The notes under the pieces are model-generated. The model made no database searches. It was not told the origin of the DNA and worked only from the letters and a program-made list of their open reading frames with translations. A DNA stretch of 64,000 bases, from the NCBI GenBank assembly GCA_016124955.1, contig WGMR01000004.1, positions 57,491 through 121,490 on the forward strand, written 5' to 3'. How positions within the stretch are numbered: the stretch's first letter is position 1; each line of letters begins with the position of its first letter. A program made the translations under genes and the position numbers. Below are positions 1 to 64,000 of the stretch, piece after piece. The DNA comes from Alphaproteobacteria bacterium. GTDB lineage: Bacteria > Pseudomonadota > Alphaproteobacteria > UBA9219 > RFNS01.

Positions 1-506
1 GTCTGATCACCGCGCGCAAGGCGGGCGGCAAACGCGCGCCGAACCCGGACAGCATGATCGAAAAAGTCGTCGATCTCGGTTTCGTGGGCGAACCCGACAA
101 GGTCGATCCGCATATTCTGCGGTTGCTGAGCGGCTCCGATATTATCCCCGTCATCGCCCCCGTCGGCACCGGGCCCGATGGCATGACCTATAACATCAAC
201 GCCGATACGGCGGCGGGCGCGGTCGCGGGCGCGCTTGGGGCGCGCCGCTTCATGCTGCTGACCGACGTGCCGGGCGTGTACGACAAGAACCGCGAGATCA
301 TCCCCGAAATCAGCTTCAGCGCCATTGACCGCATGATCGCGGACGGCACCGTCACCGGCGGCATGATCCCGAAGATCGAAACCTGCCGCATGGCGGTGCA
401 GGCGGGCGTCGAAGGCGCCGTCATTATGGACGGGCGCGTGCCGCATGCCGTATTGCTCGAACTCTTTACCGCGCGCGGCGCGGGCACGCTTATTTTGCGG
501 GATTGA
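1..506 (+). CDS. argB: acetylglutamate kinase, C-terminal part (5' end lies outside the window)
   Basis: Open frame runs from the window edge to the stop at 506. The translation (...[33 protein letters not shown]...[10 protein letters not shown]...) matches the amino-acid-kinase C-terminal region of ArgB. Confidence 0.8.
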
Positions 507-538
507 CCGTCGATCGCCGGAAGCGTTTTCCGGCCCTA

Positions 539-895
539 TCAAAAAATATCGTTCTCGCCGCGCGCTTCTTCCATGCGCCCGATCTGGTTGGCGATGTGCT
601 TGCCCTGCCTTATCTGCGCGATCGGCAAAACATCCTGTTCGCGGATCGCGGCGATCACATCGTCGTGGCACACAATCTGCACCTGCCCCATCGCCGTTAC
701 CTCTATTTTATCGACCTGCGCGGCCATGCCGCGCTCGGTCAGCCATTCGCGGATCAGCGTAACGAATTCTACGGCCGCAGCGCGGCTCGCGGCAACGGCT
801 TCCTTGCGCGCGGGCGGCGCGCGCTCGTCGCCCGGCAGCCGGTTTTCGGGCTCCGGCGTCAGTTCGATGAAATAGCGGTGAAAGTTATGGCGCAT
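539..895 (-). CDS. hypothetical protein (118 aa)
   Basis: ORF with GC-rich third codon positions, but a plus-strand ORF (503..934) with equally plausible codon usage overlaps it. No family recognised, so which strand codes is uncertain. Confidence 0.3.
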   Translation of the reverse strand: MRHNFHRYFIELTPEPENRLPGDERAPPARKEAVAASRAAAVEFVTLIREWLTERGMAAQVDKIEVTAMGQVQIVCHDDVIAAIREQDVLPIAQIRQGKHIANQIGRMEEARGENDIF

Positions 896-1008
896 GCACG
901 CATGATGCGTGTGCGCTATTTAACAAGCCCTTAAAAAATAGGGTTTTTCCCATGTATTTCACACACAAAAAAATATTTTTCCCGTAGCGCGCGGCGCGGC
1001 ATAAAATC

Positions 1009-1629
1009 ATGGCCATGCCCGCACGCCCCGTCTTTAAACGCGCCCCGAAAACCCCCACTCCCGCATACCTGCATAATGCGGCCTTGCATTACCTTGGCCG
1101 CTACGCGGCTTCGCGCGCGGGCCTGAAAAAAATATTGATGAACAAATTGCGCCGCGCGGCAATGCGCGACCCGGCCTTCGCCGCCGATAAAACCCTGATC
1201 GCGTCGCTGGAGCGCGAAATTGACGCGCTGATCGAAAAATTTGCGGCACAGGGCATATTGAACGATACCGCCTTCGCGGAAATGAAGGTCGCTGGCCTGC
1301 GCCGGGCGGGCGCAAGCGCGCGCGCGATCAAACAGAAACTTCAATTGAAAGGCATCGATCGCGATACCGGCGCGGCCGCGCTTCTGGCGCATGACGAAGA
1401 CGGCGACACGGCGGGCGGCGAGGAGGCTGAATTGGCAGCGGCCATGCGCTATGCCCGCCGCCGGAAACTCGGCCCCTACCGTGCGGGCGCGCCTGCGCCC
1501 GAACAAATGCGGGAACGCCAACGCAAGGATATAGCAACGCTTGCGCGCGCGGGCTTCAGCCTCGATATCGCGAAGCAGATTGTGGGCGGCGATAAAGACC
1601 CGGGTGCCCTAGACCACGCACTGATATAA
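1009..1629 (+). CDS. recX: recombination regulator RecX
   Basis: 206 aa; YLHNAALHYLGRYAAS... plus repeated helical modules typical of RecX. Confidence 0.75.
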   Translation: MAMPARPVFKRAPKTPTPAYLHNAALHYLGRYAASRAGLKKILMNKLRRAAMRDPAFAADKTLIASLEREIDALIEKFAAQGILNDTAFAEMKVAGLRRAGASARAIKQKLQLKGIDRDTGAAALLAHDEDGDTAGGEEAELAAAMRYARRRKLGPYRAGAPAPEQMRERQRKDIATLARAGFSLDIAKQIVGGDKDPGALDHALI

Positions 1630-1788
1630 ATGCAAGGGTGCGGGCTTGCGCGCGGGCTCTTCGGGTTTGCGGGCAAAAACGGAAAGCACGAAACCTACCG
1701 CGGTGCGCAGCATGGCGGCGGGGTTGCGGCCCTTGCCCCCGGTCACTTCAGCCTTGGCGCCATTTGAAAGAAAGCTGAAATTCTTCAT
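1609..1788 (-). CDS. possible small protein (59 aa)
   Basis: ATG preceded by GGGAAGGGAA in the otherwise empty 330 bp gap between recX and yihA. GC3-rich. Overlaps the recX 3' end convergently. No homology recognised. Confidence 0.2.
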   Translation of the reverse strand: MKNFSFLSNGAKAEVTGGKGRNPAAMLRTAVGFVLSVFARKPEEPARKPAPLHLYQCVV

Positions 1789-1962
1789 GTTTGAAATTCC
1801 CTTCCCTGAAATAATTTAAAAAAAAGAACAAAAACAATCCCTGTGAAATTCGCGGCAAGCCCCTGCCGGGTTACAACGCCCGGACATTTTTTATATTTAT
1901 ATGTTTATCAAGGGGTTAGATTGAGGCTGACAGCAAGGCCCGATAAGCCGGCCCCGGGCGGC

Positions 1963-2574
1963 TTATTTAATCGCCGCGATAATCTCGGCGCGCAGCCCGG
2001 TGATGCCTGCGCCGGTGGATGAACTTGTCATTCGCACCGTATGGTCGCCGGCACCTGCGATCCGCAACGTTTCGGTCACCGCATGCAAGACCTGTTCCTG
2101 TTCGGCGGGTTTGATCGCATCGGTCTTGGTCAGCACGGCCTGGAACGCCACCTGATGCTGCGCCAGAAAATCCATGATTCCGAGATCGACCGGCATCACC
2201 CCGCGCCGCGCGTCGATCAGCACCAAAACGCGCCGCAGCGCTGCGCGGGTGGAAAGATAGTGCAGAGAAAGTTCGCCCCAGGCGTGGCGCTTCTGCCCGC
2301 TCGCCTTGGCAAAGCCGTAACCGGGCAAATCGACCAGCACAAACCGGTCGCCCACCGTGAAGAAATTCAATTGCTGCGTCCGGCCCGGCGTGCGCGAAGT
2401 GCGCGCCAGCGCCTTTTGTGACGCGAGCGCGTTGAGCAGCGATGATTTCCCGACATTCGAACGCCCGATCACGGCGATTTCCGGCGCGCGTTCCTTCGGC
2501 AACTGGCCGGGCGCGCCGGCAGCGGCAAAAAAAGCGGCGCTGTTGAAAAGCTGTTTGTCTTTCGTTGCGCTCAT
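1963..2574 (-). CDS. engB: ribosome biogenesis GTP-binding protein YihA/EngB
   Basis: GRSNVGKSSLLNAL (G1) and DLPGYG (G3) motifs. Its ATG overlaps the yidC stop by 1 nt (ATGA). The ORF-track extension to 2799 is only a read-through inside yidC. Confidence 0.85.
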   Translation of the reverse strand: MSATKDKQLFNSAAFFAAAGAPGQLPKERAPEIAVIGRSNVGKSSLLNALASQKALARTSRTPGRTQQLNFFTVGDRFVLVDLPGYGFAKASGQKRHAWGELSLHYLSTRAALRRVLVLIDARRGVMPVDLGIMDFLAQHQVAFQAVLTKTDAIKPAEQEQVLHAVTETLRIAGAGDHTVRMTSSSTGAGITGLRAEIIAAIK

Positions 2575-4301
2575 CAGGAAAGCTTGATGCCAAGCCGCCG
2601 ATAGATAAAGAATTGCTGCGCGATGGAAATCAGGTTGCTGCAGGTCCAGTAAACGATCAGCCCCGAAGCCATGGTCGGCCCCAGCATGAAGGTGAACACG
2701 ATCGGCAGCAGGATAAAAACCTTGGCCTGCACCGGGTCGGCCGGCTGCGGGCTCATCTTCTGCTGCAAGAACATGCTGATGCCCATCAGGAGCGGCCAAA
2801 CGCCGATATGCATGAAGCCAAGGAACCCGGGCGCGTCATAAGGCAAAAGCCCGAACAGGTTGACGATCGTAGTCGGGTCCGGCGCGGAAAGATCGCGGAT
2901 CCAGCCGAAGAAAGGCGCATGCCGCATTTCGATCCCGACATACAAAACCTTGTAAAGCGCAAAGAAAACCGGGATCTGGAATAAAATCGGCACGCAGCCC
3001 GAAAACGGGCTGACCTTTTCGCGCTTGTACAATTCCATCATCTCCACGCTCTGGCGCGTGCGGTCGTCCTTGTAGCGTTCCGTCAGCTTCTTCATTTCCG
3101 GCTGAAGCTTCTTCATGCGCGCCATGGATGTGTAGGATTTAACCCCGAGCGGCAGCACGCAAAGCTTGACCAGCACGGTCAGCGCAATGATCGCGAGCCC
3201 TGTATTGCCGATGATCCCCGCCAGCCAGTCAAGCAGCTTCAAAAGCGGCTTGGTCAGGAAATAGAACCAGCCGAAGTCGATCGCGCGGTCGAAACGCGTG
3301 ATCGATAACGTCTCCCCGTAGCTATCGAGCAGGTTGACGAGCTTGGGCCCGGCAAACAAATGCGTGACATGCTCCACGCTGCCGCCGGGCGCCAGCTTCT
3401 GCGCGGGCCCGCGGAAATCGGTCTGATAGCGGCCATGCTTGGGCTCTTCGTTTTCTTCGCCCGAATATTTGAATTGCGCGACGATCTGTTCGTCCGCGCC
3501 CGGCACAAGCGCCACCAGCCAGTATTTGTCGGTGATCCCGAGCCAGCCGCCGGTGCCCGGCGTAGCGATTGTCTTTTCATCCACCAGCTTGTCATAGCTG
3601 TGTTCGTGCAAGGTGCCGTCGAATACGCCGGTGGGGCCCGTATGTGCGATGCTGATGGCGTCCTCGCCTTCCGGCACGCCATGGCGCAAAACCAGCCCAT
3701 AGGGATGCAGCGTGACCGCGCCCGCGCCCGTGCTGCGTGCGCCGTCGGTCATCGTGAACATCGCGTTTTCATCGACCGCGATCGTGCGCGTAAAGGTTAT
3801 GCCTTGTCCGTTATCCCATGTCAGCGTCAGCGGCTTATCCTGCGTCAATTCCTTGCCGGTCGCACGCCACAGCGTATCGTTATCAGGCAACGCCGTGCCG
3901 GGCGCGTCCGCGAGCCAGCCGAAGGCGGCGTAATAGGCGCGGTGCGGCGCAGCCGACCCGGGCGGCGACAGCAGCACGATCGGCGGGCTGCCGGGGTCTG
4001 CGGTTTCGCGGTATTGCGGAAGCGTCAGATCGTCGATCCGTCCGCCCCGCAGATTGACGCTGCCGCGGAGTGAAGGCGTGTTGATCTGCACGCGCGGGTC
4101 GTCGGCCAGCACGGCGGCGCGGTCGCGCAATTCGAGCTGCGCTTTTTCCTGTTTCTGCGTCTGTTCGAACTTTACAGATTCCTGCACAGCCTGTTGCGCG
4201 CGAAATTGTTCGATCCGCGGGCGTTCATAAAAGAAGTGAAAACCGAGCATGATCAGCACGGAAAGAATAACGGCGTATATAAGGCGCGTATTATCGACCA
4301 T
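2574..4301 (-). CDS. yidC: membrane protein insertase YidC
   Basis: Long periplasmic domain plus the conserved C-terminal 5-TM insertase core (...[24 protein letters not shown]...). Start placed at [14 protein letters not shown] (4301), which fits YidC N-termini; the upstream ATG at 4340 is the alternative. Confidence 0.85.
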
Positions 4302-4569
4302 GCGAAATTTCCTGTTTCGGGCAAGTGGGTACGGGGTCATGGCCGGCGCCGCCCCACGGATGGCAACGGCAGATGCGTTTCAGCGCAAGCGCGGCGCCGC
4401 GCGCGGGGCCGTGGCTATTGACGGCTTCAAGCGCATAGGCCGAACAGCTGGGCGCAAAACGGCAGCGCCCTGCGCCCAGCATCGCCAGAAACGGCGCGGC
4501 GCCGTAACGCCATGCGTATATTGTGGCGCGCAGGCACGCGGCGGCAAATTGTGTGGCGAATTTCGTCAT
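4291..4569 (-). CDS. yidD: membrane protein insertion efficiency factor YidD
   Basis: MTKFATQ...[13 protein letters not shown]...RCHPWGG signature. Sits between rnpA and yidC as in the conserved rpmH-rnpA-yidD-yidC operon. Confidence 0.8.
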
Positions 4570-4577
4570 GGCGGCCC

Positions 4578-4931
4578 TTATGCTACCCACATTCCCAGCT
4601 TCTGCAACGCCTGTATCAAATCGCGGCGCAACGCATCATAGTCTCGCTTCGGCGTAGCGGCGCGGGCGATCAGCACGTAATCGCCGGCCCGCACATGCGC
4701 GGGGATCACTTCGCGCGCCAGCGCGCGCAAGCGGCGGCGGGCACGGTTGCGCAAAACCGCGTTGCCGACCTTGCGGCTGGCGGTGAAGCCGAGCCGCACG
4801 CCCGCTTTTTCCTGCGCCGGGCAGGGCAGGCATTGCACGACAAGGCCGGGGGTCGCGCATTTGCGGTTCCCGGCCGCGACGGCAAGGAATTGCGCGCGTT
4901 TCCTGAGGGGTTGTAGGATGGCGGCAGCCAA
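4578..4931 (-). CDS. rnpA: ribonuclease P protein component
   Basis: ...[16 protein letters not shown]...[28 protein letters not shown]... Start assigned to a TTG 14 nt after the rpmH stop; the start codon is uncertain. Confidence 0.7.
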
Positions 4932-4945
4932 AACGGCTCCGGCCC

Positions 4946-5080
4946 TTAGGCGGTTAAACGTTTGCGGCCCTTGGCGCGGCGACGCTGCACAACCTTGCGG
5001 CCGCCCTTGGTCGCCTTGCGCGCGCGGAAGCCGTGGCGGCGCTTGCGGACCAGCTTGCTGGGTTGATAGGTGCGTTTCAC
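4946..5080 (-). CDS. rpmH: 50S ribosomal protein L34
   Basis: [44 protein letters not shown] (44 aa), GTG start with AAGGAG 7 nt upstream. Below the 60 aa cut-off of the ORF track. Confidence 0.85.
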
Positions 5081-5242
5081 TGTAAATACTCCTTAACAGT
5101 CTGAAGCGCGGTTTATAGGGTCGCCCCGGCACAGAGTCAACAAAAGGCGGGTTAACGGGCCCGGCGCAGGCCCGGAAACTTGACAAACCTGCCTAAAAAG
5201 GCAGTTTTAGCGCTCGTTTTTTGCAAAAACAGGTCATTAACA

Positions 5243-6466
5243 ATGCGGGATTTCCTGACGCTGGACGATATCGACTGCCACGGCAAAACCGTGCTGCTGC
5301 GCGCCGACCTGAATGTGCCGGTGGACGAAGCCGGCACGGTGACGGACGCGACACGGCTGGAACGGCTTGCGCCGACTATCCGCGATCTCGCCGCCTGCGG
5401 CGCGCGCATCGCCGTGCTTTCGCATTTCGGCCGGCCCAAAGGCAAGCCGGAGCCCGGCAGCTCGCTGCGCCAGATCACACCCGCTTTCGCCCGCGCGCTC
5501 GGGCGCGATGTCAGCTTCGCCGAAGATTGCATCGGCGCGGCGGCACAAGCGGCCATCGGGGCGCTCGGGCCGGGCGGCGTCGCGGTGCTCGAAAACACCC
5601 GCTTCCATGCCGGCGAAACCGCGAACGACCCGGCCTTCACGGCCCAGCTCGCGAAGAACGGCGATATTTTTGTGATGGACGCTTTTTCGACCGCGCACCG
5701 CGCGCACGCCTCCACCGTCGGGCTGGCCGAATTGCTGCCCGCAGCCGCCGGGCGGCTGATGCAGGCCGAACTCGATGCGCTTGATGCCGCGCTGGAACAT
5801 CCCGCAAGGCCGGTGCTGGCGCTGGTGGGCGGCGCCAAAATATCGACCAAGCTCGATCTGCTCGGCAACCTTGTCGCGCGCGTCGATGTCCTGGTGCTGG
5901 GCGGCGGCATGGCCAACACATTTCTGGCGGCGCGCGGCGTCGATGTCGGGCAATCGCTCTATGAACGGGATATGCTCGATACCGCGCGGGAAATCGATGC
6001 GGCGGCGGCGAAAAAGGGCTGCGCCATCTTGTTGCCGACCGATGCCGTCGTGGCCGCAGAATTGCGCGAAAACGCCGTCACCGCCGTGGCCGCCGTCGGC
6101 GCGCTGCCGGCGGGTCAGAAAATTTTCGACATCGGTCCGCAAACGGTGGGCGCAATTTGCGCGAAGCTGACGGAAATGAAAACCGTGGTCTGGAACGGCC
6201 CGCTTGGCGTGTTTGAAATTCCGCCGTTCGATGCGGGCACTTGCGCGGTCGCGAACATGGCGGGCGATCTGACGGGCGCGGGCAAAATAATCTCGGTCGC
6301 GGGCGGGGGCGATACCGTTGCGGCGCTGAATGTCGCGGGCCAGGCGGAAAAGTTCACTTATATATCGACCGCGGGCGGCGCATTCCTTGAATGGCTTGAG
6401 GGCAAGGACCTTCCCGCCGTCGCCGCGCTTCGCGAAGCAAAACGCGCTCAAACAGCGAAGCGGTAG
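5243..6466 (+). CDS. pgk: phosphoglycerate kinase
   Basis: 407 aa from [11 protein letters not shown]; contains [16 protein letters not shown] and GGGA signatures. The last ~7 codons are supplied by the first copy of the tandem repeat downstream. Confidence 0.9.
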
Positions 6467-6544
6467 CGCGTTAAAAAACAAACGCTCAAACAGCGAAGCG
6501 GTAGCGCATAGAAAAACCACGCTCAAACAGCGAAGCGGTAGCGC
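6445..6544. repeat. tandem repeat, 3 copies of a 25-nt core (CGCTCAAACAGCGAAGCGGTAGCGC) with 12-13 nt A-rich spacers, period 37-38
   Basis: Cores at 6445-6469, 6483-6507 and 6520-6544. The same core, inverted with one mismatch, recurs at 62328-62447. Confidence 0.75.
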
Positions 6545-6556
6545 TTTATATTAATA

Positions 6557-7372
6557 TTATATTTCCGGCCAGGCTTCCTGAAGCCGCGGGCCGATGCGCA
6601 CAGGCGCGATCGCGGTCGCAAGCCCCGTATTGTCGCTTGTGACCACAAGCGTGCCGCATACCGTGCCTTCACCTTCGGCGGGCGCGAGCCTTTCGCCCGG
6701 TATCTTGCGGGTGAAGCGCCAGATCGCGGTTTCCTTCTTCATGCCGATCACGCTGTCATAATCGCCGCACATGCCGGCATCGCCCTGGCAGGCGGTGCCG
6801 CCGGGCAAAATTTGCGCGTCCGCCGTCGGCACATGCGTATGCGTGCCGACCACGGCCGAAATGCGCCCGTCCAGAAAATGCGCGAACGCCATTTTTTCCG
6901 AACTTGCCTCGCCGTGAAAATCGACAAAAATCGCGGCCACGCTCTGGCCCAGCCGGTGTTTTTGTAAAAATGCGTCGATCAGGGCAAAGGGGTCATCGAG
7001 CGGCTCCATGAACAAGCGCGCCATGATGTTGATCACCAGAAGTTTTTTTCCGCCCGCGCATTCTACAATGCCGTGCCCCTGCCCCGGCGTACCGGCGGGG
7101 AAATTCAGCGGACGCAAAAGACGCGGCATGCTGTCCGCGAGCCCAAGCAGCTCGCGCTGGTCCCACACATGGTTACCGGTCGTGATGCAATCGATCCCTG
7201 CGGCGAACAGTTCTTTGGCGATCGCGCCGGTAATGCCATAGCCTCCGGCCGCGTTTTCGCCGTTCACGATCACAGCGTCGGGCCGCAGCCTTTCCTTCAG
7301 CGCGGGCAAGTGCTGCAACGCGGCTTCGCGGCCGCTGCGACCGACCAGATCGCCAAGGAACAATATACGCAT
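6557..7372 (-). CDS. YmdB-like (TIGR00282-family) metallophosphoesterase
   Basis: MRILFLGDLVGRSGR...VIVNGENAAGG...GNHVWD...DFHGEASSEK...GTHTHVPTAD, the calcineurin-like phosphoesterase motif order. True start at 7372, not the ORF-track 8086. Confidence 0.75.
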   Translation of the reverse strand: MRILFLGDLVGRSGREAALQHLPALKERLRPDAVIVNGENAAGGYGITGAIAKELFAAGIDCITTGNHVWDQRELLGLADSMPRLLRPLNFPAGTPGQGHGIVECAGGKKLLVINIMARLFMEPLDDPFALIDAFLQKHRLGQSVAAIFVDFHGEASSEKMAFAHFLDGRISAVVGTHTHVPTADAQILPGGTACQGDAGMCGDYDSVIGMKKETAIWRFTRKIPGERLAPAEGEGTVCGTLVVTSDNTGLATAIAPVRIGPRLQEAWPEI

Positions 7373-7417
7373 CGCGGTAAAGTGGCGCAGGCGGGCTTTT
7401 TTGTCTAGGCTGGCGCC

Positions 7418-8284
7418 ATGATCGAGGAATTCGCCCCCGCCAAGCTGAACCTTTACCTCCACGTCACCGGGCGGGGGGCTGATGGCTATCATTTGCTCGA
7501 TAGCCTCGTCGCTTTCGCCGACGTGGGCGACACCGTTACCGTAGCGGCCGCCGAGAAATTCTCGCTTTCCGTTACCGGCGTCATGGCGGGCGCGCTGGCG
7601 GGCACCGATATCACGCGCAACACGGTCGCGAAGGTGGTGCATGGGCTGGCGGCAAAGCTGGGGCGGCCGCCCCATGTTTCGGTATCGCTTGAAAAGAACC
7701 TGCCGGTCGCTTCGGGCATCGGCGGCGGCTCGGCCGATGCGGCGGCGGCGCTGCGCGGGCTCGCCCGGCTTTGGAAACTGGCGGAAGATGACCCGCTTTT
7801 GTTTGAAACGGGCAGCACGGCTGGCAAGGATATTCCCGTTTGCATCGCTTCGGTGACACAATATTTCGGCGGCGGCGGCGAACAATTGGGCCCGGAAGTG
7901 GCGCTGCCGCCTTGTCACATCGTGCTGGCCAATCCGGGCGTGCAGGTGGCGACAGCCGATGTGTTCCGCGCCCGCACCGGCAGCTTTTCGCCCGCAGCCC
8001 GGCTTGAAAATACGCCCAGGGATGCCGCCGACCTCGCCGCCATGCTGGCCGCGCGCCGCAACGATCTGACCGAAGCGGCGCTGCATGTCGCGCCCGCGGT
8101 TGGCGATGTGCTGGCGGCGCTGACCGCCACGCGCAACTGCCTGCTTGCGCGCATGCTGGGCAGCGGTGCGACCTGTTTCGGCCTATATACGGACCGCATG
8201 GCGGCCGATGCGGCGGCAGCGCAGCTGCGGCGCAAACAGCCGCTGTGGTGGATCACGCCGGCAAATATGCCCGCACGCATATGA
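7418..8284 (+). CDS. ispE: 4-diphosphocytidyl-2-C-methyl-D-erythritol kinase
   Basis: APAKLNLYLHVTGR...GIGGGSADAAAALRGL... GHMP-kinase motifs. Confidence 0.85.
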   Translation: MIEEFAPAKLNLYLHVTGRGADGYHLLDSLVAFADVGDTVTVAAAEKFSLSVTGVMAGALAGTDITRNTVAKVVHGLAAKLGRPPHVSVSLEKNLPVASGIGGGSADAAAALRGLARLWKLAEDDPLLFETGSTAGKDIPVCIASVTQYFGGGGEQLGPEVALPPCHIVLANPGVQVATADVFRARTGSFSPAARLENTPRDAADLAAMLAARRNDLTEAALHVAPAVGDVLAALTATRNCLLARMLGSGATCFGLYTDRMAADAAAAQLRRKQPLWWITPANMPARI

Positions 8285-8447
8285 AAAGCTCCGTAAAACG
8301 TGGGCTTTATGAGAAAACTGAACGGGTTGCTAAGATCGGTCCGCTTGCGCGACGATCTGTTAACATATTGATTTTAATAGAAAAATAACCCACTATCCGG
8401 CAAACTGGGGGCTCCGGACAAAAAACCAGATTGACAGAGGCGGGCCT

Positions 8448-10022
8448 GTGCAGCCATTTTCCTTGGAAAATCAATCGCACCGAGTCCATTCCGCCGAAGG
8501 AAAGAATCCATACGGCAAACCGGACGATAACCTTTCAAGGAACAGCCTCTTGAAATTCCTCTCTGGCTTGCGGCCGGTTCTCATAGCGCCATCCGATCAA
8601 ATAAGCTCCCTTGTCATCGCCGGTCTTTTGGCGATCGTCATAGGCGGCAGCGGCCATATGCTTGGCGCATCGGGCGGCACCGATTTGAATGTCGGCGTTT
8701 CGGATCTCGGCAAGATCGCGGCCGGCACGGAACCCGCACAAACCGCGGCAAGCGCGGCCACGCCATCGCCCGATACGCTGGCGGCCCCCGAAACGGTCAC
8801 CGCCACGCTTTCAAACCTGCGCGATTTCGCCGTCGCCGCGCTGCCCGCCGCAGTCAAGGAAGAGCCGAAAACGCTCGCCCGCCAGATCGAGATCAAGCGC
8901 GGCCATACGCTGGCACAAATTCTTGACGACGCCGATGTCGATGCCAACAACGCGCATGCGATCGTCGCGGCGCTGCGCCAGGTCTATGATTTACGCAGCC
9001 TGCGCGCCGGGCTCGATATGACCCTGCATTTCGCGCGCGCGCAGGGACAGGAAAAATTCACCGGCCTGACCTTCCAGCCCGGCCTGACCGAGGAAATCAC
9101 GGTCGCCCAGAACGCGGCGGGCGACGGCTGGGAAGCGGTTCGCGCCGAAACTCCGGTCGAACGCCACCGTTTTGCCGCGCACGGCAATATTTCTTCCTCG
9201 CTCTACGAAGCGGGCGACCGCGCGGGCGTGCCGCTGGCGGTGATGGCGGCCTTGATCCGTATCTACTCGCACGAGATTGATTTCCAGCGCGATTTGCGCG
9301 ACGGCGACGCGTTCGAGGTTATGTATGACCAGCCGATGCTGAAAAGCGGCCCGCAGGCCGGTACGGCGGTAGGCGAAGGTACGGTGATCTATGCCGCGCT
9401 CAAGGTCGGCGGCGTGCGCAAAACCGTTTACCGGGTGGTGTTTTCCGATAACACGGCCGAATATTTCAACGAACGCGGCGAAAGCATCCGGCGGGCGCTG
9501 CTGCGCACCCCGGTCGATGGCGCGCGCATGACATCCTCTTTCGGCATGCGCCGGCATCCGATTCTCGGCTATAGCAAAATGCACAAAGGCATCGATTTCG
9601 GCGCCCCCACCGGCACGCCGATCTATGCGGCGGGCGATGGCGTGATCGAAAGCATCGGCACCAACGGCAGCTATGGCCGCTATATCCGCATTCGCCATAA
9701 CGGCAAGATGGCGACGGCCTACGCGCATATGAAGCGTTTTTCTTCCAGCCTCAAGCGCGGCAGCAAGGTCAAGCAAGGCACCGTGATCGGCTATGTCGGC
9801 ACGTCGGGCCGTTCGACCGGCCCGCATCTGCACTACGAAGTGCTGATAAACCGCCAGCAGGTCAACCCGCTTAGCATCAACACCGCGGCGGGCCGCACGC
9901 TTGACGGGCGCATGCTCGCGCAGTTCAAGCAGGGCATCACCCAGATCAACGGCGAGTTCAAGAGCGTGCTCGCGGGCAAGAGCGGCACGCCCGCCGCGAT
10001 CCAGGTCGCCAGCAAGAAGTAA
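8448..10022 (+). CDS. M23-family (LytM-domain) peptidase with N-terminal membrane anchor
   Basis: C-terminal HKGIDFGAPTGTPIYAAGDG...GYVGTSGRSTGPHLHYEV metallopeptidase motifs. GTG start; exact start uncertain. Confidence 0.75.
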   Translation: MQPFSLENQSHRVHSAEGKNPYGKPDDNLSRNSLLKFLSGLRPVLIAPSDQISSLVIAGLLAIVIGGSGHMLGASGGTDLNVGVSDLGKIAAGTEPAQTAASAATPSPDTLAAPETVTATLSNLRDFAVAALPAAVKEEPKTLARQIEIKRGHTLAQILDDADVDANNAHAIVAALRQVYDLRSLRAGLDMTLHFARAQGQEKFTGLTFQPGLTEEITVAQNAAGDGWEAVRAETPVERHRFAAHGNISSSLYEAGDRAGVPLAVMAALIRIYSHEIDFQRDLRDGDAFEVMYDQPMLKSGPQAGTAVGEGTVIYAALKVGGVRKTVYRVVFSDNTAEYFNERGESIRRALLRTPVDGARMTSSFGMRRHPILGYSKMHKGIDFGAPTGTPIYAAGDGVIESIGTNGSYGRYIRIRHNGKMATAYAHMKRFSSSLKRGSKVKQGTVIGYVGTSGRSTGPHLHYEVLINRQQVNPLSINTAAGRTLDGRMLAQFKQGITQINGEFKSVLAGKSGTPAAIQVASKK

Positions 10023-10079
10023 TTCCAGGGGAAAAGTTATTTACGGCGCAGCGCGCATGCGCCGGCGCAGGGCCGCGTA

Positions 10080-10454
10080 TTAATCCAGAACACCAAGCGC
10101 CTTTTCGATCAACGAGCCTTGTTCGCCTTCGAGCGGGCTTTGGCCCTGTTCGGCAAATCCATGCGCGCTTGCGGGCGCGGCTGAAGCGCCGCGATAGTAA
10201 TTGATTACAAAAAGCCGCACCGCGGCCGTAAGGCTGATGCCCTTGTCGCGACGGCGGTCGATGTTGCTGCACAGTTCAGCCACATCATGCCGTTCGCGCC
10301 TGGCGGCGTCTTCGAACGCGTTCCAGAAAATACGCTCAAGCCGTATCGATGTGCGCCGGCCGTTGACGCGGTAGTTGCGGCTGACAAAATCGGAAGCGCG
10401 CGCGCCGTCCGTGCTTGCACGCTCCTTTATGTCATTCTTGTTTTGACTGGCCAT
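10080..10454 (-). CDS. ribbon-helix-helix (RHH_4-type) domain protein
   Basis: SIRLERIFWNAFEDAARRERHDVAELCSNIDRRRDKGISLTAAVRLFVINYY matches the PF13467-type RHH family. No adjacent toxin partner. Confidence 0.6.
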   Translation of the reverse strand: MASQNKNDIKERASTDGARASDFVSRNYRVNGRRTSIRLERIFWNAFEDAARRERHDVAELCSNIDRRRDKGISLTAAVRLFVINYYRGASAAPASAHGFAEQGQSPLEGEQGSLIEKALGVLD

Positions 10455-10589
10455 ATTTTCCGGCCTTTCATCCCTGCGCGAAACGGCGTACCGGCGCGCA
10501 TACAGTTGTATTATAGCACATTATCATATTCATGCATATCGCCCGGCTTACACGCCAATTTGCGCACGCACAATAAGTTTTTCATCATC

Positions 10590-12137
10590 TTAGCTGCCGC
10601 GCCCGGCCCCGAGCCTGCGATATCCAAGCGCTTCAGCCACATGCCGGCGCTTCACGCCATCGGTGCCTTCAAGGTCGGCGAGCGTGCGCGCAACCCGTAA
10701 CATACGGTGGTAACCACGGGCCGACAGGCGCAGCCGTTCGGTCGCCTCGCCAAGCAATTGCCGGCCGGCATCATCCGGCCCCGCGACATGTTCAAGCAAT
10801 TCGCCGTCCGCTTCGGCATTGGTGCGCGGCGCTTGCGCGGTTTTATCGTTGGCGTTTGCGGCCCTCGCATAGCGTTCGCCCTGCATCGCGCGCGCATGCG
10901 CAACGCGCGCGGCAATATCTGCGCTGCTTTCGGCGGGCGGCGGCAGCGAAAGATCGCGCGCATCGACACGCGGCACATCGACATGGCAATCGATGCGATC
11001 GAGCAGCGGGCCGGAAAGCCGTGCCTGATAATCCTGCGCGCAGCGCGGCGCCTTGCCGCAAGCCTGCGCCGCGTCATCAAGATGTCCGCAGCGGCACGGA
11101 TTCATCGCTGCGACAAGCTGCACGCGCGCGGGGTAAGTCAGGTGATGATTGGCGCGCGCCACAACGGCGCGCCCGGTCTCGAGCGGCTGGCGCAGCGCCT
11201 CAAGCGCGCCGCGCTGGAATTCCGGCAGCTCGTCGAGGAACAGCACGCCGTTATGCGCGAGCGATATCTCGCCCGGGCGTGCGCGCATGCCGCCCCCCAC
11301 CAGCGCGGGCAGCGAAGCGGAATGGTGCGGATCGCGGAACGGGCGGCGGCGCAGCAATTTGCCGCCCTCCAGATGCCCGGCGAGCGAATGCACCATCGAA
11401 ACCTCGAGCGCCTCGGCCGGGCTTAGCGGGGGCAAAAGCCCGGGCAGCCGTGCGGCCAGCATGCTCTTGCCGCTGCCGGGCGGGCCGATCATCAGCAAAT
11501 TATGCCCGCCCGCCGCCACGACCTCGAGCGCACGCTTCGCTGTCTCCTGCCCCTTAATGTCGCGCATGTCCGGCGCGCCGCCTTGCTCGTCCGGCAACAG
11601 TTGCGCTTCGGGTCTTGGCAAAACCTGCGTGCCTTTGAAATGGTTGATCAGCGCAAGCAAATGCGGCGGCGCCAGAACGTTCACGCTTTCTCCCGCCCAT
11701 ACGGCCTCGCAGCCGTTGATGGCCGGGCAAATAATCCCCTTGCCGTGCGCGGCGGCAGCCACGGCGGCCGGCAAAACCCCGGCGACCGGCATCAAGGCAC
11801 CATCGAGCGCAAGCTCGCCAAGCGCGCAATAACCCGTAAGCTCGTCCAGGGGCAGAACGCCCATCGCGCACAGAACGCCGAGCGCGATCGGCAAATCGAA
11901 ATGGCTGCCTTCTTTCAGAACGTCGGCGGGCGCAAGATTGACGGTGATGCGCTTGGGCGGCAGCGCGAGCCCGAGTGCCTGCAGCGCGGCGCGCACGCGT
12001 TCCCGGCTTTCGGCCACCGCCTTATCGGGCAACCCGACCACCGCGAAAGCCACGATCCCGCTCGAAAGCTGCACCTGCACATCAATATCGCGCACATGCG
12101 TGCCTTCAAACGCAAAGGTGTGGATGCGAGCGGTCAT
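10590..12137 (-). CDS. comM: YifB/ComM-family Mg-chelatase-like AAA+ ATPase
   Basis: Lon-like N-terminal domain, Walker A GPPGSGKSMLA, VLFLDELPEF, and C-terminal zinc-ribbon-like CRCG. Confidence 0.85.
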   Translation of the reverse strand: MTARIHTFAFEGTHVRDIDVQVQLSSGIVAFAVVGLPDKAVAESRERVRAALQALGLALPPKRITVNLAPADVLKEGSHFDLPIALGVLCAMGVLPLDELTGYCALGELALDGALMPVAGVLPAAVAAAAHGKGIICPAINGCEAVWAGESVNVLAPPHLLALINHFKGTQVLPRPEAQLLPDEQGGAPDMRDIKGQETAKRALEVVAAGGHNLLMIGPPGSGKSMLAARLPGLLPPLSPAEALEVSMVHSLAGHLEGGKLLRRRPFRDPHHSASLPALVGGGMRARPGEISLAHNGVLFLDELPEFQRGALEALRQPLETGRAVVARANHHLTYPARVQLVAAMNPCRCGHLDDAAQACGKAPRCAQDYQARLSGPLLDRIDCHVDVPRVDARDLSLPPPAESSADIAARVAHARAMQGERYARAANANDKTAQAPRTNAEADGELLEHVAGPDDAGRQLLGEATERLRLSARGYHRMLRVARTLADLEGTDGVKRRHVAEALGYRRLGAGRGS

Positions 12138-12243
12138 GGCTGTGGGGTTTGTTATTGCGGAAAGAAGGGGCGTTCAGGGTGCCGCGCGGAACGCGCGCGG
12201 TCAAGCAAGTGTGTGCAAACGCACGAAAGCGGGGCCGACAATC

Positions 12244-12672
12244 CTATGCGCTGCGACGCAGACGTTCGATCTGCGGGCGCGGTTCTTGCTTCTGCGCGGC
12301 GCGCCAGGCTTGCGCGCTGTCGAAAACCTGACCGCGCGCATAGACGGCGGGGTCGCCCTTTTTCCGGATCGCATAACCGCCCTGCGCGCCCGCAGGCTGG
12401 CTTGGCGTCACGGGCACGAGCGAACCGAACGGGTCAAGCCCCCATGCGATCACGGGCTCGAACGCGGTATCGCCTTGCGCATCGGCGAACAGGCATTCCC
12501 ATTCCGCCGTAACGGGGATCAGCGATGTGACGGCACCGGCGATGCCTTTGTGATTGTTGTCGATCACCTGATTGCCGGAAACGATCTTGTAGCCGCCATC
12601 GCTGCGGCCTTCCAGCTTCTGGATCTGATCGAGATTTACGTAACCGCTCGCGGTGCAAACGAAAATTGTCAT
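12244..12672 (-). CDS. hypothetical protein (142 aa)
   Basis: ORF from MTIFVCTASGYVNLDQ...; no family recognised. Confidence 0.4.
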   Translation of the reverse strand: MTIFVCTASGYVNLDQIQKLEGRSDGGYKIVSGNQVIDNNHKGIAGAVTSLIPVTAEWECLFADAQGDTAFEPVIAWGLDPFGSLVPVTPSQPAGAQGGYAIRKKGDPAVYARGQVFDSAQAWRAAQKQEPRPQIERLRRSA

Positions 12673-12799
12673 GGAGCTCTTCCGGGCAATCGGTATCGGT
12701 CTATGGCAAAGTGTGCCACGCAAAGGCCCGCTTGGCCATAGTTTGTTTCGGCTGCGTATCAGAAAGCCCCACCGCAATCTTTACCAATATATGGCCCGG

Positions 12800-13771
12800 C
12801 TATCGGCCCATGGCGGCGCGGCGCGCTTCCACCGCATCCCAGAACTTCATGGAAATCGCTTGGCCCGCAGCCGCGCTCTCGACCTCCGCGACCTGCATGA
12901 TCCCGCTCGGCGATGTCACGTTGATCTCGGTCAGGTAATCGCCGATCACATCGATCCCGACGAACACGAGCCCGCGTTCACGCAAAACCGGGCCGAGCGC
13001 CGCCACGATCTCGCGCTCGCGCGGCGTAATCTGCGTTGCGGCAAGGTGCCCGCCGGCATAGGGGCTGGCGCGCACCTCTTCGGGGCCCGGAATGCGGTTG
13101 AGCGCGCCCGCAATCTCGCCTTCGATCAGGATGATGCGCTTGTCGCCCTGCGCGATCGCGGGCAAATATTGCTGCGCCATCCACGGCGCGCGATCGGTTT
13201 TGGAAAACATCGCAAGCAAATTGCCGCGGTTGTCGTCGCCGGTGCGCAAATGAAACACCATATGCCCGCTATGCATGAACAGCGGTTTGATCACGATGCT
13301 GCCGTGCTTGGCATGAAATTCCTTCACCGCCTCGATATCGCGCGTAATCAGCGTCGGCGGCATGAATTGCGAAAAATGCGTGACCAGAATTTTTTCCGGC
13401 GCGTTACGAACGGAAGCCGGGTCGTTGACCACCAGCACATCGCCCGTCACGCGCTCAAGCAGATGCGTAGCCGTGATGTAAGCAAGATCAAAGGGCGGGT
13501 CCTGCCGCATCAGGATCACATCGAAATCGTGCAGATTCACGGGCCGGCACGCCCCGAGCGTATAAAATTTCTCGTTGCTTTCATGAACCTCCATGTCGCG
13601 CCCGCGCGCCAGAACGCAGCGGCGCTCGCTGCACCATGTCAGCTCTTCCGGCCTATAATAGAAAATGCTGTGGCCGCGCGCACGGGCTGCGCGCAGCATC
13701 GCCAGCGTCGTATCGGTGGCGGGCTTGATGCGCGAAAGCGCATCCATCTGTACCGCAACGCGCAATCCCAT
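12800..13771 (-). CDS. gshB: glutathione synthetase (ATP-grasp)
   Basis: MGLRVAVQMD...FYYRPEEL...IVIKPL...QQYLPA...GD(K)RIILIEGE... typical prokaryotic GshB. Confidence 0.85.
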   Translation of the reverse strand: MGLRVAVQMDALSRIKPATDTTLAMLRAARARGHSIFYYRPEELTWCSERRCVLARGRDMEVHESNEKFYTLGACRPVNLHDFDVILMRQDPPFDLAYITATHLLERVTGDVLVVNDPASVRNAPEKILVTHFSQFMPPTLITRDIEAVKEFHAKHGSIVIKPLFMHSGHMVFHLRTGDDNRGNLLAMFSKTDRAPWMAQQYLPAIAQGDKRIILIEGEIAGALNRIPGPEEVRASPYAGGHLAATQITPREREIVAALGPVLRERGLVFVGIDVIGDYLTEINVTSPSGIMQVAEVESAAAGQAISMKFWDAVEARRAAMGR

Positions 13772-13857
13772 GCTCGCATCCCGCCTGTCGTTGAAAAACC
13801 GCCGCGCACCGCGCGGCGGAAACCATAGGCAATCCGGCCCTTGCGGCAAAGCGGATT

Positions 13858-14217
13858 TTACGGCCGCCAGGCGTCCTGCACATGCACCGGCCAAGCCCAG
13901 GGCGCGACGGCCATCACATCAAAACGCACGGTCTTGCCTGTATGTTCGCGCTTGCCGGCAAGGAAATGCTGCGCCGCACGCGCCAAACGTATCCGCTGCT
14001 GCATGCTGACGGCGGCCAGCGCTTCGGTCGTGGTGCGGCGCGCCTTGACCTCGATCACGGCAACGATACCGCCGCGCGCGGCCACAATATCAATTTCGCC
14101 TGCCGGGGTGCGCAGCCGCGCGGCCAGAATGCTGTAGCCGCGCAGCAATAAAACAAGCTGGCACATTTTCTCGGCGAATTTTCCGGTGTGGTAGCGGGCC
14201 CTGCGCTCTTCGTTCAT
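13858..14217 (-). CDS. yraN: YraN-family (UPF0102) endonuclease-like protein
   Basis: ...GEIDIVAARGGIVAVIEVKAR... restriction-endonuclease-like fold motif. Its start overlaps the rsmI stop (ATGA). Confidence 0.8.
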   Translation of the reverse strand: MNEERRARYHTGKFAEKMCQLVLLLRGYSILAARLRTPAGEIDIVAARGGIVAVIEVKARRTTTEALAAVSMQQRIRLARAAQHFLAGKREHTGKTVRFDVMAVAPWAWPVHVQDAWRP

Positions 14218-15158
14218 GTCCGCGCGCGGCGCTTGCCGTCCGCGGCGGCCGCGCCGCCCGTAAGCGCCAGCGCCCTGCTGTAAATTGCGCGGCGCTTGCC
14301 GCCGATGGCGGCGGCGACCAGCGCGGCGGCGTCGCGCACGGAATTGCTTTCCAGCGCATCCTTCAGCATCGCATCGATATCCGCCTCTTCCGGCTTTTTG
14401 GGCCCGGGCGGGCCGACGACGATCACCGCCTCGCCCTTCGGCGCTTCCGCTTTGGCATAACGGACGGCAAGGTCGGTCAACGTGCCGCGCTGCACGTCTT
14501 CGAACATCTTGGTCATCTCGCGCGCCACGGCGGCATGGCGCGGCGCCAATGCGCGGTCAAGCGCGGCCAGCGTGGCCGCAAGCCGCGTGGGCGCTTCATA
14601 TATCACCAATGTTGCGGGCACATCCTTCAGCTCGGCAATGGCGATATCGCGCGCGCGCGTCTTGGTCGGCAAAAACCCCGCGAATAAAAATCTGTCGGGA
14701 GGAAGCCCGGAAAGCTGCAGCGCGGTCAGCGCGGCCGAAGCGCCGGGCAGCGCGGTGACGGGGATGTTGTGATCGATGCAATCACGCACCAGCTTATAAC
14801 CCGGGTCCGAGACAAGCGGCGTGCCCGCATCGCTGACAAGCGCAATCGTATCGCCCGCACGCAAACGATTGACGAGCACAAGCCGCTGCCGGTCCGCATT
14901 ATGGTCGTGATAGGGCGTAAGATGGGCGCGTATGCCGTAGCGCGCGAGCAGCGCGCCGGTGGTGCGCGTGTCTTCGCAAGCCACGCAGCCCGCGGTGGAA
15001 AGCAGCGCGAGCGCGCGCAGCGTAATGTCGCCGCTATGACCGATCGGCATGGCGACAAGATAGAGGCCGGGGGCAAAATCTTGCGCGGCGGGCGGTTTAC
15101 TTCCCGCGTCCGTCCCGCTAGCTTTGTGCGCAACCTTTTCGCCCGCACCCTGCCGCAT
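14214..15158 (-). CDS. rsmI: 16S rRNA (cytidine1402-2'-O)-methyltransferase
   Basis: GLYLVAMPIGHSGDITLRALALL...CEDTR... tetrapyrrole-methylase fold. Several in-frame ATGs exist (15158, 15221, 15260, 15296); 15158 was chosen. Confidence 0.75.
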   Translation of the reverse strand: MRQGAGEKVAHKASGTDAGSKPPAAQDFAPGLYLVAMPIGHSGDITLRALALLSTAGCVACEDTRTTGALLARYGIRAHLTPYHDHNADRQRLVLVNRLRAGDTIALVSDAGTPLVSDPGYKLVRDCIDHNIPVTALPGASAALTALQLSGLPPDRFLFAGFLPTKTRARDIAIAELKDVPATLVIYEAPTRLAATLAALDRALAPRHAAVAREMTKMFEDVQRGTLTDLAVRYAKAEAPKGEAVIVVGPPGPKKPEEADIDAMLKDALESNSVRDAAALVAAAIGGKRRAIYSRALALTGGAAAADGKRRART

Positions 15159-15199
15159 CGCGGCAAGGGCCGTTCGGGCAATTTCGGAGTAATCTTGCG

Positions 15200-16546
15200 A
15201 TGCGCGTTTCGCCTTTGTCATGTCTGCGCCTGGTTCCGGCTTTCGGGCTCGTTCTGGCATGCCTTGTTGCCTGCGGCGGCACTGTACCCGGTTCAAGGCA
15301 ACAGACGCAAATCATACCCCCCGCCTGGCCGCAGGGCGGGAAGGAACCCCCGCCTTATTACGGCGAACGCATGCAGCCCCCCGCCCGGCTGGACCGGCAG
15401 GCGCTGCCGCGCAATATCGGCCAGCCTTATACGGGTCCGGCGGGCGCCGCGCAGCCGGGCAAGCAGGTTTATAACCTTTCCGGGCAGGACAGGCACGGCC
15501 CTTCCATGGGCGGCACAAGCCCGGCGGTGCAAACCGCGCCGGCGACGCGCGTCGCGCTTTTGCTGCCGCTTTCCGGCGCGCAGGCAAAGCTGGGCATGGC
15601 GTTGCAAAACGCGGCGCAGCTCGCGGTGTTCGACAATGCCGGCAACGATTTCGAATTGATGCCGCGCGACACGGGCGATACGCCCGAAGGCGCGCAACTG
15701 GCGCTGCGCGATGCGCTGGCGAGCGGCGCGAAGCTGATCATCGGCCCGCTGTTTTCTTCCTCGGTCTCCGCGATCAAGCCGCTGGCGCAAAGCGCGAATG
15801 TGCCGGTGCTGGCGCTATCGAACGATACCGCGATGGCGGGCGAAAATATCTACATCACCGGCTTTTCCCCCGCGGCGCAGGTTGAACGCATCATCGGGTT
15901 CGCGCAAACGCAGGGCGTGAAGCGTATCGCGGCGCTGGTGCCGCGCGGCGGGTATGGCGATGTCGTGCAAGGCGCGCTTGCCGGCGCCGCCGCGCGCAGC
16001 GGCGCGAAGATCGTGCGCATCGAACAATATGATCCGGCGGCAATGGTGATGGGCGCACAGCTCGACACTATCGCAAAGTCGCAAGGCGGGATCGACGGCA
16101 TCCTGATTGCCGAAGGCGGCGACAGGTTGCGCAGCATCGCCACGCAATTGGCGGCGCGCGGCATCGATCTTTCCCGCATCCATCTTCTCGGCACCGGTTT
16201 GTGGGATGAAGCGGATGTCGGGCGCGGCGCGCCCGCGCTGGCGGGCGGCTGGTTCGCCGCGCCGGACAACGGGCGGCTGGGCAGCTTCATCGCCAGTTAC
16301 GAGGAAACCTTCGGGCAAAAGCCGCCGCGCATCGCCTCGCTGGCCTATGACGCGGCCGCCATGGCGGTCACGCTGAGCCGCCGCGCGGGCAGCCTGACCC
16401 CGGCGGCGCTTTCCGGCATGCGCACCTTCGAAGGTATTGACGGCCCCATCCGCCTGACGGCGGCGGGCCGGGTCGAACGCAGCCTCGCGGTCTATCAGGT
16501 TACGCCCGAAGGCATCGCCCGGACGGACGAAGCGCCGGGGTTGTAA
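15200..16546 (+). CDS. LpoA-like penicillin-binding-protein activator / periplasmic-binding-protein-fold lipoprotein
   Basis: Lipobox signal peptide (LVAC). VALLLPLSGAQAKLGMALQNAAQLAV...IGPLFSSSV PBP-type-1 fold. Divergent from rsmI-yraN, the same neighbourhood as E. coli yraL|yraM(lpoA)-yraN. Confidence 0.6.
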   Translation: MRVSPLSCLRLVPAFGLVLACLVACGGTVPGSRQQTQIIPPAWPQGGKEPPPYYGERMQPPARLDRQALPRNIGQPYTGPAGAAQPGKQVYNLSGQDRHGPSMGGTSPAVQTAPATRVALLLPLSGAQAKLGMALQNAAQLAVFDNAGNDFELMPRDTGDTPEGAQLALRDALASGAKLIIGPLFSSSVSAIKPLAQSANVPVLALSNDTAMAGENIYITGFSPAAQVERIIGFAQTQGVKRIAALVPRGGYGDVVQGALAGAAARSGAKIVRIEQYDPAAMVMGAQLDTIAKSQGGIDGILIAEGGDRLRSIATQLAARGIDLSRIHLLGTGLWDEADVGRGAPALAGGWFAAPDNGRLGSFIASYEETFGQKPPRIASLAYDAAAMAVTLSRRAGSLTPAALSGMRTFEGIDGPIRLTAAGRVERSLAVYQVTPEGIARTDEAPGL

Positions 16547-16874
16547 AACGGCGCAGTCGCGGTTTCGGGCGGCGAACGCATGTGAGCGCCCGCAGAACAG
16601 TCGCGCAAAAACAAATACCTAAAATTTGATCTATCGCGTTTTTTTCCGCGCCGGCGGATTTATCGTTTCGAAATCCCCTCAAATTGCTTGCAAGTAAAGA
16701 CGGCCCCTCTGGGCAGGCCGTGATGCAAGTAAAACGGGGCCTGAAAACAGGGGGTTTTGGGGGTGCCGAATTAGTTGCGAACAATTTGAGTTAAATTGTT
16801 AATTTATCAATTGTATCAATGACTTAGCTGCGAAAATTCAGGTCCTGTTAACCGCGCCCGCTTAACCTGAACCT

Positions 16875-17969
16875 ATGAGCAGCACGCATGAAAAAGAACG
16901 CAAATTGGGCCTGATCCGGGTAAGGGGCGTAAACGGCCATGCCGATTTCGTCCGCTACACCAACGACAAACGCTCTTTCACCCAGGACCTGCTGACCGAG
17001 CTGCGCAACAACCCGGCCCGCAAGAACGAACTCGATATCCGCAGCCTCGATCTTTCCGGCGCGGATCTCAGCAAGATGGATCTCAGCGGCCTGAACCTCG
17101 CGGGCATGAACCTCAAGGGCGCGAACCTCAAGGGCGCGAACCTGACCAACACCAACCTGCGCGGCGCGAACCTCGAAGGCTGCAACCTCGAAGGCGCGAA
17201 CTTCTCGGGCGCGAACCTGCAGAACGCAAAGCTGGCCGGTTCCAAGATCGGCGGCGCGGTGTTCGACCGCACCGATGCGCGCGGCGCGGATTTCACCAAG
17301 GTGCGCGGTGCCGCCCTGTTCAACGGCGGCTTTGCCGGTGCCTGCTTCGCCGGCGCGCAGATCGCGGGCTCCAACCTTCGCGACAGCAACTTCGACAACG
17401 CGCAGATGCGCGGCGTGGACCTGACCAACGCCACCGGCGACAACGTGAAATTCACCAATGCCAAGATGCAGGGCGCCAGCCTGAACAACGCGGCGCTGGA
17501 TAATGCCAACTTTTCGGGCGCTGATCTGCAGGGCGCTGATCTGCGCTACGCCGGCCTGCGCCATGCTTCGTTCGCCAGCGCGAACCTTTCGGGCGCACTG
17601 GTCAACGGCAGCACCGATCTGGGCAAGGCCGATCTGAGCTACGCCGCCACCGCCGGCACCAACATCACCGTCGCCAACATTGCCGGCGCCGAGCTGCGCG
17701 GCATGAAGTTCGGTAACCGGAACATGACCGACCGCGCCGAAAGCACCCTGATCGCAGGCAACGCGGCGCTGGAAACCGATTACAAGGGCGGCAACGACAG
17801 CTGCCGTCCGGTGATGTCCTTCAAGGCGGGTGACCGCTACGCCTCGCTCAAGGCGGCCCCCGGCCCGTCACTGACCGTGCGCAAGCCGGGCACGGAACTG
17901 GAAATGCCGGTGCGCCCGGCCGCGGCCTTCAAGCACGCGTTCCCGACCCCCTCGCCGATGGCGGCGTAA
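16875..17969 (+). CDS. pentapeptide-repeat protein
   Basis: More than 30 tandem A(D/N)LxG-type pentapeptides (GANLKGANLTNTNLRGANLEGCNLEGANFSGANL...). Confidence 0.8.
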   Translation: MSSTHEKERKLGLIRVRGVNGHADFVRYTNDKRSFTQDLLTELRNNPARKNELDIRSLDLSGADLSKMDLSGLNLAGMNLKGANLKGANLTNTNLRGANLEGCNLEGANFSGANLQNAKLAGSKIGGAVFDRTDARGADFTKVRGAALFNGGFAGACFAGAQIAGSNLRDSNFDNAQMRGVDLTNATGDNVKFTNAKMQGASLNNAALDNANFSGADLQGADLRYAGLRHASFASANLSGALVNGSTDLGKADLSYAATAGTNITVANIAGAELRGMKFGNRNMTDRAESTLIAGNAALETDYKGGNDSCRPVMSFKAGDRYASLKAAPGPSLTVRKPGTELEMPVRPAAAFKHAFPTPSPMAA

Positions 17970-17997
17970 TCGCCCGGAAAACAAGGGTTTCCAGGTT

Positions 17998-19164
17998 CTA
18001 GGCGGTTTCGTCCGCCAGCAAATACCCAAGCACGCCGTTCAATCTTTGCAGCCCCGCAGGCGTGGCGCGCAGCGCCGTATCATCCAGCGCAATCAACCCT
18101 TCTTCCGCAAGCTTCGTGATTTTCCGTGCCGGCAGCGTATCCGCAATATCGCCGCCGAACTTTGCGCGCCAATGCGCCCGGGCTATGCCGGTGCGCAGCC
18201 GCAGCCCCATCATCAGCGCTTCGCGCTGCGCCGTTGCGCTGCCTATGCCGTCGCAAAGACGCTGCCCGTGCCCGTCCCGCTCCACCTGCCCAAGCCACAC
18301 TTCTGGCATGCGGTGGTTTTCGGTGGCAAAGCGCGCGCCGTCCGCGCCCGCATAGCGCCCGTGCGCCCCGGCGCCGATACCGATGTAATCATTATAATGC
18401 CAGTAAGCCAGATTATGACGCGAAGCATCGCCCGCGCGCGCATGGTTTGAGATTTCGTATGCGGGCAACCCGGCCGCTTCCATAATTTCCTGCGTCAGCT
18501 CATACATCGTGCCCGCTTCTTCGGTTTCCGCCGCCAGCTTCTCGCCGCGCCCTGCGCGGGTCGCGAACTGCGTGCCGGGCTCTATCGTCAACTGGTAAAG
18601 CGAAAGATGCCCGCGTGCCATAACAAGCGCGTCCGCCAATTCGGCGCGCCATGCGGCTTGCGTCTGCCCGGCGCGGGCATAGATAAGATCGAAGGAAAAA
18701 CGCGGGAATATTTTGGCCGCCAGCGCAACCGCGGCACGCGCTTCGGCGGCGCTGTGCCCGCGCCCCAATGCCATAAGCGCGGCATCATCAAGCGCCTGCA
18801 CGCCAAGCGAAACGCGCCCCACCCCGGCCGTGCGCAAATCGCGGAACTTCCCGGCTTCGACCGATGTCGGGTTGGCTTCCAGGGTAATTTCGATATCGTC
18901 CGCCGCGCGCCAGTACTGCGTAGCGGCATCCACCAGCGCGGCGACATGGGCCGGGTCCATCAGCGAAGGCGTGCCGCCGCCGAAAAAAATGGATGCAAGC
19001 GTGCGCCCGGGCAAAAGCGCGGCATAGTGCCCAAGTTCGCGCAGCAGCGCGGCGGCGACGCCGTCTGCGGGGGCATTGTCCCGCACATGGCTGTTGAAAT
19101 CGCAATAGGGGCATTTGCTGAGGCAAAAGGGCCAGTGGATATAAAGCGCGAGCGTATCGCTCAT
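17998..19164 (-). CDS. hemW: radical-SAM haem chaperone HemW (HemN-like)
   Basis: LYIHWPFCLSKCPYCDFNS CxxxCxxC motif. Its start overlaps the rdgB stop by 4 nt. Confidence 0.85.
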   Translation of the reverse strand: MSDTLALYIHWPFCLSKCPYCDFNSHVRDNAPADGVAAALLRELGHYAALLPGRTLASIFFGGGTPSLMDPAHVAALVDAATQYWRAADDIEITLEANPTSVEAGKFRDLRTAGVGRVSLGVQALDDAALMALGRGHSAAEARAAVALAAKIFPRFSFDLIYARAGQTQAAWRAELADALVMARGHLSLYQLTIEPGTQFATRAGRGEKLAAETEEAGTMYELTQEIMEAAGLPAYEISNHARAGDASRHNLAYWHYNDYIGIGAGAHGRYAGADGARFATENHRMPEVWLGQVERDGHGQRLCDGIGSATAQREALMMGLRLRTGIARAHWRAKFGGDIADTLPARKITKLAEEGLIALDDTALRATPAGLQRLNGVLGYLLADETA

Positions 19165-19757
19165 TCCCAGAAACAGCGTTCGATAAGTTTCCGGAATGCC
19201 TGCGCGCGGTGGCTGATGCGCTGCTTTTTCAGCGGGCTCATTTCCGCAAAGGTGCGGTTGCTGCCCGCCGGCACAAAGAACGGATCGTATCCAAACCCGG
19301 CATCGCCGCGCGGCGGCCACACAATGGCGCCATCGATACGCCCGACGACGGTTTCGCAATGCCCGTCCGGCCAGGCCAGCGCCAGCGCGCAAATAAAGCA
19401 TGCGCTGCGGTCCGGCGCGTCGGCCATGCGTTCGTGGACATGCTGCATGGCGGCTTCGAAATCCTTTTCGCCTGCGGCATTTTTTGGCGCCCAGCGGGCC
19501 GAGCGAATGCCGGGTTCGCCGCCCAGCGCGGTGACGCTCAGGCCGCTATCGTCCGCAAGCGCAATTTCGTTCGCCGTCTGCGCGGCGGTGCGGGCCTTGA
19601 TCATGGCGTTGGCGGAAAAGCTGTCGCCCGATTCTTCCGGCTCGTCCAGCCCAAGTTCGCCCGCGCTGACGATCGCGAGCCGGTGCGGTTCGCTCACGCG
19701 GCCGCCGAGAAAGCCGCGGATCTCGACAAGCTTGTCATGGTTGTGCGTAGCCGCCAC
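19161..19757 (-). CDS. rdgB: non-canonical purine NTP pyrophosphatase (RdgB/Ham1)
   Basis: (M)AATHNHDKLVEIRGFL...FSANAMIKA...PRGDAGFGYDPFF. GTG start at 19757 chosen for its RdgB-like length; an alternative GTG at 19826 overlaps the rph stop (GTGA). Confidence 0.8.
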   Translation of the reverse strand: MAATHNHDKLVEIRGFLGGRVSEPHRLAIVSAGELGLDEPEESGDSFSANAMIKARTAAQTANEIALADDSGLSVTALGGEPGIRSARWAPKNAAGEKDFEAAMQHVHERMADAPDRSACFICALALAWPDGHCETVVGRIDGAIVWPPRGDAGFGYDPFFVPAGSNRTFAEMSPLKKQRISHRAQAFRKLIERCFWE

Positions 19758-19822
19758 AAGCCGCGGCGCATCGAAGCGGCGGCCGCGATAGCGCGCGGCG
19801 TTCGGCGCGGCCGCAAGCACGC

Positions 19823-20536
19823 TCACGCCAGGGCTTCCTGCTGCTTGGCGCGCAAAATCGCGGTGCCTTCGCGCGCAAGCTTCATCAGCTGCTGGAACTG
19901 TTCTTCGGAAAACGGCTTCTGTTCGGCGGTGCCCTGCACCTCCACGATTCCGCCGCTGCCCGTAAGCACGAAGTTCGCATCCGCCTGCGCGTTGCTGTCT
20001 TCCGCGTAATCGAGATCGAGCACGGCGGCATTGTTGTAAAGGCCGCACGAAATCGCGGCGACGCTGTCGGTCAGCGGCGGTTTCTTCAGCCGACCGATGC
20101 GCACCAGATGCTTGCAAGCGAGCGCAAGCGCGACATAGCCGCCGGTAATCGCGGCGGTGCGCGTACCGCCGTCGGCCTGCAGCACATCGCAATCGATCTT
20201 GATCTGCATTTCGCCGAGCGCGGCGCGGTCGGTCACCGCGCGCAGCGCGCGCCCGATCAGCCGCTGGATTTCCTGCGTTCGTCCGCTTTGTTTGCCTTTT
20301 GCCGCTTCGCGCTCGGTGCGCTCCGATGTGGCGCGCGGCAGCATGCCGTATTCCGCCGTCACCCAGCCAAGACCGGTGCCGCGCAGCCAGGATGGCGTGC
20401 GCTCATCGATGCTGGCGGTACACAATACATGTGTATCGCCGCATTTGATCAGACACGATCCTTCGGCATATTTCGCGGCATTGATATCGAGCTGGATGGC
20501 GCGCAGCTCGCCTACGGTTCTTCCGGATGGACGCAT
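19823..20536 (-). CDS. rph: ribonuclease PH
   Basis: [19 protein letters not shown]...[11 protein letters not shown]...[13 protein letters not shown]...; AAGGAA RBS upstream. Confidence 0.9.
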
Positions 20537-20785
20537 TATGGTTTCCTTAAGTTTAATTAAGCGGACGATAACGGTTTGCTTGTGTAATGGCAAAAGCAAT
20601 GGCCGGAAATGAGTCGGTTCGATTTCGAAACAATATGCCTTAAATGAAAGGTAAAATTAACCAAGACTGTTTCGGAAGCGTATATTTTGCCATATTCATC
20701 AACTAGTTACCCAATTAATCCCTTGTTAAGAGATTTGCTGTCAAATTGATAATGTAGCGACATAAACCGGGCAGAGGTGGGGACC

Positions 20786-20968
20786 ATGCCAATTGTAAAT
20801 GTAGATGGAAACAGGTTGTCGGAAAGGGATCTGAGCGCCCTTGGCGCTGTTGAACAGGTTTCCTTCACTATGCGTCACCCTGACGGCCCTTTGCTTCGCT
20901 GGAAATATATGAACCAGGAAGAAACCTTGAAGAAATTGATCGACGAAGAATTTTGGGTGGAGGAATAA
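20786..20968 (+). CDS. small acidic hypothetical protein (60 aa) in an AT-rich island
   Basis: ATG with GAGGTG 9 nt upstream. Its stop overlaps the RBS of the next gene. Confidence 0.4.
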   Translation: MPIVNVDGNRLSERDLSALGAVEQVSFTMRHPDGPLLRWKYMNQEETLKKLIDEEFWVEE

Positions 20969-20971
20969 CAC

Positions 20972-21250
20972 ATGTCTTGGGCACCAACCGCTCGTATGGC
21001 AACCAAAGCCGGGCTTGTTCCTTGGAGACTTACTCAAACGGCATCGTCTGCTGTGGGTAGTGGCTTTGAATCGATAGGCTCTCTTCTGAAAGGCAAGCCC
21101 ATTACTGCCGTAAAGCAATTTGCAGGCGGCTTGGGCAAACTGTTCAGCGGTGTAGGCCGGGTGCTGCAGGGCACATCCCTTACACCAGGCAGAAATGCCA
21201 CGAATTCATTGCGTGACAGAAATCCAAAACTTCAGCCTGGAAGCGCATAG
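20972..21250 (+). CDS. small basic Gly/Lys-rich hypothetical protein (92 aa)
   Basis: ATG 3 nt after the previous stop, with GGAGGA RBS (translational coupling). FAGGLGKLFSGVG Gly-zipper-like segment. Confidence 0.4.
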   Translation: MSWAPTARMATKAGLVPWRLTQTASSAVGSGFESIGSLLKGKPITAVKQFAGGLGKLFSGVGRVLQGTSLTPGRNATNSLRDRNPKLQPGSA

Positions 21251-21276
21251 TTTCCAGAAATAGTGTGCAAATCAAA

Positions 21277-21310
21277 ACACGCGGGCCTCTCTCCCCCGCG
21301 TGTTTTTTTC
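21277..21310 (+). terminator. rho-independent terminator
   Basis: ACACGCGGG-cctctctcc-CCCGCGTGT followed by TTTTTTT. Confidence 0.6.
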
Positions 21311-21344
21311 AGAAACAGAAAATTTTTCTGCTAAGGAAATAAAA

Positions 21345-21515
21345 ATGGCTCTTCCGGCGATCGCAGCAAAAGCCGCCATGTTTGCGGTAAAGCACCCGAA
21401 AGTTACCGCGGCTGTGCTCAAATTCGCGGGCAAATCCATAGCAAAGCGAATGGGTGGCAGCGCCACAAAACCCGCTGCCAGATTCGGCGCCCGCGGCCCT
21501 AAATTTACATCGTAA
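21345..21515 (+). CDS. small Lys/Ala-rich amphipathic hypothetical protein (56 aa)
   Basis: Strong RBS (AAGGAAATAAAAATG). KHPKVTAAVLKFAGKSIAK resembles KGKPITAVKQFAGGLGK of the preceding 92-aa protein. Confidence 0.45.
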   Translation: MALPAIAAKAAMFAVKHPKVTAAVLKFAGKSIAKRMGGSATKPAARFGARGPKFTS

Positions 21516-21527
21516 TAGCCTAAGAAT

Positions 21528-21890
21528 TTATTTGGCCAGCATCGGCCCCAAAGGTTTCCCGGCAAGTATGTGAATGTGGAAGTGCGGCACTTCCTGGTGC
21601 GCGTTGGCCCCGTGGTTGGCGATCAGGCGGTAACCGCCCGGCACAGCGCCGGCATCGCGCGCCATCTTGCCGACCGCGCGCCAAAAACCTTCGATCTCCT
21701 CCGCGCTGGCGGACGCGCTGAAATCGTCCAGCGAAACATAGGATCCCTTCGGTATCACAAGTATGTGCGTGGGCGCTTGCGGGTTGATATCGGGGAACGC
21801 GAGCGCGAAACCGTCTTCGAACAGTTTCTTGCACGGTATCTCGCCGCGCAGTATTTTCGCGAACACATTGTTGCTGTCGTAGGCCATCAC
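21528..21890 (-). CDS. HIT-family (histidine triad) protein
   Basis: ...APTHILVIPK... and HxHxHxx (VPHFHIHIL) histidine-triad motif. Confidence 0.8.
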   Translation of the reverse strand: MMAYDSNNVFAKILRGEIPCKKLFEDGFALAFPDINPQAPTHILVIPKGSYVSLDDFSASASAEEIEGFWRAVGKMARDAGAVPGGYRLIANHGANAHQEVPHFHIHILAGKPLGPMLAK

Positions 21891-21902
21891 GCCCTCCGTC
21901 CG

Positions 21903-22625
21903 TTATTTGGTTTTTGCGAGCGCTTCCTTGGGGTCGATGCGACCGTCATACAAGGCGCGGCCGATGATTGCGCCCGCAATGCCGGCCTTTTCCTGTTTCT
22001 TCAGCTCTTCAAGGTCGTTCAGGCTGGCGACGCCCCCGGAAGCGATCACGGGCGTCGTGAGCGCGAAAGCAAGATCGACCGTGGCTTCAACATTCACGCC
22101 GCCCAAAGCGCCGTCGCGATCAATGTCGGTATAGATAATGGCGGAAACGCCGGCATCTTCGAAGCGCAGCGCGAGATCAAGCGCTTTCATCGCCGTATCT
22201 TCCGCCCAGCCTGAAACCGCCACGGTGCCGCTACGCGCATCGATCGCCACCGCGATCTTGCCCGGAAACTGGGCGCAGGCCTCTTTCACCAATTCCGGGT
22301 GACGCGCGGCGACGGTACCGAGCACGACGCGCGAAACGCCTTTTTGCAGCCAAGCTTCGATCAGCGCGATGTTACGAATGCCGCCGCCGAGCTGGACCGG
22401 GATCTTGACGTCGGCCAGAACCTCGTCCACCGCATCGCCGTTCACCGGCTTGCCCGCAAAGGCGCCGTTCAGGTCAACGATATGCAGCCATTCGAAGCCC
22501 TGCGCCGCGAACGCCCTGGCCTGCGCCGCCGGGTTGTTGCCGAATACGGTCGCTTGCTCCATGTCGCCATGCACGAGCCGTACGACATTGCCGTCCTTGA
22601 TATCGATCGAAGGGTACAGGATCAT
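21903..22625 (-). CDS. hisA: 1-(5-phosphoribosyl)-5-[(5-phosphoribosylamino)methylideneamino]imidazole-4-carboxamide isomerase
   Basis: [12 protein letters not shown]...VQLGGGIR...VIASGGV; HisA/HisF TIM-barrel signature. Confidence 0.9.
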
Positions 22626-22720
22626 GGCGGCTTTTATAGCGGGTTTAGCGGGCTTGGCAAAGCCGGGCTTGTAATTTTCTTGCTCCGTTCCTATCTATGC
22701 AGGGCAACAAGGGAAGCCGC

Positions 22721-23287
22721 ATGTTCGACCATAACGACCCGTCCAAATGGTATGGCACTACCATCATTGCCATCCGCAAGGGTGGCACAGCCGTGATCGC
22801 GGGCGACGGGCAGGTTTCAATGGGACAAACCGTGATGAAAGCCAATGCCCGCAAGGTGCGGCGGCTGAAATCTGGTTCCGGCGGCAATGATGTGATCGCG
22901 GGCTTTGCCGGCGCCACGGCCGACGCCTTCGCCCTGTTCGAGCGGCTTGAGGGCAAGCTCGAAAAGCATCCGGGCCAGCTTCTGCGCGCCTGCGTCGAAA
23001 TGGCCAAGGATTGGCGCACCGATCGCTACCTGCGCCGTCTTGAAGCCCTGATGGCGGTGGCAGACGGCGAAACATCGCTGATCATCACCGGCACCGGCGA
23101 TGTGCTGGAACCCGAAGACGGCATCATCGGCATCGGTTCGGGCGGGCCTTACGCGCTCGCGGCCGCCCGCGCGCTGATGGATAACGAAAAGCTGGATGCC
23201 GAAGCGATCGCGCGGCGCGCGCTTTCGATCGCCGCCGATATCTGCGTCTATACCAACAACAACATCACTTTGGAAAAAATCGCGTGA
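22721..23287 (+). CDS. hslV: ATP-dependent protease subunit HslV
   Basis: ...[11 protein letters not shown]...GDGQVS...GSGG; AAGGGAAG RBS 5 nt upstream of the ATG at 22721 (the ORF-track start 22697 lacks an RBS). Confidence 0.9.
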
Positions 23288-24609
23288 CCGAACTATCTCC
23301 GCGCGAAATCGTCATCGAACTTGATCGCCACATCATCGGCCAGCAGGACGCGAAGCGCGCCGTCGCCGTCGCGTTGCGCAACCGCTGGCGGCGCCAGCAA
23401 TTGCCCGAAGGCCTGCGCGAAGAGGTTTTGCCCAAAAACATCCTGATGATCGGGCCCACCGGCGTCGGCAAGACCGAGATTGCCCGCCGCCTCGCCAAGC
23501 TGGCGCAGGCGCCCTTTATCAAGGTCGAAGCCACCAAATTCACCGAAGTCGGCTATGTCGGGCGCGATGTCGAACAGATTGTGCGCGACCTGGTCGAGGT
23601 TTCCCTGAAGCTCACGCGCGAAAAAATGCGCGCGGAGGTCGAGGCGCGGGCCAAGGCCAACGCGGAAGAGCGCGTGGTCGATGCGCTTGTGGGCGGCAGC
23701 GCCGCGCCGGAAACGCGCCAGAAATTCCGCGATAAATTGCGCGCGGGCGAGCTGAACGACAAGGAAATCGAAATTACGGTCACCGATAATGCGGGCGGCA
23801 CGCTGCCCACCTTCGATGTGCCGGGCATGCCGGGCGCGCAGATGGGCATGCTCAACCTCAACGATATTTTCGGCAAGGCCATGGGCGGGCGCACGCGTGC
23901 GCGCAAATGCACGGTGGCCGAGGCGCATGATATCCTTATGGCCGAAGAGTCCGACAAATTGCTCGATACCGATGCGCTGGCGAGCGAAGCGATCCGGAAT
24001 GTCGAACAAAACGGCATCGTGTTCCTCGACGAGATTGATAAAATCGCGGCGCGCAGCGACCATGTGCGCGGCGGCGGCGATGTCAGCCGCGAGGGCGTGC
24101 AGCGCGATCTGCTGCCGCTGATCGAGGGCACCTCGGTCAGCACCAAATACGGTACAGTGCAAACCGATCATATCCTCTTCATCGCTTCGGGCGCGTTCCA
24201 TCTTGCCAAGCCATCCGATTTGCTGCCCGAATTGCAAGGCCGCCTGCCGATCCGGGTCGAGCTTGCCTCGCTTTCGCGCGACGATTTTCGCCGTATCCTG
24301 ACCGAGCCGGAAGCCAGCCTGATCACGCAATACAAGGCGCTTCTGGCGACCGAAGGCATAACGCTGACATTCGAGCCCGCCGCGATCGACGAGCTCGCCG
24401 GCCTTGCCGCCAATGTCAATCAGAGCGTCGAGAATATCGGCGCCCGGCGGCTGCATACGGTGCTTGAAAAGCTGCTCGAGGATATCAGTTTCGATGCCGG
24501 CGATCCGGCGAAGGGCGGCCCGAAATCCATCGCCATCACCGCGGGTGACGTAAAGGAAAAACTGGCGGCGCTGACGCAAAACGCCGACCTGTCGAAATTT
24601 ATTCTCTAG
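23284..24609 (+). CDS. hslU: ATP-dependent protease ATPase subunit HslU
   Basis: [30 protein letters not shown]...[15 protein letters not shown]...; GTG start overlapping the hslV stop. Confidence 0.9.
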
Positions 24610-24612
24610 CCG

Positions 24613-25236
24613 CTAAATAGCGAGATTGTTGGAAAGCGTGCCCCGGTTTAAATGCCATACCGGCGAAGGGCGCTTGAACTTGCGCGCAACCGCGATCAGC
24701 GGCAAACGCGAAGCCGCATAGGTGAAAGGCAGCCCGCGCGCGGGGTCGTCGGCCAGCGCCGGGTTTTTCGTGCGCCTCAATATCTCCCGCGCCGTCAAAA
24801 TCTCGACGCCGCTGATCTCGCCCTTCGTGTTGCGCAGCTGCGTATCGCGGTCGATGGCGGTCAGCGGTTTCGCGCGGCGCGTATATTCGCGCATCGAAAG
24901 CTTATAGACACAGGTGTGCTGGTGTACGTTGCGGTATTGCGGGTTATCGGGCTTGTAAAAGCTTTCGCCCAGAAGTTTCAGCTGTCTTGGATTGACATCC
25001 GGCAAGGCGGGCTTGCCGCGCGCATCCCTGACCTCTTCGCCCATTTCGCGCACGGCGGCGACGCGCATGTCGTTGTTGTCTTCGGGGTCCGCAAGGCCGC
25101 CGGGGTTGCCGTACCTGCCGTCCGCGTGCCGGATCAGCACGAAACGCGCCGATTTCCACATTATCCACGGCTTGTAATACAGGATGCAGGAAGATCCCTT
25201 GATCGCGCCTTCATATGTTTCGGATTCGACGAACAT
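24613..25236 (-). CDS. NUDIX-like hydrolase-domain protein (divergent)
   Basis: GNPGGLADPEDNNDMRVAAVREMGEEV approximates the Nudix box Gx5Ex7REUxEExGU; the remainder is unrecognised. Ends 4 nt after the hslU stop (convergent). Confidence 0.45.
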   Translation of the reverse strand: MFVESETYEGAIKGSSCILYYKPWIMWKSARFVLIRHADGRYGNPGGLADPEDNNDMRVAAVREMGEEVRDARGKPALPDVNPRQLKLLGESFYKPDNPQYRNVHQHTCVYKLSMREYTRRAKPLTAIDRDTQLRNTKGEISGVEILTAREILRRTKNPALADDPARGLPFTYAASRLPLIAVARKFKRPSPVWHLNRGTLSNNLAI

Positions 25237-25284
25237 GCCGGCACTATCCTTGGCATGGCCGCCGCTGGCAATTATTTTCTATGG

Positions 25285-25866
25285 TTAACGCGCCGCCGCA
25301 AGCCGCGCGCGGCGGGCCATGATCACGGCAACGAGCACGCTGTTGGCCGCAATCAGCGCGGCGGGGTACAGCGCGGTGGTGAGCGAATAGACGCTGATTG
25401 CGGCAATCGATGCGATATGTTTGGCGTTGCTGATCACGTAATGCAGCGCCATTTCCTCGCGCGGCCTTGCCCACGATTTGCGCAGTGTCGGCCCGTAGCC
25501 GAGCAGATCGACGGCAGTTACAAGCAGCACGGCAGCCAGCGGCTCGTCGGTCGCGGCCCAGAGCGGAATGGCGGCCAGCGCAGCCGCAAGAAAAGCCCAG
25601 TCGCTGCGCGTAATGTTTTTCTCGCCGCCGTACAGCGCCATCGCGGCAATGACGATGCAAAAACCCGCGCTACAGGCCGTGGCCCAGTATCCCGGCCCGG
25701 CCGCGCCCGCATATTGCGCGGCAGCGGCGATGCTCATCAAAAGGCTCCAGATCGCCCACGAAAAAACATGCGGGCGGTTGCTGCCGCGCCATGTCATCCA
25801 TACATAAGGCGCATAGGCCGCCACCGTGAGCAGCAGCGAAAGATAGCCGAAAAGGCCCTTATCCAT
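25285..25866 (-). CDS. hypothetical integral membrane protein (~6 TM)
   Basis: Hydrophobic segments throughout; start taken at MDKGLFGYLSLLL; overlaps the smr stop by 8 nt. Confidence 0.5.
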   Translation of the reverse strand: MDKGLFGYLSLLLTVAAYAPYVWMTWRGSNRPHVFSWAIWSLLMSIAAAAQYAGAAGPGYWATACSAGFCIVIAAMALYGGEKNITRSDWAFLAAALAAIPLWAATDEPLAAVLLVTAVDLLGYGPTLRKSWARPREEMALHYVISNAKHIASIAAISVYSLTTALYPAALIAANSVLVAVIMARRARLAAAR

Positions 25867-26407
25867 CGCGCCCCGCCCGTTTCTGCCCGCGGCGCAGCAC
25901 GACATAAAGCGCGCCGTTGCCGCCGTGACGCGGCGCGGCGGGTTCGGCGCCGATAACCGATTGCATGAATTCCGGCGCGCGCAGCCAGCGCGGCACGTCC
26001 GCGCGCAAAACGCCGCTCTTGCCCGTAATCACAAGCACGCAGCGCATAGCGCCGCGCCGGGCGATGGCGATAAAATGTTTCAAGGCTTCATAGGCTTCCG
26101 GGCGCGTCATGCCGTGCAGATCGATGCGCGCTTCAAGCGGCACGCGCCCGACCCGTAATTTTTTAACGATGTTGCGGTCAAGCTGCCAGCCGCGATCGTC
26201 CGCCGTCACGGCAATATGCACGCGCGGCACGTTCTTGTGCTGGAAACTGTCCGGATCGGGCACGATGGCCGGGCCGGCGCCTTGCCGGCGCGGGGCGGGC
26301 CGGGGCTTCTTTGCCGTTTCCGTTTTTTTGCGCGCGTCCGCGCCGCGCTTCAACGGCTTGATGCCGCGCGCGTATTCCCGCCAGAACCGTTCGTCTTTTT
26401 CATCCAT
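25859..26407 (-). CDS. Smr-domain protein
   Basis: C-terminal Smr domain (LDLHGMTRPEAYEALKHFIAIARRGAMRCVLVITGKS), with the disordered basic N-terminus typical of alphaproteobacterial Smr proteins adjacent to mltA. Confidence 0.7.
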   Translation of the reverse strand: MDEKDERFWREYARGIKPLKRGADARKKTETAKKPRPAPRRQGAGPAIVPDPDSFQHKNVPRVHIAVTADDRGWQLDRNIVKKLRVGRVPLEARIDLHGMTRPEAYEALKHFIAIARRGAMRCVLVITGKSGVLRADVPRWLRAPEFMQSVIGAEPAAPRHGGNGALYVVLRRGQKRAGRDG

Positions 26408-26583
26408 GCAGCCAACCACGAATTCTCTACGACTCGCCCCATATTCAATATGCGGTACAATGCTTTATAAAAGCACGGTTTTTGTGCCGTATAGTTAACG
26501 TCTGCGTTTGTTTTTTAGTTTCTTCGCTCCATGATACGATTAAAATGAAGCCCATATAACAACAGCTTTTAAAGAGGCAAAAA

Positions 26584-27114
26584 ATGAGCCGGAGCAACAT
26601 TGCCAAAGGCAAAATCATATCGGCAGACGTTATCGATGCCGTCGCTTTTTCTGCAAGCGGCCCCACCCATGTTACCGCTTATTCCACGGTCAAGCCCGGC
26701 ACGGATGGCGCGGTGAAAATGGTCGCGATCGAGCTAAGCAAGCGCACACCCGGGCGCGCCGTACTTGCTGCAAGCCTCGGCATAGCCGCCTTAGCTGCAT
26801 TCTCTATCGGCTTCTGGGCGCTCATTCCGGCAGCACTTGGTGTCGGCGCTTCCATCCTTACGGAAAGGCTTTCGCGCGAAAAAATCCTGCTTAGCCAGAA
26901 GGCGGTTGATGGTCTGATACAAAAAGAATATCCGGATCTCACGGAAGCGCATCCGGATCATGTCCCCTTAACTGTCGCCAGAAGGCTTGTCGGCAATCGC
27001 GTCACGCTCGAAACCTCCGCCCCCAATGATACGTCGGAAAATGGCGGCGTATGGGAAAATTTCGGCAGCAAGCTTGGCTATCGCCGTGTCGCCGCTAGTT
27101 TGAAATTCGGCTAA
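26584..27114 (+). CDS. hypothetical protein with one central TM segment
   Basis: ORF after an AT-rich 150 bp upstream region, RBS AAAGAGG. No family recognised. Confidence 0.4.
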   Translation: MSRSNIAKGKIISADVIDAVAFSASGPTHVTAYSTVKPGTDGAVKMVAIELSKRTPGRAVLAASLGIAALAAFSIGFWALIPAALGVGASILTERLSREKILLSQKAVDGLIQKEYPDLTEAHPDHVPLTVARRLVGNRVTLETSAPNDTSENGGVWENFGSKLGYRRVAASLKFG

Positions 27115-28289
27115 CGCGCCGCGTTCTTCGGCACCAGCATCCAATAACCGCCGCGGCTTTGCATGACGCCCGCCATTTCCTCGGCGCGCGCGCCATGGCC
27201 CCAGAACAAATCGCCGCGCACGGGCCCCTTGATCGCGCCGCCCGTATCTTGCGCTATCACCAGCCTTTGAATGCGCATGCCCGGCCCTTCAGGGCTTTCG
27301 ATATCGAGCCAGAGCGGCGTGCCGTAGGCGATGAAGTGACGATCGACCGCCGCGCTGCGCAGCGGCGTCAATACGACGCCCTGCGCGCCCACCGCGCCTT
27401 CGGCTTCGCGTTCTTCGAAAAACACATAAGATTCGTTTTTGTTCATCACGCTCTGCGCGGTCTGCGGGTTGGCGGAAAGCCAGGCGCGGATTTTCTGCAT
27501 CGTGATTTTTTCGTCTTCCGCGAACAGCCCGTCATCGCGCATCGCGCGGCCGACCGCGGTATAAGGGTGCCCGTTCTGGATCGCATAGCCGGCATGCATG
27601 ACCGTGCCGTCATCGAGTTCGATACGGCCTGAACCCTGTATTTCAAGGAAAAAGGCGCCGACCGGGTCATCCACCCATGCCAGCGCGCGCGCCGGCACGC
27701 CCAAGGCCGCAATCTCCGCCCGCTTGGCATAGGGCACGAATATCTTGCCTTTCGCATCCTGCTGCACGCGGCCCGTAACGCGCTGCCCCGCAAGGCTATC
27801 GAGGAACAAGCCAAGATCGGCGGTCACAAGATCGTCCGGGCGGGCGTAAAGCGGGTATTGATAAGGCCCGCCGCGCATGCGCGCGCCGCGCAGCGAAGGT
27901 TCGTAATACCCCGTGAAAAGCCCGTCCGCATCGCCGTTGCTGGTGGCACGCATGGGCGTGAAATAGGTTTCAAAATACGCGCGCGCGGCTTCGCCGTCAC
28001 CCGCCGGCACAGCTTCAAGCGCCGCGCAGGGCACGAGCCAATCGGCAACTTTCCCGGCTGCGCCGAAATCCTGCGCCGGATCCTTGCGCGCAACCAGCGC
28101 GCATGATTTTTGCAAGGGTTCAAGCGCTTCCGCCGTATTATCAGCGCGCCAGCCGGGCAATTGCGCGAAGCTTGCGGGTTGTAAAATCAATGCTTCGGGC
28201 TGCGGGCCTTTCGGCACCTGCGCGCAAGCGGCCACAAACAAAAGCGCCGCAAGGGCAATATGGCGCGGCGATGCAGGGGATGGTCGCAC
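27111..28289 (-). CDS. mltA: membrane-bound lytic murein transglycosylase A
   Basis: Lipobox FVAAC; MltA 3D-domain motifs (FFLEIQGSGRI..., GAIKG...DLFWG). Confidence 0.85.
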   Translation of the reverse strand: MRPSPASPRHIALAALLFVAACAQVPKGPQPEALILQPASFAQLPGWRADNTAEALEPLQKSCALVARKDPAQDFGAAGKVADWLVPCAALEAVPAGDGEAARAYFETYFTPMRATSNGDADGLFTGYYEPSLRGARMRGGPYQYPLYARPDDLVTADLGLFLDSLAGQRVTGRVQQDAKGKIFVPYAKRAEIAALGVPARALAWVDDPVGAFFLEIQGSGRIELDDGTVMHAGYAIQNGHPYTAVGRAMRDDGLFAEDEKITMQKIRAWLSANPQTAQSVMNKNESYVFFEEREAEGAVGAQGVVLTPLRSAAVDRHFIAYGTPLWLDIESPEGPGMRIQRLVIAQDTGGAIKGPVRGDLFWGHGARAEEMAGVMQSRGGYWMLVPKNAAR

Positions 28290-28298
28290 TTGTATGCT

Positions 28299-29012
28299 CT
28301 ATGAACGGGTTTCAACCAAAAGCCAGTTCGGATCGCCCGATTTCACATCGCGCGCGAAAGTCCAGCTATCTTCGACTTCCTCGGCCTTGCCGGGCAGGCC
28401 CGCCACAACATTACCTGCGGCGTCGCGCGTTACATTGATCTGGTCGCTCACATATTTCACGGTCAGAAGCGCGCGCGTGCCTTCAAGCTTCGCGCGCGCG
28501 AGATCGGCGTCGCGAATGTTCTTGATCTCGGTTTCCTGTCTTTCGCCCGCCTTCTGGCGTTCCTGCACCGCCTGTTCGAACTGCGCGAAAACGCGCGAGG
28601 AAAGCAGCGGCTTCAAAACCTTCAGCTCGCCCGCCGCAAAGGCGGAAACGATCATGCCGAAAGCGCTGCGCGCGCCCGCAAGAAAAGCCTTTTCGTCAAA
28701 CGAAGGATCGGCGGCGGTGATGGCCTCGATCCCGCCGATAAGGCTTTCGGGCGCGGCCTTGAAAGCGGGCAGCGCGCGCGGCCGGTCGAACTTTTCGGAG
28801 CGAATTACGTTTTCCTCGTCATCGCCCAAATTGCCGTCCCGCGCGCCGTCATCCTTTTCGGCTTTCTTATCCTTGCCTGCGCCGCGCGAAGGGGCAGAAA
28901 ACGGGTTCGGGCGCTGCTCCTCGCCGTCATTGCGGCGGCCAAGGATCGCGCGCAACTTGAATATGAGCACGGCCGCAACAAGGGCAAAGACAATGATATC
29001 GAGATAAGCCAT
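28299..29012 (-). CDS. Tim44-like domain protein
   Basis: N-terminal TM (MAYLDIIVFALVAAVLIF), acidic linker and C-terminal Tim44-like domain. Divergent from secB as in many alphaproteobacteria. Confidence 0.75.
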   Translation of the reverse strand: MAYLDIIVFALVAAVLIFKLRAILGRRNDGEEQRPNPFSAPSRGAGKDKKAEKDDGARDGNLGDDEENVIRSEKFDRPRALPAFKAAPESLIGGIEAITAADPSFDEKAFLAGARSAFGMIVSAFAAGELKVLKPLLSSRVFAQFEQAVQERQKAGERQETEIKNIRDADLARAKLEGTRALLTVKYVSDQINVTRDAAGNVVAGLPGKAEEVEDSWTFARDVKSGDPNWLLVETRS

Positions 29013-29215
29013 GACACCCTGAGATCTTGCGCGCCGCATGGGCCGGGAAGCGGGATACGCCTGATTAATGCGCCAGCGGCGCGGCTTTTTCAAGAGGGCA
29101 GCGCGCATACGCGTGCGCGGCGCGGCAAAGCGGCGGCCATTAAAGAGGTTGCCGCTGCGCAAGCACCATGTTACCCCCTGCTTATCGAAGCCGGAAGCAG
29201 GATAGGAGCCACGCC

Positions 29216-29692
29216 ATGAACGATACGCCCGCAGGCGCAGCAGGCAGCAACGTGCCGCAACAAATGACGGTCAACGCCCAGTATATGAAGGATTTTTCCT
29301 TCGAAAGCCCGTCCGCGCCGCGCATCTTCGGCGAACAGCCGAACGCCGAGCCGCGCGTGGAGGTGAACGTGAACGTCACCTCGCAGCCGCTGGCGGAAAA
29401 TGTCTATGAAGTGGCGCTGCGCCTGAAGACGGAATCGAAAATCGGGGATAAAACCGCGTTCATTTGCGATCTTACCTATGCATGCATCGCCACCATGCCG
29501 GCGATGGCGGAGCCTCAGCTGCGCGCGGCTTTGATGGTCGAATGCCCGCGGCTGCTGTTCCCGTTCGCGCGCGCGATCATTGCCGACGCGGTACGCGAAG
29601 GCGGGTTTCCGCCCTTGATGCTGGCGCCGGTCGATTTTGCCGGCATGCTGCGGCAAAACGAGGCGCAGGCAAGAAGCGCGGCCAACGCGTAG
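29216..29692 (+). CDS. secB: protein-export chaperone SecB
   Basis: QQMTVNAQYMKDFSFESPSAPRIF... matches the SecB N-terminus; GGAG RBS. Confidence 0.85.
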   Translation: MNDTPAGAAGSNVPQQMTVNAQYMKDFSFESPSAPRIFGEQPNAEPRVEVNVNVTSQPLAENVYEVALRLKTESKIGDKTAFICDLTYACIATMPAMAEPQLRAALMVECPRLLFPFARAIIADAVREGGFPPLMLAPVDFAGMLRQNEAQARSAANA

Positions 29693-29719
29693 CATATAAG
29701 CGCGACGATCACCGCCGCC

Positions 29720-29815
29720 TCAGGCCAGCACGGCGCCGGCGACAAGGCACAGCGCAAGGGTGCAAACAACAAACAATACGGGCACATGCGCGGACGCGCG
29801 TTTCACGCTTTCCAT
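29720..29815 (-). CDS. possible small hydrophobic peptide (31 aa)
   Basis: MESVKRASAHVPVLFVVCTLALCLVAGAVLA with GGAG 6 nt upstream. Unverified sORF. Confidence 0.2.
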   Translation of the reverse strand: MESVKRASAHVPVLFVVCTLALCLVAGAVLA

Positions 29816-29974
29816 CGTTATCTCCATCAAACAGACGGGCTATGCAAGTTTCCGGTGCGGGGCGGAACAATGACCCCGCGTTTCATCAAGCTATAAAACG
29901 GTTATAGCGCATTTGTGCTAAAATTTTCTGAGTTTTTGGTTACCGGAATCTTACTTTGTCTTTTTTTCCGGTTG

Positions 29975-30382
29975 CTATCGCGGGGAGCCGAAACGCAAAT
30001 CCACCGTGCTCGGCGCTTTTTGCAAATAGATTTTATAACGGAAGGAAACGCCGGGCTCCATCGGATCAAGCACGTCGTTCAAAATAATGCGGTTGCCGTG
30101 CTGGCTGTAGGTCAGCTCGCGCCCGCGCTCGAGATCGAGCTGCGGCAGCAAGTCGTGGTGGCGGTTGCTGTAGGCGGCGCGCGTACCGTTGCCGCCGTCC
30201 ATCATGGTCGATGCACTCGGCCCGCTTTTGAAATCGGGCACGACCTTGGGGTCGATCCAGGCATAGGGTTTTTCGGGGCCGGTGCTGTCGGTCCAGGCTT
30301 GGGCGGCGGGCGCGAACAGCAGAAACGCAAAAAATAACAAAAGGGAGACGGCCGCGGCGGGCGCCGCAAGCTTTTCATGCAT
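29975..30382 (-). CDS. secreted hypothetical protein (signal peptide ...LLFAPAAQA)
   Basis: ORF with a cleavable signal peptide. Several possible starts (30382, 30406, 30433). No family recognised. Confidence 0.45.
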   Translation of the reverse strand: MHEKLAAPAAAVSLLLFFAFLLFAPAAQAWTDSTGPEKPYAWIDPKVVPDFKSGPSASTMMDGGNGTRAAYSNRHHDLLPQLDLERGRELTYSQHGNRIILNDVLDPMEPGVSFRYKIYLQKAPSTVDLRFGSPR

Positions 30383-30681
30383 GGCATGGCCGCACAAACG
30401 CACCATAGCCTCGACCCCCTTTCCATACCGCATCGCGTTTATGCCAACGCGGCCACGTATGGCCGCAGGACGCGACGGGAGGGCCAGATGCCGGGTTCAC
30501 GAGCAGGGGGTTTTGTTTGTTGGTTATGCCCCCGTCAGGGAACTCTTTTTCCTGTTGGCCGCAAGGCCTGCGGCAACGGGGCATCCTGCCCTTAACGCCA
30601 TTATACGGCCGTTAGGGCTAATAAAGTGTTACGGAAGTTACGCCGGATTAAGACTTGTCGTGCACTACAGCAAAACCCGGT

Positions 30682-32034
30682 TTACTGGTTCATGCTGTCG
30701 AAGAAGTCGTTGTTTGTCTTCGATGTCCGTAGCTTTTCGAGCAGGAATTCCACCGCGTCGGTCACGCCCATGGGCAACAGAATGCGGCGCAACACCCACA
30801 TCTTGGTCATGGTGGGCTTATCGACCAGAAGCTCTTCCTTGCGCGTGCCCGATTTGGTGATATCGATCGCGGGGAAGCTGCGGCGATCGGAAAGCTTGCG
30901 ATCGAGGATGATTTCGGAATTGCCGGTGCCCTTGAATTCTTCAAAGATCACTTCGTCCATGCGGCTGCCGGTATCGATCAGCGCGGTGGCGATGATGGTC
31001 AGCGAGCCGCCTTCCTCGATATTGCGCGCGGCGCCGAAGAAGCGCTTGGGGCGCTGCAACGCATTGGCGTCCACGCCGCCGGTCAGAACCTTGCCCGAAG
31101 ACGGCACAACGGTGTTGTAGGCGCGTGCAAGGCGCGTGATGCTGTCGAGCAAGATCACGACGTCGCGCTTGTGCTCCACAAGCCGCTTGGCCTTCTCGAT
31201 CACCATTTCGGCGACCTGCACGTGGCGCGAGGCCGGTTCGTCGAAGGTCGAGGAAATCACCTCGCCCTTCACCGAGCGCGCCATGTCCGTGACTTCTTCC
31301 GGCCGTTCGTCGATCAAAAGCACGATCAGATAGACTTCCGGATGGTTCTGCGCGATCGAATGCGCGATGTTCTGCAGCATCACGGTCTTGCCGGTGCGCG
31401 GCGGCGCGACCACGAGCGCGCGCTGGCCTTTGCCGACGGGGCAGATCAGGTCGATGATGCGGGCGGTGAAATCCTTGCGCTCGGTTTTGGTGATCTTGGT
31501 GGCGCGCACCTTGCCGGGCTTGCCGTCGGCGCCGGCCTTTTCGATCTTGATTTCCTTCGGTGCCGGCAGGGTTTCGGCCTCGACCTCGATTTCGAGCTTC
31601 AACCGCTCATCGGGATACAGCGGCGTCAGGTTGTCGAAATTGATGCGGTGACGGACCTTGTCCGGCTCGTCGAAATTGACCTTGTTGACCTTGAGCAGGG
31701 CGAAATAGCGTTCGCCTTCCTTCGGCGAGCGGATCTCGCCTTCAACCGTGTCGCCGGTGCGCAAACCGAATTTGCGGACCTGGCTTGGGGAAACATAGAT
31801 GTCGTCCGGCCCGGGCAAATAGTTACTTTCGGGCGAGCGCAGGAAGCCGAAGCCGTCCTGCAAAACTTCAAGCACGCCTTCGCCGCTGATGGTCTGGTCC
31901 TGTTCGGCCAGTGCCTTCAGGATCGCGAACATCATATCCTGCTTGCGCAGCGTGCCCGCGTTTTCGATTTTCAGTTCTTCGGCCTGCTGCAAAAGCTCGG
32001 CCGGCGTCTTGGCTTTCAATTCGCGTAAATTCAT
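30682..32034 (-). CDS. rho: transcription termination factor Rho
   Basis: N-terminal RNA-binding domain, Walker A (GKT), Q-loop and R-loop. A long leader of about 300 nt lies upstream. Confidence 0.95.
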
Positions 32035-32334
32035 TTTGTATTCTGGTCCTGTGTGATTGGTTTTTTCGGGTCCGTTTGGGGTAATCCAAGATGGTTTGCT
32101 GCGCAGGAATACGGGCTTATGGCCGGGATAAAGCGCAGGGTTCAGGGGAAGGTCCGGCCGGGCCGATGCTTAAACGCTGATGCTAATTGTTAATATTTAT
32201 GCATCTTACCGCGGCGGGATTAAAGATGTGTTACCCGAACCGGCCGGGCCTGTCAAAGAAAATTTGCAGGAAATACGGCATATAGCGGGCCCCGCTTCTT
32301 CCGCGGCCCCGGCGGCGCGGCGGGCAAGGCCGGT

Positions 32335-33165
32335 TCAAACCAAATCTTTCGTTAAAACCTTTTCCTTGGCGGCACGCGGGCCTATCACCCTGGCGCGCAG
32401 CCCCGCCAGATATTCGGGCATGAAATGTATGTCGGCGAGCAAATCGGCCGCCGCCTTGTACAGCTTCGCCTGCAGCGCAAAGCCCGCCTCGCGCGCCATG
32501 CTCTCCGCGCCCGCCACCGTTAAGTAAAGCAGCGCCACCTGCGCGGCCGCATGCGCCTCTTCGGGCGTCATGTTCAGGCGCGCGCCTGCAGCAGCAACCG
32601 TGACGGCACCCGCGCCTTCAAAGCAGCGGCGCAGCGCGCGGGCGCGGCGCGCATTGATCAGCGGTCTGCGTTTTTGCGGCATCACATGTTCGCCGCGCGC
32701 GCGTTGCAGCCGCTTGCGGCGCGCCGTAATCAGCTTCTGGCCTTCACAAACAAGCACCGCAACATCAGCCCCGGCATGGACCGGATCCGCCCGCATTGCC
32801 CGCGCGGCAATATGCTTGTCGCCCGAAACGGTCGGCCGCATGGTGACCGCCATCATTGCCGCGCCCGTAAGCGCCGATCTGACCGGGCCCGTTGCCGTCG
32901 CTTTCGTGCGTCTGCGTCTGCGTTTTCTGGGGCGCGTACCGGCCTGATCGCGCAACACCGCAGCCGTATTCCCGAGCTGCAGATAGGCGGCCAGCATCAG
33001 CCCTGCGGCGGCATGGTCGCCGTTGCAGGTCGCGAGCACGGCAATGGTGCCGGCAAGCGTGCGTATAGTTTGTTTGCTTTCGCGGCGCGCGGCCAGCTCG
33101 GCCGCCGCTTCGCCCGCAAGGGCGGCGGCGCGTATCTTTCCTAAATTCATAATAAAATACCGCAA
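32335..33165 (-). CDS. hypothetical protein (Ala/Arg-rich)
   Basis: Longest ORF in the region; the opposite-strand ORFs look like Arg-rich read-through. No family recognised. Confidence 0.3.
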   Translation of the reverse strand: MRYFIMNLGKIRAAALAGEAAAELAARRESKQTIRTLAGTIAVLATCNGDHAAAGLMLAAYLQLGNTAAVLRDQAGTRPRKRRRRRTKATATGPVRSALTGAAMMAVTMRPTVSGDKHIAARAMRADPVHAGADVAVLVCEGQKLITARRKRLQRARGEHVMPQKRRPLINARRARALRRCFEGAGAVTVAAAGARLNMTPEEAHAAAQVALLYLTVAGAESMAREAGFALQAKLYKAAADLLADIHFMPEYLAGLRARVIGPRAAKEKVLTKDLV

Positions 33166-33267
33166 TTACTATAATTTATGCGCGCGGAGATTTAGCGCAT
33201 GCGCGGAAAAAATGGAAGGATTAGCTCGTCCTGAACCGTCATCACCACGTTAACCATGACGGACAAA

Positions 33268-33555
33268 TCAGGCGCCGGGGCGTAGATGCATAACTTTGGA
33301 AACAAGGCCTTGAGCGACGGGGCGCGCCATTTCCGTAAAGCCAGTAATGCCCATAAGCCACGACATACCCCAACCAAGAAGGCCACCGAAGGCAGCGCCG
33401 ACGAGCACTGTACCAATATTACGCTGGCCATATTCGTCCCGCATGGCAAGCGCGCCAATCAGGGCACCGGCGATGATGCTGCCGCCCGGCATGCAAAGCT
33501 CTGCCGCTGCCATAACGAGTAAACCGGGGATGCCAATACCGCCGCTGACCTGCAT
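33268..33555 (-). CDS. GlsB/YeaQ/YmgE-family (transglycosylase-associated) membrane protein
   Basis: Gly-rich TM repeats (GALIGALA...VLVGAAFGGLLGW); GGAGA RBS. Confidence 0.55.
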   Translation of the reverse strand: MQVSGGIGIPGLLVMAAAELCMPGGSIIAGALIGALAMRDEYGQRNIGTVLVGAAFGGLLGWGMSWLMGITGFTEMARPVAQGLVSKVMHLRPGA

Positions 33556-33666
33556 AATAATCTCCGTATATGATTTCGTTTAAATTGCTGTAGCCAGAAA
33601 CTAAGCGAAAACCGTGAAACCAAATAATGGAATTTATTTGCGGTTAACCATGATTTCCGGAAAACC

Positions 33667-34095
33667 CTAGAACGGCTTGATCACCGCCAGCAACACGATC
33701 CCGATCAGCAAAAGCGTCGGCACTTCGTTAACCATGCGATAGAATTTTGCCGGGCGGGTATTGCGGTCGTGTTCGAAATCGCGGCGCCAGCGCGCGAACA
33801 GCGCGTGGGTCACCTGCATGCCGGCCAGCAGCGCCAGTTTGGCGTGCAGCCAGCCTTGTTCCAGCAAAGCGGGGTTGAGAAGGATCATCCAGACGCCGAA
33901 CAGCCACGCGGCGATCATGGCGGGGTTGATGATGATGCGCAGCAGCCTGCGTTCCATTACTTTGAAAGTTTCCGATTTGTCGGAGCCCTTTGCCGCATCC
34001 GCGTGATAGACATAAAGCCGGGGCAGGTAAAGCATCCCCGCCATCCATGCGATCACGCTGATAATATGCAGCGCCTTGATCACGTCATGCGTCAT
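33667..34095 (-). CDS. hemJ: protoporphyrinogen IX oxidase HemJ
   Basis: MTHDVIKALHIISVIAWMAGMLYLPRLYVYHA... 4-TM HemJ/UPF0093 signature. Confidence 0.8.
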   Translation of the reverse strand: MTHDVIKALHIISVIAWMAGMLYLPRLYVYHADAAKGSDKSETFKVMERRLLRIIINPAMIAAWLFGVWMILLNPALLEQGWLHAKLALLAGMQVTHALFARWRRDFEHDRNTRPAKFYRMVNEVPTLLLIGIVLLAVIKPF

Positions 34096-34105
34096 TCCAA
34101 GCCCC

Positions 34106-35083
34106 TTAATCCGACCAAGGCGCGGGTTTGCGGTTCCAGCGGTGGCCGCGCAATTCCTGCATCAGATCGTCGCCAAGCCGTTTGCCGTCACCCGCCGCAA
34201 GGTTCATGCGCACGTGATCGGGCTTGCGCATGCCCACAATCACGGTCGAAACCGCTTCGTGCTGCGCGGCAAAACGCATCGCCATTTCCGGCAGCGTCAT
34301 GCCGTGCGGCACGATTTTTTTCAGCGCGTCCACCCGGTCCAAGGTGGCGGCAAGGTTTTCCGGGTTGAAATAGCGTGCGCGCCAGTCGTCCTTGGGAAAG
34401 CGGGTTTCGCGCGTCATCGCGCCGCCAAGGCTGCCTTCATCCAGCGGCACGCGCGCAATCACGCCGATATTATGCTTCAGGCAGGCGGGGAACAGCTCGT
34501 CCTCCGGCGCCTGGTCGAAAATGTTATAGATCACCTGCACGCTGTCGATATGGCCGGTCTCGATCGCCTCGATGCCGTTGCCCGGCTCCCAGCGGTTGAG
34601 ACTGATGCCGAAATGGCGCGTGATGCCTTCCGCCTTCACCTTCTCCGCGATGCGTCCAAGATCATCGCCATGATCGCGCACCCAATCGTCTTCCCACACA
34701 TGCAATTGCAAAAGATCGAGCGGACGGCCGACAAGATCGCGCGTTTTGGTGCCGAAGCTCAGCACATGGTGCAACGGGAAGGCTTCTTCGAATGCGCAGC
34801 CCCAGGGCGGCGGCCATTTCCAGTTCTTGGGCGGCACCTTGCTGGCGGCCACGATGGTTTTGCGCGGGTTGGTTTTGATAAATTTCCCGAGCAGGCCGTC
34901 GGATTTTCCCATGCCGTAGGCGAAGGCGCTGTCGAAGAAATTGCACCCGCCATCCAGCGCGGATTGCATCGCCGCGAAGGATTGCGCGTCGTCCGAACCG
35001 GTCCAGCCGCCCATCCCCCACAAACCGTGGCCGATAACGCCGACATCGATCCCGGTACGGCCGAGCTTGCGTTTCTTCATCAT
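34106..35083 (-). CDS. aldo/keto reductase
   Basis: ...LGRTGIDVGVIGHGLWGMGG...DSAFAYG... AKR motifs. Its ATG overlaps the hemH stop (ATGA). Confidence 0.8.
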   Translation of the reverse strand: MMKKRKLGRTGIDVGVIGHGLWGMGGWTGSDDAQSFAAMQSALDGGCNFFDSAFAYGMGKSDGLLGKFIKTNPRKTIVAASKVPPKNWKWPPPWGCAFEEAFPLHHVLSFGTKTRDLVGRPLDLLQLHVWEDDWVRDHGDDLGRIAEKVKAEGITRHFGISLNRWEPGNGIEAIETGHIDSVQVIYNIFDQAPEDELFPACLKHNIGVIARVPLDEGSLGGAMTRETRFPKDDWRARYFNPENLAATLDRVDALKKIVPHGMTLPEMAMRFAAQHEAVSTVIVGMRKPDHVRMNLAAGDGKRLGDDLMQELRGHRWNRKPAPWSD

Positions 35084-36168
35084 GCCGCCTTTCGCCATTC
35101 CTGTGCGCGGGGCGCGGGGCAGCCGCCGAATTCCGCGCCGCAGATGCGCACGCCCCCTTCGGGACACGGCGCGGTTTGTGCCGCGCGGCCGAGAACGCTG
35201 CGCACGAGCCCCGCAAGCCCGCCGATAAATTGCGCGTTGACGCCGGCCGCAGGCACGCGCGCATAGGCGGGCACGCCGCAAGCATCCGCCAGCTTCCGGT
35301 AATCGCGATCAAGCTCGACCAGCGTTTCGACATGTTCCGACACGAACGCAATCGGCGCGATAACGAGCGGGACGCGCTGCGCGCCCGCGCGGCGCACCTC
35401 GTTGTCCGTATAAGGCCCGATCCAGGCAAGCGGCCCGACCCGGCTTTGATAGCAGTTCACCCAATCGAGCCCGGGGATATCCAGCGCATCCACAATCTCG
35501 CGCGCCGTCTGTTCGCATTGCAGCTGGTATGGATCGCCCGCCGCGATCACTTTTTGCGGCAAGCCATGGGCCGAAAACAGCACGCGCGGCGCCGGGCTTG
35601 CTTCGCCCGCCTGCGCACGCACCTGTTCGTAGGATACGCGCACCGCCTGCGCCATAGCGGCGACAAACCCTTCCATCGCAGGATAACAGCAAACCGCGCG
35701 TGCCGTGTCCGCAAGCTCCGCCGCGCGCGCGGCGCGCGCCCAGGCGCGCAGGCTGGAAGCCGAGGTGGTCGTGGAATATTGCGGATAGAGCGGCAGCAAA
35801 ACCGTTTTGTCGGGCGCGAAATCCTTCACCTCCATCGCGGTTTCGTCCGCCATCGGATGCCAATAGCGCATGGATACAAAGCATTTCACCGTGTCGCCGC
35901 GCAAATCCTGCGCCAGCCTTGCTTCCAGTGCCGCCGCTTGCGCTTTTGTGTTGGCAAGCAGGGGCGAGCCGCCGCCAAGAATTCCGTAATTCTTTTGCGC
36001 CCACGGGGTGCGGCGGCGCGCGATCAGGTAAGCGAGCGGCGTACGCACGATACCGGGAAGGCGAATAATCGCCGGGTCGTTGAAAAGATTGAACAGGAAC
36101 GGGCGGACGCTTTCCGCGCGGTCGGGGCCGCCAAGATTGAAAAGTACGACAGCGATGCGTTCGGGCAT
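35080..36168 (-). CDS. hemH: ferrochelatase
   Basis: MPERIAVVLFNLGGPD... plus conserved histidine/glutamate regions. C-terminal Cys-rich tail (C-x7-C-x6-C) as in [2Fe-2S]-containing ferrochelatases. Confidence 0.9.
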   Translation of the reverse strand: MPERIAVVLFNLGGPDRAESVRPFLFNLFNDPAIIRLPGIVRTPLAYLIARRRTPWAQKNYGILGGGSPLLANTKAQAAALEARLAQDLRGDTVKCFVSMRYWHPMADETAMEVKDFAPDKTVLLPLYPQYSTTTSASSLRAWARAARAAELADTARAVCCYPAMEGFVAAMAQAVRVSYEQVRAQAGEASPAPRVLFSAHGLPQKVIAAGDPYQLQCEQTAREIVDALDIPGLDWVNCYQSRVGPLAWIGPYTDNEVRRAGAQRVPLVIAPIAFVSEHVETLVELDRDYRKLADACGVPAYARVPAAGVNAQFIGGLAGLVRSVLGRAAQTAPCPEGGVRICGAEFGGCPAPRAQEWRKAA

Positions 36169-36172
36169 AGGG

Positions 36173-37216
36173 TCAGGCTTTCCAGTTGCGCACCAGATCC
36201 ACAAGCTGCGCGACATGGTCCGGCGGCGTTGCGGGAAGGATACCGTGACCAAGATTAAAGATAAACGGGCCCCCTGCAAGGGCTTCCATAATGGAGGCAA
36301 CCTCGCGTACCAGCTTGCCCCCGCCCTCGAGCAATATTTCGGGCCGTAAATTGCCCTGTACCGGCCTGTCTTGCTGCAATTTGCGCGCGGCGGCCAGCGA
36401 TACGTCGCTATCTATGCCGATGGCGTCCGCGCCGCTGGCCGCGGCATAGCGGCCATAAAGCCCGCGCGCCCCGCGCGGGAAGCCGATTACGGGTATTTCC
36501 GGGTAATGCCGCTTGATCTCGGCGGTTATCTTTGCCGCCGGTCCGGTCACAAAACGGGTAAAAAGCGCCTCGTCGTGCGCCAGTAATCCGGCCCAGCTGT
36601 CGAATATCTGTAAAACCCCGGCGCCGGCGCTGATTTGCGCTATAAGATATTGCGCGCTTGCTTTGCAAAGCTGGTCTGAAAGCGCTGTCAGAAGATCCGG
36701 CTTTTCCTGCGCCCATTGCAGCGCACGGGCAAAGCCGCCGTTCTTGCCGCTTTTTCCGTCAATCATGTAGCAGGCTACCGTCCAGGGTGCGCCGCAAAAC
36801 CCTATCAGCGATGTTTTGTTGCCAAGTGCGGCGCGGACGGTTTTTATAGCCGCGCAGGTCGGCGCCGTTCCGGCTTCATCGTAAACAAGGTTCCACGCAC
36901 CGCTATCCTCGGGCAACGGGTCCAGACGCGGCCCTTCGCCTTCGGCAAAATCCAGTCTGCGGCCAAGGGCATGGGGAATAAGCAATATATCGGAAAATAT
37001 GATCGCGGCATCCAATCCGAAGCGCTTTACCGGCTGCAAGGTAACTTCGCTTGCCAGTTGCGGGTTTCCGCAAAGTTTCATGAAGCTCCCGGCCTGTTCC
37101 CGGACCGCACGATATTCGGGCAAATAACGTCCCGCCTGCCGCATCAGCCAGATCGGCGGCGGAGATGTGGCTTTGCCATTAAAAGTTTGTTCGAGCGTAC
37201 GCATTGAATTATCCAT
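36173..37216 (-). CDS. hemE: uroporphyrinogen decarboxylase
   Basis: ...PPIWLMRQAGRYLPEYR... HemE N-terminal signature. Confidence 0.9.
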   Translation of the reverse strand: MDNSMRTLEQTFNGKATSPPPIWLMRQAGRYLPEYRAVREQAGSFMKLCGNPQLASEVTLQPVKRFGLDAAIIFSDILLIPHALGRRLDFAEGEGPRLDPLPEDSGAWNLVYDEAGTAPTCAAIKTVRAALGNKTSLIGFCGAPWTVACYMIDGKSGKNGGFARALQWAQEKPDLLTALSDQLCKASAQYLIAQISAGAGVLQIFDSWAGLLAHDEALFTRFVTGPAAKITAEIKRHYPEIPVIGFPRGARGLYGRYAAASGADAIGIDSDVSLAAARKLQQDRPVQGNLRPEILLEGGGKLVREVASIMEALAGGPFIFNLGHGILPATPPDHVAQLVDLVRNWKA

Positions 37217-37606
37217 AGACGCGTTCTTCTATAATAAGAATATATAATAGATAGGAGTTGTAGGTTGGTCCTGTTGAAAATGGGTATGGAATGGCTTTTT
37301 AAGGGTTATGCGCTAAGTTATACGCAGGCTTTTTTTATAAGGCTTCAATATCCCTGTGGATCGAAACTGTGTAGCCATGTGTGCAAGTCCGCATATTGGC
37401 GCTAACCGAGGTTTGTGATTTTTGGGGGTAAACAAGGCCCTTGTTTTATCCCGGTTATACACAAGCGTGTTTGACATAACGGCTATCCTGTTGGGTAAAA
37501 GCGTGACAGTTTGTGCATGACAGGGATGATTTTCATGGGCCTGTGAAAAACCCGTTCTTGTCACCGTAATCCACAGGCACAGCGCAGGAAGGACAGAATA
37601 CCGGCA
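37205..37606. other. oriC: candidate chromosomal replication origin (Cori-type, between hemE and DUF299 gene)
   Basis: Roughly 390 bp non-coding, visibly AT-richer than its surroundings. DnaA-box-like 9-mers: TTATCCATA (37209-37217), GATCCACAG on the bottom strand (37354-37362), TTATACACA (37455-37463), TAATCCACA (37567-37575), and weak TTATCCCGG (37445-37453). AT tracts at 37224-37256. The location matches the conserved hemE|RP001(DUF299) origin site of Caulobacter and Rickettsia. Confidence 0.55.
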
Positions 37607-38452
37607 ATGGAAAGCAAGGAATTCCATATCCATCTTGTTTCCGACGCGACGGGTGAAACCATCAACACCATTGCCCGCGCCTGCCTCGTGCAATTTGAAG
37701 GCATTGAAGCGAGCCAATATTTCTGGAGCCTGATCCGCACTCCGCGTCAGCTCGATATGGCGATCGATGGTATCCGCGCCCGTCCGGGGCTTGTCATGTA
37801 CACCTTCGTTGACGAAGAATTGCGCCTGAAACTTGAGGATTTCTGCAAAAAGGAAAGCATACGCAGCATTTCGGTGCTCGATCCCGTGATGGATGCGATG
37901 CGCGACCATTTCGGCGTCAAGGCCGCGCACAATCCGGGCAAGCAGCATGTGCTGGATACCGATTACTTCGACCGGATCGAAGCGATGGATTTCGCGCTCG
38001 CGCTCGATGACGGCAACGGGTCGCGCAATCTCGAAAAGGCCGATGTCATTATCCTCGGGGTTTCGCGCACCTCGAAAACCCCGACCTGCGTTTATCTGGC
38101 CAATCGCGGCATCAAGGCCGCCAATATTCCGGTCGTCCCCGGCGTGGCGCTGCCCGAAAACCTTACGGAACTGTGCAAGGGCAGGCTGGTCGTCGGTCTC
38201 ACCAAGGATCCGGAAAGCCTGGTGGAGATCCGCCGCCACAGGCTTAAGTGGCTCAACCAGCATCAGGAAACCGATTACGTCGATCCGGACAAGGTAAAAG
38301 AAGAGGTACAGGAGGCGCGCCGCCTGTTCGCGCGTTTGGGGCTGCCGGTGATCGATGTTTCGCGCCGCTCCATTGAAGAAACCGCGGCCGAGGTTATGAT
38401 GCTATTGCAGAAACGCCGCATTGCGGCGGATAGCGGACGGGAAGGGCAATAA
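37607..38452 (+). CDS. DUF299 kinase/pyrophosphorylase (pyruvate,phosphate dikinase / PEP synthase regulatory protein-like)
   Basis: MESKEFHIHLVSDATGET...GVSRTSKTPT... hallmark of the PDRP/PSRP family. Confidence 0.85.
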   Translation: MESKEFHIHLVSDATGETINTIARACLVQFEGIEASQYFWSLIRTPRQLDMAIDGIRARPGLVMYTFVDEELRLKLEDFCKKESIRSISVLDPVMDAMRDHFGVKAAHNPGKQHVLDTDYFDRIEAMDFALALDDGNGSRNLEKADVIILGVSRTSKTPTCVYLANRGIKAANIPVVPGVALPENLTELCKGRLVVGLTKDPESLVEIRRHRLKWLNQHQETDYVDPDKVKEEVQEARRLFARLGLPVIDVSRRSIEETAAEVMMLLQKRRIAADSGREGQ

Positions 38453-39297
38453 TGGCGGTGACGGGCAAAACAAAGCTGGCGGGGGTGATGGGCTGGCCCA
38501 TCGCCCATACGCGCAGCCCCGCGCTGCATAATTTCTGGCTGGCGCATCACGGCATCGATGGCGTCTATGTTCCGCTTGCGGTGCAGCCCGAACGGCTGAT
38601 CCAGGCGTTGCGTTCACTGCCCGCGCTCGGCTTCCGCGGCGTCAACATCACCGTGCCGCACAAGGAGCTGGCGGCCAAGATCGTCGATGAGCTTGATATG
38701 TTCGGCGAGCGTATCGGCGCCATCAACACCGTGGTGGTGCGTGAAAACGGCACGCTGATGGGCATGAATACCGACACTTACGGCTTTGCCGAGCATTTGC
38801 GGGTTTCCGGCTACGATTTCAAGGCGGGCCCGGTCGCGCTTGTCGGGGCCGGCGGCGGCGCGCGCGCGATCGTGGCGGCCTTGATCGCGATGGAATGCCC
38901 GCGCGTGCTGGTGATCAACCGCACCTATGACCGCGCACAGGCGATTGCGGAATCGCTCCGCAACCAGCAAACCGATATCAAGGTTGTGAAATGGGAACAC
39001 AGGCACGAAGCGATCAGCGAGGCGCGGCTGCTCGTCAACGCAACCACGCAAGGCCTTTCGGGTACCGCGCCGCTCGATCTCAAGCTCGATAACCTCGCCG
39101 AAGGCGCGTGGGTGATGGATTGCGTCTATAACCCGCTGGTCACGCCTTTGTTGCAGGATGCCGCCGCGCGCGGCCACCGCACGATCGACGGGCTCGGCAT
39201 GCTGCTCTATCAGGCGGTGCCGGGCTTCGAAGCGTGGTTCGGCGTGGAACCGCAGGTGACGGACGAAGTGCGCCGCATCGCCGGCGCCGGGCTTTAG
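38452..39297 (+). CDS. aroE: shikimate dehydrogenase
   Basis: ...GVMGWPIAHTRSP...GVNITVPHK...GAGGGARAI...; 1-nt overlap with the preceding stop (TAATG). Confidence 0.9.
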   Translation: MAVTGKTKLAGVMGWPIAHTRSPALHNFWLAHHGIDGVYVPLAVQPERLIQALRSLPALGFRGVNITVPHKELAAKIVDELDMFGERIGAINTVVVRENGTLMGMNTDTYGFAEHLRVSGYDFKAGPVALVGAGGGARAIVAALIAMECPRVLVINRTYDRAQAIAESLRNQQTDIKVVKWEHRHEAISEARLLVNATTQGLSGTAPLDLKLDNLAEGAWVMDCVYNPLVTPLLQDAAARGHRTIDGLGMLLYQAVPGFEAWFGVEPQVTDEVRRIAGAGL

Positions 39298-39302
39298 CTT
39301 AC

Positions 39303-39908
39303 ATGAAACCCGCGATCATCGGCCTTACAGGTTCGGTCGGCATGGGTAAAAGCACGGCGGCCGCCATGCTGGCCGCCATGGGCTGCGCCGTTCACAATGC
39401 CGATGCCGCTGTGGCGCGCGCGCTTTCCAACCCGCGCGGCGCGGCCGCGCGCAAGATCGCGCGCCTGTTTCCCGCTGCTTTCAGGCGCGGCAAAATAGAC
39501 CGCGAAAAACTGCGCGCCTGCGTGCTCGGTAACGCTGCCGCGCTGCGCAGGCTGGAACGCATCCTGCATCCGCCTGTGCGTGCGGCCGAGCGTACGGCGC
39601 GCACGCAGGCGCGCGCGCAGCGCAAGCCCGCGCTCGTGCTCGATATTCCGCTTTTGTTTGAAACGAAGGGCGAGGCGCGCTGCGATGCCGTCATCGTCGT
39701 GACCGCAAGCGCGGCGGTGCAAAAAAAGCGCGTTCTCGCGCGCCCGGGCATGGATGCGGCGCGGCTTCGCTTCATTCGCGCACGCCAGATGCCGGATGCC
39801 GAAAAACGCCGCCGCGCCGATTTCGTCGTGCGCAGCGATCGCGGGCGCGCCGCCATGCGCAAGCAACTGAAACAGGCTTTGCAAAAAATTCTTGAAGGGC
39901 ATAAGTAA
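39303..39908 (+). CDS. coaE: dephospho-CoA kinase
   Basis: IIGLTGSVGMGKST P-loop and lid region. Confidence 0.85.
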   Translation: MKPAIIGLTGSVGMGKSTAAAMLAAMGCAVHNADAAVARALSNPRGAAARKIARLFPAAFRRGKIDREKLRACVLGNAAALRRLERILHPPVRAAERTARTQARAQRKPALVLDIPLLFETKGEARCDAVIVVTASAAVQKKRVLARPGMDAARLRFIRARQMPDAEKRRRADFVVRSDRGRAAMRKQLKQALQKILEGHK

Positions 39909-39914
39909 GAAGCC

Positions 39915-40598
39915 ATGCGCGAAATCGTCCTTGATACCGAAACAACCGGCCTGAGCGCCGCCGACGGCCATCGCGTGGTTGAAATCGGCTGCCTTGAGCT
40001 GGTCAACTACGTCGCCACCGGCAAAAGCTTCCATGTTTATATCAACCCGGAGCGCGACATGCCGGCCGAAGCGGCGGCGGTGCATGGCCTGACCGATACA
40101 TTTTTGGCAGATAAGCCGGTGTTTTCCGCGGTGGCGGGCGGTTTTCTTGAATTTGTCGCAAGCGACCCGCTTGTGATCCACAATGCCGCTTTCGATATGG
40201 GTTTCCTGAACGCCGAGCTGGCACTTGCCGGTTTTCCCGCGCTAGAGTCCGGGCGCGCGATCGATACGGTGGGCATGGCGCGGCGCAAATATCCGGGCCA
40301 GCGCGCCTCGCTTGACGCGCTGTGCGACCGCTTCGGCATCGATCGCACCGGGCGCACGCTGCACGGCGCGCTGCTCGATGCGCAATTGCTGGCCGAGGTT
40401 TATCTTGAATTGCGCGGCGGACGGCAACCGGGCCTGGCTGCGCTTTCGTCTGCAAGCGACGAGGCGGTTGAAGAATCCGTGGTCGCGGTACAGCGCGCTT
40501 TTCGCAAACCGCGCAGCCATGTGCCGGGCAAGGATGAGCTTGCGGCGCACGAGGAGTTTCTGAAGAAAATTTCCTCGCCGCTCTGGAAGCAAGGCTAA
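39915..40598 (+). CDS. dnaQ: DNA polymerase III subunit epsilon (3'-5' exonuclease)
   Basis: MREIVLDTETTGL (Exo I), HNAAFDMGFL (Exo II), LHGALLDAQLLAEVY (Exo III). Confidence 0.9.
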   Translation: MREIVLDTETTGLSAADGHRVVEIGCLELVNYVATGKSFHVYINPERDMPAEAAAVHGLTDTFLADKPVFSAVAGGFLEFVASDPLVIHNAAFDMGFLNAELALAGFPALESGRAIDTVGMARRKYPGQRASLDALCDRFGIDRTGRTLHGALLDAQLLAEVYLELRGGRQPGLAALSSASDEAVEESVVAVQRAFRKPRSHVPGKDELAAHEEFLKKISSPLWKQG

Positions 40599-40764
40599 CG
40601 CGTTAACGATAATTCGCATACGCGATTACCAAAAAAAGGCAGCAATAACGGGCTTGCGTAATTTCGCACAAAGCGCTTGTCTTGTTGACGTTTCCTGCCT
40701 GCCTGCCTGCGCAGATGCAGGCGTACAGATTTTAGAAAAATATTTTCAGCAATCCGGATTTTTT

Positions 40765-41073
40765 ATGCCAGACGATAGGCCTGATACGGGCGGATATCAT
40801 TCAAAACGCAGTCGGGGCGGACCCGTGCGCAGCGGCGGCTCCGCCCTCGGTTCCGGTCTTGCCGTCGGGGCCATGTATGCCTGCGCCGCCGCGTTGAGCT
40901 GTGCGGGCAAGGGCTTCCCGCCCGAGGTGCTGCTAACCGTCGGCGCGGCGGCTTTCTGCGTCGGGTTTTTATTCGGCATGTTTTGCCGGGGCCGTGCCGC
41001 GATAATCATGGTGCCCGTAACGCTTGCGGTCGGCGCCCTTATCTGTACGAGCATCGCCACATATACGCCGTAG
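40765..41073 (+). CDS. possible small membrane protein
   Basis: GC-rich ORF with two hydrophobic segments and no RBS. Start uncertain (the ORF-track start is 40654). Confidence 0.25.
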   Translation: MPDDRPDTGGYHSKRSRGGPVRSGGSALGSGLAVGAMYACAAALSCAGKGFPPEVLLTVGAAAFCVGFLFGMFCRGRAAIIMVPVTLAVGALICTSIATYTP

Positions 41074-41089
41074 GTTTCGCCAGAGGCTT

Positions 41090-42064
41090 TTAGACCGCCA
41101 ACAAAATCTTTCCGGTCGTTTTCCGTCCTTCCAGCGCATCGTGCGCTGCAGCAGCGGCGGCAAACGGGAATTCTGCCGGCGGCGCCAGCTTCACGCTGCC
41201 GTTCTTCAGAACCATGAAAAGGTTGGCGGCGCGCTGCAGCAGCTCGGCGCGCGTTGCCGTATAGGAAAACAGCGAAGGCCGCGTCAGATGCAGCGACCCG
41301 CCGGAAAGCTTGAGAATGTCGAAAGGCGCCACAGGCCCCGAAGCCTGCCCAAAGCTAATGAGCGTGCCGCGCGGGCGAAGGCAGGCGAGGCTGCCATTGA
41401 AAGTGGCGGCGCCGACGGCATCGTAAACCGCGTGCACGCCTTCCCCGTTCGTGAACGCGCGCACGGCGTCCGTAAAATTTTCCCGCGCATAATTGATGAC
41501 ATGCACGCAACCCCGCGCCCGCGCGATTTCCGCTTTCGCGTCACTGCCGACGGTGCCGATTACGGCAAGACCAAGATGGCTGGCCCATTGGCACAAAAGC
41601 TGGCCCACCCCGCCCGCGGCGGCATGCACAAGAATGCTTTGTCCCGCCAGCGCCTGATACGCGCCGAACAACAAATATTCCGCCGTCATGCCCTGCACCA
41701 TTACGGCTGCTGCTGTTTTGTTATCTAGCCATTCCGGCAACGGCACCAGCCGCGAAGCGGCGATGGTGCGGTACGTGGCATAGCCGCCGGGCTCGGGCGC
41801 GGCATAGGCGGCGCGGTCGCCCGGCTTCACATCCGTAACGCCCGTCCCCACCGCCTCGACCGTGCCCGCGCCTTCGCCGCCGATCACGCCGGGCAAGGCG
41901 GGCAGCGGGTATAACCCGGTGCGCTGATAAATATCGCGGAAATTTACGCCGATAAAATCCTGCCGGATCAAGGCTTCGCCCGGCCCGGGTGCGGGCGAGG
42001 CTATATCTTCATGTGCCAGCTTGTCGCTGCCGCCATATTCATGAATGCGTATGACGGCGGGCAT
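41090..42064 (-). CDS. NADPH:quinone oxidoreductase (zinc-type ADH/MDR superfamily)
   Basis: ...GVNFRDIYQRTG...AAAGGVGQLLCQWA... Rossmann GxGxxG of the quinone-reductase clade. Confidence 0.8.
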   Translation of the reverse strand: MPAVIRIHEYGGSDKLAHEDIASPAPGPGEALIRQDFIGVNFRDIYQRTGLYPLPALPGVIGGEGAGTVEAVGTGVTDVKPGDRAAYAAPEPGGYATYRTIAASRLVPLPEWLDNKTAAAVMVQGMTAEYLLFGAYQALAGQSILVHAAAGGVGQLLCQWASHLGLAVIGTVGSDAKAEIARARGCVHVINYARENFTDAVRAFTNGEGVHAVYDAVGAATFNGSLACLRPRGTLISFGQASGPVAPFDILKLSGGSLHLTRPSLFSYTATRAELLQRAANLFMVLKNGSVKLAPPAEFPFAAAAAAHDALEGRKTTGKILLAV

Positions 42065-42066
42065 GA

Positions 42067-42762
42067 CTATTTAAGATGTTTGGCGAAAAATTCATCCGTG
42101 CGCCGGTTGGCCTGCATCGCCGCCGCCTCGTCGTAATGCTGGCCTTCCGGCCGCGCGAAAGCATGATCGACGCCTTCGTAAGTGTAGATCACGATATTCT
42201 TGTTGCGTTCGGCCGCGCGCGCGATTTTTGCCTGCGCGTCCGCAGGAACGAAGCGGTCCTTCGCCGCCATATGCATCATATAGGGGCGGCGTATATCCGG
42301 GATCTCGCCCAGCATACCCTCGATCCCGACGCCATAATAACTCACCGCCGCCTCGACATCGGTGCGGGATGCCGCGAAGCAGGCCAGCTTGCCGCCAAGA
42401 CAGTAACCGACCGCGCCCACCATGCCGCTGCAACCCTTGATGTTGCGCATATGCCCGAGCGTGGCCAAAATATCCGTCACGCCGCGTTCGATATCGAAGC
42501 CGTTCATCAGCGCGATCGCCTTATCCCATTCTTCCTGGCTTTTATCGGTCAGCTGCACGCCGGGCTGCTGGCGCCAGAACAGGTCCGGGCAGATAGCGAT
42601 ATAACCCTTGGCGGCATAGCGGTCGCAGATCGTGCGCATGGCTGCGTTCACACCGAAAATTTCCTGCAAAACGATCATGCCCGGGCCCTGCTGGCTGGCA
42701 GGCAGGGCGATATAGCCGTTGAAGGTGCCGCCGTCGAGCGAGGTGATTTGCGTATCGGGCAT
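42067..42762 (-). CDS. dienelactone hydrolase family protein
   Basis: ...GPGMIVLQEIFGVN...GYCLGG (nucleophile elbow)...DH (catalytic His). Confidence 0.8.
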   Translation of the reverse strand: MPDTQITSLDGGTFNGYIALPASQQGPGMIVLQEIFGVNAAMRTICDRYAAKGYIAICPDLFWRQQPGVQLTDKSQEEWDKAIALMNGFDIERGVTDILATLGHMRNIKGCSGMVGAVGYCLGGKLACFAASRTDVEAAVSYYGVGIEGMLGEIPDIRRPYMMHMAAKDRFVPADAQAKIARAAERNKNIVIYTYEGVDHAFARPEGQHYDEAAAMQANRRTDEFFAKHLK

Positions 42763-42913
42763 GGGAGACGCGTCCTTTCCGCATGGGCATTTGCTTGTAT
42801 GGGGCCAGATTATGCGGCTCGCCGCGGTTTGTCCATGCCGGGCCGCCGGTTTGTAACCGCGCCGCTTGTGGCGTAAAGTACCTGGCACACAACACGGGCC
42901 GGAGAGCGCAGCC

Positions 42914-43225
42914 ATGAAAATCACCATGAATATAGAATGCACACCCGAAGAGGCGCGTGCGTTTATGGGCCTTCCCGATGTGCAGCCGCTGCAAGAAGCG
43001 CTGATGAGCGCAATGCAGGAACGCATGCAAATCGGCCTGCAGGCCACCGACCCTTCGAAGATGCTGCAGGCTTTTGTGCCCGGCTCAGCCGACAGCCTGC
43101 AGGAAATGCAAAAACTGTTCTGGGGCGGCATGCAGCAAACGGTGCAGCAAACCATGCAACAGACCATGCAAAACGCCGCCAACATCGCCCGCCTGGCATC
43201 CGGCGGCGGACGCGGAAACGAATAA
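42914..43225 (+). CDS. hypothetical protein (103 aa, Gln/Met-rich C-terminus)
   Basis: ORF from MKITMNIECTPEEARAFMGLPDV...; no family recognised. Confidence 0.4.
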   Translation: MKITMNIECTPEEARAFMGLPDVQPLQEALMSAMQERMQIGLQATDPSKMLQAFVPGSADSLQEMQKLFWGGMQQTVQQTMQQTMQNAANIARLASGGGRGNE

Positions 43226-43232
43226 GGCCGGC

Positions 43233-43568
43233 ATGGAAGCCGAACCCTTTTACCGGGCGCATATTTTCTGCTGCACAAACAAGCGCGCGCCCGGGCACGA
43301 ACGCGGCTGCTGCGCCGACAAGGATAGCGAGCGTTTGCGCAACTATATGAAGCGGCGTGTGAAGGAAGCGGGGCTGGAAGCCGTGCGCGTCAACGGGACC
43401 GGGTGCCTTGACCGTTGCGAGCTTGGGCCCTGCATCGTCATATACCCGGAAGGCGTGTGGTATGCGCCAAAAAACGAAGCCGATGTCGATGAAATTATCG
43501 CTTCGCATTTGCAAGGCGGCGCGCGCGTTGCGCGGCTGTTACTGCCGCCGCGCGCGCAAACGGCCTAG
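43233..43568 (+). CDS. thioredoxin-like [2Fe-2S] ferredoxin
   Basis: HIFCCTNKR...GCCA...GCLDRCELGPCIVIYPEGVWY four-Cys pattern of the NuoE/Fd4-like family. Confidence 0.75.
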   Translation: MEAEPFYRAHIFCCTNKRAPGHERGCCADKDSERLRNYMKRRVKEAGLEAVRVNGTGCLDRCELGPCIVIYPEGVWYAPKNEADVDEIIASHLQGGARVARLLLPPRAQTA

Positions 43569-44107
43569 CGTTCCCCGCCGATACCCTTGTACTTCAGCAA
43601 AGTTTCGGCCTGCCGCAACAAATCCATGCGTGTCGGCAGCGCGCCCGCCAGCGCGCCTTCCGAAAAATGTTCGATCAAGGCATCGCCAAGCCGCGTGACT
43701 TCTTCGAGATCAAGCGGTCCGTCATTGCCGAAATATTCGGCGCGCAGCGTCATGCGTATGTGCGCGATCAAGTTGGCGATACGCCCGCCCGCGCCCGCGC
43801 CGGATGTTTCGGCGATACCGGCCTTGTTCGTGCCGCCGGCTGTTTGTAAATAAGTCATATCGAAGTGATCGCGCAACGCCGCTTCCGGCATTTCCAGCAG
43901 GGAGGCGAGCCGGTAGCGCACATCTTCGGGCAACTTGCGCGGCGTGCCGCGCTCGAAATACTGGTTCATGTATGAATGGCTTTTGCCGAGCTGCAGCGAA
44001 ACCTCGCGGTCCGTAAGGCCGCGTTCCTGCATGCGCGCGCGCAGCCGGTTGCGCACCGGGTCGCCCGCGCCTTCTTGTCTTCCGGTTTGTTTTTTCATCT
44101 CGGTCAT
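43565..44107 (-). CDS. XRE-family helix-turn-helix transcriptional regulator with C-terminal domain of unknown function
   Basis: N-terminal HTH (GLTDREVSLQLGKSHSYMNQYFERG). Start at 44107 or 44098. Divergent from a small ORF across an operator-like repeat region. Confidence 0.65.
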   Translation of the reverse strand: MTEMKKQTGRQEGAGDPVRNRLRARMQERGLTDREVSLQLGKSHSYMNQYFERGTPRKLPEDVRYRLASLLEMPEAALRDHFDMTYLQTAGGTNKAGIAETSGAGAGGRIANLIAHIRMTLRAEYFGNDGPLDLEEVTRLGDALIEHFSEGALAGALPTRMDLLRQAETLLKYKGIGGER

Positions 44108-44197
44108 AGGATAAATACTATATACATAGGAAGATAAGTACACAATATATAAAATATCCTATTGACATATAGGAAACGCCCTATACATTCTGTGGGC
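44108..44197. promoter_or_regulatory. AT-rich divergent promoter region with ATAGGA-motif array (operator-like)
   Basis: ATAGGA at ~44108, 44128 and 44173, plus the inverted pair TCCTAT-tgacat-ATAGGA (44157-44176). Strongly AT-rich in a GC-rich genome. Confidence 0.4.
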
Positions 44198-44425
44198 ATG
44201 ATGACCCCCGGCCCATACCCGCCTGCGTTTTCCGGCCAACTTGCGCCCGAACAGTTCCTTGCGGCGGTGGATTTGTTCCTGCGCCGTAGCGGCATGTCGG
44301 CAAGCATGCTGGGCAAATGCGCGGTCAACGATCCGGGTCTTGTGTTCCAGCTGCGCCGGGGGCGCGAACCGCGCCGCAAAACCATGCAACGCGTACTTGA
44401 TTACATGGCGTCCTATACCGGCTAG
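44198..44425 (+). CDS. small hypothetical protein (75 aa), possible DNA-binding
   Basis: MMTPGPYPP...GMSASMLGKCAVNDPGLVFQLRRGREPRRKTMQRVLDYM; a conserved-looking alphaproteobacterial small-protein pattern. Confidence 0.4.
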   Translation: MMTPGPYPPAFSGQLAPEQFLAAVDLFLRRSGMSASMLGKCAVNDPGLVFQLRRGREPRRKTMQRVLDYMASYTG

Positions 44426-44466
44426 CCCGCTGGTCTGCGTGCGCGCATGCGGTTATACATTTCTGC

Positions 44467-45831
44467 ATGTCTGAAAATCCCGCGCCCGCCAACAATGCCG
44501 CCGAAACCATCTTCGCACTTGCCTCCGCGCCCGGCCGCGGCGGTATTGCCGTTCTGCGCATATCGGGCCCGCAAGCGGGCGCCGCCGCTACGGCGCTTTG
44601 CGCCGCAACCCTGCCGCCGCCGCGCACGGCGGCGTTGCGCACATTGCGCCATCCCGGCACGAAAGAAATTATGGATCGTGCGTTGCTGTTCTGGTTTCCG
44701 GCGCCCGGCAGCTTCACGGGCGAAGACGTCGTCGAATTGCATGTGCATGGCGGCCGCGCGGTGACCGAAGCGGTGGCGGAAGCGTTACGCGCGCAGCCCG
44801 GCTTGCGCCATGCCGGACCGGGCGAATTTACCCGCCGCGGTTTTGAAAACGGCAAGTTCGATCTGACGGCGGCCGAAGCGATTGCCGATCTTGCGGCTTC
44901 GGAAACCGAAGCGCAGCGCAAACAGGCGTTGCGGCAAATGGACGGCGCGCTCGCGCGCCTGTATGACGGCTGGGCCGCGCGCCTGACCCGCGCGCTCGCG
45001 CATCTTGAGGCCGATATCGATTTCGCGGACGAAGACCTTCCCCCCGATGCGTACAATGCGCCGTTGGCCGAATTGCGGGCGATGGCGGGCGATATCGCAG
45101 CGCATCTGGCAGACAGGCGCGGCGAAAGTTTGCGCGAAGGCTTCCATATCGCCATTCTCGGCGCGCCCAATGCCGGCAAATCATCCTTGCTCAATGCGCT
45201 GGCGCGGCGCGAAGCGGCGATCGTCGCGGAACAGGCGGGCACGACGCGCGATGTGATTGAAGTGCGGCTCGATCTCGGCGGCTATCCGGTCACGCTTGCC
45301 GATACCGCCGGTTTGCGCGAAAGCGCCGACGCGGTGGAAAGCGAAGGCGTAAGCCGCGCGCTGGCGCGCGCCCGCGCGGCCGATCTTACGCTGCTGGTGT
45401 TCGATGCCGCCTTGCTCGCATCGACGCCGCCCGATGCCGCGACCTTGGCGCTGGCCGGCCCCGCCAGCATGGCGGTTTTGAACAAATCCGATATCGAGGG
45501 CGCGGCGAAAGCATTGTCCGCCCCCGTCGCATCGGTCCATCCGCTTTCCGCGAAAACCGGTGCGGGCATGGAAAACTTTATCGCCGCGCTTACCCAAACC
45601 GTGGCCGCGCGTCTTGCCGATACCGGTGCACCGTCCCTTACCCGTTCCCGCCACCGCGAAGCTTTGGAGGAATGTTGCGGGGCATTGTTGCGCGCATCGA
45701 TGGCGGTTGCGCCGGAATTGCGCGCGGAAGATGCCCGCCTTGCGCTGCGCGCGCTCGGGCGCATCACCGGCCGGGTCGATGTTGAAGATTTGCTCGATGT
45801 CATATTTCGCGATTTTTGTATCGGGAAATAA
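44467..45831 (+). CDS. mnmE: tRNA modification GTPase MnmE
   Basis: N-terminal THF-binding domain, G-domain (GAPNAGKSSLLNAL, DTAG) and C-terminal CIGK. Confidence 0.95.
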   Translation: MSENPAPANNAAETIFALASAPGRGGIAVLRISGPQAGAAATALCAATLPPPRTAALRTLRHPGTKEIMDRALLFWFPAPGSFTGEDVVELHVHGGRAVTEAVAEALRAQPGLRHAGPGEFTRRGFENGKFDLTAAEAIADLAASETEAQRKQALRQMDGALARLYDGWAARLTRALAHLEADIDFADEDLPPDAYNAPLAELRAMAGDIAAHLADRRGESLREGFHIAILGAPNAGKSSLLNALARREAAIVAEQAGTTRDVIEVRLDLGGYPVTLADTAGLRESADAVESEGVSRALARARAADLTLLVFDAALLASTPPDAATLALAGPASMAVLNKSDIEGAAKALSAPVASVHPLSAKTGAGMENFIAALTQTVAARLADTGAPSLTRSRHREALEECCGALLRASMAVAPELRAEDARLALRALGRITGRVDVEDLLDVIFRDFCIGK

Positions 45832-45969
45832 AGAAAATCAGCGTATTAACCAACATTCGTGCGCCAAATTCTTGACAGAATGTGCGCCCATGGTCTTTAT
45901 GCGAATGATGATGCGCTTCGCTTGCGCCGGAATTTTTTATAAAGCCATTCGCTCAAAGGGGTTTCAATT

Positions 45970-46527
45970 ATGGCCGCAAACAGCATTGACAGTTTCTTTT
46001 CTGGCGCCGGCAAACTTATGTTTGGCAGGCAGAACTGGGCGAGGACGACACGCGGCATTATTGTGTCCGGCCTTGCCGTCGGCGCCGTGGCAATGCCGGT
46101 CGCCAAGGCTTATTTAACCGGTAAAATCATCGCAGGCCTTACAGCGCTTTCCATCGCGGCGCCCACAGCTGCGGCCCTGGCGCCCACAATTCTTCTGGGC
46201 GCGGCGCTTTGCGTAGGCGCTTACGCCGCATGGGGCGCGGTTTCCGGCGTCGCCAACGTGACGATGGCGGTGCTCGGCGATAACATGTTCGGCAGGGCGG
46301 CGAAGGCCGTCGTTGAACATCCGCGCACGACCGCCTTCCTTGTTGGCGCGGGCCTGACCGCATTCGGCCTTGCGGCCCTGCTTATGCCTGGCTTTGCGGC
46401 GCTTATACCGCCGGCCGTTACGGCCTTCGGGCTCAACGGCGCGATGACTACGGCCGTTGCGGGCGCGGGTATTATGGGATTGTCCGCGAACGCAATGCGC
46501 AATGCCGGCATGACCGGCCCGCACTGA
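45970..46527 (+). CDS. hypothetical Ala/Gly-rich integral membrane protein
   Basis: AAAGGGG RBS. A TTGACA-like -35 sits in the AT-rich 140 bp upstream region. Multiple TM segments; T-ending codons are more frequent than in the core genes. Confidence 0.5.
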   Translation: MAANSIDSFFSGAGKLMFGRQNWARTTRGIIVSGLAVGAVAMPVAKAYLTGKIIAGLTALSIAAPTAAALAPTILLGAALCVGAYAAWGAVSGVANVTMAVLGDNMFGRAAKAVVEHPRTTAFLVGAGLTAFGLAALLMPGFAALIPPAVTAFGLNGAMTTAVAGAGIMGLSANAMRNAGMTGPH

Positions 46528-46554
46528 TTTTCAATATAGACGGATTGAAGAGGC

Positions 46555-47277
46555 TCAGAGCCCCTTGGCGAGCAGCGAGATGGCCGCCGCCACGAGCAGT
46601 ATGTTGATGGCGGCGCGAAACCTGTCTTCCGATATCAGGCGCGGAACCTTGTAGCCGACCGCGAGCCCCAGCAAATGCGCGGGCAAACAAATGAGCAACA
46701 ACGTCAGAATTTCCCCATGATACATGCCGGCCGTGCCGCTGAGCGCGCAACGCAACGCATTGCCTGCGAACAAAATCAACAGAACGCTTGCCCGGAATGT
46801 TTCCTTGTTCAGCGAAAGGGTTTTCAAATAAGTCACGATAAAGGGCCCGCCCATGCCCGATATGCCCGAAACTACCCCGCCTGCCGCGCCCGCCGCCGCC
46901 TGCGCCGCCACGTTTTTCACGCCGCGCAATTGCGGAAACTTCAGCCGCGCGCCCGCCGCGACATAAAAAACCAAATAGCCGGCCAGCACGAAGTTAAGCA
47001 GGCTGTCATCGACCGTGTTGAGCAAAAACAAGCCGAGCGCGGAGGCGGCAGGGAAAACCACGGCGATCACGCCGATTCCCTTCCAATCGATATGACGCCA
47101 GATAAAAGGCAGGAGTACGCCTTTGAGCGCCTGAAACACAAGGAAAAGCGTCACGCTGTCCTTGATGCCGAACATGAGACTAAGCAACGGCACGGCGACA
47201 AGACCGCCGCCAAAACCGAACGTGGCCTCGACAAGCGAGGTGGCAAAAACGATAACGACACTCAGGAAAATTTCCAT
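46555..47277 (-). CDS. TauE/SafE-family sulfite/organosulfonate exporter
   Basis: Two-repeat 4+4 TM topology with the conserved Gly-rich GFGGG segment near the N-terminus (FGFGGGLVAVPLL), PF01925-like. Confidence 0.8.
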   Translation of the reverse strand: MEIFLSVVIVFATSLVEATFGFGGGLVAVPLLSLMFGIKDSVTLFLVFQALKGVLLPFIWRHIDWKGIGVIAVVFPAASALGLFLLNTVDDSLLNFVLAGYLVFYVAAGARLKFPQLRGVKNVAAQAAAGAAGGVVSGISGMGGPFIVTYLKTLSLNKETFRASVLLILFAGNALRCALSGTAGMYHGEILTLLLICLPAHLLGLAVGYKVPRLISEDRFRAAINILLVAAAISLLAKGL

Positions 47278-47331
47278 GCGCTTTTATGGCAGGAAAAGCG
47301 CCGGGTGGGAAATTTGTATGATAGTCCGGGT

Positions 47332-48048
47332 TTAGTGTGCCGGCGCGTAGTCGCCGCTGAAATCGACGTCGCTTTTCACGAGCCGGAGATGCGGAACACT
47401 TTTCTTCTGCGCCGCCCTGGTTTCCGCTTTTTGTTGTTCGACCAAGGCTTCGGCCTCGCTCACAAGATAATCCGCGACCATTGCCAGTTCCTGCGCGATG
47501 CTTACTTGGTCCTGCGGGTCGCTCAGCTCGATGTAATCGATATTAAATTCGCGCAACGTGTTGCAGCAATGCAGGCTGCTGACAAGCAGCGAAAGATCGT
47601 GGAACAGGGTGCCGATGCGCGTCGCCATCGCGCGCATGCGCGTCTTGGCCGGGCCGGTCGCGAGCCCGCAGCGCGTCAGCGCATGGATGAAATCGTTGCC
47701 GAAAATCATGGCATCCGGCGCGATGCCGTGCTGGCCGTCTTCGTTGTTGCGGCCGCGCGTGATCCACGCGCGCATCTGTTCACGCACGGCGGTGTTGCCA
47801 TCACCCGCGCCGCCAACCTCGCCGTCCGGGTCAAGTCTGGTGGGCAGCCATGCCAGTTCATCGAGCTGGTGACGGATCGCGCGCATGCCCATGCGCTCGG
47901 CCTGCATATAAGCGAAGGCGTATTCGTCGCGGCTGCAATCGGCCGAAAGGCTATGCGCGGCCAAAATGGCCTCGCGTTCGCCGGCGATGCGCTCCTTGGC
48001 GGCCATCAGAAGGCCGCGCACTTCATCGATATGTAATTCGGTGGCCAT
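47332..48048 (-). CDS. hypothetical protein (239 aa)
   Basis: ORF from MATELHIDEVRGLL...; several HxxxE/ExxH-type spacings. No confident family. Confidence 0.5.
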   Translation of the reverse strand: MATELHIDEVRGLLMAAKERIAGEREAILAAHSLSADCSRDEYAFAYMQAERMGMRAIRHQLDELAWLPTRLDPDGEVGGAGDGNTAVREQMRAWITRGRNNEDGQHGIAPDAMIFGNDFIHALTRCGLATGPAKTRMRAMATRIGTLFHDLSLLVSSLHCCNTLREFNIDYIELSDPQDQVSIAQELAMVADYLVSEAEALVEQQKAETRAAQKKSVPHLRLVKSDVDFSGDYAPAH

Positions 48049-48354
48049 GGGCCTGTTCCGATCCCTTGTTTCGCGGCACCGGGCCGCAAAGCCCGAAATA
48101 ACCGCACAAAGGTTAATTTTAACCAAAATATATCCATAAATTGTTAAGCCACAGCTTTAACAATCAATCATTAAACATATGATATATAACAATAATTTTT
48201 GTGTCATTGGCCTTATGGGTGCCTTTGCGGCTAAGACGCTGATATCCCTGCCTGTCTCAAAATTTTTTTTAATTGTGCAACAAAAGTTCGTTAAATATCG
48301 CCATCAGCGCACATTCTTTGCGCGCGCGGGCGTTTCGCCCTATACCTTCCGGCC

Positions 48355-50214
48355 ATGCAGGATTTTGATGTCATCATTGTTGGCGGTGGCCATGCGGGCT
48401 GTGAGGCCGCCGCCGCGGCCGCGCGGCTTGGCGCGCATACGCTGCTTGCTACGCATAAGCCTGAAACCATAGGCGAAATGTCGTGTAACCCGGCAATCGG
48501 CGGGCTCGGGAAGGGCCATTTGGTTCGGGAAATTGATGCGCTGGATGGCGTCATGGGCCGGGTGGCTGACCGCGCGGGGATCCAGTTTCGGCTTTTGAAC
48601 CGTAGCAAGGGCGCTGCCGTGCAAGGCCCGCGCGCGCAGGCGGACCGAAAACTTTATCGCCGCTATATGCAGGAAGTGCTCGGCAGTCAGCAAAACCTTT
48701 CCATTCGCGCCTGCGCCGTGGGCGATCTGATCGTTGGCGCCGATAACCGTATCGAAGGTATCGTGACCGAGCAGGGCGAAGTGCTGCGTGCCGCAGCCGT
48801 TGTGATTACGACGGGCACGTTCCTGCGTGGCCTTGTTCATATCGGTGCCGAAAAGATACAGGCTGGCCGTATAGGTGAAGCGCCATCCACGAAGCTTTCG
48901 GCCACGCTTGCACGGCTCCGGCTCGCGCTTGGCCGGCTCAAAACCGGTACACCCCCGAGGCTCGATGGCCGGACGATCGATTGGGCCGGGCTTGAAATGC
49001 AGCCGGGCGACGAACCGCCTATACCCTTCTCGACCCTAACATCCGCGATCACAAATCCCCAGGTTTGCTGCGGCCTGACCTACACATCTGCCGACACGCA
49101 CAACATGATCCGCGCCAACCTCGACCGCTCGCCGATTTATTCGGGACAGATCGAAGGGACGGGCCCGCGTTATTGCCCTTCGATCGAAGACAAGGTTGTG
49201 CGTTTTGCAGACAAGGAACGGCATCAGATTTTCCTCGAGCCCGAAGGGCTAGACGATCACACCGTATATCCAAACGGCATCTCAACATCGCTGCCGCGTG
49301 ATGTGCAGGATGCACTCGTGCGATCCATACAAGGTCTTGAAAATGTTAGTATTTTGCGCCACGGCTATGCGGTTGAATATGACTATGTCGATCCCCGGGA
49401 ACTGACCGCATCGCTCGAAGTCAAGCGCGCGCCCGGGCTTTTTCTGGCGGGACAAATCAACGGCACCACGGGCTATGAGGAAGCGGCGGCACAGGGGCTG
49501 ATTGCCGGGCTGAATGCTGCGCTCAAGGCAAGCGGCAGCTCGCCCTTCACCCTTTCCCGCACGCAAGCCTATATCGGCGTGATGATCGACGATCTGATTT
49601 CCCGTGGCACCGCCGAGCCTTACCGCATGTTCACAAGCCGCGCCGAATACAGGCTTAAGTTACGGGCAGACAATGCCGACCAGCGCCTTACCCCGGCGGG
49701 CCTGGAGCTCGGATGCGTGGGGCCAGAAAGACGGCAGAAATTCACGAGCAAGATGAGCGAGCTGGCCCGCGCGCGGACGATGGCTGAAGGATTTTCTGCC
49801 AGCCCAACCGCGCTTGTGAAACAGGGCGTGCACATCAACCAGGATGGGGTGCGGCGTAGCGCCATGGATTTGCTGGCCTATCCCGATGTTTCACGTGAAA
49901 CATTGACCAGAATTTGGCCACAACTATCTGATATTAAAACAGAAATTTTGAATCAAATCGAGACAGATGGCCGCTATGCCGGCTATATGGACAGACAGGA
50001 TGCCGATATTCGGGCCTTCGAGAAGGATGAAGCTTTGCGACTGCCGGCCGACCTGGATCTCGATGCCATCGGCGGGCTTTCGGCTGAGGTACGGCAAAAA
50101 CTGGCGCAGGTACGTCCGCAGACGCTTGGTGCGGCCGCGCGCATTCCGGGGGTTACGCCAGCGGCCACCCTGGCACTCTTGCGCTATGTTAAACGCAGTA
50201 AAAAAGCAGCATAA
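48355..50214 (+). CDS. mnmG: tRNA uridine 5-carboxymethylaminomethyl modification enzyme MnmG (GidA)
   Basis: [22 protein letters not shown] fold, full-length GidA. Confidence 0.95.
49887..49902. promoter_or_regulatory. parS: parS centromere site (TGTTTCACGTGAAACA)
   Basis: Perfect 16-bp palindrome identical to the ParB-binding consensus; lies inside the mnmG 3' region (encodes DVSRETL). Confidence 0.75.
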
Positions 50215-50235
50215 TCAACAATATAGGTGATATTT

Positions 50236-50970
50236 ATGACCGATGTTTCACGTGAAACATTCCTGACCCATTTTCCCGATGTTTCACGTGAAACATTGGA
50301 CAAGCTCGATCGCTATGCCGCGATGCTTACCGAATGGCAAAAGAAGATGAACTTGGTTGGTCCGGGCACGTTGTCCGAGATATGGACCCGCCATTTTCTG
50401 GATAGCGCGCAATTGATGCCATACCTGCCGCAATGGACCAGAAGCGTGACCGATATTGGCAGCGGTGCAGGTTTTCCCGGCATGGTGCTGGCAATTTTGG
50501 GTGCGCCACACGTAAACCTTATTGAAGCAACCCAGAAAAAGGCCCGTTTCCTTGAGGCGGTGGCAACAGAGCTTGGGCTTGAGGTGCATATTCATGCCGA
50601 GCGGTCCGAGCTTGTGCGCAACATACGGTCAAGCGTTGTGACGGCGCGTGCCGTGGCGCATATGGATGAGCTGATTCCCTATGCTTTCCCGTTTCTGGAT
50701 AAGGGCGGGATCATGATTTTCCTTAAGGGTCAGCATGTTGAAGAAGAATTGACAGCGGCAGCCAAAGATTGGCACTTTGAAGCCAGCAGGCATGCTAGCC
50801 TTAGCGATCCTTCCGGATTCGTATTGGTGTTGCAGGGCGTCGGCCATAATCAAAGCACCCGCAAGGATGTCCGTTGGCGCGGGCTGGGGCATGTGACCAA
50901 GGCGGGCGTTTCGACGCAAAAAGTTGTGACCCCGCCGCCGAAGCCGGAGCCCGACCCGGAGCCGAAATAG
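50236..50970 (+). CDS. rsmG: 16S rRNA (guanine527-N7)-methyltransferase RsmG (GidB)
   Basis: VSRETLDKLDRYAAMLTEWQKKMNLV...DIGSGAGFPG SAM-methyltransferase motif. Unusual Pro/Glu-rich C-terminal tail (VVTPPPKPEPDPEPK). Confidence 0.9.
   Translation: MTDVSRETFLTHFPDVSRETLDKLDRYAAMLTEWQKKMNLVGPGTLSEIWTRHFLDSAQLMPYLPQWTRSVTDIGSGAGFPGMVLAILGAPHVNLIEATQKKARFLEAVATELGLEVHIHAERSELVRNIRSSVVTARAVAHMDELIPYAFPFLDKGGIMIFLKGQHVEEELTAAAKDWHFEASRHASLSDPSGFVLVLQGVGHNQSTRKDVRWRGLGHVTKAGVSTQKVVTPPPKPEPDPEPK
50244..50259. promoter_or_regulatory. parS: parS centromere site (TGTTTCACGTGAAACA)
   Basis: Perfect consensus palindrome in the first codons of rsmG. Confidence 0.75.
50280..50295. promoter_or_regulatory. 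parS: parS centromere site (TGTTTCACGTGAAACA)
   Basis: Third perfect copy, 36 bp after the second, also within the rsmG 5' coding region. Confidence 0.75.
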
Positions 50971-51070
50971 GCGGGAGGACGGAAACAGGACCGCGCGATT
51001 GTAGTAATGTGTTATTATAATAATACAGTTTGCAGAAAGCCATAACCCGAAAGCAGCAAGGAAGCGCCGC

Positions 51071-51925
51071 ATGAGCTCAGATCAAACCAAGTCCGGCGGC
51101 GTCGCGCCCGGCATCACGCCGCCCGAACGGTGCCGCATCATCGCGATCGTTAATCAGAAAGGCGGGGTCGGCAAAACCACCACCACCGTCAATCTCGCGA
51201 CCGCGCTTGCCGCCGTCGGCATGCGGGTGCTGGTGGTCGATCTCGATCCGCAGGGCAACGCATCCACCGGTTTCGGCGTGCCGCGCAGCGCGCGCGAGCG
51301 TGGCGGCTATGAGATGATTTTCGACGGCATGAGCGTGGAAGACGTTGCGGCGGCGACGCCCATTCCGGGTTTGCAGATCGTGACATCCTCGGCCGACCTT
51401 GCGGGCGCCGAGATCCAGCTCGTGAACGCCGAGCGGCGCGAGAGCCGCTTGCGCGAAGCGCTCGAGCGCAGCGAAAAGGATTTCGATTACATCCTGATCG
51501 ATTGCCCGCCCTCGCTGAACCTTTTGACGCTCAATGCGCTCGTGGCGGCGCATAGCCTGATCGTGCCGCTGCAGGTGGAGTTCTATGCGCTGGAGGGCAT
51601 CAGCAACCTTGTGCAAACCGTGGAAGCGGTGCGCACGCGCTTTAACCCGGGGCTTGTGATCGAAGGCGTGGTGCTGACCATGTTCGACCGCCGCAACGCG
51701 CTTTCGGAAGCGGTTGCGAAAGACGTGCGCGATTATTTCGGTGACCGCGTTTTCACCACGGTGATCCCGCGCAATGTTCGCATTTCCGAAGCGCCTTCGC
51801 ACGGCAAGCCGGTTCTGCTTTACGATCTGAAATGCCCGGGTTCGCGCGCCTATATGCATCTCGCGAGCGAGGTTTTGAAGCGCGAAGGCAGGCCGCTGGG
51901 CGCGAGCGAAAGCGCCGTGGCGTAA
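51071..51925 (+). CDS. parA: chromosome partitioning ATPase ParA
   Basis: Deviant Walker A (NQKGGVGKTTT). Confidence 0.9.
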   Translation: MSSDQTKSGGVAPGITPPERCRIIAIVNQKGGVGKTTTTVNLATALAAVGMRVLVVDLDPQGNASTGFGVPRSARERGGYEMIFDGMSVEDVAAATPIPGLQIVTSSADLAGAEIQLVNAERRESRLREALERSEKDFDYILIDCPPSLNLLTLNALVAAHSLIVPLQVEFYALEGISNLVQTVEAVRTRFNPGLVIEGVVLTMFDRRNALSEAVAKDVRDYFGDRVFTTVIPRNVRISEAPSHGKPVLLYDLKCPGSRAYMHLASEVLKREGRPLGASESAVA

Positions 51926-51944
51926 TACTGAGGGAGAAAAAACC

Positions 51945-52928
51945 ATGACCAACAAAACCAACGCAGCGCTGAAAGATACGGGCAAGCCGGCCCCGCTGGG
52001 CCGCGGGCTCGCGGCGCTGTTCGGCGATGCCGACGCATCCTATCAGCAAGCGCCGGGCGCGCCTGCTACCGCTTCGGGCGCCGCCGCGCAAAGCCCCGCG
52101 CCGCAAACCGCGCCGCAAACCGCGCAGCAAAAAAGCCCGCAAACCATGCCGCTAAGCTGGCTGCAGCCCGGCCGCTTCCAGCCGCGCCGCCAGTTCGACG
52201 AAACCGCTTTGCGCGAACTTGCGGCTTCGGTGCGCGCGCGCGGCGTGCTGCAACCGCTGCTGGTGCGGCCGCTTGCCGAAAAAAATTCATACGAGATTGT
52301 GGCGGGCGAGCGCCGCTGGCGCGCCGCGCAGATCGCGGGCGTGCATGACGTGCCGGTGGTCGTGCGCGCGCTTTCGGACAAGGAAACGCTTGAGGTCGCG
52401 CTGGTCGAAAACATCCAGCGGCAGGACCTTAGCGCGGTCGAGGAAGCGGAAGGTTACCAGCGCCTGATGGATGAATTTTCCTATACGCAGGAAGACCTGG
52501 CCAAGACCGTGGGCAAGAGCCGCAGCCATGTGACCAACATGCTGCGCCTGCTTGGGTTGCCGCAAACGGTAAAAGATATGCTGGCCAGCGGCGCGCTCAG
52601 CCCCGGCCATGCGCGCGCGCTGATCGCGACCGACGACCCCGAAGCGCTGGCGAAGGCTATTGCGGAAAACAGCCTTTCGGTGCGCGATGCCGAAGCGCTT
52701 GCCAAGCGGCATGGCGACGGCAAGGCGCGGCAGGGCAAGAAAGCCGGCAAGGCGCAAAAGCGCGGCGAGATCCGCACCGCGGACGTGATCGCGCTCGAGC
52801 GCGATCTGGCCGCCACGCTCGGGCTCAAGGTTGCGCTCAAGGCCCGCACCGACGGCAGCGGGACGCTGACGGTGGCGTACAAGGATCTCGAGCAGCTCGA
52901 CGGGTTGATCGGGAAGTTGCGGGGGTAA
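51945..52928 (+). CDS. parB: chromosome partitioning protein ParB
   Basis: ParB box (GERRWRAAQIAG), HTH and C-terminal dimerisation region. Three parS sites lie about 2 kb upstream. Confidence 0.9.
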   Translation: MTNKTNAALKDTGKPAPLGRGLAALFGDADASYQQAPGAPATASGAAAQSPAPQTAPQTAQQKSPQTMPLSWLQPGRFQPRRQFDETALRELAASVRARGVLQPLLVRPLAEKNSYEIVAGERRWRAAQIAGVHDVPVVVRALSDKETLEVALVENIQRQDLSAVEEAEGYQRLMDEFSYTQEDLAKTVGKSRSHVTNMLRLLGLPQTVKDMLASGALSPGHARALIATDDPEALAKAIAENSLSVRDAEALAKRHGDGKARQGKKAGKAQKRGEIRTADVIALERDLAATLGLKVALKARTDGSGTLTVAYKDLEQLDGLIGKLRG

Positions 52929-53017
52929 ATTCTACCAGGCCGGGCATCGGCCACAGCCTAGCGAATTTCAAATAAAATCAGCCAAAAGAACGCCATCCTG
53001 TTAAGGCGCGCGCTCTT

Positions 53018-54031
53018 TTACCGCGCCACGGTGACGAGCGCCTGGGCGCAAACGGTTTCGGCGGGGATGCCGGTGCTTTTGCATTGCGCTTCCGCTTCGG
53101 CAAGGTGGACCAGCGCACGGGCGAGCCGCTCCGCGCTCCAGCGCTGCAGCTGCCGCACCATCGGCGTTTCGTGTTTCCAGAAAACGGGCGGGCGCAGCGA
53201 TTTGATCGCGTCGGTCGCGGTGCGGCCGCTATCCAGCGCCGCGCGCGCGAGCTGCAGGCGCAGCAAGTGCCGCTGCACCGTGCGCAGCAGCATCACGAAC
53301 GACATGTTTTCGGAAAGCAGCCGTTGCGCCAGCCGCGCCACCTCCCCCGGCGCGCCCGCGCCCACAGCCATCGCCAGCGCATCGAGCTCGGCCGCGCCGC
53401 CGTCGCCCAGCGCTTCGGCCACGTCGGCGCGCGAAATTTTTTGCCGCCCCATCGCGTAGATGGAAAGCTTTTCAAGCTCGCTTTTCAGCGCCATGCGATC
53501 GGCCGGCGCGGTTTCGGCCAGCAGGTCGAGCGCATCGCCGTCCGCCTCGAACCCCTGTTCGCGCAAAAGCGTGGCGATGGTGCGGCGTCGCGCCGGGCCG
53601 TCTTCGGTATAGCAGGCGATCGCCGCCGTCTCCGACCCGCCGCCCTCGCACAGTTTGCGTAATTTGGAATTTTTGCCGAGATCGCCGGCCTCGATCACAA
53701 GCAGCGTGTCGGTTCCCGGCAGGTTGGCGAGCAGGTTGGTGAGCGCGAGCGCGAGCCCGTCGCCCGCGCCCTGTATGTGCACGAGCCGCCGCCCGCCGGA
53801 AAGCGATTGCGCCGCCATTTCATCCATCAAAAGCGCAGGGTCTTCCGCCACCGTGCCGGGCGCGGGCGTAGCGACGCGGAACGGATCGTCCGCCGTTTCG
53901 CACGCGGTGCGCGCCAGCAAAAGGCCGCGCTCGCGCACGAGGCCGGCATCCGGCCCATAAACCAGCGCGACGCGCAGCGCGGCATCCGGGCTTTTCACAA
54001 AACTGTCGGTGCGGGCGGGCGCGATCTTCAT
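53018..54031 (-). CDS. holA: DNA polymerase III subunit delta
   Basis: Typical HolA length and N-terminal AAA-like fold (ALVYGPD...). Its start overlaps the upstream gene's stop. Confidence 0.8.
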   Translation of the reverse strand: MKIAPARTDSFVKSPDAALRVALVYGPDAGLVRERGLLLARTACETADDPFRVATPAPGTVAEDPALLMDEMAAQSLSGGRRLVHIQGAGDGLALALTNLLANLPGTDTLLVIEAGDLGKNSKLRKLCEGGGSETAAIACYTEDGPARRRTIATLLREQGFEADGDALDLLAETAPADRMALKSELEKLSIYAMGRQKISRADVAEALGDGGAAELDALAMAVGAGAPGEVARLAQRLLSENMSFVMLLRTVQRHLLRLQLARAALDSGRTATDAIKSLRPPVFWKHETPMVRQLQRWSAERLARALVHLAEAEAQCKSTGIPAETVCAQALVTVAR

Positions 54032-55281
54032 GACGGCACCGGCCCCGCTGGCGCGGCGGGCTGTTCGGGCTGCGGCGCGGGCGTTTCGCCGCCGTTATTG
54101 CCGCCGCTGTCGCCGCCGTCATCCTGCGCCGCGCCGGGATCGTTGCCGGATTCAATCGGGCAGGCTTGCGCGCCCGTTCCGGGCGGCAAATCGTTCAGCG
54201 CGGCGATATCGGCCCAGTATGCGCTTTTGCGCAAACGGCAAGTGAAGGATGCGAGGAATTCGGCGCGCCCCGCGATATCTTCTGGCCATTTGGCATCGAG
54301 TACTGCGATCGCCGCGGGCCAGCGACCGGCGTAGATATATTCGAGCATGATATCCCACAGCGCGACGGGCGGCAGCGGCGTGACGATGGTCGGGCCCACA
54401 AGCATGGTGTTGAAGGCCGGTTCCATCACCCAGTCTTCGGGCGCGATTTCCTGTTCGCGCTCGCGGATGCGCGCTTCATTCGCGCCGCGGCGCTTCATCA
54501 TCGCGCCGGAAAACCTGTAGCTGTCGGACGCCGCGTCGTAGGCGAAGATCACGCTCGGCATCGGCGAGCCTGCGAAGCTGGTGTTCCAGTAGGCGAATAC
54601 GGTATCGGCGGTGACAACCGACCAGGCTTCGGCCCCGTCGATGCGTTTTATTTCGGTGCCCGCATCCCCCGTGGGCAGCGTGAGCAAACGTTTGTAGCCG
54701 CCGGGCGCGAGCCGCGCGATGTAGGTCGTGTTGCAGCAATGCGCGCCGCCGGACCATGCCGTGATCACAAGCTCGTTCGCTTCGCCGCCCGTTATGGCCG
54801 CGAGCGGAAGCTCGTCGTTGTCCGGCATTGCGGGCGCTTCATTTTGTTCCGCTTCGTCTGTGTTTTCATTCGCATCCTCGCCAAGCCCGACCCATTCGAG
54901 CGATACGAGCTGGTCTTCGATCATATCGCGAATGGTGCCGCCGCGGCGGACCACGATTTTCTGGCTTTGCGCGAGGCCGGGGGAGCCATCGGGCTCCGGC
55001 GCCGTCCATTGTTCGACCGTGAAATCCTTATAGTCCCAGGATTTCTGGAGCTGCCAATCGAGCAAGGCTTCTTCGGGGCTTTGTGTTTGCGCGCCGCCAT
55101 CTTGCGCGGCTTCCGTGCTTGCGGGTTCGGTTGCTTTCCGGTCGTTGTTGGCCGCCCAAAACCATGGCTGCGTTTCCTGCGCATGGGCCGGCAGCGCCAG
55201 AGGCACAATAAAAAGGGCGAGGATAACGGGGCGGAGCATGGCGGGCATCATAACGCGTAATACGGCACGGCGTAAGCGCAT
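54028..55281 (-). CDS. secreted hypothetical protein with acidic low-complexity regions
   Basis: Signal peptide (...ALFIVPLALPAHAQ). Inserted between lptE and holA in the leuS-lptE-holA operon context. No family recognised. Confidence 0.5.
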   Translation of the reverse strand: MRLRRAVLRVMMPAMLRPVILALFIVPLALPAHAQETQPWFWAANNDRKATEPASTEAAQDGGAQTQSPEEALLDWQLQKSWDYKDFTVEQWTAPEPDGSPGLAQSQKIVVRRGGTIRDMIEDQLVSLEWVGLGEDANENTDEAEQNEAPAMPDNDELPLAAITGGEANELVITAWSGGAHCCNTTYIARLAPGGYKRLLTLPTGDAGTEIKRIDGAEAWSVVTADTVFAYWNTSFAGSPMPSVIFAYDAASDSYRFSGAMMKRRGANEARIREREQEIAPEDWVMEPAFNTMLVGPTIVTPLPPVALWDIMLEYIYAGRWPAAIAVLDAKWPEDIAGRAEFLASFTCRLRKSAYWADIAALNDLPPGTGAQACPIESGNDPGAAQDDGGDSGGNNGGETPAPQPEQPAAPAGPVPS

Positions 55282-55312
55282 CCCACCAGCGATTTGCGGT
55301 TTTTTTGCGGCT

Positions 55313-55840
55313 TTAACGGCTTGCCGGCGCTTTATCCATATTGGCCATGAACAGGCTAATACGGTTAATGAGCTTGTTTGATATATCGCGCAGCGCGCGA
55401 TCTTGCGCATTCTTTTCCGCAGCCAGCACCGCGTATTGCGCATCGACCCTGTTGTAGCTGGCGATGGCGTTGGTGTCGCCTTCAAGCAAGACCTTGCCGC
55501 TTGCCCTGTCGGAAAGCGCATAATGCGCCAGCATGTTCAGCTGCGACCGCGCCGAGGTGGCGTCTTTCCGGATCGCGAGATCGGCTTCGTAGCTTGTCAG
55601 CTTTACATCGAGCCGGTAATCGGTTTGCGCCGGGCGGCCGCCTATATACATGCGATCGATCAGCATGTTGCGTAATTTCTGGCCCGCGCGATCTTCGATA
55701 TTCTCGATATAAATACGGTTCATCTTTGCAGCCGTAGGCGCATCCGCACCCCCAGCGCCCGGGCCATAAACGGGGCTGAAACCGCAAGCGGCGAGCAGGA
55801 ACGCAAGGGCCGGAAGAAGGATGAGGCGACGGCGGGTCAT
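55313..55840 (-). CDS. lptE: LPS-assembly lipoprotein LptE
   Basis: Lipobox LLAACG; about 175 aa; the position directly downstream of leuS (4-nt overlap) is the conserved place for lptE. Confidence 0.65.
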
Positions 55841-58479
55841 GCCACAATGTTCACGATTTTATCGGGCACCACAATCACTTTCCGCGGCGCCGCGCCGGCA
55901 AGGATGCGCTGCACGTTTTCTTCGGCCAGCGCCGCCGCTTCCGCGCGCGCCTTGTCCGTTCCCGCGGGCAGCGTGATGGTGGCGCGCAGCTTGCCGTTCA
56001 CCTGCACCGCCATGGTGACCGTATCGCTGACGAGCAGGGTTTGATCCGCCTTCGGCCACGGCGTTTCGCACAGCATGGTTTTATGGCCGAGCCGCTGCCA
56101 CATTTCTTCGGCGATATGCGGCAGCATAGGGCCGACAAGCTGCGTCAGCGCTTCAAGCCCTTCGCGCAGCGCCCAGGCATCGCCCGCGTCGCTGCCGCCC
56201 GTCTCGCCGAGCGCGGCAAGCGCGTTCGATAGTTCGCGCACGCGCGCGACCGCCTTGTTGAAATGGAAGCGATCGTAATCGACCGTAATATCGGCGATGG
56301 TGCGGTGGATTTTGCGCCGCGCTTCCTGCGCGGCTTCGCTTAGTTTTGCGGGCATGGCCGTGCCTGCTGCCGGCAGCGGCAGCGCCGGTTCCACCACCAG
56401 GCGCCACAGGCGGCCCAGATAGCGCCATGCGCCGTCCACGCCGGCTTCGGTCCATTCAAGATCGCGTTCGGGCGGGCTGTCGGACAGCGTGAACAGGCGC
56501 GCGGTATCGGCGCCGTAGCTGCCGATGATGCGGCCGGGATCGACCACATTGCGCTTCGATTTGCTCATGACCTCGACGCGGCCGACCGTGACCGGCTTTT
56601 TCGTATCGACATGCTGCGCCGTGCCGTCCGGATTTTTGACGATCTCTTCGGGGTACAGCCATTTCCCTGCTTCGTCCTTGTAGGATTCGTGGCAGACCAT
56701 GCCTTGGGTGAACAGGCCGGTGAAGGGTTCGTCGATTTTCAGATGCCCGGTTTTTTTCATCGCGCGCGTGAAAAAGCGGGAATAAAGCAGATGCAGGATC
56801 GCATGCTCGACCCCACCGACATACTGATCGGCCGGCAGCCAGTAATCGCACGCCGCCGCATCGAGCGGCGCGCTTTCAAGCCCGGCGGAGCAGTAGCGCG
56901 CGAAATACCAGCTGCTATCGACGAAGGTATCGCAGGTATCGGTTTCGCGCACGGCCTTCGCGCCGCACGCGGGGCACGATACATTTTTCCAGGTCGGATG
57001 GTTGGCGAGCGGGTTGCCCGGCTTTTCAAGATCGACATCTTCGGGCAGCGTAACCGGCAGATCGGCGGAAGCGACCGGCACGGGCCCGCATTTCTCGCAG
57101 TGGATGATGGGAATGGGGCAGCCCCAGTAACGCTGGCGGCTGACGCCCCAATCGCGCAGACGGAAAAGCGTTGTGCCCTTGCCCGCACCCTGTTTTTCGA
57201 TTTGCGCGATCGCCGCCGCCTTGGCGGCTTCGACTTCCATGCCATCAAGGAATCCCGAATTTTGCAGCACGCCGGGGCCGGTATAGGCTTCATCGCCCAC
57301 CTTGAAGGCGGCGGCGTCTTCCCCCGCCGGGATCACGACAGGCTTAACCGGAAGATTATATTTGCGCGCGAAATCAAGATCGCGCTGATCGTGCGCGGGG
57401 CAACCGAAGATCGCGCCCGTGCCATATTCCATCAGGACAAAATTGGCGACATAGACCGGCAGGCGCCAGTTCGCATCGAAAGGATGCGCGACCATAAGGC
57501 CGGTATCGAAACCTTGTTTTTCCGCGGTTTCCAGCGCCGCCTCCGACGTGCCGGTGCGGTTGCATTCTTCGATGAAGCGCGCGAGCTGCGGGTTTTTTTC
57601 CGCGCAGGCGGCGGCGAGCGGATGGCCGGGCGAAAGCGCAAGGAACGACGCGCCGAACAGCGTATCGGGGCGCGTCGTGAAAACTTCTATATCGTTAGCG
57701 CGACTGCTCTGCGCTTCGCCAGCTTTTTGATTGCTCGCATGCGCTTCGCGCAACCGCGATTGCGCCTCATCGTCCGACAATTTGAAGCGCAACTGTGCAC
57801 CCTGCGATTTGCCGATCCAGTTTTCCTGCATCAGCCGGACCTTTTCCGGCCAGCGGTCGAGCGTGCCCAGCGCGGCAAGCAATTCGTCGGCGTAATCGGT
57901 AATTTTCAAAAACCATTGCGCGAGCTTGCGCTTTTCCACGAGCGCGCCGGAGCGCCACCCCCTGCCCTCGATCACCTGTTCGTTGGCGAGCACGGTGTTA
58001 TCGACCGGATCCCAGTTCACCACGCTTTCCTTGCGGTACACCAGCCCGGCCTTCATGAAATCGATGAACAGTTTTTGCTGGTGCTTGTAGTAAGCGGGAT
58101 CGCAGGTCGCGAGTTCGCGCGACCAATCGAGCGCGAGGCCCATGCGCTTCAGTTCGCCGCGCATGGTGTCGATATTACCGTAGGTCCATTTGGCCGGGTG
58201 GGTTTTGCGCTCGCGCGCCGCATTCTCGGCCGGCAGGCCGAAAGCATCCCAGCCCATGGGGTGAAGCACGTTGAACCCTTGCGCGCGCTTGGTGCGTGCC
58301 ACCACATCCGACAGCGTATAATTGCGCACATGGCCCATATGAATACGCCCCGAAGGATAGGGAAACATGGAAAGCACGTAATATTTCGGGCGCGCTTTAT
58401 CCTCGATCGCGCGGAAGGATTGCTTTTCCTCCCAGATCTTTTGCCATTTCTCTTCGGTTTCGGCGGGGTTGTAACGCAT
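55837..58479 (-). CDS. leuS: leucine--tRNA ligase
   Basis: HMGHVRNY (HIGH) and VMSKSKRN (KMSKS); 880 aa. Confidence 0.95.
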
Positions 58480-58643
58480 GGTTAATCGGCGGCCTGCTGC
58501 AAATACGGGGTCTGGGGCCCGAATTTACAGCTTTTTTCCGCCCGCGCCAGAGGCAAGGCGGCGCGCCCTGCCTCGCGGGGGCGGTTTTTTCTGCTCCTTG
58601 CAAGTAAAAGCGGCTTTGCAGACGGCCTTCGCGCCGTTATAGA

Positions 58644-59090
58644 TTGCCCCCTTTTTCAGGGGCGGATTTGCGTATGAAGGGCATGAAGGCGAAAATTATG
58701 GCGCTGGCCGCCGCCGCGCTTGAACTTGGCGGCCCGCGCGCTGCCGCGCAGGAACCGGGGGCGGATACGCGGCCCGTTTGCACGCTGGCGGTTGATACGC
58801 GGGGCGCGCGCGAAACCGGCCTTGCCGCCTATGACGATCGTACCATGCCGGTCATTCAGGAAGGGTCGCTTGTAGCAATCGGCTTGCGCGCGGCGCTCGG
58901 CGAACAGGCATCCGGCCTTGTGACAAGCGGGCGGTGCGCGGAAGTGACCGTGGTTTCACGGCACGGCAATCCGCTCGCGATTGCCGGGTTCGATGCGATC
59001 GGGTACGGGGCCGAGCCGGTGCGCAGCGGCATCGAAGCCGAGCGCCGCGCGAATCTGGACGCCGGCGGGCCCGGCACGGGCCCGCGTTAG
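58644..59090 (+). CDS. hypothetical protein, possible signal peptide
   Basis: ORF with several candidate starts (58644, 58674, 58698). No family recognised. Confidence 0.35.
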   Translation: MPPFSGADLRMKGMKAKIMALAAAALELGGPRAAAQEPGADTRPVCTLAVDTRGARETGLAAYDDRTMPVIQEGSLVAIGLRAALGEQASGLVTSGRCAEVTVVSRHGNPLAIAGFDAIGYGAEPVRSGIEAERRANLDAGGPGTGPR

Positions 59091-59133
59091 TTTAATTTGC
59101 CGAAAAAACGAAAAACTTCAGGGAGAAACAAAG

Positions 59134-59412
59134 ATGCCGGACAACGCAAAACCGCAAGCCAGGACGCCGGAAGTCGGCACGTTCGTTTATCTCAGGGTGC
59201 GGGAAAGCACGGGCACAAAAATCCAGACTGTCGTGCATAAGGCCCGGGTGCTTGAGGTTACGCCGCTGACCGGCGATGCGCTTGCGCGTGCCCGCGCCGA
59301 GCATTGCGGACGCAGGCAAATCGGGCCGGGCGACCCGCTGATCAAGCTGCGCGTGCCGGGCGACGGGTGCAATTCTTTCCGGATGTGTTTGCGCGACGAT
59401 TTGGCGATGTAA
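59134..59412 (+). CDS. small hypothetical protein (92 aa)
   Basis: AGGGAG RBS 7 nt upstream of the ATG. Confidence 0.45.
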   Translation: MPDNAKPQARTPEVGTFVYLRVRESTGTKIQTVVHKARVLEVTPLTGDALARARAEHCGRRQIGPGDPLIKLRVPGDGCNSFRMCLRDDLAM

Positions 59413-59421
59413 GGACTTTGA

Positions 59422-59973
59422 TTACTTATCTTTTTGCGCCATGCGCATCTGGCGCGCGCGGGTAAGGATTGTTTCTTCGAGCTGCGCGCCGACCGAAGCC
59501 GCGACATCGGTATCGGCCCAGTTCCCGCTTTCGCCCTGAACCTGCTTGAAGGTTTTGACCCGCACGCCATCGGCCCGCAATTCGCGCGACAGGATGAAAA
59601 CGTTAAGCTTCAGGCGTTCTTCCGGGTGTTCGGGCGCGGAATACCAATCGGTCAGGATCACGCCGCCGAACGGGTCGGCCGAGGCGATCGGCATGAAAGA
59701 GACGGTATCGAGCGTGGCCCGCCATAAATAAGCATTGACCGTAAGGCCTGTGCTTTCATCTTTTGCATCCTCGCCGAGCAGCGTAAAACCGCCTTCATCG
59801 GAAACAAGGCTGCCATAACGGTATTGCTGGTCGCGCACCTTATCCGGAAATTCGCTTTCGCTGCCGGAAAGGCCACAGGCCGTTAACATCGCGGTAACAA
59901 CTGCCGCAAGGCCCAGAAAACGAAAGTATTGAAAGTAACGATGCGCGTTTATTGCCTGAGTTGATTTGTTCAT
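59422..59973 (-). CDS. lipoprotein of a conserved alphaproteobacterial family (possibly DUF3576)
   Basis: Signal peptide with lipobox LTAC. No catalytic motif recognised. Confidence 0.6.
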   Translation of the reverse strand: MNKSTQAINAHRYFQYFRFLGLAAVVTAMLTACGLSGSESEFPDKVRDQQYRYGSLVSDEGGFTLLGEDAKDESTGLTVNAYLWRATLDTVSFMPIASADPFGGVILTDWYSAPEHPEERLKLNVFILSRELRADGVRVKTFKQVQGESGNWADTDVAASVGAQLEETILTRARQMRMAQKDK

Positions 59974-60307
59974 GGCCTAACCTGTGGATAACTTTGACGA
60001 CTCGAGCATTTTGATATGGTTATAAACCAGAAAATCGGGGGGCAGGCAAGCTGGCCATGGGCGCTCCGCGGCTTGTTGCGATGATGCCACAGGTCCCCCG
60101 CTTGTCTTGAAAAACCCGTTTTACTGCTTGTCTGTGCAAGGCTTGGCAGGCAAATTCCCCAACGACGGGGCGTGTTGCCCTTAGTAAGTCCCAGTGATCA
60201 GTCCTCAATCATCAGCGCTACTCGCAATCAAGTAAGAGTTCGTTGATATAAGGGCAAGCCCCACTGGTTTGTTTGTTCACTCTTACCCACTCATGAAGGG
60301 GGAAAAC

Positions 60308-61615
60308 ATGCGTAAGCTTCTTCTCGCCACTTCGGCTCTCGCCGGCGTTGCCATGATCGCCACTGGCGCTCAGGCCGCTGCTCCGGCGCCTGTCACGGTG
60401 AATGTCAACGGTTATGTTGATTTCCGTGCCGGTCTTTTCCACGAAGACAAGAACAACAACACACCTCTGGCGAACAGCGCCAGCGCGTCGCGCCGCGACA
60501 TGGACTTTGAAACCGAGTGGAAGGTCAATGTCGATGTTGAAGGCAAGGCTGCGAACGGCGTCGAATACGGCGGCCGCGTCAGCATCTGGAACGGCTCGTC
60601 CTACATCGATGGCGGCAACGGCGGCAACAGCTACAACCACAACTCGAGCCAGACGAACACTGGCACGGGCGGTCGTGCTGATCAGGCCTATGTCTATATG
60701 ACCAGCAACTACGGCAAGCTCATTGTCGGCGACGAGCACGGCGCTTCGGACCTGTTCGTGTACGCTCCGACGATCGGTGCAAACCAGGTTGACGGTGTTT
60801 ACACCGACTTCACCGACCCGGCTTCGCTTTGGGCCGTTCAACCCGCTTTCTTCGACAACATCGAAGATAGCACGAAGGTCACCTACTACACCCCGCAGCT
60901 CGGCAACGACGAGCACAAGGTGCAGCTGGGTGCGAGCTTCACGCCCAACCAGAGCGATGAAGGTCAGAACGTTGTCAAGTACCAGAACAGCGCAGCAACC
61001 AGCAATGGCACGCTGTACGCCCCGTACGAAAACCTGTTTGAAGCAGGCATTCAGTACACGGGCAGCTTTGACGCCGTTAACGTCGTTCTGAGCAGCAACG
61101 TGATCACCGGTTCGGGCGAAACTCTCGCTGTTAACCAATTGGTTCAAGGCACGGCTGACCAGTATCAGGACTTCCTGCTCTGGGGTATCGGCGGTCAGGT
61201 CATGTATGCTGGCTTCACGGTCGGCGGCAGCTATGTCGATGCGGGTCGCTTCAACACGGTCAACACCATCTCTACCGGCCTGAACCAGAACAAGGATCAA
61301 ACCTTGTGGTCGGCCGGCGTGAGCTACGGTGCCGACAACTGGGCCCTGGCGTTCAGCTACCTTGGCGGTGAAGGCTACAACAATGCCTTCGCGGTCAACG
61401 GTAACGTTCCCACCTCGGGTGCGAACACCAACTACGTAGAGGACATCAATGTGTACGGCTTCGGCGGTACCTACACCTGGTTCCCGGGTATGTCCACGAA
61501 CGTCGATCTGGTGTTCTTTGAACAAGACCGCGCCGACAATTTTGGTTCGGTTGCGACAGCAGCTCAGGACAACTCCGGTCAGGTGTTCGTCCTTACCCAG
61601 AAGCTGGAATTCTAA
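60308..61615 (+). CDS. outer-membrane porin (beta-barrel)
   Basis: Signal peptide (MRKLLLATSALAGVAMIATGAQA). Alternating amphipathic beta-strands, Gly/Asn/Tyr-rich loops, and a C-terminal aromatic residue (...LTQKLEF). Confidence 0.75.
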   Translation: MRKLLLATSALAGVAMIATGAQAAAPAPVTVNVNGYVDFRAGLFHEDKNNNTPLANSASASRRDMDFETEWKVNVDVEGKAANGVEYGGRVSIWNGSSYIDGGNGGNSYNHNSSQTNTGTGGRADQAYVYMTSNYGKLIVGDEHGASDLFVYAPTIGANQVDGVYTDFTDPASLWAVQPAFFDNIEDSTKVTYYTPQLGNDEHKVQLGASFTPNQSDEGQNVVKYQNSAATSNGTLYAPYENLFEAGIQYTGSFDAVNVVLSSNVITGSGETLAVNQLVQGTADQYQDFLLWGIGGQVMYAGFTVGGSYVDAGRFNTVNTISTGLNQNKDQTLWSAGVSYGADNWALAFSYLGGEGYNNAFAVNGNVPTSGANTNYVEDINVYGFGGTYTWFPGMSTNVDLVFFEQDRADNFGSVATAAQDNSGQVFVLTQKLEF

Positions 61616-61632
61616 TCCAGACTTAGGGTAAC

Positions 61633-61670
61633 AAGCTTGAAGGGCGGCTGGGAAACCAGCCGCCCTTTTT
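61633..61670 (+). terminator. rho-independent terminator
   Basis: GGGCGGCTGG-gaaa-CCAGCCGCCC followed by TTTTTGTTTG. Confidence 0.7.
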
Positions 61671-61714
61671 GTTTGTGTTTATTTTTCTGCCTAAGCTTTT
61701 AAGGACTGCAATAC

Positions 61715-62302
61715 ATGGCCTATGAATATTCTGCAGAAAACCATAATTGGGATCTGACCTTGAGGGCATCATGGAACCTTCTTATGTCAGGTCAGGCGGC
61801 TAGCAAGGGGCCAAACCTTGAAAAAAAGAACGAACAAGTATTTTCATTTTTTACCGGATCAATGTTGCTTGCTTTTTGTGCAATCGAAAACTTCACAAGC
61901 TCGGTTGCATTTTCGATGCCTGACCATGACAGGTTTAGAGCCTTTGATTATGAAGGCTACAAAAGAATAATCAGATTTTGGGATAAAATAGAGAAGGTGT
62001 GCGCTGCGTTAAATCAGCCGGTAGATAAATCGCAAGGTCTTTTTCAAATAATCAAAGAAATGCAAATTTGGAGAAATGCACTATCCCATACTTCGTCCTA
62101 TGAAATCGAAAGTACGGAGATTCAGGATACTGTTAAAGATTCTTCCATGCTACACGTACCCTTTCACAACAAGGAATACGCGCGGTCTGTCAACGTAGGT
62201 AATGCCAAGAAGTTTTATTGTGCAGCATATAATTATATTGATATGGTCAAGAATGCGTCCGGGATTGAACCCAGGGCAAGCTGCACATATAAGCCAATTT
62301 AG
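61715..62302 (+). CDS. hypothetical protein in a strongly AT-rich island; RNxxxH (HEPN-like) motif
   Basis: AAGGA RBS. Codon usage and GC differ sharply from the flanking genes. WRNALSH fits the Rx4-6H HEPN signature. Family assignment is tentative. Confidence 0.5.
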   Translation: MAYEYSAENHNWDLTLRASWNLLMSGQAASKGPNLEKKNEQVFSFFTGSMLLAFCAIENFTSSVAFSMPDHDRFRAFDYEGYKRIIRFWDKIEKVCAALNQPVDKSQGLFQIIKEMQIWRNALSHTSSYEIESTEIQDTVKDSSMLHVPFHNKEYARSVNVGNAKKFYCAAYNYIDMVKNASGIEPRASCTYKPI

Positions 62303-62327
62303 CTTAACCAAACAAACCCAATATATT

Positions 62328-62447
62328 CGCGTGGCTTGAGCGTGGTTGTTCCGCGCTACCGCTTCGCTGCTTGAGCGTGGTTGTTCCGCGCTACCGCTTC
62401 GCTGCTTGAGCGTGGTTGTTCCGCGCTATCGCTACGCTACTTGAGCG
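62328..62447. repeat. tandem repeat, ~3.5 copies (period 35) of the inverted 25-nt core GCGCTACCGCTTCGCTGCTTGAGCG
   Basis: Cores at 62353-62377, 62388-62412 and a degenerate one at 62423-62447. This is the reverse complement (one mismatch) of the core at 6445-6544. Confidence 0.75.
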
Positions 62448-62452
62448 CGGGA

Positions 62453-63436
62453 TTATTCCGCCGCTTCGGTGTCTTTTTTTTGGGCCAGCACTTCGGCGGG
62501 AAGTCTGATCTGGCGCCGCTGATAGCGGTAGCCGGAAACGAAGCGGGCGAAATGCTGCACGAGCTGCGGATCGCGCGACAGGCGCGCCAGCGTATCGCCC
62601 AGTTGTGCCATATGACCGGCCAGCGCCTTTTCCCCGCCCGCCTGCGCGCCCGCGGGGACGGCCGCGCGGAACAGCGGCTCATGCACCGCGCGTTCGAACA
62701 ACTGCGTAACAAGATCGAGCCCGATCACGGGTGTGACGCCGAAGGCGACATGGATCGTGGCTTCGCTGGTCGCCAGCGCGTCATGGTACCAGCCGCGCGG
62801 GATGTAGAGGATATCGCCCGGCTCCAGCAGCACATCGAGGCTGACGGGCCCGTGGTTCTTTTCGTGAAATTCCGGCGGCAGGCCTTTGAAGGCCGGGTGT
62901 GCCACGGGATCCGGGATCGCGCACTGATAGACTTTCCAGCGTTTGGTGCCCGCGACATGCAGGGCATAAACATCGTGCGTATCGAAATGGGTGCCGAAGC
63001 CCTTATGCGCCTGCCACGAACAATAAAGATTGGCTTGCGCCTTTCCGCCCGCGGTTTCTTCGAGGATCGCGGAAATTTGCTGCAGCGGCGCCGACAGGTT
63101 ACCGATATCGTTGGCGACCAGCGATGCGCCGCGCCGCAACCAGCCCAGCAACTGTTCGGCATCCACGAGCCAGTTATCGCGCCCGTCGCGATCGGTGCCG
63201 CGCGTGCAATATTCCTGCGGCGGGATTTTTCTAAGCTGCCAGGCAAGCTCGAGCGAGCGCTGGGTCCAGAGGCTGTTCTGGCTGAGCAGGGATGAAAGAG
63301 CATCCCAGTTCATCACGCCATCGAGCTTTTTGGCCGCGCCCTTGATATGCAGCGGCTTGCGCCGGTGATATTCGGCGAAAAACTCGCTCTCCGTCATCGG
63401 CGCGAGAAGTTCCGGAAAAGATGCGGGTATTGGCAT
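62453..63436 (-). CDS. cupin-4 / JmjC-domain protein (ribosomal-oxygenase-like)
   Basis: HFDTHDV...H (HxD...H 2-oxoglutarate/Fe(II) facial triad) within a JmjC-like cupin fold. Confidence 0.7.
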   Translation of the reverse strand: MPIPASFPELLAPMTESEFFAEYHRRKPLHIKGAAKKLDGVMNWDALSSLLSQNSLWTQRSLELAWQLRKIPPQEYCTRGTDRDGRDNWLVDAEQLLGWLRRGASLVANDIGNLSAPLQQISAILEETAGGKAQANLYCSWQAHKGFGTHFDTHDVYALHVAGTKRWKVYQCAIPDPVAHPAFKGLPPEFHEKNHGPVSLDVLLEPGDILYIPRGWYHDALATSEATIHVAFGVTPVIGLDLVTQLFERAVHEPLFRAAVPAGAQAGGEKALAGHMAQLGDTLARLSRDPQLVQHFARFVSGYRYQRRQIRLPAEVLAQKKDTEAAE

Positions 63437-63574
63437 AAAATCACTCCCGTTAACCAATCAACCATGCCACAAGCCCGTAATATAGGCCATCCGGGGCATG
63501 AAACAATTGCGCCCGTGCCCCCGGATTTGCTTTTATGGGCCCGCATATTTTAACGATTTTATTGAACCATTGCC

Positions 63575-64000
63575 ATGACCGGAAATACACCGCGCAGCCA
63601 TGCCGGGCTCGAGCACGAAGCCAAATTCATGATCAGGGGCGATGTTCCGCTCTATCGCCTGTTCAGGAATTGCGGCTGGGAATACACGGCGCATCGCAAC
63701 ATATCGGTCTATTTCGATACCGAAGACCACAGGCTGGACGAAAGCAGGATCAAGCTGCGCTATGCCTATCGCAGCGTGGCGGGGCTGTTCGTACCGTGGC
63801 TCGGCGGCCTGATGACATGGCTGAAGCCCAACCCAGACCGCATCGCGCTTAAGGGGCCGGACGAGGCCGACGATAACGTGGCGCATGCGACCATCCGGCC
63901 CGAGGTCGAACAGGATATGACCGGCAGCCGCAAGGATATCACGCCCGCCGCGCTGCTCGGCGCGCTGCCCGCCGAAGACGGGCTTGTTCGGGAAGCAAAA
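63575..64000 (+). CDS. CYTH-domain protein (triphosphate tunnel metalloenzyme-like), 3' end outside the window
   Basis: LEHEAKFMI = ExExK motif at the N-terminus. Frame stays open to the window edge and is absent from the ORF track because it has no stop. Confidence 0.55.
   Translation, partial: MTGNTPRSHAGLEHEAKFMIRGDVPLYRLFRNCGWEYTAHRNISVYFDTEDHRLDESRIKLRYAYRSVAGLFVPWLGGLMTWLKPNPDRIALKGPDEADDNVAHATIRPEVEQDMTGSRKDITPAALLGALPAEDGLVREAK

Follow-up and report, generated by a model that had tools for sequence, protein, structure and literature searches.

The mnmE-mnmG-rsmG-parAB block, with the centromere inside it, is among the most stable alphaproteobacterial gene arrangements. In E. coli, oriC lies between gidA and mioC, a gene read towards oriC whose product has a flavodoxin fold. 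At other origins hemE and COG1806 serve as the canonical oriC boundary genes (PMC1914354), and some genes close to parS can be silenced as ParB spreads from it, such as VC0067 and VC0069 of V. cholerae (PMC4010829). Here we analysed a 64-kb window, meaning the whole 64,000-nucleotide stretch of DNA, from a MAG of an uncultured alphaproteobacterium otherwise annotated only automatically, in which oriC, the parS sites and the likely promoters have now been placed. A block of 2.5 kb separates mnmE from mnmG in this window, and the evidence mostly shows that it is a composite of an old core gene (ORF239) and two recent add-ons (ORF185 and TauE), not one insertion.

The initial annotation took mnmE-mnmG adjacency to be usual in alphaproteobacteria, and this holds: across 70 informative alphaproteobacterial mnmG loci, mnmE lies at most 400 bp upstream in 50, in 13 the two genes are 0.4-6.2 kb apart, and 7 loci contain no co-oriented mnmE. 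Because adjacency is normal in most sampled loci, mnmE and mnmG are truly interrupted in the window. Both border proteins give equivalog-level HMM matches with all domains, exceeding the cut-offs of 380 bits (NF003661) and 525 bits (TIGR00136). The gap between them (45832-48354, 2523 bp) agrees with the block originally described, and the order runs from mnmE through ORF185, the TauE/TSUP transporter gene, ORF239 (238 aa) and a 306-bp AT-rich spacer to mnmG at 48355 (Table 1). The two AT-rich flanking spacers are also real (GC 0.435 each against 0.61 for the window), although the right one starts at 48049 and not at 48127, because the family alignment backs the ATG of ORF239 at 48048. These spacers are putative promoter regions, not element ends.

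Table 1. Features of the mnmE-mnmG interval and its surroundings in window coordinates; promoter-like elements are predictions from sequence.
Feature	Position	Strand	Details
mnmE, tRNA U34 cmnm5 synthesis GTPase, left border	44467-45831	+	NCBIfam equivalog NF003661, 556 bits; Pfam TrmE_N, MnmE_helical, MMR_HSR1
Left AT-rich spacer, 138 bp	45832-45969	.	GC 0.435; exact TTGACA at 45872-45877
ORF185, Ala/Gly-rich hydrophobic orphan, 185 aa	45970-46527	+	No family match; native codon usage
TauE/SafE (TSUP) membrane transporter, 240 aa	46555-47277	-	PF01925, 8e-24, 85 bits (cut-off 32.6)
ORF239, 238 aa, conserved core of the block	47332-48048	-	No family match; clade-restricted homologs
Right AT-rich spacer, 306 bp	48049-48354	.	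GC 0.435; 0.40 for 48127-48354; down to 0.33 in 200-bp windows
Putative ORF239 promoter-like element	48117-48147	-	Candidate -35 TTAACA (reverse complement, 48142-48147), 19-nt spacer, candidate -10 TTAAAA (reverse complement, 48117-48122)
Palindrome ATTGTTAA-N9-TTAACAAT (equally ATTGTT-N13-AACAAT)	48140-48164	.	Arm nearer ORF239 coincides with its candidate -35
Putative mnmG promoter-like element	48318-48346	+	TTGCGC (48318-48323), 17 nt, TATACC (48341-48346); ends 8 nt before the ATG
mnmG, right border	48355-50214	+	TIGR00136, 828 bits; one perfect parS inside at 49887-49902
Two parS sites within the rsmG 5' end	50244-50259, 50280-50295	.	Perfect; each encodes DVSRET

The block had been read as one three-gene insertion, which in its full form would be a single, horizontally acquired 2.5-kb islet that entered between mnmE and mnmG in this lineage. 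The adjacency of the two genes in 50 of 70 sampled species, the AT-rich spacers on both sides and an imperfect 17-nt inverted repeat (15/17) spanning the block, its arms at 45877-45893 in the left and 48301-48317 in the right spacer, would fit such an event. Synteny with relatives does not, as ORF239 occurs alone in about 45 loci and ORF185 and TauE in none, and it holds the slot clade-wide without the other two genes; the islet is directly contradicted by L130, L092 and L093, where ORF239 lies exactly between mnmE and mnmG. Since ORF239 is found in the same slot across relatives, the sign of ancestry that the initial annotation had itself named, one of the three genes is ancestral. The islet is further disfavoured by the absence of any integrase, transposase or recombinase among the three ORFs (Pfam, NCBIfam and PHROGs), by the lack of a target-site duplication at the block ends, and by native GC3 (0.71-0.75 vs 0.60-0.82 in the neighbours) with host-like codon log-likelihood in all three genes. 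Moreover, the right spacer carries promoter-like motifs conserved in relatives, and the 15/17 repeat is not conserved there, its right arm abutting the mnmG -35. We regard the islet as very improbable. As a class, a mobile element or genomic island fails the mobility-gene, terminal-duplication, foreign-composition and single-unit presence/absence tests.

The neighbourhood of ORF239 is consistent across its relatives. About 45 metagenomic loci, whose contigs derive from peat, bog and wastewater samples, have a homolog facing away from mnmG-rsmG-parA(-parB), and ORF239 is both adjacent and divergent to mnmG in nearly all related loci with enough flanking DNA. On the other side, mnmE also comes next after ORF239 in L101, L104, L106, L112, L123 and L124, and is convergent with it in 10 loci, among them that of the closest relative, L130 (MnmG 77% identical), where the mnmE and ORF239 stops are about 5 bp apart. 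Rearrangements have occurred: an inversion in L106 shifted mnmG about 4 kb away and left ORF239 adjoining mnmE, inserts of 1-5 kb part ORF239 from mnmG in four other loci, and mnmE is missing near ORF239 in more than half of the loci with downstream sequence. In a neighbour-joining tree of a single gene (MnmG), 16 ORF239 carriers fall into one clade with only four non-carriers (L012, L013, L023 and L025), in which mnmE and mnmG are likewise non-adjacent; in L023 and L025 the slot holds other, unrelated opposite-strand genes. Beyond the carriers, neither tblastn nor HMM searches found ORF239 homologs near mnmG in 80 other species, sampled from more than 566 genome hits, and tblastn gave no match in 72,556 plasmids and 50,697 phages. 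Distant homologs were likewise absent (hmmsearch E <= 10) from the 0.7-1.3-kb mnmE-mnmG gaps of non-carriers, which hold unrelated ORFs or parS arrays, and the literature on parS, mnmG and alphaproteobacteria yielded nothing about a gene in the mnmE-mnmG slot. It is thus mostly shown that the ancestor of one clade of uncultured alphaproteobacteria gained ORF239, with its promoter-like region, as an opposite-strand gene separating mnmE from mnmG, and that its descendants have inherited the gene there.

No ORF239-carrying related locus, including that of the closest relative, has ORF185 or TauE, and both are, as the evidence mostly shows, later cargo specific to this lineage. ORF185 is the Ala/Gly-rich membrane-type protein originally described (44 Ala, 25 Gly and 4-5 hydrophobic segments), while the T-biased codons ascribed to it were not recovered (T3 = 0.19, inside the 0.09-0.25 of its neighbours); its GC3 of 0.71 and in-frame codon usage are native-looking. 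Searches of Pfam, NCBIfam and PHROGs gave no match, and only a self-match was found among 5.8 billion clusters. The claim that it has its own promoter with a TTGACA-like -35 stands for the hexamer, which is exact, and not for the promoter as a unit: a sigma-70 consensus scan called none at 45832-45969 because the -10 is weak. A promoter in the left spacer may drive ORF185, or the gene may be read through from mnmE.

The putative TauE/SafE exporter had been placed correctly in family and strand, as the full-length match to PF01925 confirms (residues 8-235 cover model positions 3-237 of 237, and the protein is polytopic). PF01925 is present in 19 of 19 homologs, and NCBI names the window protein 'TSUP family transporter'; its nearest homologs are 46% identical and have dnaE or greA as neighbours, not ORF239 or mnmG, and no sulfonate-metabolism genes adjoin TauE in the window. 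The gene is possibly co-transcribed downstream of ORF239 across a 54-bp gap (47278-47331) in which no terminator-like site was found. Both add-ons sit at the convergent mnmE/ORF239 3' junction, where an insertion harms no promoter; in other loci this junction holds 0, 0.65, 1.4 or 3 kb of differing DNA.

The protein at the core of the block had been described as 239 aa on the opposite strand; ORF and strand are real, and the length is 238 aa. The original statement that it has no family assignment stands, since profile searches of Pfam, NCBIfam and PHROGs were matchless, and a profile search against PDB sequences returned nothing but 25 residues aligned spuriously to a designed coiled coil. 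Despite a confident model, no structural match was obtained, and no known tRNA-modification enzyme has a similar fold. The family forms a small, closed group, its named members all being 'hypothetical protein [Alphaproteobacteria bacterium]', and identity between relatives is 30-50% for ORF239 against about 70% for the neighbouring MnmG. We take ORF239 as the founding member of a family of all-alpha cytoplasmic proteins that is uncharacterised and restricted to one clade.

The family alignment identifies Y43, Y47, E51, G117, N118, H122 and R126 as invariant, and the model predicts a soluble helical bundle with a conserved polar surface, on which Y43, Y47 and E51 would share one helix face and N118, H122 and R126 another. 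These polar residues equally suit an enzyme or a ligand-binding site. The RIGTLFH stretch pointed out previously is present, but the HxxxE/ExxH spacings proposed to bind metal are not conserved: only E51 and H122 are invariant, 71 residues apart, and H6, H32 and H60 vary within the family. The core is acidic (pI about 5-6), and no DNA-binding domain (HTH, RHH etc.) is recognisable.

Upstream of ORF239 homologs, a family motif of the form TTAAC[G/A]-17..19 nt-TATAAT-like was found, to which the window element aligns. TTAACGAT or TTAACAAT precedes ORF239 in 24 of 33 loci, and the promoter-like element of L130 is almost identical (TTAACGGTTTATCC..TTTTGGTTAATAT). Transcription of ORF239 is predicted to begin near 48110. 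The TTGTTAA-N9-TTAACAA palindrome of the initial annotation is exact and one base longer per arm, but it is not just upstream of mnmG: its distance to the ATG is 92 bp for ORF239 and 191 bp for mnmG. Its suggested role as an mnmG promoter element was not upheld either; since it overlaps the promoter-like motif of ORF239, we assign it to that gene. Alone, the palindrome is only marginally beyond chance (a perfect inverted repeat of >=8 bp arises in 42 of 1000 spacer shuffles), and its far arm is a possible operator half-site.

This assignment can be viewed against the relatives, in which the corresponding position holds AT[CT]GTT-N10-AAC[AG]AT, with a perfect copy in 9 loci, whereas the same pattern has 0 occurrences in 1.19 Mb from 80 genome loci without ORF239. 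ATYGTT/AACRAT hexamers are 6-fold enriched (54 observed vs 8.6 +/- 3.1 expected), and operator types follow phylogeny. The position of the putative operator is fixed relative to ORF239 and not to mnmG, with an intergenic region ranging from 129 to about 430 bp, and where ORF239 is missing the inverted repeat is missing too. Against an operator or autoregulator role stand the N13 spacing of the window repeat versus N10 in the family, the absence of the distal half-site from L130 and the acidic core without a DNA-binding domain. Structured RNA was sought and rejected (Rfam gave no hit anywhere in the window with its gathering thresholds, nor at E <= 1 within 45780-48400), and what looked like a 'hairpin' upstream of ORF239 in relatives consists of parS-like DNA palindromes, not RNA.

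The mnmG gene has its own motif, as the arrangement TTTGCTTT..TATAxx lies 6-8 nt before its ATG in at least 20 relatives and persists in clade members without ORF239; since no Shine-Dalgarno sequence is present, the mnmG mRNA is probably leaderless. These observations bear on another account of the 306-bp spacer, namely that it is the replication origin, or that its palindrome serves CtrA as a binding box or mnmG as a core promoter element. In favour are the high AT content of the spacer (in 200-bp windows GC falls to 0.33), its location beside gidA/mnmG, where E. coli oriC also lies, and the TTAA...TTAAC half-sites inside it. However, the spacer has no DnaA box at <=1 mismatch; cumulative GC skew instead reaches its minimum at 37.1-37.6 kb, together with three DnaA-like boxes and the hemE/COG1806 boundary genes, and oriC most likely resides there (about 37.2-37.6 kb). 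The CtrA box was rejected on spacing, which is N9 and not N7, with 0 occurrences of TTAA-N7-TTAAC in the 64-kb window, and a core mnmG promoter role is at odds with an mnmG motif that sits no more than 40 bp from its ATG and is retained where the palindrome is missing. We give this account almost no credence. As a lead only, the -35 TTAACAAT is one mismatch from TTAACCAT, which we take to be the CtrA half-site.

The centromere lies downstream of the block. Three perfect TGTTTCACGTGAAACA parS sites occur in the window (49887, 50244 and 50280) vs 0.12 expected; the 16-bp palindrome TGTTNCACGTGNAACA is clustered near parAB and the origin, and a cognate ParB, predicted to bind it, is encoded. Pfam identified rsmG, parA and parB, with ParA and ParB (ParB_N, HTH_ParB, ParB_C) at 51071-52928. 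The three sites would form the centromere, 1.5-1.9 kb downstream of the right edge of the block (48354) and 1.8-2.2 kb from ORF239. Many relatives have a parS-like site placed after the ORF239 promoter motif and ahead of the ATG (for example the leader palindrome GGTTTCACATGAAACC); such palindromes are found upstream of the ATG in 10 loci at <=1 mismatch in 12 fixed core positions and in about 17 at <=3, while the ORF239 leader of the window contains none. parS is also carried by 67 of 80 alphaproteobacterial mnmG loci, and parS arrays fill the mnmE-mnmG gap in some.

Taken as a whole, a composite locus with ORF239 acting in origin/centromere biology is the best explanation, which we hold with moderate confidence. 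Since the gene lies inside the predicted ParB-loading zone, has a specific inverted repeat and carries parS-like leader sites in relatives, we propose a centromere- or ParB-linked role, a part of the explanation that by itself we rate as rather unlikely. This functional proposal draws on position and cis-elements. Two inputs would control ORF239 expression, namely ParB bound at parS and a factor that binds the operator, which could be ORF239 itself, and the ORF239 protein would act in origin/centromere biology (segregation or cell-cycle coupling), not in transport or tRNA chemistry. The most specific version, in which ORF239 represents a new family and fold, is autoregulated, binds ATYGTT/AACRAT repeats, is ParB-gated through leader parS and helps to couple segregation to the cell cycle, is improbable. 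The separation from mnmG in L106, the 1-5-kb inserts in four loci and the window leader without a parS-like site speak against a centromere role. The stability of the mnmE-mnmG-rsmG-parAB block also counts against the functional proposal, because inserted genes would be carried along passively.

ORF239 could be just such a passive passenger, with an unrelated small-molecule-binding or enzymatic function, fixed by chance in a rarely rearranging slot; its cis-elements would then be a plain promoter of its own, and the parS-like sites would be there because the intergenic region is part of the centromere. We judge this to be somewhat short of an even chance. It accords with the stability of the block, with parS in the same region of genomes lacking ORF239, with the unrelated occupants of the slot in L023 and L025, and with an acidic core devoid of a DNA-binding signature. 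It accounts less well for the retention of ORF239 near mnmG-rsmG-parAB through rearrangements that lost mnmE, L106 aside, and for an inverted repeat that is specific to ORF239 promoters and 6-fold enriched. Retention and the specific repeat suggest dedicated control of ORF239, which is compatible with the passenger view.

The position between two tRNA-modification genes raises a further possibility: ORF239 could take part, as an enzyme or an accessory factor, in the tRNA U34 modification carried out by MnmE and MnmG, perhaps by providing or editing a substrate. Genes kept as divergent neighbours are often functionally related, and ORF239-mnmG is such a pair, divergent in nearly all loci and lying between mnmE and mnmG in 10. 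A pathway role would explain this retention and an intergenic control region common with mnmG, and the seven invariant residues, mostly polar, are active-site-like. Yet ORF239 is never co-transcribed with mnmE or mnmG, mnmE is not nearby in more than half of the loci with downstream sequence, the fold is unlike any known tRNA-modification enzyme, and the ORF239 motif and inverted repeat stand at a variable distance from the mnmG promoter motif. ORF239 is, in addition, confined to one clade, and MnmEG works without it everywhere else. We find this reading quite improbable.

The ORF239 locus is of modest interest, offering an uncharacterised protein family and no new system. As a 'hypothetical', ORF239 is unusually well defined, with one entry into the slot, retention across a deep clade and its own putative promoter/operator motif. 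Should ORF239 act together with ParABS or the origin, chromosome segregation in bacteria would gain a lineage-specific component; should it be a passenger, the mnmE/mnmG junction is still a recurrent landing site for cargo, parS arrays and other genes, and the locus illustrates how a 'three-gene insertion' inferred from a single genome can hide a layered history.

Compared with known systems, the TauE of the window is a full-length, polytopic member of the TSUP/TauE-SafE family whose tie to ORF239 or mnmEG is confined to this genome. ORF239 resembles the logic of divergent LysR-type autoregulator-target pairs in its conserved divergence from mnmG and in a gene-specific inverted repeat overlapping its own candidate -35, but unlike them it has no helix-turn-helix or known DNA-binding domain, its core is acidic, and the putative operator is unfixed relative to mnmG. 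Like the ParB-silenced V. cholerae genes VC0067 and VC0069, it lies near parS, although the window leader itself lacks a parS-like site. As in the mioC-oriC-gidA region of E. coli, a small, non-essential-looking gene stands immediately upstream of gidA/mnmG near the origin; unlike mioC, ORF239 encodes an unrelated all-alpha protein, its transcription runs away from mnmG, and some 10 kb separate it from oriC. Another comparison is with the canonical alphaproteobacterial origin-proximal cluster, (rho-)mnmE-mnmG-rsmG-parA-parB with parS, some 10 kb from hemE/oriC/COG1806, with which the window shares gene order and orientation, parS in and around mnmG and rsmG, and a hemE-oriC-COG1806-aroE-coaE-dnaQ module 9-11 kb off. 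It departs from that cluster in the opposite-strand ORF239, which fills the mnmE/mnmG junction throughout one clade, and in the two extra genes of this genome.

The gene map of the window, built from an ORF listing and HMM searches, bears out that mnmE and mnmG are interrupted, and each spacer flanking the intervening block has a GC content of 0.435 against 0.61 for the window. The block has a layered history: what the initial annotation read as one three-gene insertion had merged an ancient clade-specific gene, ORF239, which forms the conserved core of the block, with two recent additions, the orphan ORF185 and the TauE/TSUP transporter gene (tauE). Family alignment favours the ATG at 48048 as the start of ORF239, whose product has 238 rather than 239 aa, and the T-bias attributed to ORF185 disappears on comparison (T3 = 0.19, inside the 0.09-0.25 span of neighbouring genes). 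A 17-nt imperfect inverted repeat (15/17 matching, including the exact 11-mer GCGCACATTCT) has one arm per spacer (45877-45893, directly after TTGACA, and 48301-48317, immediately 5' of the mnmG -35); it shows no target-site duplication, is not kept in relatives and may be due to chance. Upstream of mnmE, where rho stands in many alphaproteobacteria, other genes occupy 42866-44425 of the window: a DUF6489 gene (42866-43225; also kept in the related loci L093, L101, L106, L112 and L123, with rho just past it in L106), a minus-strand Xre-type HTH gene (43565-44143) and an 87-aa ORF.

Features of the mnmE-mnmG region and of the probable origin (window coordinates)
Feature	Position	Strand	Remark
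hemE	36173-37216	-	left oriC boundary
Probable chromosomal origin (oriC)	37217-37606		390-bp AT-rich gap, GC 0.44
COG1806/Kinase-PPPase gene	37607-38452	+	right oriC boundary
mnmE	44467-45831	+
Left spacer	45832-45969		138 bp
ORF185	45970-46527	+
TauE/TSUP transporter	46555-47277	-	PF01925, 8e-24
ORF239	47332-48048	-	238 aa
Right spacer	48049-48354		306 bp
mnmG promoter-like motif	48318-48323 and 48341-48346		sequence motif
mnmG	48355-50214	+
parS, inside mnmG	49887-49902		perfect site, TGTTTCACGTGAAACA
rsmG, parA, parB	50227-52928	+
parS x2, inside rsmG	50244-50259, 50280-50295		perfect sites

Homologs of ORF239, tauE and ORF185 were absent, by tblastn and HMM search, from a comparison set of 80 species-representative mnmG loci (58-73% identity), and mnmE lies at most 400 bp from mnmG in 50 of 70 informative loci. 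On an MnmG neighbour-joining tree the ORF239 carriers (n = 16) form one clade, inside which only four non-carriers fall (L012, L013, L023 and L025); in these, mnmE and mnmG are also apart, with other DNA between. The slot has been reused, since L023 (6891-7835) and L025 (7220-7954) hold a different opposite-strand gene there. The simplest account is a single gain of ORF239 at the mnmE-mnmG junction in the clade ancestor, followed by vertical inheritance and occasional replacement by other DNA, a history that is provisional because the tree rests on one gene.

The position of ORF239 homologs was surveyed across the contigs with exact family members and 36 further metagenomic loci. The mnmG-rsmG-parA(-parB) cluster diverges from the homolog in every surveyed locus with enough upstream DNA, usually across 130-430 bp, with an extra 1-5 kb in L001, L106, L112 and L113. 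Downstream and convergent, mnmE is found in 10 loci, and in L093, L106 and L130 no more than about 200 bp separates the two stops. In L130, the closest relative of the window locus (ORF239 45-50% identical, MnmG 77%), this distance is about 5 bp, and mnmE, the opposed ORF239 and mnmG follow one another with no further genes. In other sub-lineages mnmE has moved off and bacA or other genes come after ORF239; participation of ORF239 in MnmEG tRNA modification is improbable. L106 (1-8200) carries a COG1806-aroE-coaE-dnaQ-dienelactone hydrolase module between mnmG and ORF239, which still sits beside mnmE; the arrangement suggests that a segment spanning the origin was inverted, one of the breakpoints falling between ORF239 and mnmG.

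ORF185 and tauE are absent from every related ORF239 locus. The database search returned no relatives of ORF185 anywhere; its native in-frame codon usage and its annotation by NCBI point to a probable young orphan gene. The nearest relatives of TauE are 46% identical and neighbour dnaE or greA. At the convergent mnmE-ORF239 junction, other lineages have unrelated DNA measuring 0, 0.65, 1.4 or 3 kb, which makes the junction a tolerant site for incoming sequence; no mobility marks were found in the block. The gene tauE lies downstream of ORF239 across a 54-bp gap that contains no terminator-like site, and may now be co-transcribed with it. Within this gap a perfect 8-bp-stem hairpin (GCGCTTTT-N8-AAAAGCGC, 47278-47301) abuts the tauE start codon and could control tauE translation or serve as a processing site.

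ORF239 possesses a dedicated, conserved upstream element. The palindrome previously placed just upstream of mnmG is exact and slightly longer than claimed (ATTGTTAA-N9-TTAACAAT, 48140-48164), and alone is only marginally unusual, with a perfect inverted repeat of at least 8 bp arising in 42 of 1000 shuffles. Alignment of ORF239 upstream regions on their shared motif gave a family-wide sigma-70-like pattern (-35 TTAAC[G/A], 17-19-nt spacer, TATAAT-like -10), with TTAACGAT or TTAACAAT in 24 of 33 loci. In the window, the predicted -35 corresponds to 48142-48147 read as the reverse complement and is the ORF239-side palindrome arm; the predicted -10, TTAAAA, corresponds likewise to 48117-48122. 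L130 has a near-identical motif (TTAACGGTTTATCC...TTTTGGTTAATAT). In most relatives the -35 is also the right half of an AT[CT]GTT-N10-AAC[AG]AT inverted repeat, which is perfect in 9 loci, occurs once in the window with spacing N13, and has 0 occurrences in 1.19 Mb of loci without ORF239; ATYGTT/AACRAT hexamers are enriched 6-fold (54 observed vs 8.6 +/- 3.1 expected). A separate conserved motif, TTGCxx-17 nt-TATAxx, ends 6-8 nt 5' of the mnmG ATG with no Shine-Dalgarno (clade form TTGCTT-17 nt-TATAxx; window 48318-48354 and equivalent positions in L001-L122), a sequence arrangement that suggests a leaderless mnmG mRNA. Clade members without ORF239 have lost the inverted-repeat element too and kept the mnmG motif. 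The family-conserved motif, the ORF239-linked repeat and the separate mnmG motif together lead us to assign the palindrome to ORF239, as part of a promoter-like region and a candidate operator, and not to mnmG. It was rejected as a CtrA box (half-site spacing N9, not N7) and, RNA-family searches giving no match, as a structured RNA. The simplest candidate to bind such an operator would be the ORF239 protein itself, although its acidity and its lack of any known DNA-binding domain speak against this.

The window holds three perfect parS sites (ParB-binding centromere sites) against 0.12 expected by chance, those in rsmG each encoding DVSRET within a duplicated N-terminal motif (MTDVSRETFLTHFPDVSRET). 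As parS lies within 8 kb in 67 of 80 alphaproteobacterial mnmG loci and 7-18 perfect sites fill the enlarged mnmE-mnmG gap of Xanthobacter-like genomes (L054 6924-7827, 7; L063 6224-7826, 11; L076 5324-7819, 17-18), this junction is part of the centromere. In six-frame translation the three arrays read as repeated MFHVKH and NVSRET peptides. Many relatives carry a parS-like palindrome (e.g. GGTTTCACATGAAACC) between the ORF239 promoter motif and ATG; over the 12 fixed core positions, 10 loci show no more than 1 mismatch and about 17 no more than 3. The window ORF239 leader has none. The probable origin was placed by the per-base cumulative GC-skew minimum (37149), an AT-rich gap with DnaA-like boxes (37209, 37455 and 37567) and canonical boundary genes, with aroE, coaE and dnaQ beyond the COG1806 gene; hemE and COG1806 likewise bound the Caulobacter and Rickettsia origins (PMC1914354). 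The right spacer was rejected as oriC, these features all sitting at 37.1-37.6 kb. ORF239 resides in this parS zone near oriC, where ParB loaded at a nearby or leader parS might modulate its transcription; in other bacteria, spreading ParB silences some parS-near genes (PMC4010829). A centromere- or cell-cycle-linked role is, tentatively, the single most likely specific function, but ORF239 could at least as plausibly be a passive passenger that does some unrelated biochemistry.

Searching 5.8 billion clusters by word index gave 9 relatives of ORF239. Searching 1.84 billion representatives with a profile gave 36, each of about 220-250 aa and free of any second domain; family members had zero matches in Pfam, NCBIfam, PHROGs and PDB sequences. 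The AlphaFold2 model (33 sequences) is confident and all-alpha (pLDDT 91.2, pTM 0.82); its four long helices are accompanied by a conserved insert and two short strands. A Foldseek search with an earlier, lower-confidence model returned no match under E = 0.58. Seven residues are invariant (Y43, Y47, E51, G117, N118, H122 and R126) and map to two helix faces (i, i+4, i+8); the His/Glu pairs of the HxxxE/ExxH spacings pointed out earlier are not conserved in the family alignment. The acidic core (pI about 5-6) is followed by a low-complexity, usually basic tail and a short P-x-L-R-[LV]-[IV] motif. ORF239 belongs to a family that lacks known relatives and a known fold, but there is as yet no evidence that the system is of a new kind, and the locus is a variant of a well-known conserved cluster.

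Follow-up and report, generated by a model that had tools for sequence, protein, structure and literature searches.

Three perfect parS sites in mnmG and rsmG coding sequence as the probable centromere of an uncultured alphaproteobacterium

An uncultured alphaproteobacterium carries three perfect copies of the parS palindrome inside the coding sequences of mnmG and rsmG. Are these copies a centromere, a regulatory element or a by-product of the peptide that they encode, and how did two of them come to lie in the first codons of one gene? Very probably the three 16-mers are functional parS sites that nucleate the ParABS partition complex of this chromosome. The comparison of related loci points to the site at codon 15 of rsmG as an ancient anchor and to the other two as lineage-specific sites, most likely arisen in place by point mutation, with the DVSRET peptide as a cost to the proteins.

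The sites and their partition system

The window, the whole 64-kb stretch of DNA analysed here, is part of a 129.7-kb public contig, and the parS scan covered the window. It contains TGTTTCACGTGAAACA exactly three times (Table 1), each copy matching the published parS consensus palindrome TGTTTCAC-GTGAAACA (10.1101/724823) at every base. The mismatch spectrum holds no site with one to four mismatches and seven with five. Chance would give 0.01 sites with up to two mismatches, and 0 of 100 shuffles reached three. No degenerate site with fewer than five mismatches was found around the cluster or upstream of mnmG, where relatives often have one.

The three sites span 409 bp. As the initial annotation had it, one perfect 16-bp copy lies in mnmG and two lie in rsmG, 36 bp (12 codons) apart from start to start. 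All are read in frame as GAT GTT TCA CGT GAA ACA, or D-V-S-R-E-T. The same annotation put the mnmG copy near the 3′ end of the gene; it is within mnmG, but its distance to the stop codon is 310 nt (about 103 codons), which places it in the C-terminal domain. The sites are upstream of parA and parB, as claimed, at distances corrected from 1–2 kb to 0.8–1.2 kb from the start of parA and 1.65–2.06 kb from the start of parB. The start of rsmG, an ATG at 50236 preceded by a Shine–Dalgarno-like AGGTGA at 50225–50230, agrees with the public record (P0001; L205), and parS-2 sits in the variable N-terminal extension of RsmG, outside the conserved domain (Pfam match from residue 22; PDB alignments from residue 17 or later).

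Table 1 Features of the parS locus and the candidate origin region, in window coordinates
Feature	Coordinates	Strand	Description
hemE	36173–37216	-	
Probable oriC	37217–37606	.	AT-rich gap adjoining hemE, about 12.3–12.7 kb from the parS cluster
mnmG (gidA)	48355–50214	+	Host of parS-1; TIGR00136, 828 bits
parS-1	49887–49902	.	Perfect 16-bp palindrome in mnmG, third base of codon D511 to T516
rsmG (gidB)	50236–50970	+	Host of parS-2 and parS-3; TIGR00138, 135 bits; PF02527
Stem between rsmG sites	50240–50299	+	22-bp inverted repeat in the transcript; 50240–50261 pairs with 50278–50299
parS-2	50244–50259	.	Perfect palindrome, rsmG codons 3–8, upstream member of the in-frame pair
parS-3	50280–50295	.	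Perfect palindrome, rsmG codons 15–20
parA	51071–51925	+	Deviant Walker-A partition ATPase (KGGVGKT); AAA_31/CbiA/ParA families
parB	51945–52928	+	ParB_N, HTH_ParB and ParB_C; PF02195, PF17762 and PF23552

Both partners of a partition system are encoded next to the sites. ParB has LGRGL at residue 18 in its N terminus, the GERRWRA box of the CTP-binding domain (GERRxRA) at 121, the helix-turn-helix motif GKSRSHV at 190 and a C-terminal dimerisation domain; ParA, encoded with it, has the KGGVGKT motif. The closest match to the window ParB is Caulobacter ParB (6T1F, E value 2.7e-61). Residue roles in specificity have been worked out for this family, the parS-specific residues being R173, x179, x184 and G201 in Caulobacter numbering (10.1101/724823). 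The corresponding positions here, R193, M199, G204 and G221, fit the RXXG pattern of the highly parS-specific class, and the DNA-contact residues (Q182, G190, K191, S192, N198 and R224) are all kept.

By analogy with Caulobacter and Bacillus, ParB dimers with bound CTP would recognise each palindrome through their helix-turn-helix, then shut as clamps and slide over the adjacent mnmG-rsmG-parAB DNA. ParB loaded in this way would stimulate nucleoid-bound ParA, so that the origin region is moved, and three sites within 409 bp may give a higher local loading rate. The origin itself is probably the AT-rich gap beside hemE. Three of the eight DnaA-box-like 9-mers in the window fall at 37209, 37455 and 37567; the 2-kb bin containing the gap has a GC content of 0.553, and the cumulative skew reaches its minimum one bin earlier, at 34–36 kb.

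An anchor site and an in-frame pair

We compared the locus with about 85 alphaproteobacterial loci. A site with zero to two mismatches at about amino acid 14–15 of rsmG is present in most of 80 loci, and on this distribution parS-3 is the old anchor site of Alphaproteobacteria. Around it, extra parS sites come and go across about 85 loci, upstream of mnmG or inside it, where they occupy at least three, and probably five, different places and are read in two frames, as VSRET and as FHVK. At the position of parS-1 only the window has a perfect site, with a one-mismatch site in a distant metagenome-assembled genome (MAG), L161; parS-1 is, by the same comparison, a lineage-specific auxiliary site. 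The nearest relative found, L001, belongs to a sister lineage (63% RsmG identity) and has the in-frame rsmG pair too, perfect, base for base and at 36-bp spacing. Its contig begins about 40 nt downstream of the parS-1 position, and the absent part of mnmG was not retrieved by searching with the C-terminal domain of MnmG.

The rsmG pair had been taken for a protein-level footprint of site duplication, to be checked by looking for the duplicated VSRET segment in the N termini of relatives. That comparison spoke against it. The window RsmG has 15 residues before the anchor VSRET and most close relatives have 14–17 (P0004, P0005, P0008, P0010, P0016 and P0030), with no net 12-codon insertion relative to single-copy relatives. 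The F-L-x-H-F-P spacer between the two sites is homologous to the segment that precedes VSRET in relatives, and the upstream copy falls on an x-x-R-E-x-F segment that was already there. The 36-bp units resemble each other over a 22-nt core, CCGATGTTTCACGTGAAACATT, beyond which the flanks diverge, with matches at 10/20 and 8/20 positions in the window and at 4/20 and 4/20 in L001 (random mean, 5.2/20). On these alignments, point mutation in place is a likelier source of parS-2 than a 36-bp tandem duplication.

A duplication of the anchor followed by divergence of the flanks and by loss or resetting of the N terminus is an alternative that we consider unlikely. It would explain the common frame of the two copies, their spacing of exactly 12 codons and their shared 22-nt core, and the order MT, DVSRET, FLTHFPDVSRET is what a duplicated FLTHFPDVSRET unit would leave after truncation of its first half. 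Ten of the 20 nt just before parS-2 in the window agree with the spacer (P ~0.02), four of them in a shared CCGA, which leaves some room for an old duplication. Set against this are the missing 12-residue insertion, the alignment of the upstream copy with x-x-R-E-x-F and the chance-level flanks of L001. Moreover, parS-3 shares an even longer stretch with the non-tandem copy in mnmG, 25 nt including the CCC (Pro) and TTG (Leu) codons, so the P-D and L codons that the rsmG copies have in common need no tandem duplication; chance codon coincidence accounts only moderately well for these 25 nt. Other lineages have second sites at −38, −49, −55 and −72, and these offsets argue for repeated independent gains. 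At −36 relative to the anchor, 72 other loci keep no trace of a second copy; the mean there is 12.65 mismatches out of 16, as in random sequence.

Origin in place has its own counterpoint, as several nucleotides must change to turn x-x-R-E-x-F into VSRETF, and none of the loci compared shows an intermediate state. Under this origin, the peptides would have been partly suited to a site beforehand, with YP-D-V/I-S/D-x-x-x-L in MnmG for parS-1 and x-x-R-E-x-F in the N-terminal extension of RsmG for parS-2. We hypothesize, with about even confidence, that point mutation repeatedly creates auxiliary sites in place within mnmG and rsmG, at [D/G]-[V/I]-S-x-x-x-L helix starts, that these turn over around the ancient anchor, and that the in-frame rsmG pair has long been retained. 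Its persistence between carriers with 63% RsmG identity, despite a slippage-prone 22-nt repeat and a 22-bp stem, would then imply that two loading sites close together are favoured by selection. If so, the double site possibly has a side effect on rsmG translation.

Regulatory and coding readings

Could the pair instead be primarily regulatory, either as a ParB operator for rsmG-parAB or as a hairpin that throttles rsmG translation, with the centromere role left to the other site or sites? The predicted 22-bp stem is stable (minimum free energy −42.5 kcal/mol, z −6.0) and begins 2 nt past the AUG, the pair is conserved in L001, and ParB-mediated repression near parS is described in Pseudomonas aeruginosa (PMC5521831). 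We regard this reading as improbable. The stem follows from having two palindromes in one mRNA and needs no separate selection, because any two palindromic sites in a transcript form one. The promoter scan found no sigma-70-like promoter on the + strand between 49500 and 51300, no Rfam family matched, and the Rfam, tRNA and promoter scans returned nothing of relevance. Close perfect parS pairs are also common in metagenomes, where they are mostly intergenic among the matches listed.

A further reading is that RsmG and MnmG conserve VSRET as a protein motif, and that the likeness to parS is a by-product of coding. An N-terminal VSRET is indeed found in 90 of 120 RsmG homologues, but the codons run against it. 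All three sites use the same codons for DVSRET, a choice with P = 4e-5 per site under local codon usage, with four rare codons taken every time (TCA, 5% of Ser; ACA, 9% of Thr; CGT, 11% of Arg; GTT, 18% of Val). Where the window and L001 have the same residue, the codon is also the same for 10 of 10 residues within the sites, compared with 48 of 114 (42%) outside them (Fisher p = 3e-4). The initial annotation called the V-S-R-E-T peptide conserved at each copy; this held at the codon-15 site of rsmG and failed at mnmG, where it is absent from all 120 nearest homologues. MnmG relatives instead read (A/R/S)YP(D/E/G)(I/V)(D/S/T)(L/W/F)(A/E)(R/Q)L at this position, and parS-1 places Arg where 106 of 120 homologues carry L, W, F, I or M. 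Other lineages read the same 16-mer in another frame, as FHVK(Q/H), it occurs in intergenic DNA beside the same genes, and RsmG from outside the Alphaproteobacteria aligns there with S-P-R-Q-L. A full-text search of the literature for a VSRET motif found no paper.

The protein-motif reading is effectively refuted. Codon usage, codon identity with L001 and conservation of the anchor all indicate DNA-level selection beyond coding constraint, and the codon tests show that selection acts on the DNA, not on the peptide. The DVSRET peptides would be a cost that the proteins bear for the DNA sites rather than conserved protein motifs.

A Noc-binding site was ruled out because the sites have the parS sequence, as opposed to the NBS consensus TATTTCCC-GGGAAATA, and ParB has R/M/G/G where Noc-type proteins have Q173/K179/K184/R201 (10.1101/724823); the NCBIfam Noc model scores the window ParB at 225 bits, under its cut-off of 315. 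A REP-like or mobile repeat was ruled out because the copies number just three, each of them in frame in a conserved gene.

The proposal that the cluster is the probable centromere has held up: it is favoured by the adjacent parA-parB, the parS-specific residues of ParB, the DNA-level selection and the conservation of the anchor.

Known clusters and implications

The closest well-studied parallel is Caulobacter crescentus, which has a similar ParB, the same 16-mer, sites within a few kilobases of parAB and about 10 kb from the hemE-side origin, and strong sites close together (sites 3 and 4 in a 260-bp segment). Its seven parS sites are clustered, which has been suggested to increase the density of ParB, and additional sites are tolerated only close to the native cluster (PMC5815017). 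Unlike Caulobacter, the window has three sites, all perfect and all coding, two of them in frame in rsmG codons 1–20, and is without weaker degenerate sites in 64 kb. In Hyphomonas neptunium, two perfect sites precede the parAB operon at about 7 kb from hemE, and ParB was shown to bind them by electrophoretic mobility shift assay (EMSA; PMC6650430). The window resembles it in having perfect consensus sites upstream of parAB. Two MAG loci of uncertain family, L171 and L186, show a two-site pattern like that of H. neptunium, with a site in each of mnmG and rsmG. They differ from the window in that the mnmG site is about 50 codons further upstream and in the FHVK frame, and rsmG is without the tandem pair.

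Closely spaced sites as such are common: a metagenome scan returned at least 120 contigs with two or three perfect parS sites 22–60 bp apart, and the locus L197 has a triple at 38-bp spacing. Unlike the window pair, nearly all of these, among the matches listed, are intergenic or without a common reading frame, and none of the metagenome matches listed is an in-frame pair at the RsmG N terminus. The classic parS in coding sequence is reportedly that inside spo0J of Bacillus subtilis, described by Lin and Grossman in 1998. It likewise sits within one of the open reading frames in the par/gid cluster, but in another host gene and another phylum, and as a single site in its gene.

The cluster is probably an ordinary alphaproteobacterial centromere whose sole unusual feature is the in-frame pair in the first 20 codons of rsmG, and the understanding of how ParABS works is unchanged by these findings. 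For annotation, it marks the probable centromere of an uncultured alphaproteobacterium and, together with hemE, points to the origin region. It is also a clear example of selection on the DNA prevailing over the preference of the protein, with rare codons fixed and an Arg in place of a normally hydrophobic MnmG residue. How parS clusters grow was explicitly left open by Tran et al. (PMC5815017). The locus suggests one mode of growth for centromere clusters, in which the anchor stays fixed and auxiliary sites are gained and lost nearby, at peptides that are already half-compatible.

Three parS copies and the adjacent ParB

The initial annotation had reported three perfect parS copies in mnmG and rsmG, and TGTTTCACGTGAAACA indeed matches exactly at three positions (parS-1 to parS-3, see table). 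Chance would give 0.01 matches at ≤2 mismatches, and no further sites were found in the window at ≤3 mismatches. In the mismatch spectrum of the whole window (three sites at 0, none at 1–4, seven at 5), the three perfect copies thus stand alone, and the 64 kb contain no degenerate versions of them. All three copies share the 22-nt core CCGATGTTTCACGTGAAACATT, parS-1 and parS-3 are identical over 25 nt, and each site is read GAT GTT TCA CGT GAA ACA. An isolated half-site, GTGAAACA, occurs in mnmG 71 bp upstream of parS-1; one to two copies of such an 8-mer are expected by chance per 64 kb.

Features of the window, with positions and encoded products
Feature	Coordinates	Strand	Remark
hemE	36173–37216	−	
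hemE gap	37217–37606		AT-rich
mnmE	44467–45831	+	
mnmE–mnmG gap	45970–48126		mnmE and mnmG lie about 2.5 kb apart
TauE-family gene	46555–47277	−	public gene calls, L205
453-aa ORF	46675–48036	+	
mnmG	48355–50214	+	
half-site	49816–49823		in mnmG
parS-1	49887		encodes MnmG D511–T516
rsmG	50236–50970	+	
parS-2	50244		encodes RsmG D3–T8
parS-3	50280		encodes RsmG D15–T20
parA	51071–51925	+	
parB	51945–52928	+	
12-bp periodic repeat	52089–52165		parB 5′ region
holA	53018–54031	−	
497-aa ORF	54028–55521	−	
lptE	55313–55840	−	gene calls of L204
leuS	55837–58479	−	

The 16-mer is identical to the consensus used for biochemistry and crystallography of Caulobacter ParB (10.1101/724823). The ParB encoded next to the sites has all three domains, and its best alignment is to Caulobacter ParB 6T1F (E = 2.7e-61). 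It has the N-terminal motif LGRGL at residue 18, the GERRWRA box at residue 121 and the conserved DNA-contact residues Q182, G190, K191, S192, N198 and R224. Its four specificity positions are R193, M199, G204 and G221; R-x-x-G denotes the highly parS-specific class, and Noc has Q-K-K-R (10.1101/724823). Noc sites are rejected on the site sequence and these residues, and the NCBIfam Noc model gives 225 bits, short of its cut-off of 315. The annotation's proposal of a probable centromere finds good support in homology and conservation. The periodic repeat in parB (CCGCAAACCGCG-like) encodes a low-complexity A-P-Q-T linker that runs from the ParA-interaction motif to the N-terminal domain.

The window derives from a MAG contig of 129,704 bp labelled ‘Alphaproteobacteria bacterium’, and in a search of 5.8 billion proteins its closest RsmG relative reaches just 63% identity. 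AGGTGA at 50225–50230 precedes the rsmG start ATG, which agrees with the public record (P0001; L205). By alignment, RsmG has a C-terminal extension of ~35–40 residues (50850–50967) that is absent in relatives and ends proline-rich (...VVTPPPKPEPDPEPK). Within the mnmE–mnmG gap, public calls (L205) place the TauE-family gene and a second minus-strand gene of unknown product; the 453-aa ORF there matches no family and is probably spurious. The 497-aa ORF between holA and leuS also lacks a family match; public calls (L204) have two genes here instead, for LptE and for an unknown protein of 407 aa.

The alphaproteobacterial oriC typically adjoins hemE. Here, an AT-rich gap separates hemE from a kinase/pyrophosphorylase gene; three of the eight DnaA-box-like 9-mers in the window (37209, 37455 and 37567) are assigned to it, GC falls to 0.553 in the 2-kb bin that holds it, and it lies just beyond the cumulative GC-skew minimum at 34–36 kb. 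Together these features point to the gap as the probable oriC, which would place the parS cluster ~12.5 kb away. CTGTGGATC occurs at 37355, within the gap. In Hyphomonas, the parAB operon lies ~7 kb from hemE (PMC6650430).

Anchor and auxiliary sites in relatives

The VSRET peptide had been described as conserved in all copies. That description stands only for the rsmG codon-15 site, with VSRET near the RsmG N terminus in 90 of 120 homologues, and fails at the mnmG position, where it is found in none of the 120 nearest MnmG C-terminal homologues. Their consensus there is (A/R/S)YP(D/E/G)(I/V)(D/S/T)(L/W/F)(A/E)(R/Q)L, and the Arg of the window replaces L, W, F, I or M of 106 of them.

In a set of 80 alphaproteobacterial loci around rsmG, most carry a site with 0–2 mismatches at rsmG codon ~14–15, the anchor, which corresponds to parS-3. 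Many have an additional site just upstream of mnmG, unlike the window, and further sites fall between mnmG and rsmG (−38, −49, −55 or −72 from the anchor) or at rsmG aa ~108. Sites in the MnmG C-terminal domain occupy three aligned positions: columns 62–67 in the FHVK frame (L165, L171, L176, L186, L190 and L191), columns 71–76 in the VSRET frame (L142, L156, L170, L174, L175, L185 and L200) and columns 112–117, the position used in the window and otherwise only in L161, where the site (DVSHET) has one mismatch. Three perfect sites (3263, 3938 and 4045) are present in L208, a relative from the closest clade (P0030): the anchor and two at yet other places in mnmG, aa ~405 and ~630 (by coordinates). 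The pattern is that of one anchor around which auxiliary sites turn over, and it fits the tolerance of Caulobacter for new parS only near the native cluster (PMC5815017).

L208 also has three extra small genes between parA and parB. L197, an AT-rich alphaproteobacterial MAG (SIG52), has perfect parS at 9965, 10003 and 10041, spaced by 38 bp at the rsmG 5′ end with no common reading frame. In ‘VSHET’ lineages (L207, 1948 and 4045; L209, 4051) the anchor reads TGTTTCACATGAAACA; L207 has TGTTTCATATGAAACG as a second site, and L209 has AGTTTCACATGAAACT. The parS centre may have drifted in these lineages, raising the possibility of co-variation in their ParB.

Selection on DNA and the origin of the rsmG pair

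The host genome has 61% GC, and the site codons are unusual for such a composition (TCA, 5% of Ser; ACA, 9% of Thr; CGT, 11% of Arg; GTT, 18% of Val). The probability of spelling DVSRET with exactly these codons is 4e-5 per site, and this spelling is seen in all three. Between the window and L001, the contig of the nearest relative, identical residues use the same codon in 10/10 cases inside the sites and 48/114 outside (Fisher P = 3e-4). Lineages other than this one have the 16-mer in intergenic DNA or translate it in the other open frame, as FHVK(Q/H). The peptide is therefore a consequence of the DNA site, not the reverse.

Across the 120 RsmG homologues, VSRET is doubled at the N terminus in just the window and P0002. 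L001, a 1.4-kb contig from a different sample, has both rsmG sites, perfect and 36 bp apart, despite an RsmG only 63% identical and a 20-nt spacer that differs at seven positions. The pair is thus ancient and has been maintained. In-frame deletion by slippage would be expected at a 22-nt direct repeat spaced by 36 bp, and retention of the repeat therefore suggests that selection favours two sites.

The doubled peptide had been taken as the footprint of a site duplication, but simple tandem duplication is not supported. The N terminus is no longer than in close single-site relatives (15 residues before the anchor VSRET versus 14–17), the spacer F-L-T-H-F-P is homologous to their F-L-x-x-F-P, and no trace of a site at −36 from the anchor was found in 72 other loci. 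In the flanks of the units, 10/20 and 8/20 positions match in the window and 4/20 and 4/20 in L001; the random mean is 5.2. In-place conversion would be the more parsimonious origin of the upstream site, whose V-S-R-E-T-F aligns with x-x-R-(E/D)-x-F of relatives. parS-2 falls in the variable extension that precedes the conserved domain at the RsmG N terminus: the Pfam match begins at residue 22 and the Bacillus subtilis GidB alignment at residue 17, with S-P-R-Q-L opposite S-R-E-T-L.

A predicted 22-bp transcript stem (50240–50261 with 50278–50299; −42.5 kcal/mol, z = −6), starting 2 nt past the rsmG AUG, is an automatic result of two parS palindromes in one mRNA; scans for promoters, Rfam families and tRNAs found nothing associated with it. 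Close perfect parS pairs are common in metagenomes and, among the matches listed, mostly intergenic. A recurrent gut-metagenome locus (L005, L022, L039, L041, L056, L081 and others) has three perfect parS in non-coding DNA at exactly 39-bp spacing, which dominates the close-pair spacing histogram of the listed matches. Of modest interest here are the in-frame placement of two sites in the first rsmG codons and the evidence for the birth of a site inside coding sequence.

Follow-up and report, generated by a model that had tools for sequence, protein, structure and literature searches.

Our analysis of a 64-kb stretch of alphaproteobacterial DNA (the window, to whose numbering positions refer unless another locus is named) indicates that a 195-aa, single-domain ORF at 61715-62302 on the + strand encodes a HEPN-superfamily protein. 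We conclude that this HEPN domain represents a family that falls outside current models and is unannotated everywhere. The gene is foreign to the source genome and was horizontally acquired. Taken as a whole, the data lean towards a solitary HEPN endoribonuclease of a rare, unannotated family, which moves as a leader plus ORF and which would act as a latent single-protein effector of abortive infection or of the toxin type, in the manner of HepS and Tha.

The ORF begins with an ATG that is preceded, 9 nt on its 5′ side, by an AAGGA box, and together with short flanks it makes up the segment at 61680-62320 to which the original prediction had drawn attention. In terms of base composition, the GC content of the ORF is 0.405 compared to a mean of 0.610 for the 64-kb window, and no other 588-bp stretch of the window has a lower value, which lies approximately 4.6 SD under the mean. 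Codon usage had been described as markedly AT-rich relative to the neighbouring genes, and the GC3 values bear this out, with 0.42 for the ORF versus 0.73 in both flanking genes, the porin gene and the JmjC gene, and 0.63 in the DUF3576 gene. The term island, which had also been applied to this region, is too strong, as the foreign-looking segment consists of one gene and spans about 0.65 kb. Sequence comparison indicates that the ORF is a real gene, with 21 close homologues, 71 matching cluster representatives, and an excess of synonymous over non-synonymous changes.

Five other low-GC valleys were seen in the window when 300-bp windows were used (GC 0.41-0.45), at 16601-16900, 20401-21000, 26351-26700, 37051-37600, and 48001-48400. 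These are mostly short intergenic stretches that contain no long low-GC ORF, and some regulatory function, for example as promoters, is possible.

Among 5.8 billion proteins searched for close relatives, we found 21 sequences of 188-203 aa, all of them unnamed or designated "hypothetical"; one of these, from an alphaproteobacterial MAG, is identical to the window protein. The alignment of the close relatives has as its invariant features the W-R-N-x3-H segment, an N-terminal E-N-H-x-W-D-L-T block, E58, H147, and R187. When 1.84 billion cluster representatives were searched exhaustively with a profile, only 71 matched, and the family is therefore rare. Two broader alignments were used to follow conservation at greater distances, one of 45 sequences consisting of the core family and the most distant full-length matches, and one of 87 sequences to which a sister clade was added, with identities down to approximately 10-20%. 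In both of these alignments the sole invariant columns are E58, R120, and H125, while N121 never varies within the core family and is close to invariant among the 87 sequences.

Two of these three positions belong to the sequence WRNALSHTSSY, which occupies residues 119-129 and contains the sole Rx4-6H motif of the protein. The codons of the motif, R120-N121-A-L-S-H125, are located at 62072-62089 on the + strand, and the motif, with its polar Asn after the Arg, is the predicted catalytic motif. Taken alone, an Rx4-6H motif says little: it turns up in 46% of composition-preserving shuffles of the protein, and in 7.6% of them with N, D, or H after the R. The motif carries weight because of its conservation and its position in the fold. 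The observation that WRNALSHTSSY fits the Rx4-6H pattern of HEPN proteins thus holds, with R120 and H125 invariant among the homologues. The third invariant position, E58 (codon at 61886-61888, + strand), is an acidic residue in helix 2 and is the predicted auxiliary active-site residue.

HEPN domains are bundles of four helices that often have an insert between helices 2 and 3. They have a conserved Rx4-6H motif, located where helix 3 ends or the following loop starts, with a polar residue (N, D, or H) next to the R, and an acidic residue of helix 2 that is conserved and close to the motif (PMC3710099). Structure prediction had been proposed as a check of the HEPN assignment, and two AF2 models built on independent alignments gave one topology, with pLDDT values of 80.4 and 85.0. 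The models contain a strand (residues 3-8), a helix (12-31), a second helix that carries E58 (38-70), two short helices within residues 79-98 that form an insert between helices 2 and 3, a third helix (108-123 or 108-125), a fourth helix (161-182), and a strand (189-194) that pairs with the N-terminal strand. Helices 3 and 4 are joined by a long loop (residues 126-160) that was modelled with low confidence. In both models helix 3 finishes at its C-terminal end with W119-R120-N121, and H125 is found at the helix tip or the start of the loop, so that the single-chain models have the up-down four-helix bundle with a helix 2-3 insert, the R120-N121-x3-H125 motif where helix 3 ends, and the acidic residue of helix 2 in the HEPN-like placement. 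The last of these, E58, has no K or R at +4, and the Ex3[KR] form of this feature is thus absent.

In Foldseek comparisons, the best PDB matches of the models were HEPN toxins, with a probability of 0.98-0.99. HEPN structures were also ahead of all other helical bundles by 3-4 Z units. On the basis of these models, the window protein very probably adopts the all-alpha four-helix HEPN fold. The invariance of E58, R120, and H125, and a helix placement that follows the published description of the superfamily (PMC3710099), uphold the HEPN reading that was first put forward from the motif.

Sequence profiles gave a fainter signal in the same region. The window protein produced only noise when it was compared with Pfam, NCBIfam, PADLOC, and PDB sequences (Ferritin-like, E 0.13; LeoA, E 0.0058; Mediator Med30, E 0.11), no PADLOC model matched it, and the family profile likewise gave only noise against PDB sequences. 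A confident match to a non-HEPN family, which would have counted against the original prediction, was thus not among the results of these searches. The six Pfam families that were matched by the largest numbers of members are all HEPN families (RiboL-PSP, MAE_28990, Swt1, Apea, HepT-like, and Cthe_2314), and the sub-threshold Pfam HEPN matches of the family members are all centred on the R120-H125 segment. RiboL-PSP (PF18735) was matched by 15 of the 45 members, with a best score of 24.7 bits (E 2.4e-5) compared to a gathering score of 28.4, and no member reached the gathering score of any of the six. None of the 95 relatives from the broad-profile search has a Pfam HEPN annotation, and the link to named families therefore rests on the sub-threshold hmmscan matches.

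PF18735 HEPN_RiboL-PSP is the nearest sequence family, followed by PF18737 MAE_28990, PF18739 Apea, PF18731 Swt1, and PF18730 Cthe_2314. The likeness to RiboL-PSP is weak but recurs among the members, and it centres on helix 3 with the RNxxxH motif. The matches span only profile positions ~105-179 of 191, however, and the window protein itself has no match to PF18735 at E ≤ 10.

In established HEPN enzymes, the His acts as the general base on the 2′-OH, the Arg and the polar residue next to it stabilise the transition state, and the activity is independent of metal and leaves products with a 2′,3′-cyclic phosphate (PMC3710099). The active sites are normally formed across a dimer (PMC13043305, PMC11087260). 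With its predicted catalytic residues conserved in sequence, the window protein is probably an active RNase. By extension from the established enzymes, two protomers would pair with their Rx4H motifs face to face, and the composite site would cut RNA without metal ions to give 2′,3′-cyclic phosphate ends.

The distribution of the family, the composition of its genes, and its locations point to mobility. Members were found in 13 of 185,579 species-level genomes that belong to many phyla, mostly at approximately 50% identity. The carriers include Alphaproteobacteria, Bordetella, Shimia, Hyphomonas, Gemmatimonadota, Melainabacteria, and Nitrospiraceae, as well as Deltaproteobacteria/Desulfarculales, one Peribacteraceae (CPR) MAG, and Omnitrophota. 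The GC content of the gene was below that of its flanks in all 25 of the loci compared, by 0.004 to 0.175. The horizontal acquisition that had been proposed from codon usage is supported by the GC3 contrast, by homologues of ~50% identity across phyla, by the lower GC content of the gene relative to its flanks in every one of the 25 loci, and by the occurrence of the JmjC-porin-DUF3576 arrangement without the gene in distant relatives.

The last of these points is a coarse one. The arrangement is kept in some JmjC relatives (at most 53% identity) that do not have the HEPN gene, and the gene was found in none of the 80 loci of JmjC relatives. The gap between the JmjC and porin genes holds different genes in each relative, and the comparison therefore gives only coarse support for an insertion. 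A clean "empty site" was looked for and the candidate was rejected, as the closest metagenomic JmjC relatives are only ~53% identical and their gap is filled by other genes. An integron cassette was likewise rejected, since a simple consensus scan detected an attC-like core-site pair in one of 22 loci compared to a background of 1.25%.

The nearest relative, at locus L016 (8001-8594 in the MAG "uncultured proteobacterium I2_bin-116"), shares 83% amino acid and 80% nucleotide identity with the window gene. The nucleotide homology of 80% extends over 599 nt, which correspond to window positions 61696-62294, beginning 19 nt ahead of the ATG and ending near the stop. Since the homologous DNA is confined to the ORF and these 19 nt, the transferred unit is essentially a leader plus the ORF. 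The leader that travels with the gene (61696-61714, + strand; 19 nt, CTTAAGGACTGCAATAC...) includes the Shine-Dalgarno-like AAGGA at 61702-61706, and every homologous locus has its own purine-rich tract at an equal distance from the start. The L016 copy contains an in-frame stop, a change of TAC to TAA at codon 82, where the window protein has a conserved Tyr. This copy is probably a pseudogene, or possibly the product of an assembly error, and the in-frame stop implies that the gene can be lost.

Several homologues are located within mobile elements. The L016 copy is in the head module of a lambda-like prophage, between a gpA-type large terminase gene and a gpW-like/portal gene (portal phrog_21, 8.9e-111), while in a second prophage (L024) the gene is beside that of the major head protein (3.9e-51). 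On an IMG/VR viral contig (L029), the gene lies just 3′ of tape-measure and tail genes. In three rhizobial plasmids the gene adjoins Tn3, IS21, or IS66 transposases or an integrase, and in the marine contigs L003-L006 an IS3 transposase is located 229 bp downstream of the gene. A tblastn search of 50,697 cultured phage genomes gave no match, and there was no significant match in the viral structure library BFVD.

A further pair of loci share a longer stretch. A region of 1,983 bp with 93% nucleotide identity is common to L019 (6921-8903, a Melainabacteria MAG) and L023 (2147-4129, the Peribacteraceae CPR MAG), and it comprises the HEPN gene, a divergent ORF of ~320 aa with a weak Trypsin_2 match (E 0.002), and a short downstream ORF. 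Either a 2-kb module has passed between the phyla very recently, or the identity is an artefact of binning.

Some of the gene neighbourhoods have a defence-like character. In L001 and L002 a 219-aa DUF5677 protein (7298-7957 and 2422-3081, respectively) is encoded on the same strand, 44 bp upstream of the HEPN gene; the DUF5677 match scores 33.9 bits, which is over the Pfam threshold, and this neighbour is confined to the L001/L002 lineage. DUF5677 has been picked as a defence candidate (PMC12632615). On the Mesorhizobium plasmid MesoLjLa3 (L030), an nSTAND3 NTPase and a DUF4209 protein (6956-9999) are encoded 1.5-4 kb from the homologue, the nSTAND3 protein having a weak, sub-threshold match to Mrr-type nucleases, and this small defence-type cluster is flanked by Tn3 and IS66 transposases. 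C6orf70/DUF4209 was listed as a HEPN family in the 2013 survey.

The sister clade (P0117) was found on 71 contigs. In L033-L038 (Pseudomonas and related), where the gene is at 6001-6576, it belongs to a conserved block that resembles an integrative element, with recombinase-like genes, an XRE-type HTH gene, and a gene for a 1663-aa protein that combines NERD and superfamily-1 helicase domains; one sister-clade copy has an IS66 insertion. The associations with nSTAND3-Mrr, DUF4209, DUF5677, and NERD-helicase proteins give weak support to a role in conflict. By analogy with known systems, a defence or abortive-infection-type role is plausible, though it is put forward tentatively.

These contexts also bear on the alternative that the protein is an active HEPN RNase with a non-defensive role, such as RNA processing or degradation, phage host takeover, competition between plasmids or prophages, or stress-induced tRNA cleavage. 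The fold and the catalytic residues are equally consistent with such a role, and HEPN domains do occur in RNA processing, for example in Las1, Swt1, and Ire1/RNase L (PMC3710099). The three phage contexts are inside or at the edge of structural modules, and many loci, including the window itself, are ordinary chromosomal neighbourhoods without defence genes. However, the very sporadic distribution and the persistently foreign composition of the gene fit conflict genes better than housekeeping or a dedicated function in the phage life cycle, its position in the phage modules varies, as it does for accessory "moron" genes, and the 50,697 cultured phage genomes gave no match. We therefore regard a non-defensive role as unlikely.

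The boundaries of the gene and the content of its surroundings are relevant to whether a partner accompanies the protein. The segment had been described as bracketed by the rho-independent terminator of the porin gene and by a tandem-repeat array, and both were located, at 61639-61668 and 62334-62447, respectively. The upstream gene is a Porin_4 gene (60311-61615, E 4e-21). Its terminator (+ strand; detected by a terminator scan and also as inverted repeat I1) has a 13-bp stem with 9 G-C pairs and is followed on its 3′ side by a T tract that reaches to about 61678; it is the left edge of the low-GC segment and lies outside the acquired unit. A sub-threshold Rfam match to BjrC68, a Bradyrhizobiaceae sRNA, was seen at 61617-61675 (29.4 bits compared to a gathering score of 39, E 2.9e-5); it overlaps the terminator hairpin and is therefore probably just the terminator. 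The promoter scan detected no sigma-70-type promoter between the porin terminator and the ATG, and basal expression may therefore come from read-through, which in the window would possibly be the only source of transcription of the gene.

The right boundary is formed by an array of 35-bp units (62334-62473, family D2), which was delimited by TRF, a pattern search, and alignment of the units. The 35-bp × 3.3 tandem repeat at 62334-62447 starts 31 bases 3′ of the stop codon of the ORF; three near-perfect units (62334-62438) are followed by a degenerate fourth (62439-62473), for a total of ~4.3 units. The repeat gave no match in 100 shuffles and occurs only once in the window. The downstream gene, a JmjC_2/cupin gene at 62453-63457, is convergent on the - strand, and the fourth unit of the array consists of its stop codon and last codons. 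Because of this overlap, the array looks like a tandem amplification of the JmjC 3′ end at the junction. Its GC content is host-like, no Rfam family matched it, and when TRF was run on 28 further loci of the family, no comparable tandem array was detected beside the gene. In summary, the array is a local, host-derived amplification of the JmjC 3′ end that does not belong to the HEPN module; it could have arisen by slippage or by repair when the gene was inserted.

No MNT or other co-oriented partner gene is adjacent to the ORF in the window, and no nucleotidyltransferase-family neighbour is present in the Pfam lists of L001-L015. An all-versus-all BLAST of the ORFs within 4 kb found no neighbours common across loci except in near-duplicate contigs, and with the same exception, a lenient comparison of the immediate upstream and downstream ORFs found none in common even at E = 10. 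A cryptic protein partner was therefore rejected as a candidate. None of approximately 20 independent contexts has a conserved neighbour, which corroborates the description of the gene as solitary and without an adjacent antitoxin.

One neighbour with a possibly toxin-like feature was observed in an Omnitrophota MAG (L027). A 125-aa ORF at 7554-7931 has a C-terminal segment (…IRIVYAHYPDEDMLEFIEIYHKSDKEN…) that, we presume, resembles RelE/ParE-type toxins. This ORF is directly upstream of the most divergent of the genomic homologues.

The possibility that the protein is instead the toxin of a toxin-antitoxin pair, the antitoxin having been overlooked as a very small protein, as antisense RNA, or as a repeat RNA in a type III ToxIN-like arrangement with the 35-bp array, is improbable in light of these data. 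A ToxIN-like system would call for a consistent repeat-array neighbour, whereas the array is present in this window only and in none of the 28 other loci, has a host-like GC content, lies downstream and not upstream of the gene, and includes the JmjC 3′ end as its fourth unit; the array as a type III RNA antitoxin was rejected on its absence from those loci, its JmjC origin, and the lack of an Rfam match. A protein antitoxin, MNT or other, would be expected among the flanking ORFs, of which none is common to the loci. The two closest copies share nucleotide homology over no more than the ORF and 19 nt, and H+2 is occupied by Thr, Ser, or Ala, in contrast to the AMPylated Tyr of HepT. Least probable of all is that the protein is non-catalytic, either a generic helical bundle or a ligand- or protein-binding HEPN-like domain in which RNxxxH is coincidental, as invariance among the 87 sequences is restricted to just those three positions that are predicted to be catalytic, HEPN structures outscore other bundles by 3-4 Z units, and the sub-threshold Pfam matches converge on six HEPN families with no competing family.

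The differences from HepT extend beyond this residue. In the HepT/MntA type VII toxin-antitoxin system (SO_3166/SO_3165; PDB 5yep, 7ae2, 8xdj) an MNT gene is adjacent, whereas the neighbours of the window gene are the porin and JmjC genes. HepT has an Rx4HxY motif with the AMPylated Tyr at H+2, while in the present family H+2 is mostly Ser and a conserved Tyr is found at H+4 (Y129). The window protein is also ~60 residues longer, with the helix 2-3 insert, the long helix 3-4 loop, and the terminal strands, and matches to the HepT-like family of Pfam are sub-threshold and limited to three of the 45 relatives.

The closer comparison is with HEPN proteins that act without a partner. HepS ("HEPN Solo", encoded by the Gifsy-1 prophage of Salmonella; PDB 9oik) is a partner-less protein of ~200 aa that rests as an inactive tetramer (PMC13043305). 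The tetramer is opened by a peptide of the phage tail tip, which joins the N- and C-terminal strands of HepS in a sheet, and the opened enzyme cleaves tRNA anticodon loops (PMC13043305). The window protein is similar to HepS in that each consists of a single HEPN domain, is ~200 aa long, and has a canonical Rx4H motif, both lack a conserved partner or immunity gene, both are often prophage accessory genes, and both have an N-/C-terminal beta-sheet outside the helical core, which in the window protein is predicted from strands 3-8 and 189-194. The window protein showed no sequence homology to HepS (PDB 9oik), and the absence of a partner and the three phage contexts constitute a likeness of lifestyle and not family membership.

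Tha-1 and Tha-2 are partner-less HEPN RNases of S. aureus prophages that stay latent until minor tail proteins activate them (PMC11087260). Tha has 301 aa with an extensive N-terminal region, and an inhibitor encoded by the prophage (Ith) controls it, whereas the window protein consists of the HEPN domain alone and has no such partner.

If the protein is a solitary RNase of abortive infection, as the HepS and Tha systems suggest, it would be made in a latent, auto-inhibited oligomeric state; we infer latency because no antitoxin exists. The enzyme would then be switched on by a signal that a phage or another invading mobile element supplies, and this signal may bind to the terminal beta-strands or to the long helix 3-4 loop. 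Once active, the enzyme would cleave tRNA, mRNA, or rRNA, which would arrest the cell and abort the infection, and the beneficiaries may be kin cells or the prophage or plasmid that carries the gene.

A more specific version of this proposal can be formulated, although we consider it rather unlikely to hold in full. The protein would represent a new, self-contained sensor-effector family of solo HEPN proteins, convergent with HepS, in which the family-specific ENHxWDLT block (E8-N9-H10-x-W12-D13-L14-T15), the paired terminal strands, and the helix 3-4 loop with its invariant H147 form a docking site for a phage protein that opens the latent RNase. The minimal cassette of leader and ORF would spread between phyla, without a recombination site that simple scans can recognise, into prophage structural modules, plasmids, and intergenic sites.

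In terms of significance, the window protein is the founder or a member of a HEPN family that has gone unannotated; the family is of a well-known kind and introduces no new principle. If the proposed activity is confirmed, a compact, partner-less RNase family of 195 aa would join the few single-protein HEPN immune effectors, HepS and Tha. It would extend over Alphaproteobacteria and poorly studied phyla with thin defence inventories, where Pfam, NCBIfam, and PADLOC are blind to it, and it would supply a new model for defence-finder databases. The protein would also be a small, tractable subject for the study of how a toxic RNase is silenced without an antitoxin. For the source genome, the finding means the recent acquisition of a single gene beside a major porin gene.
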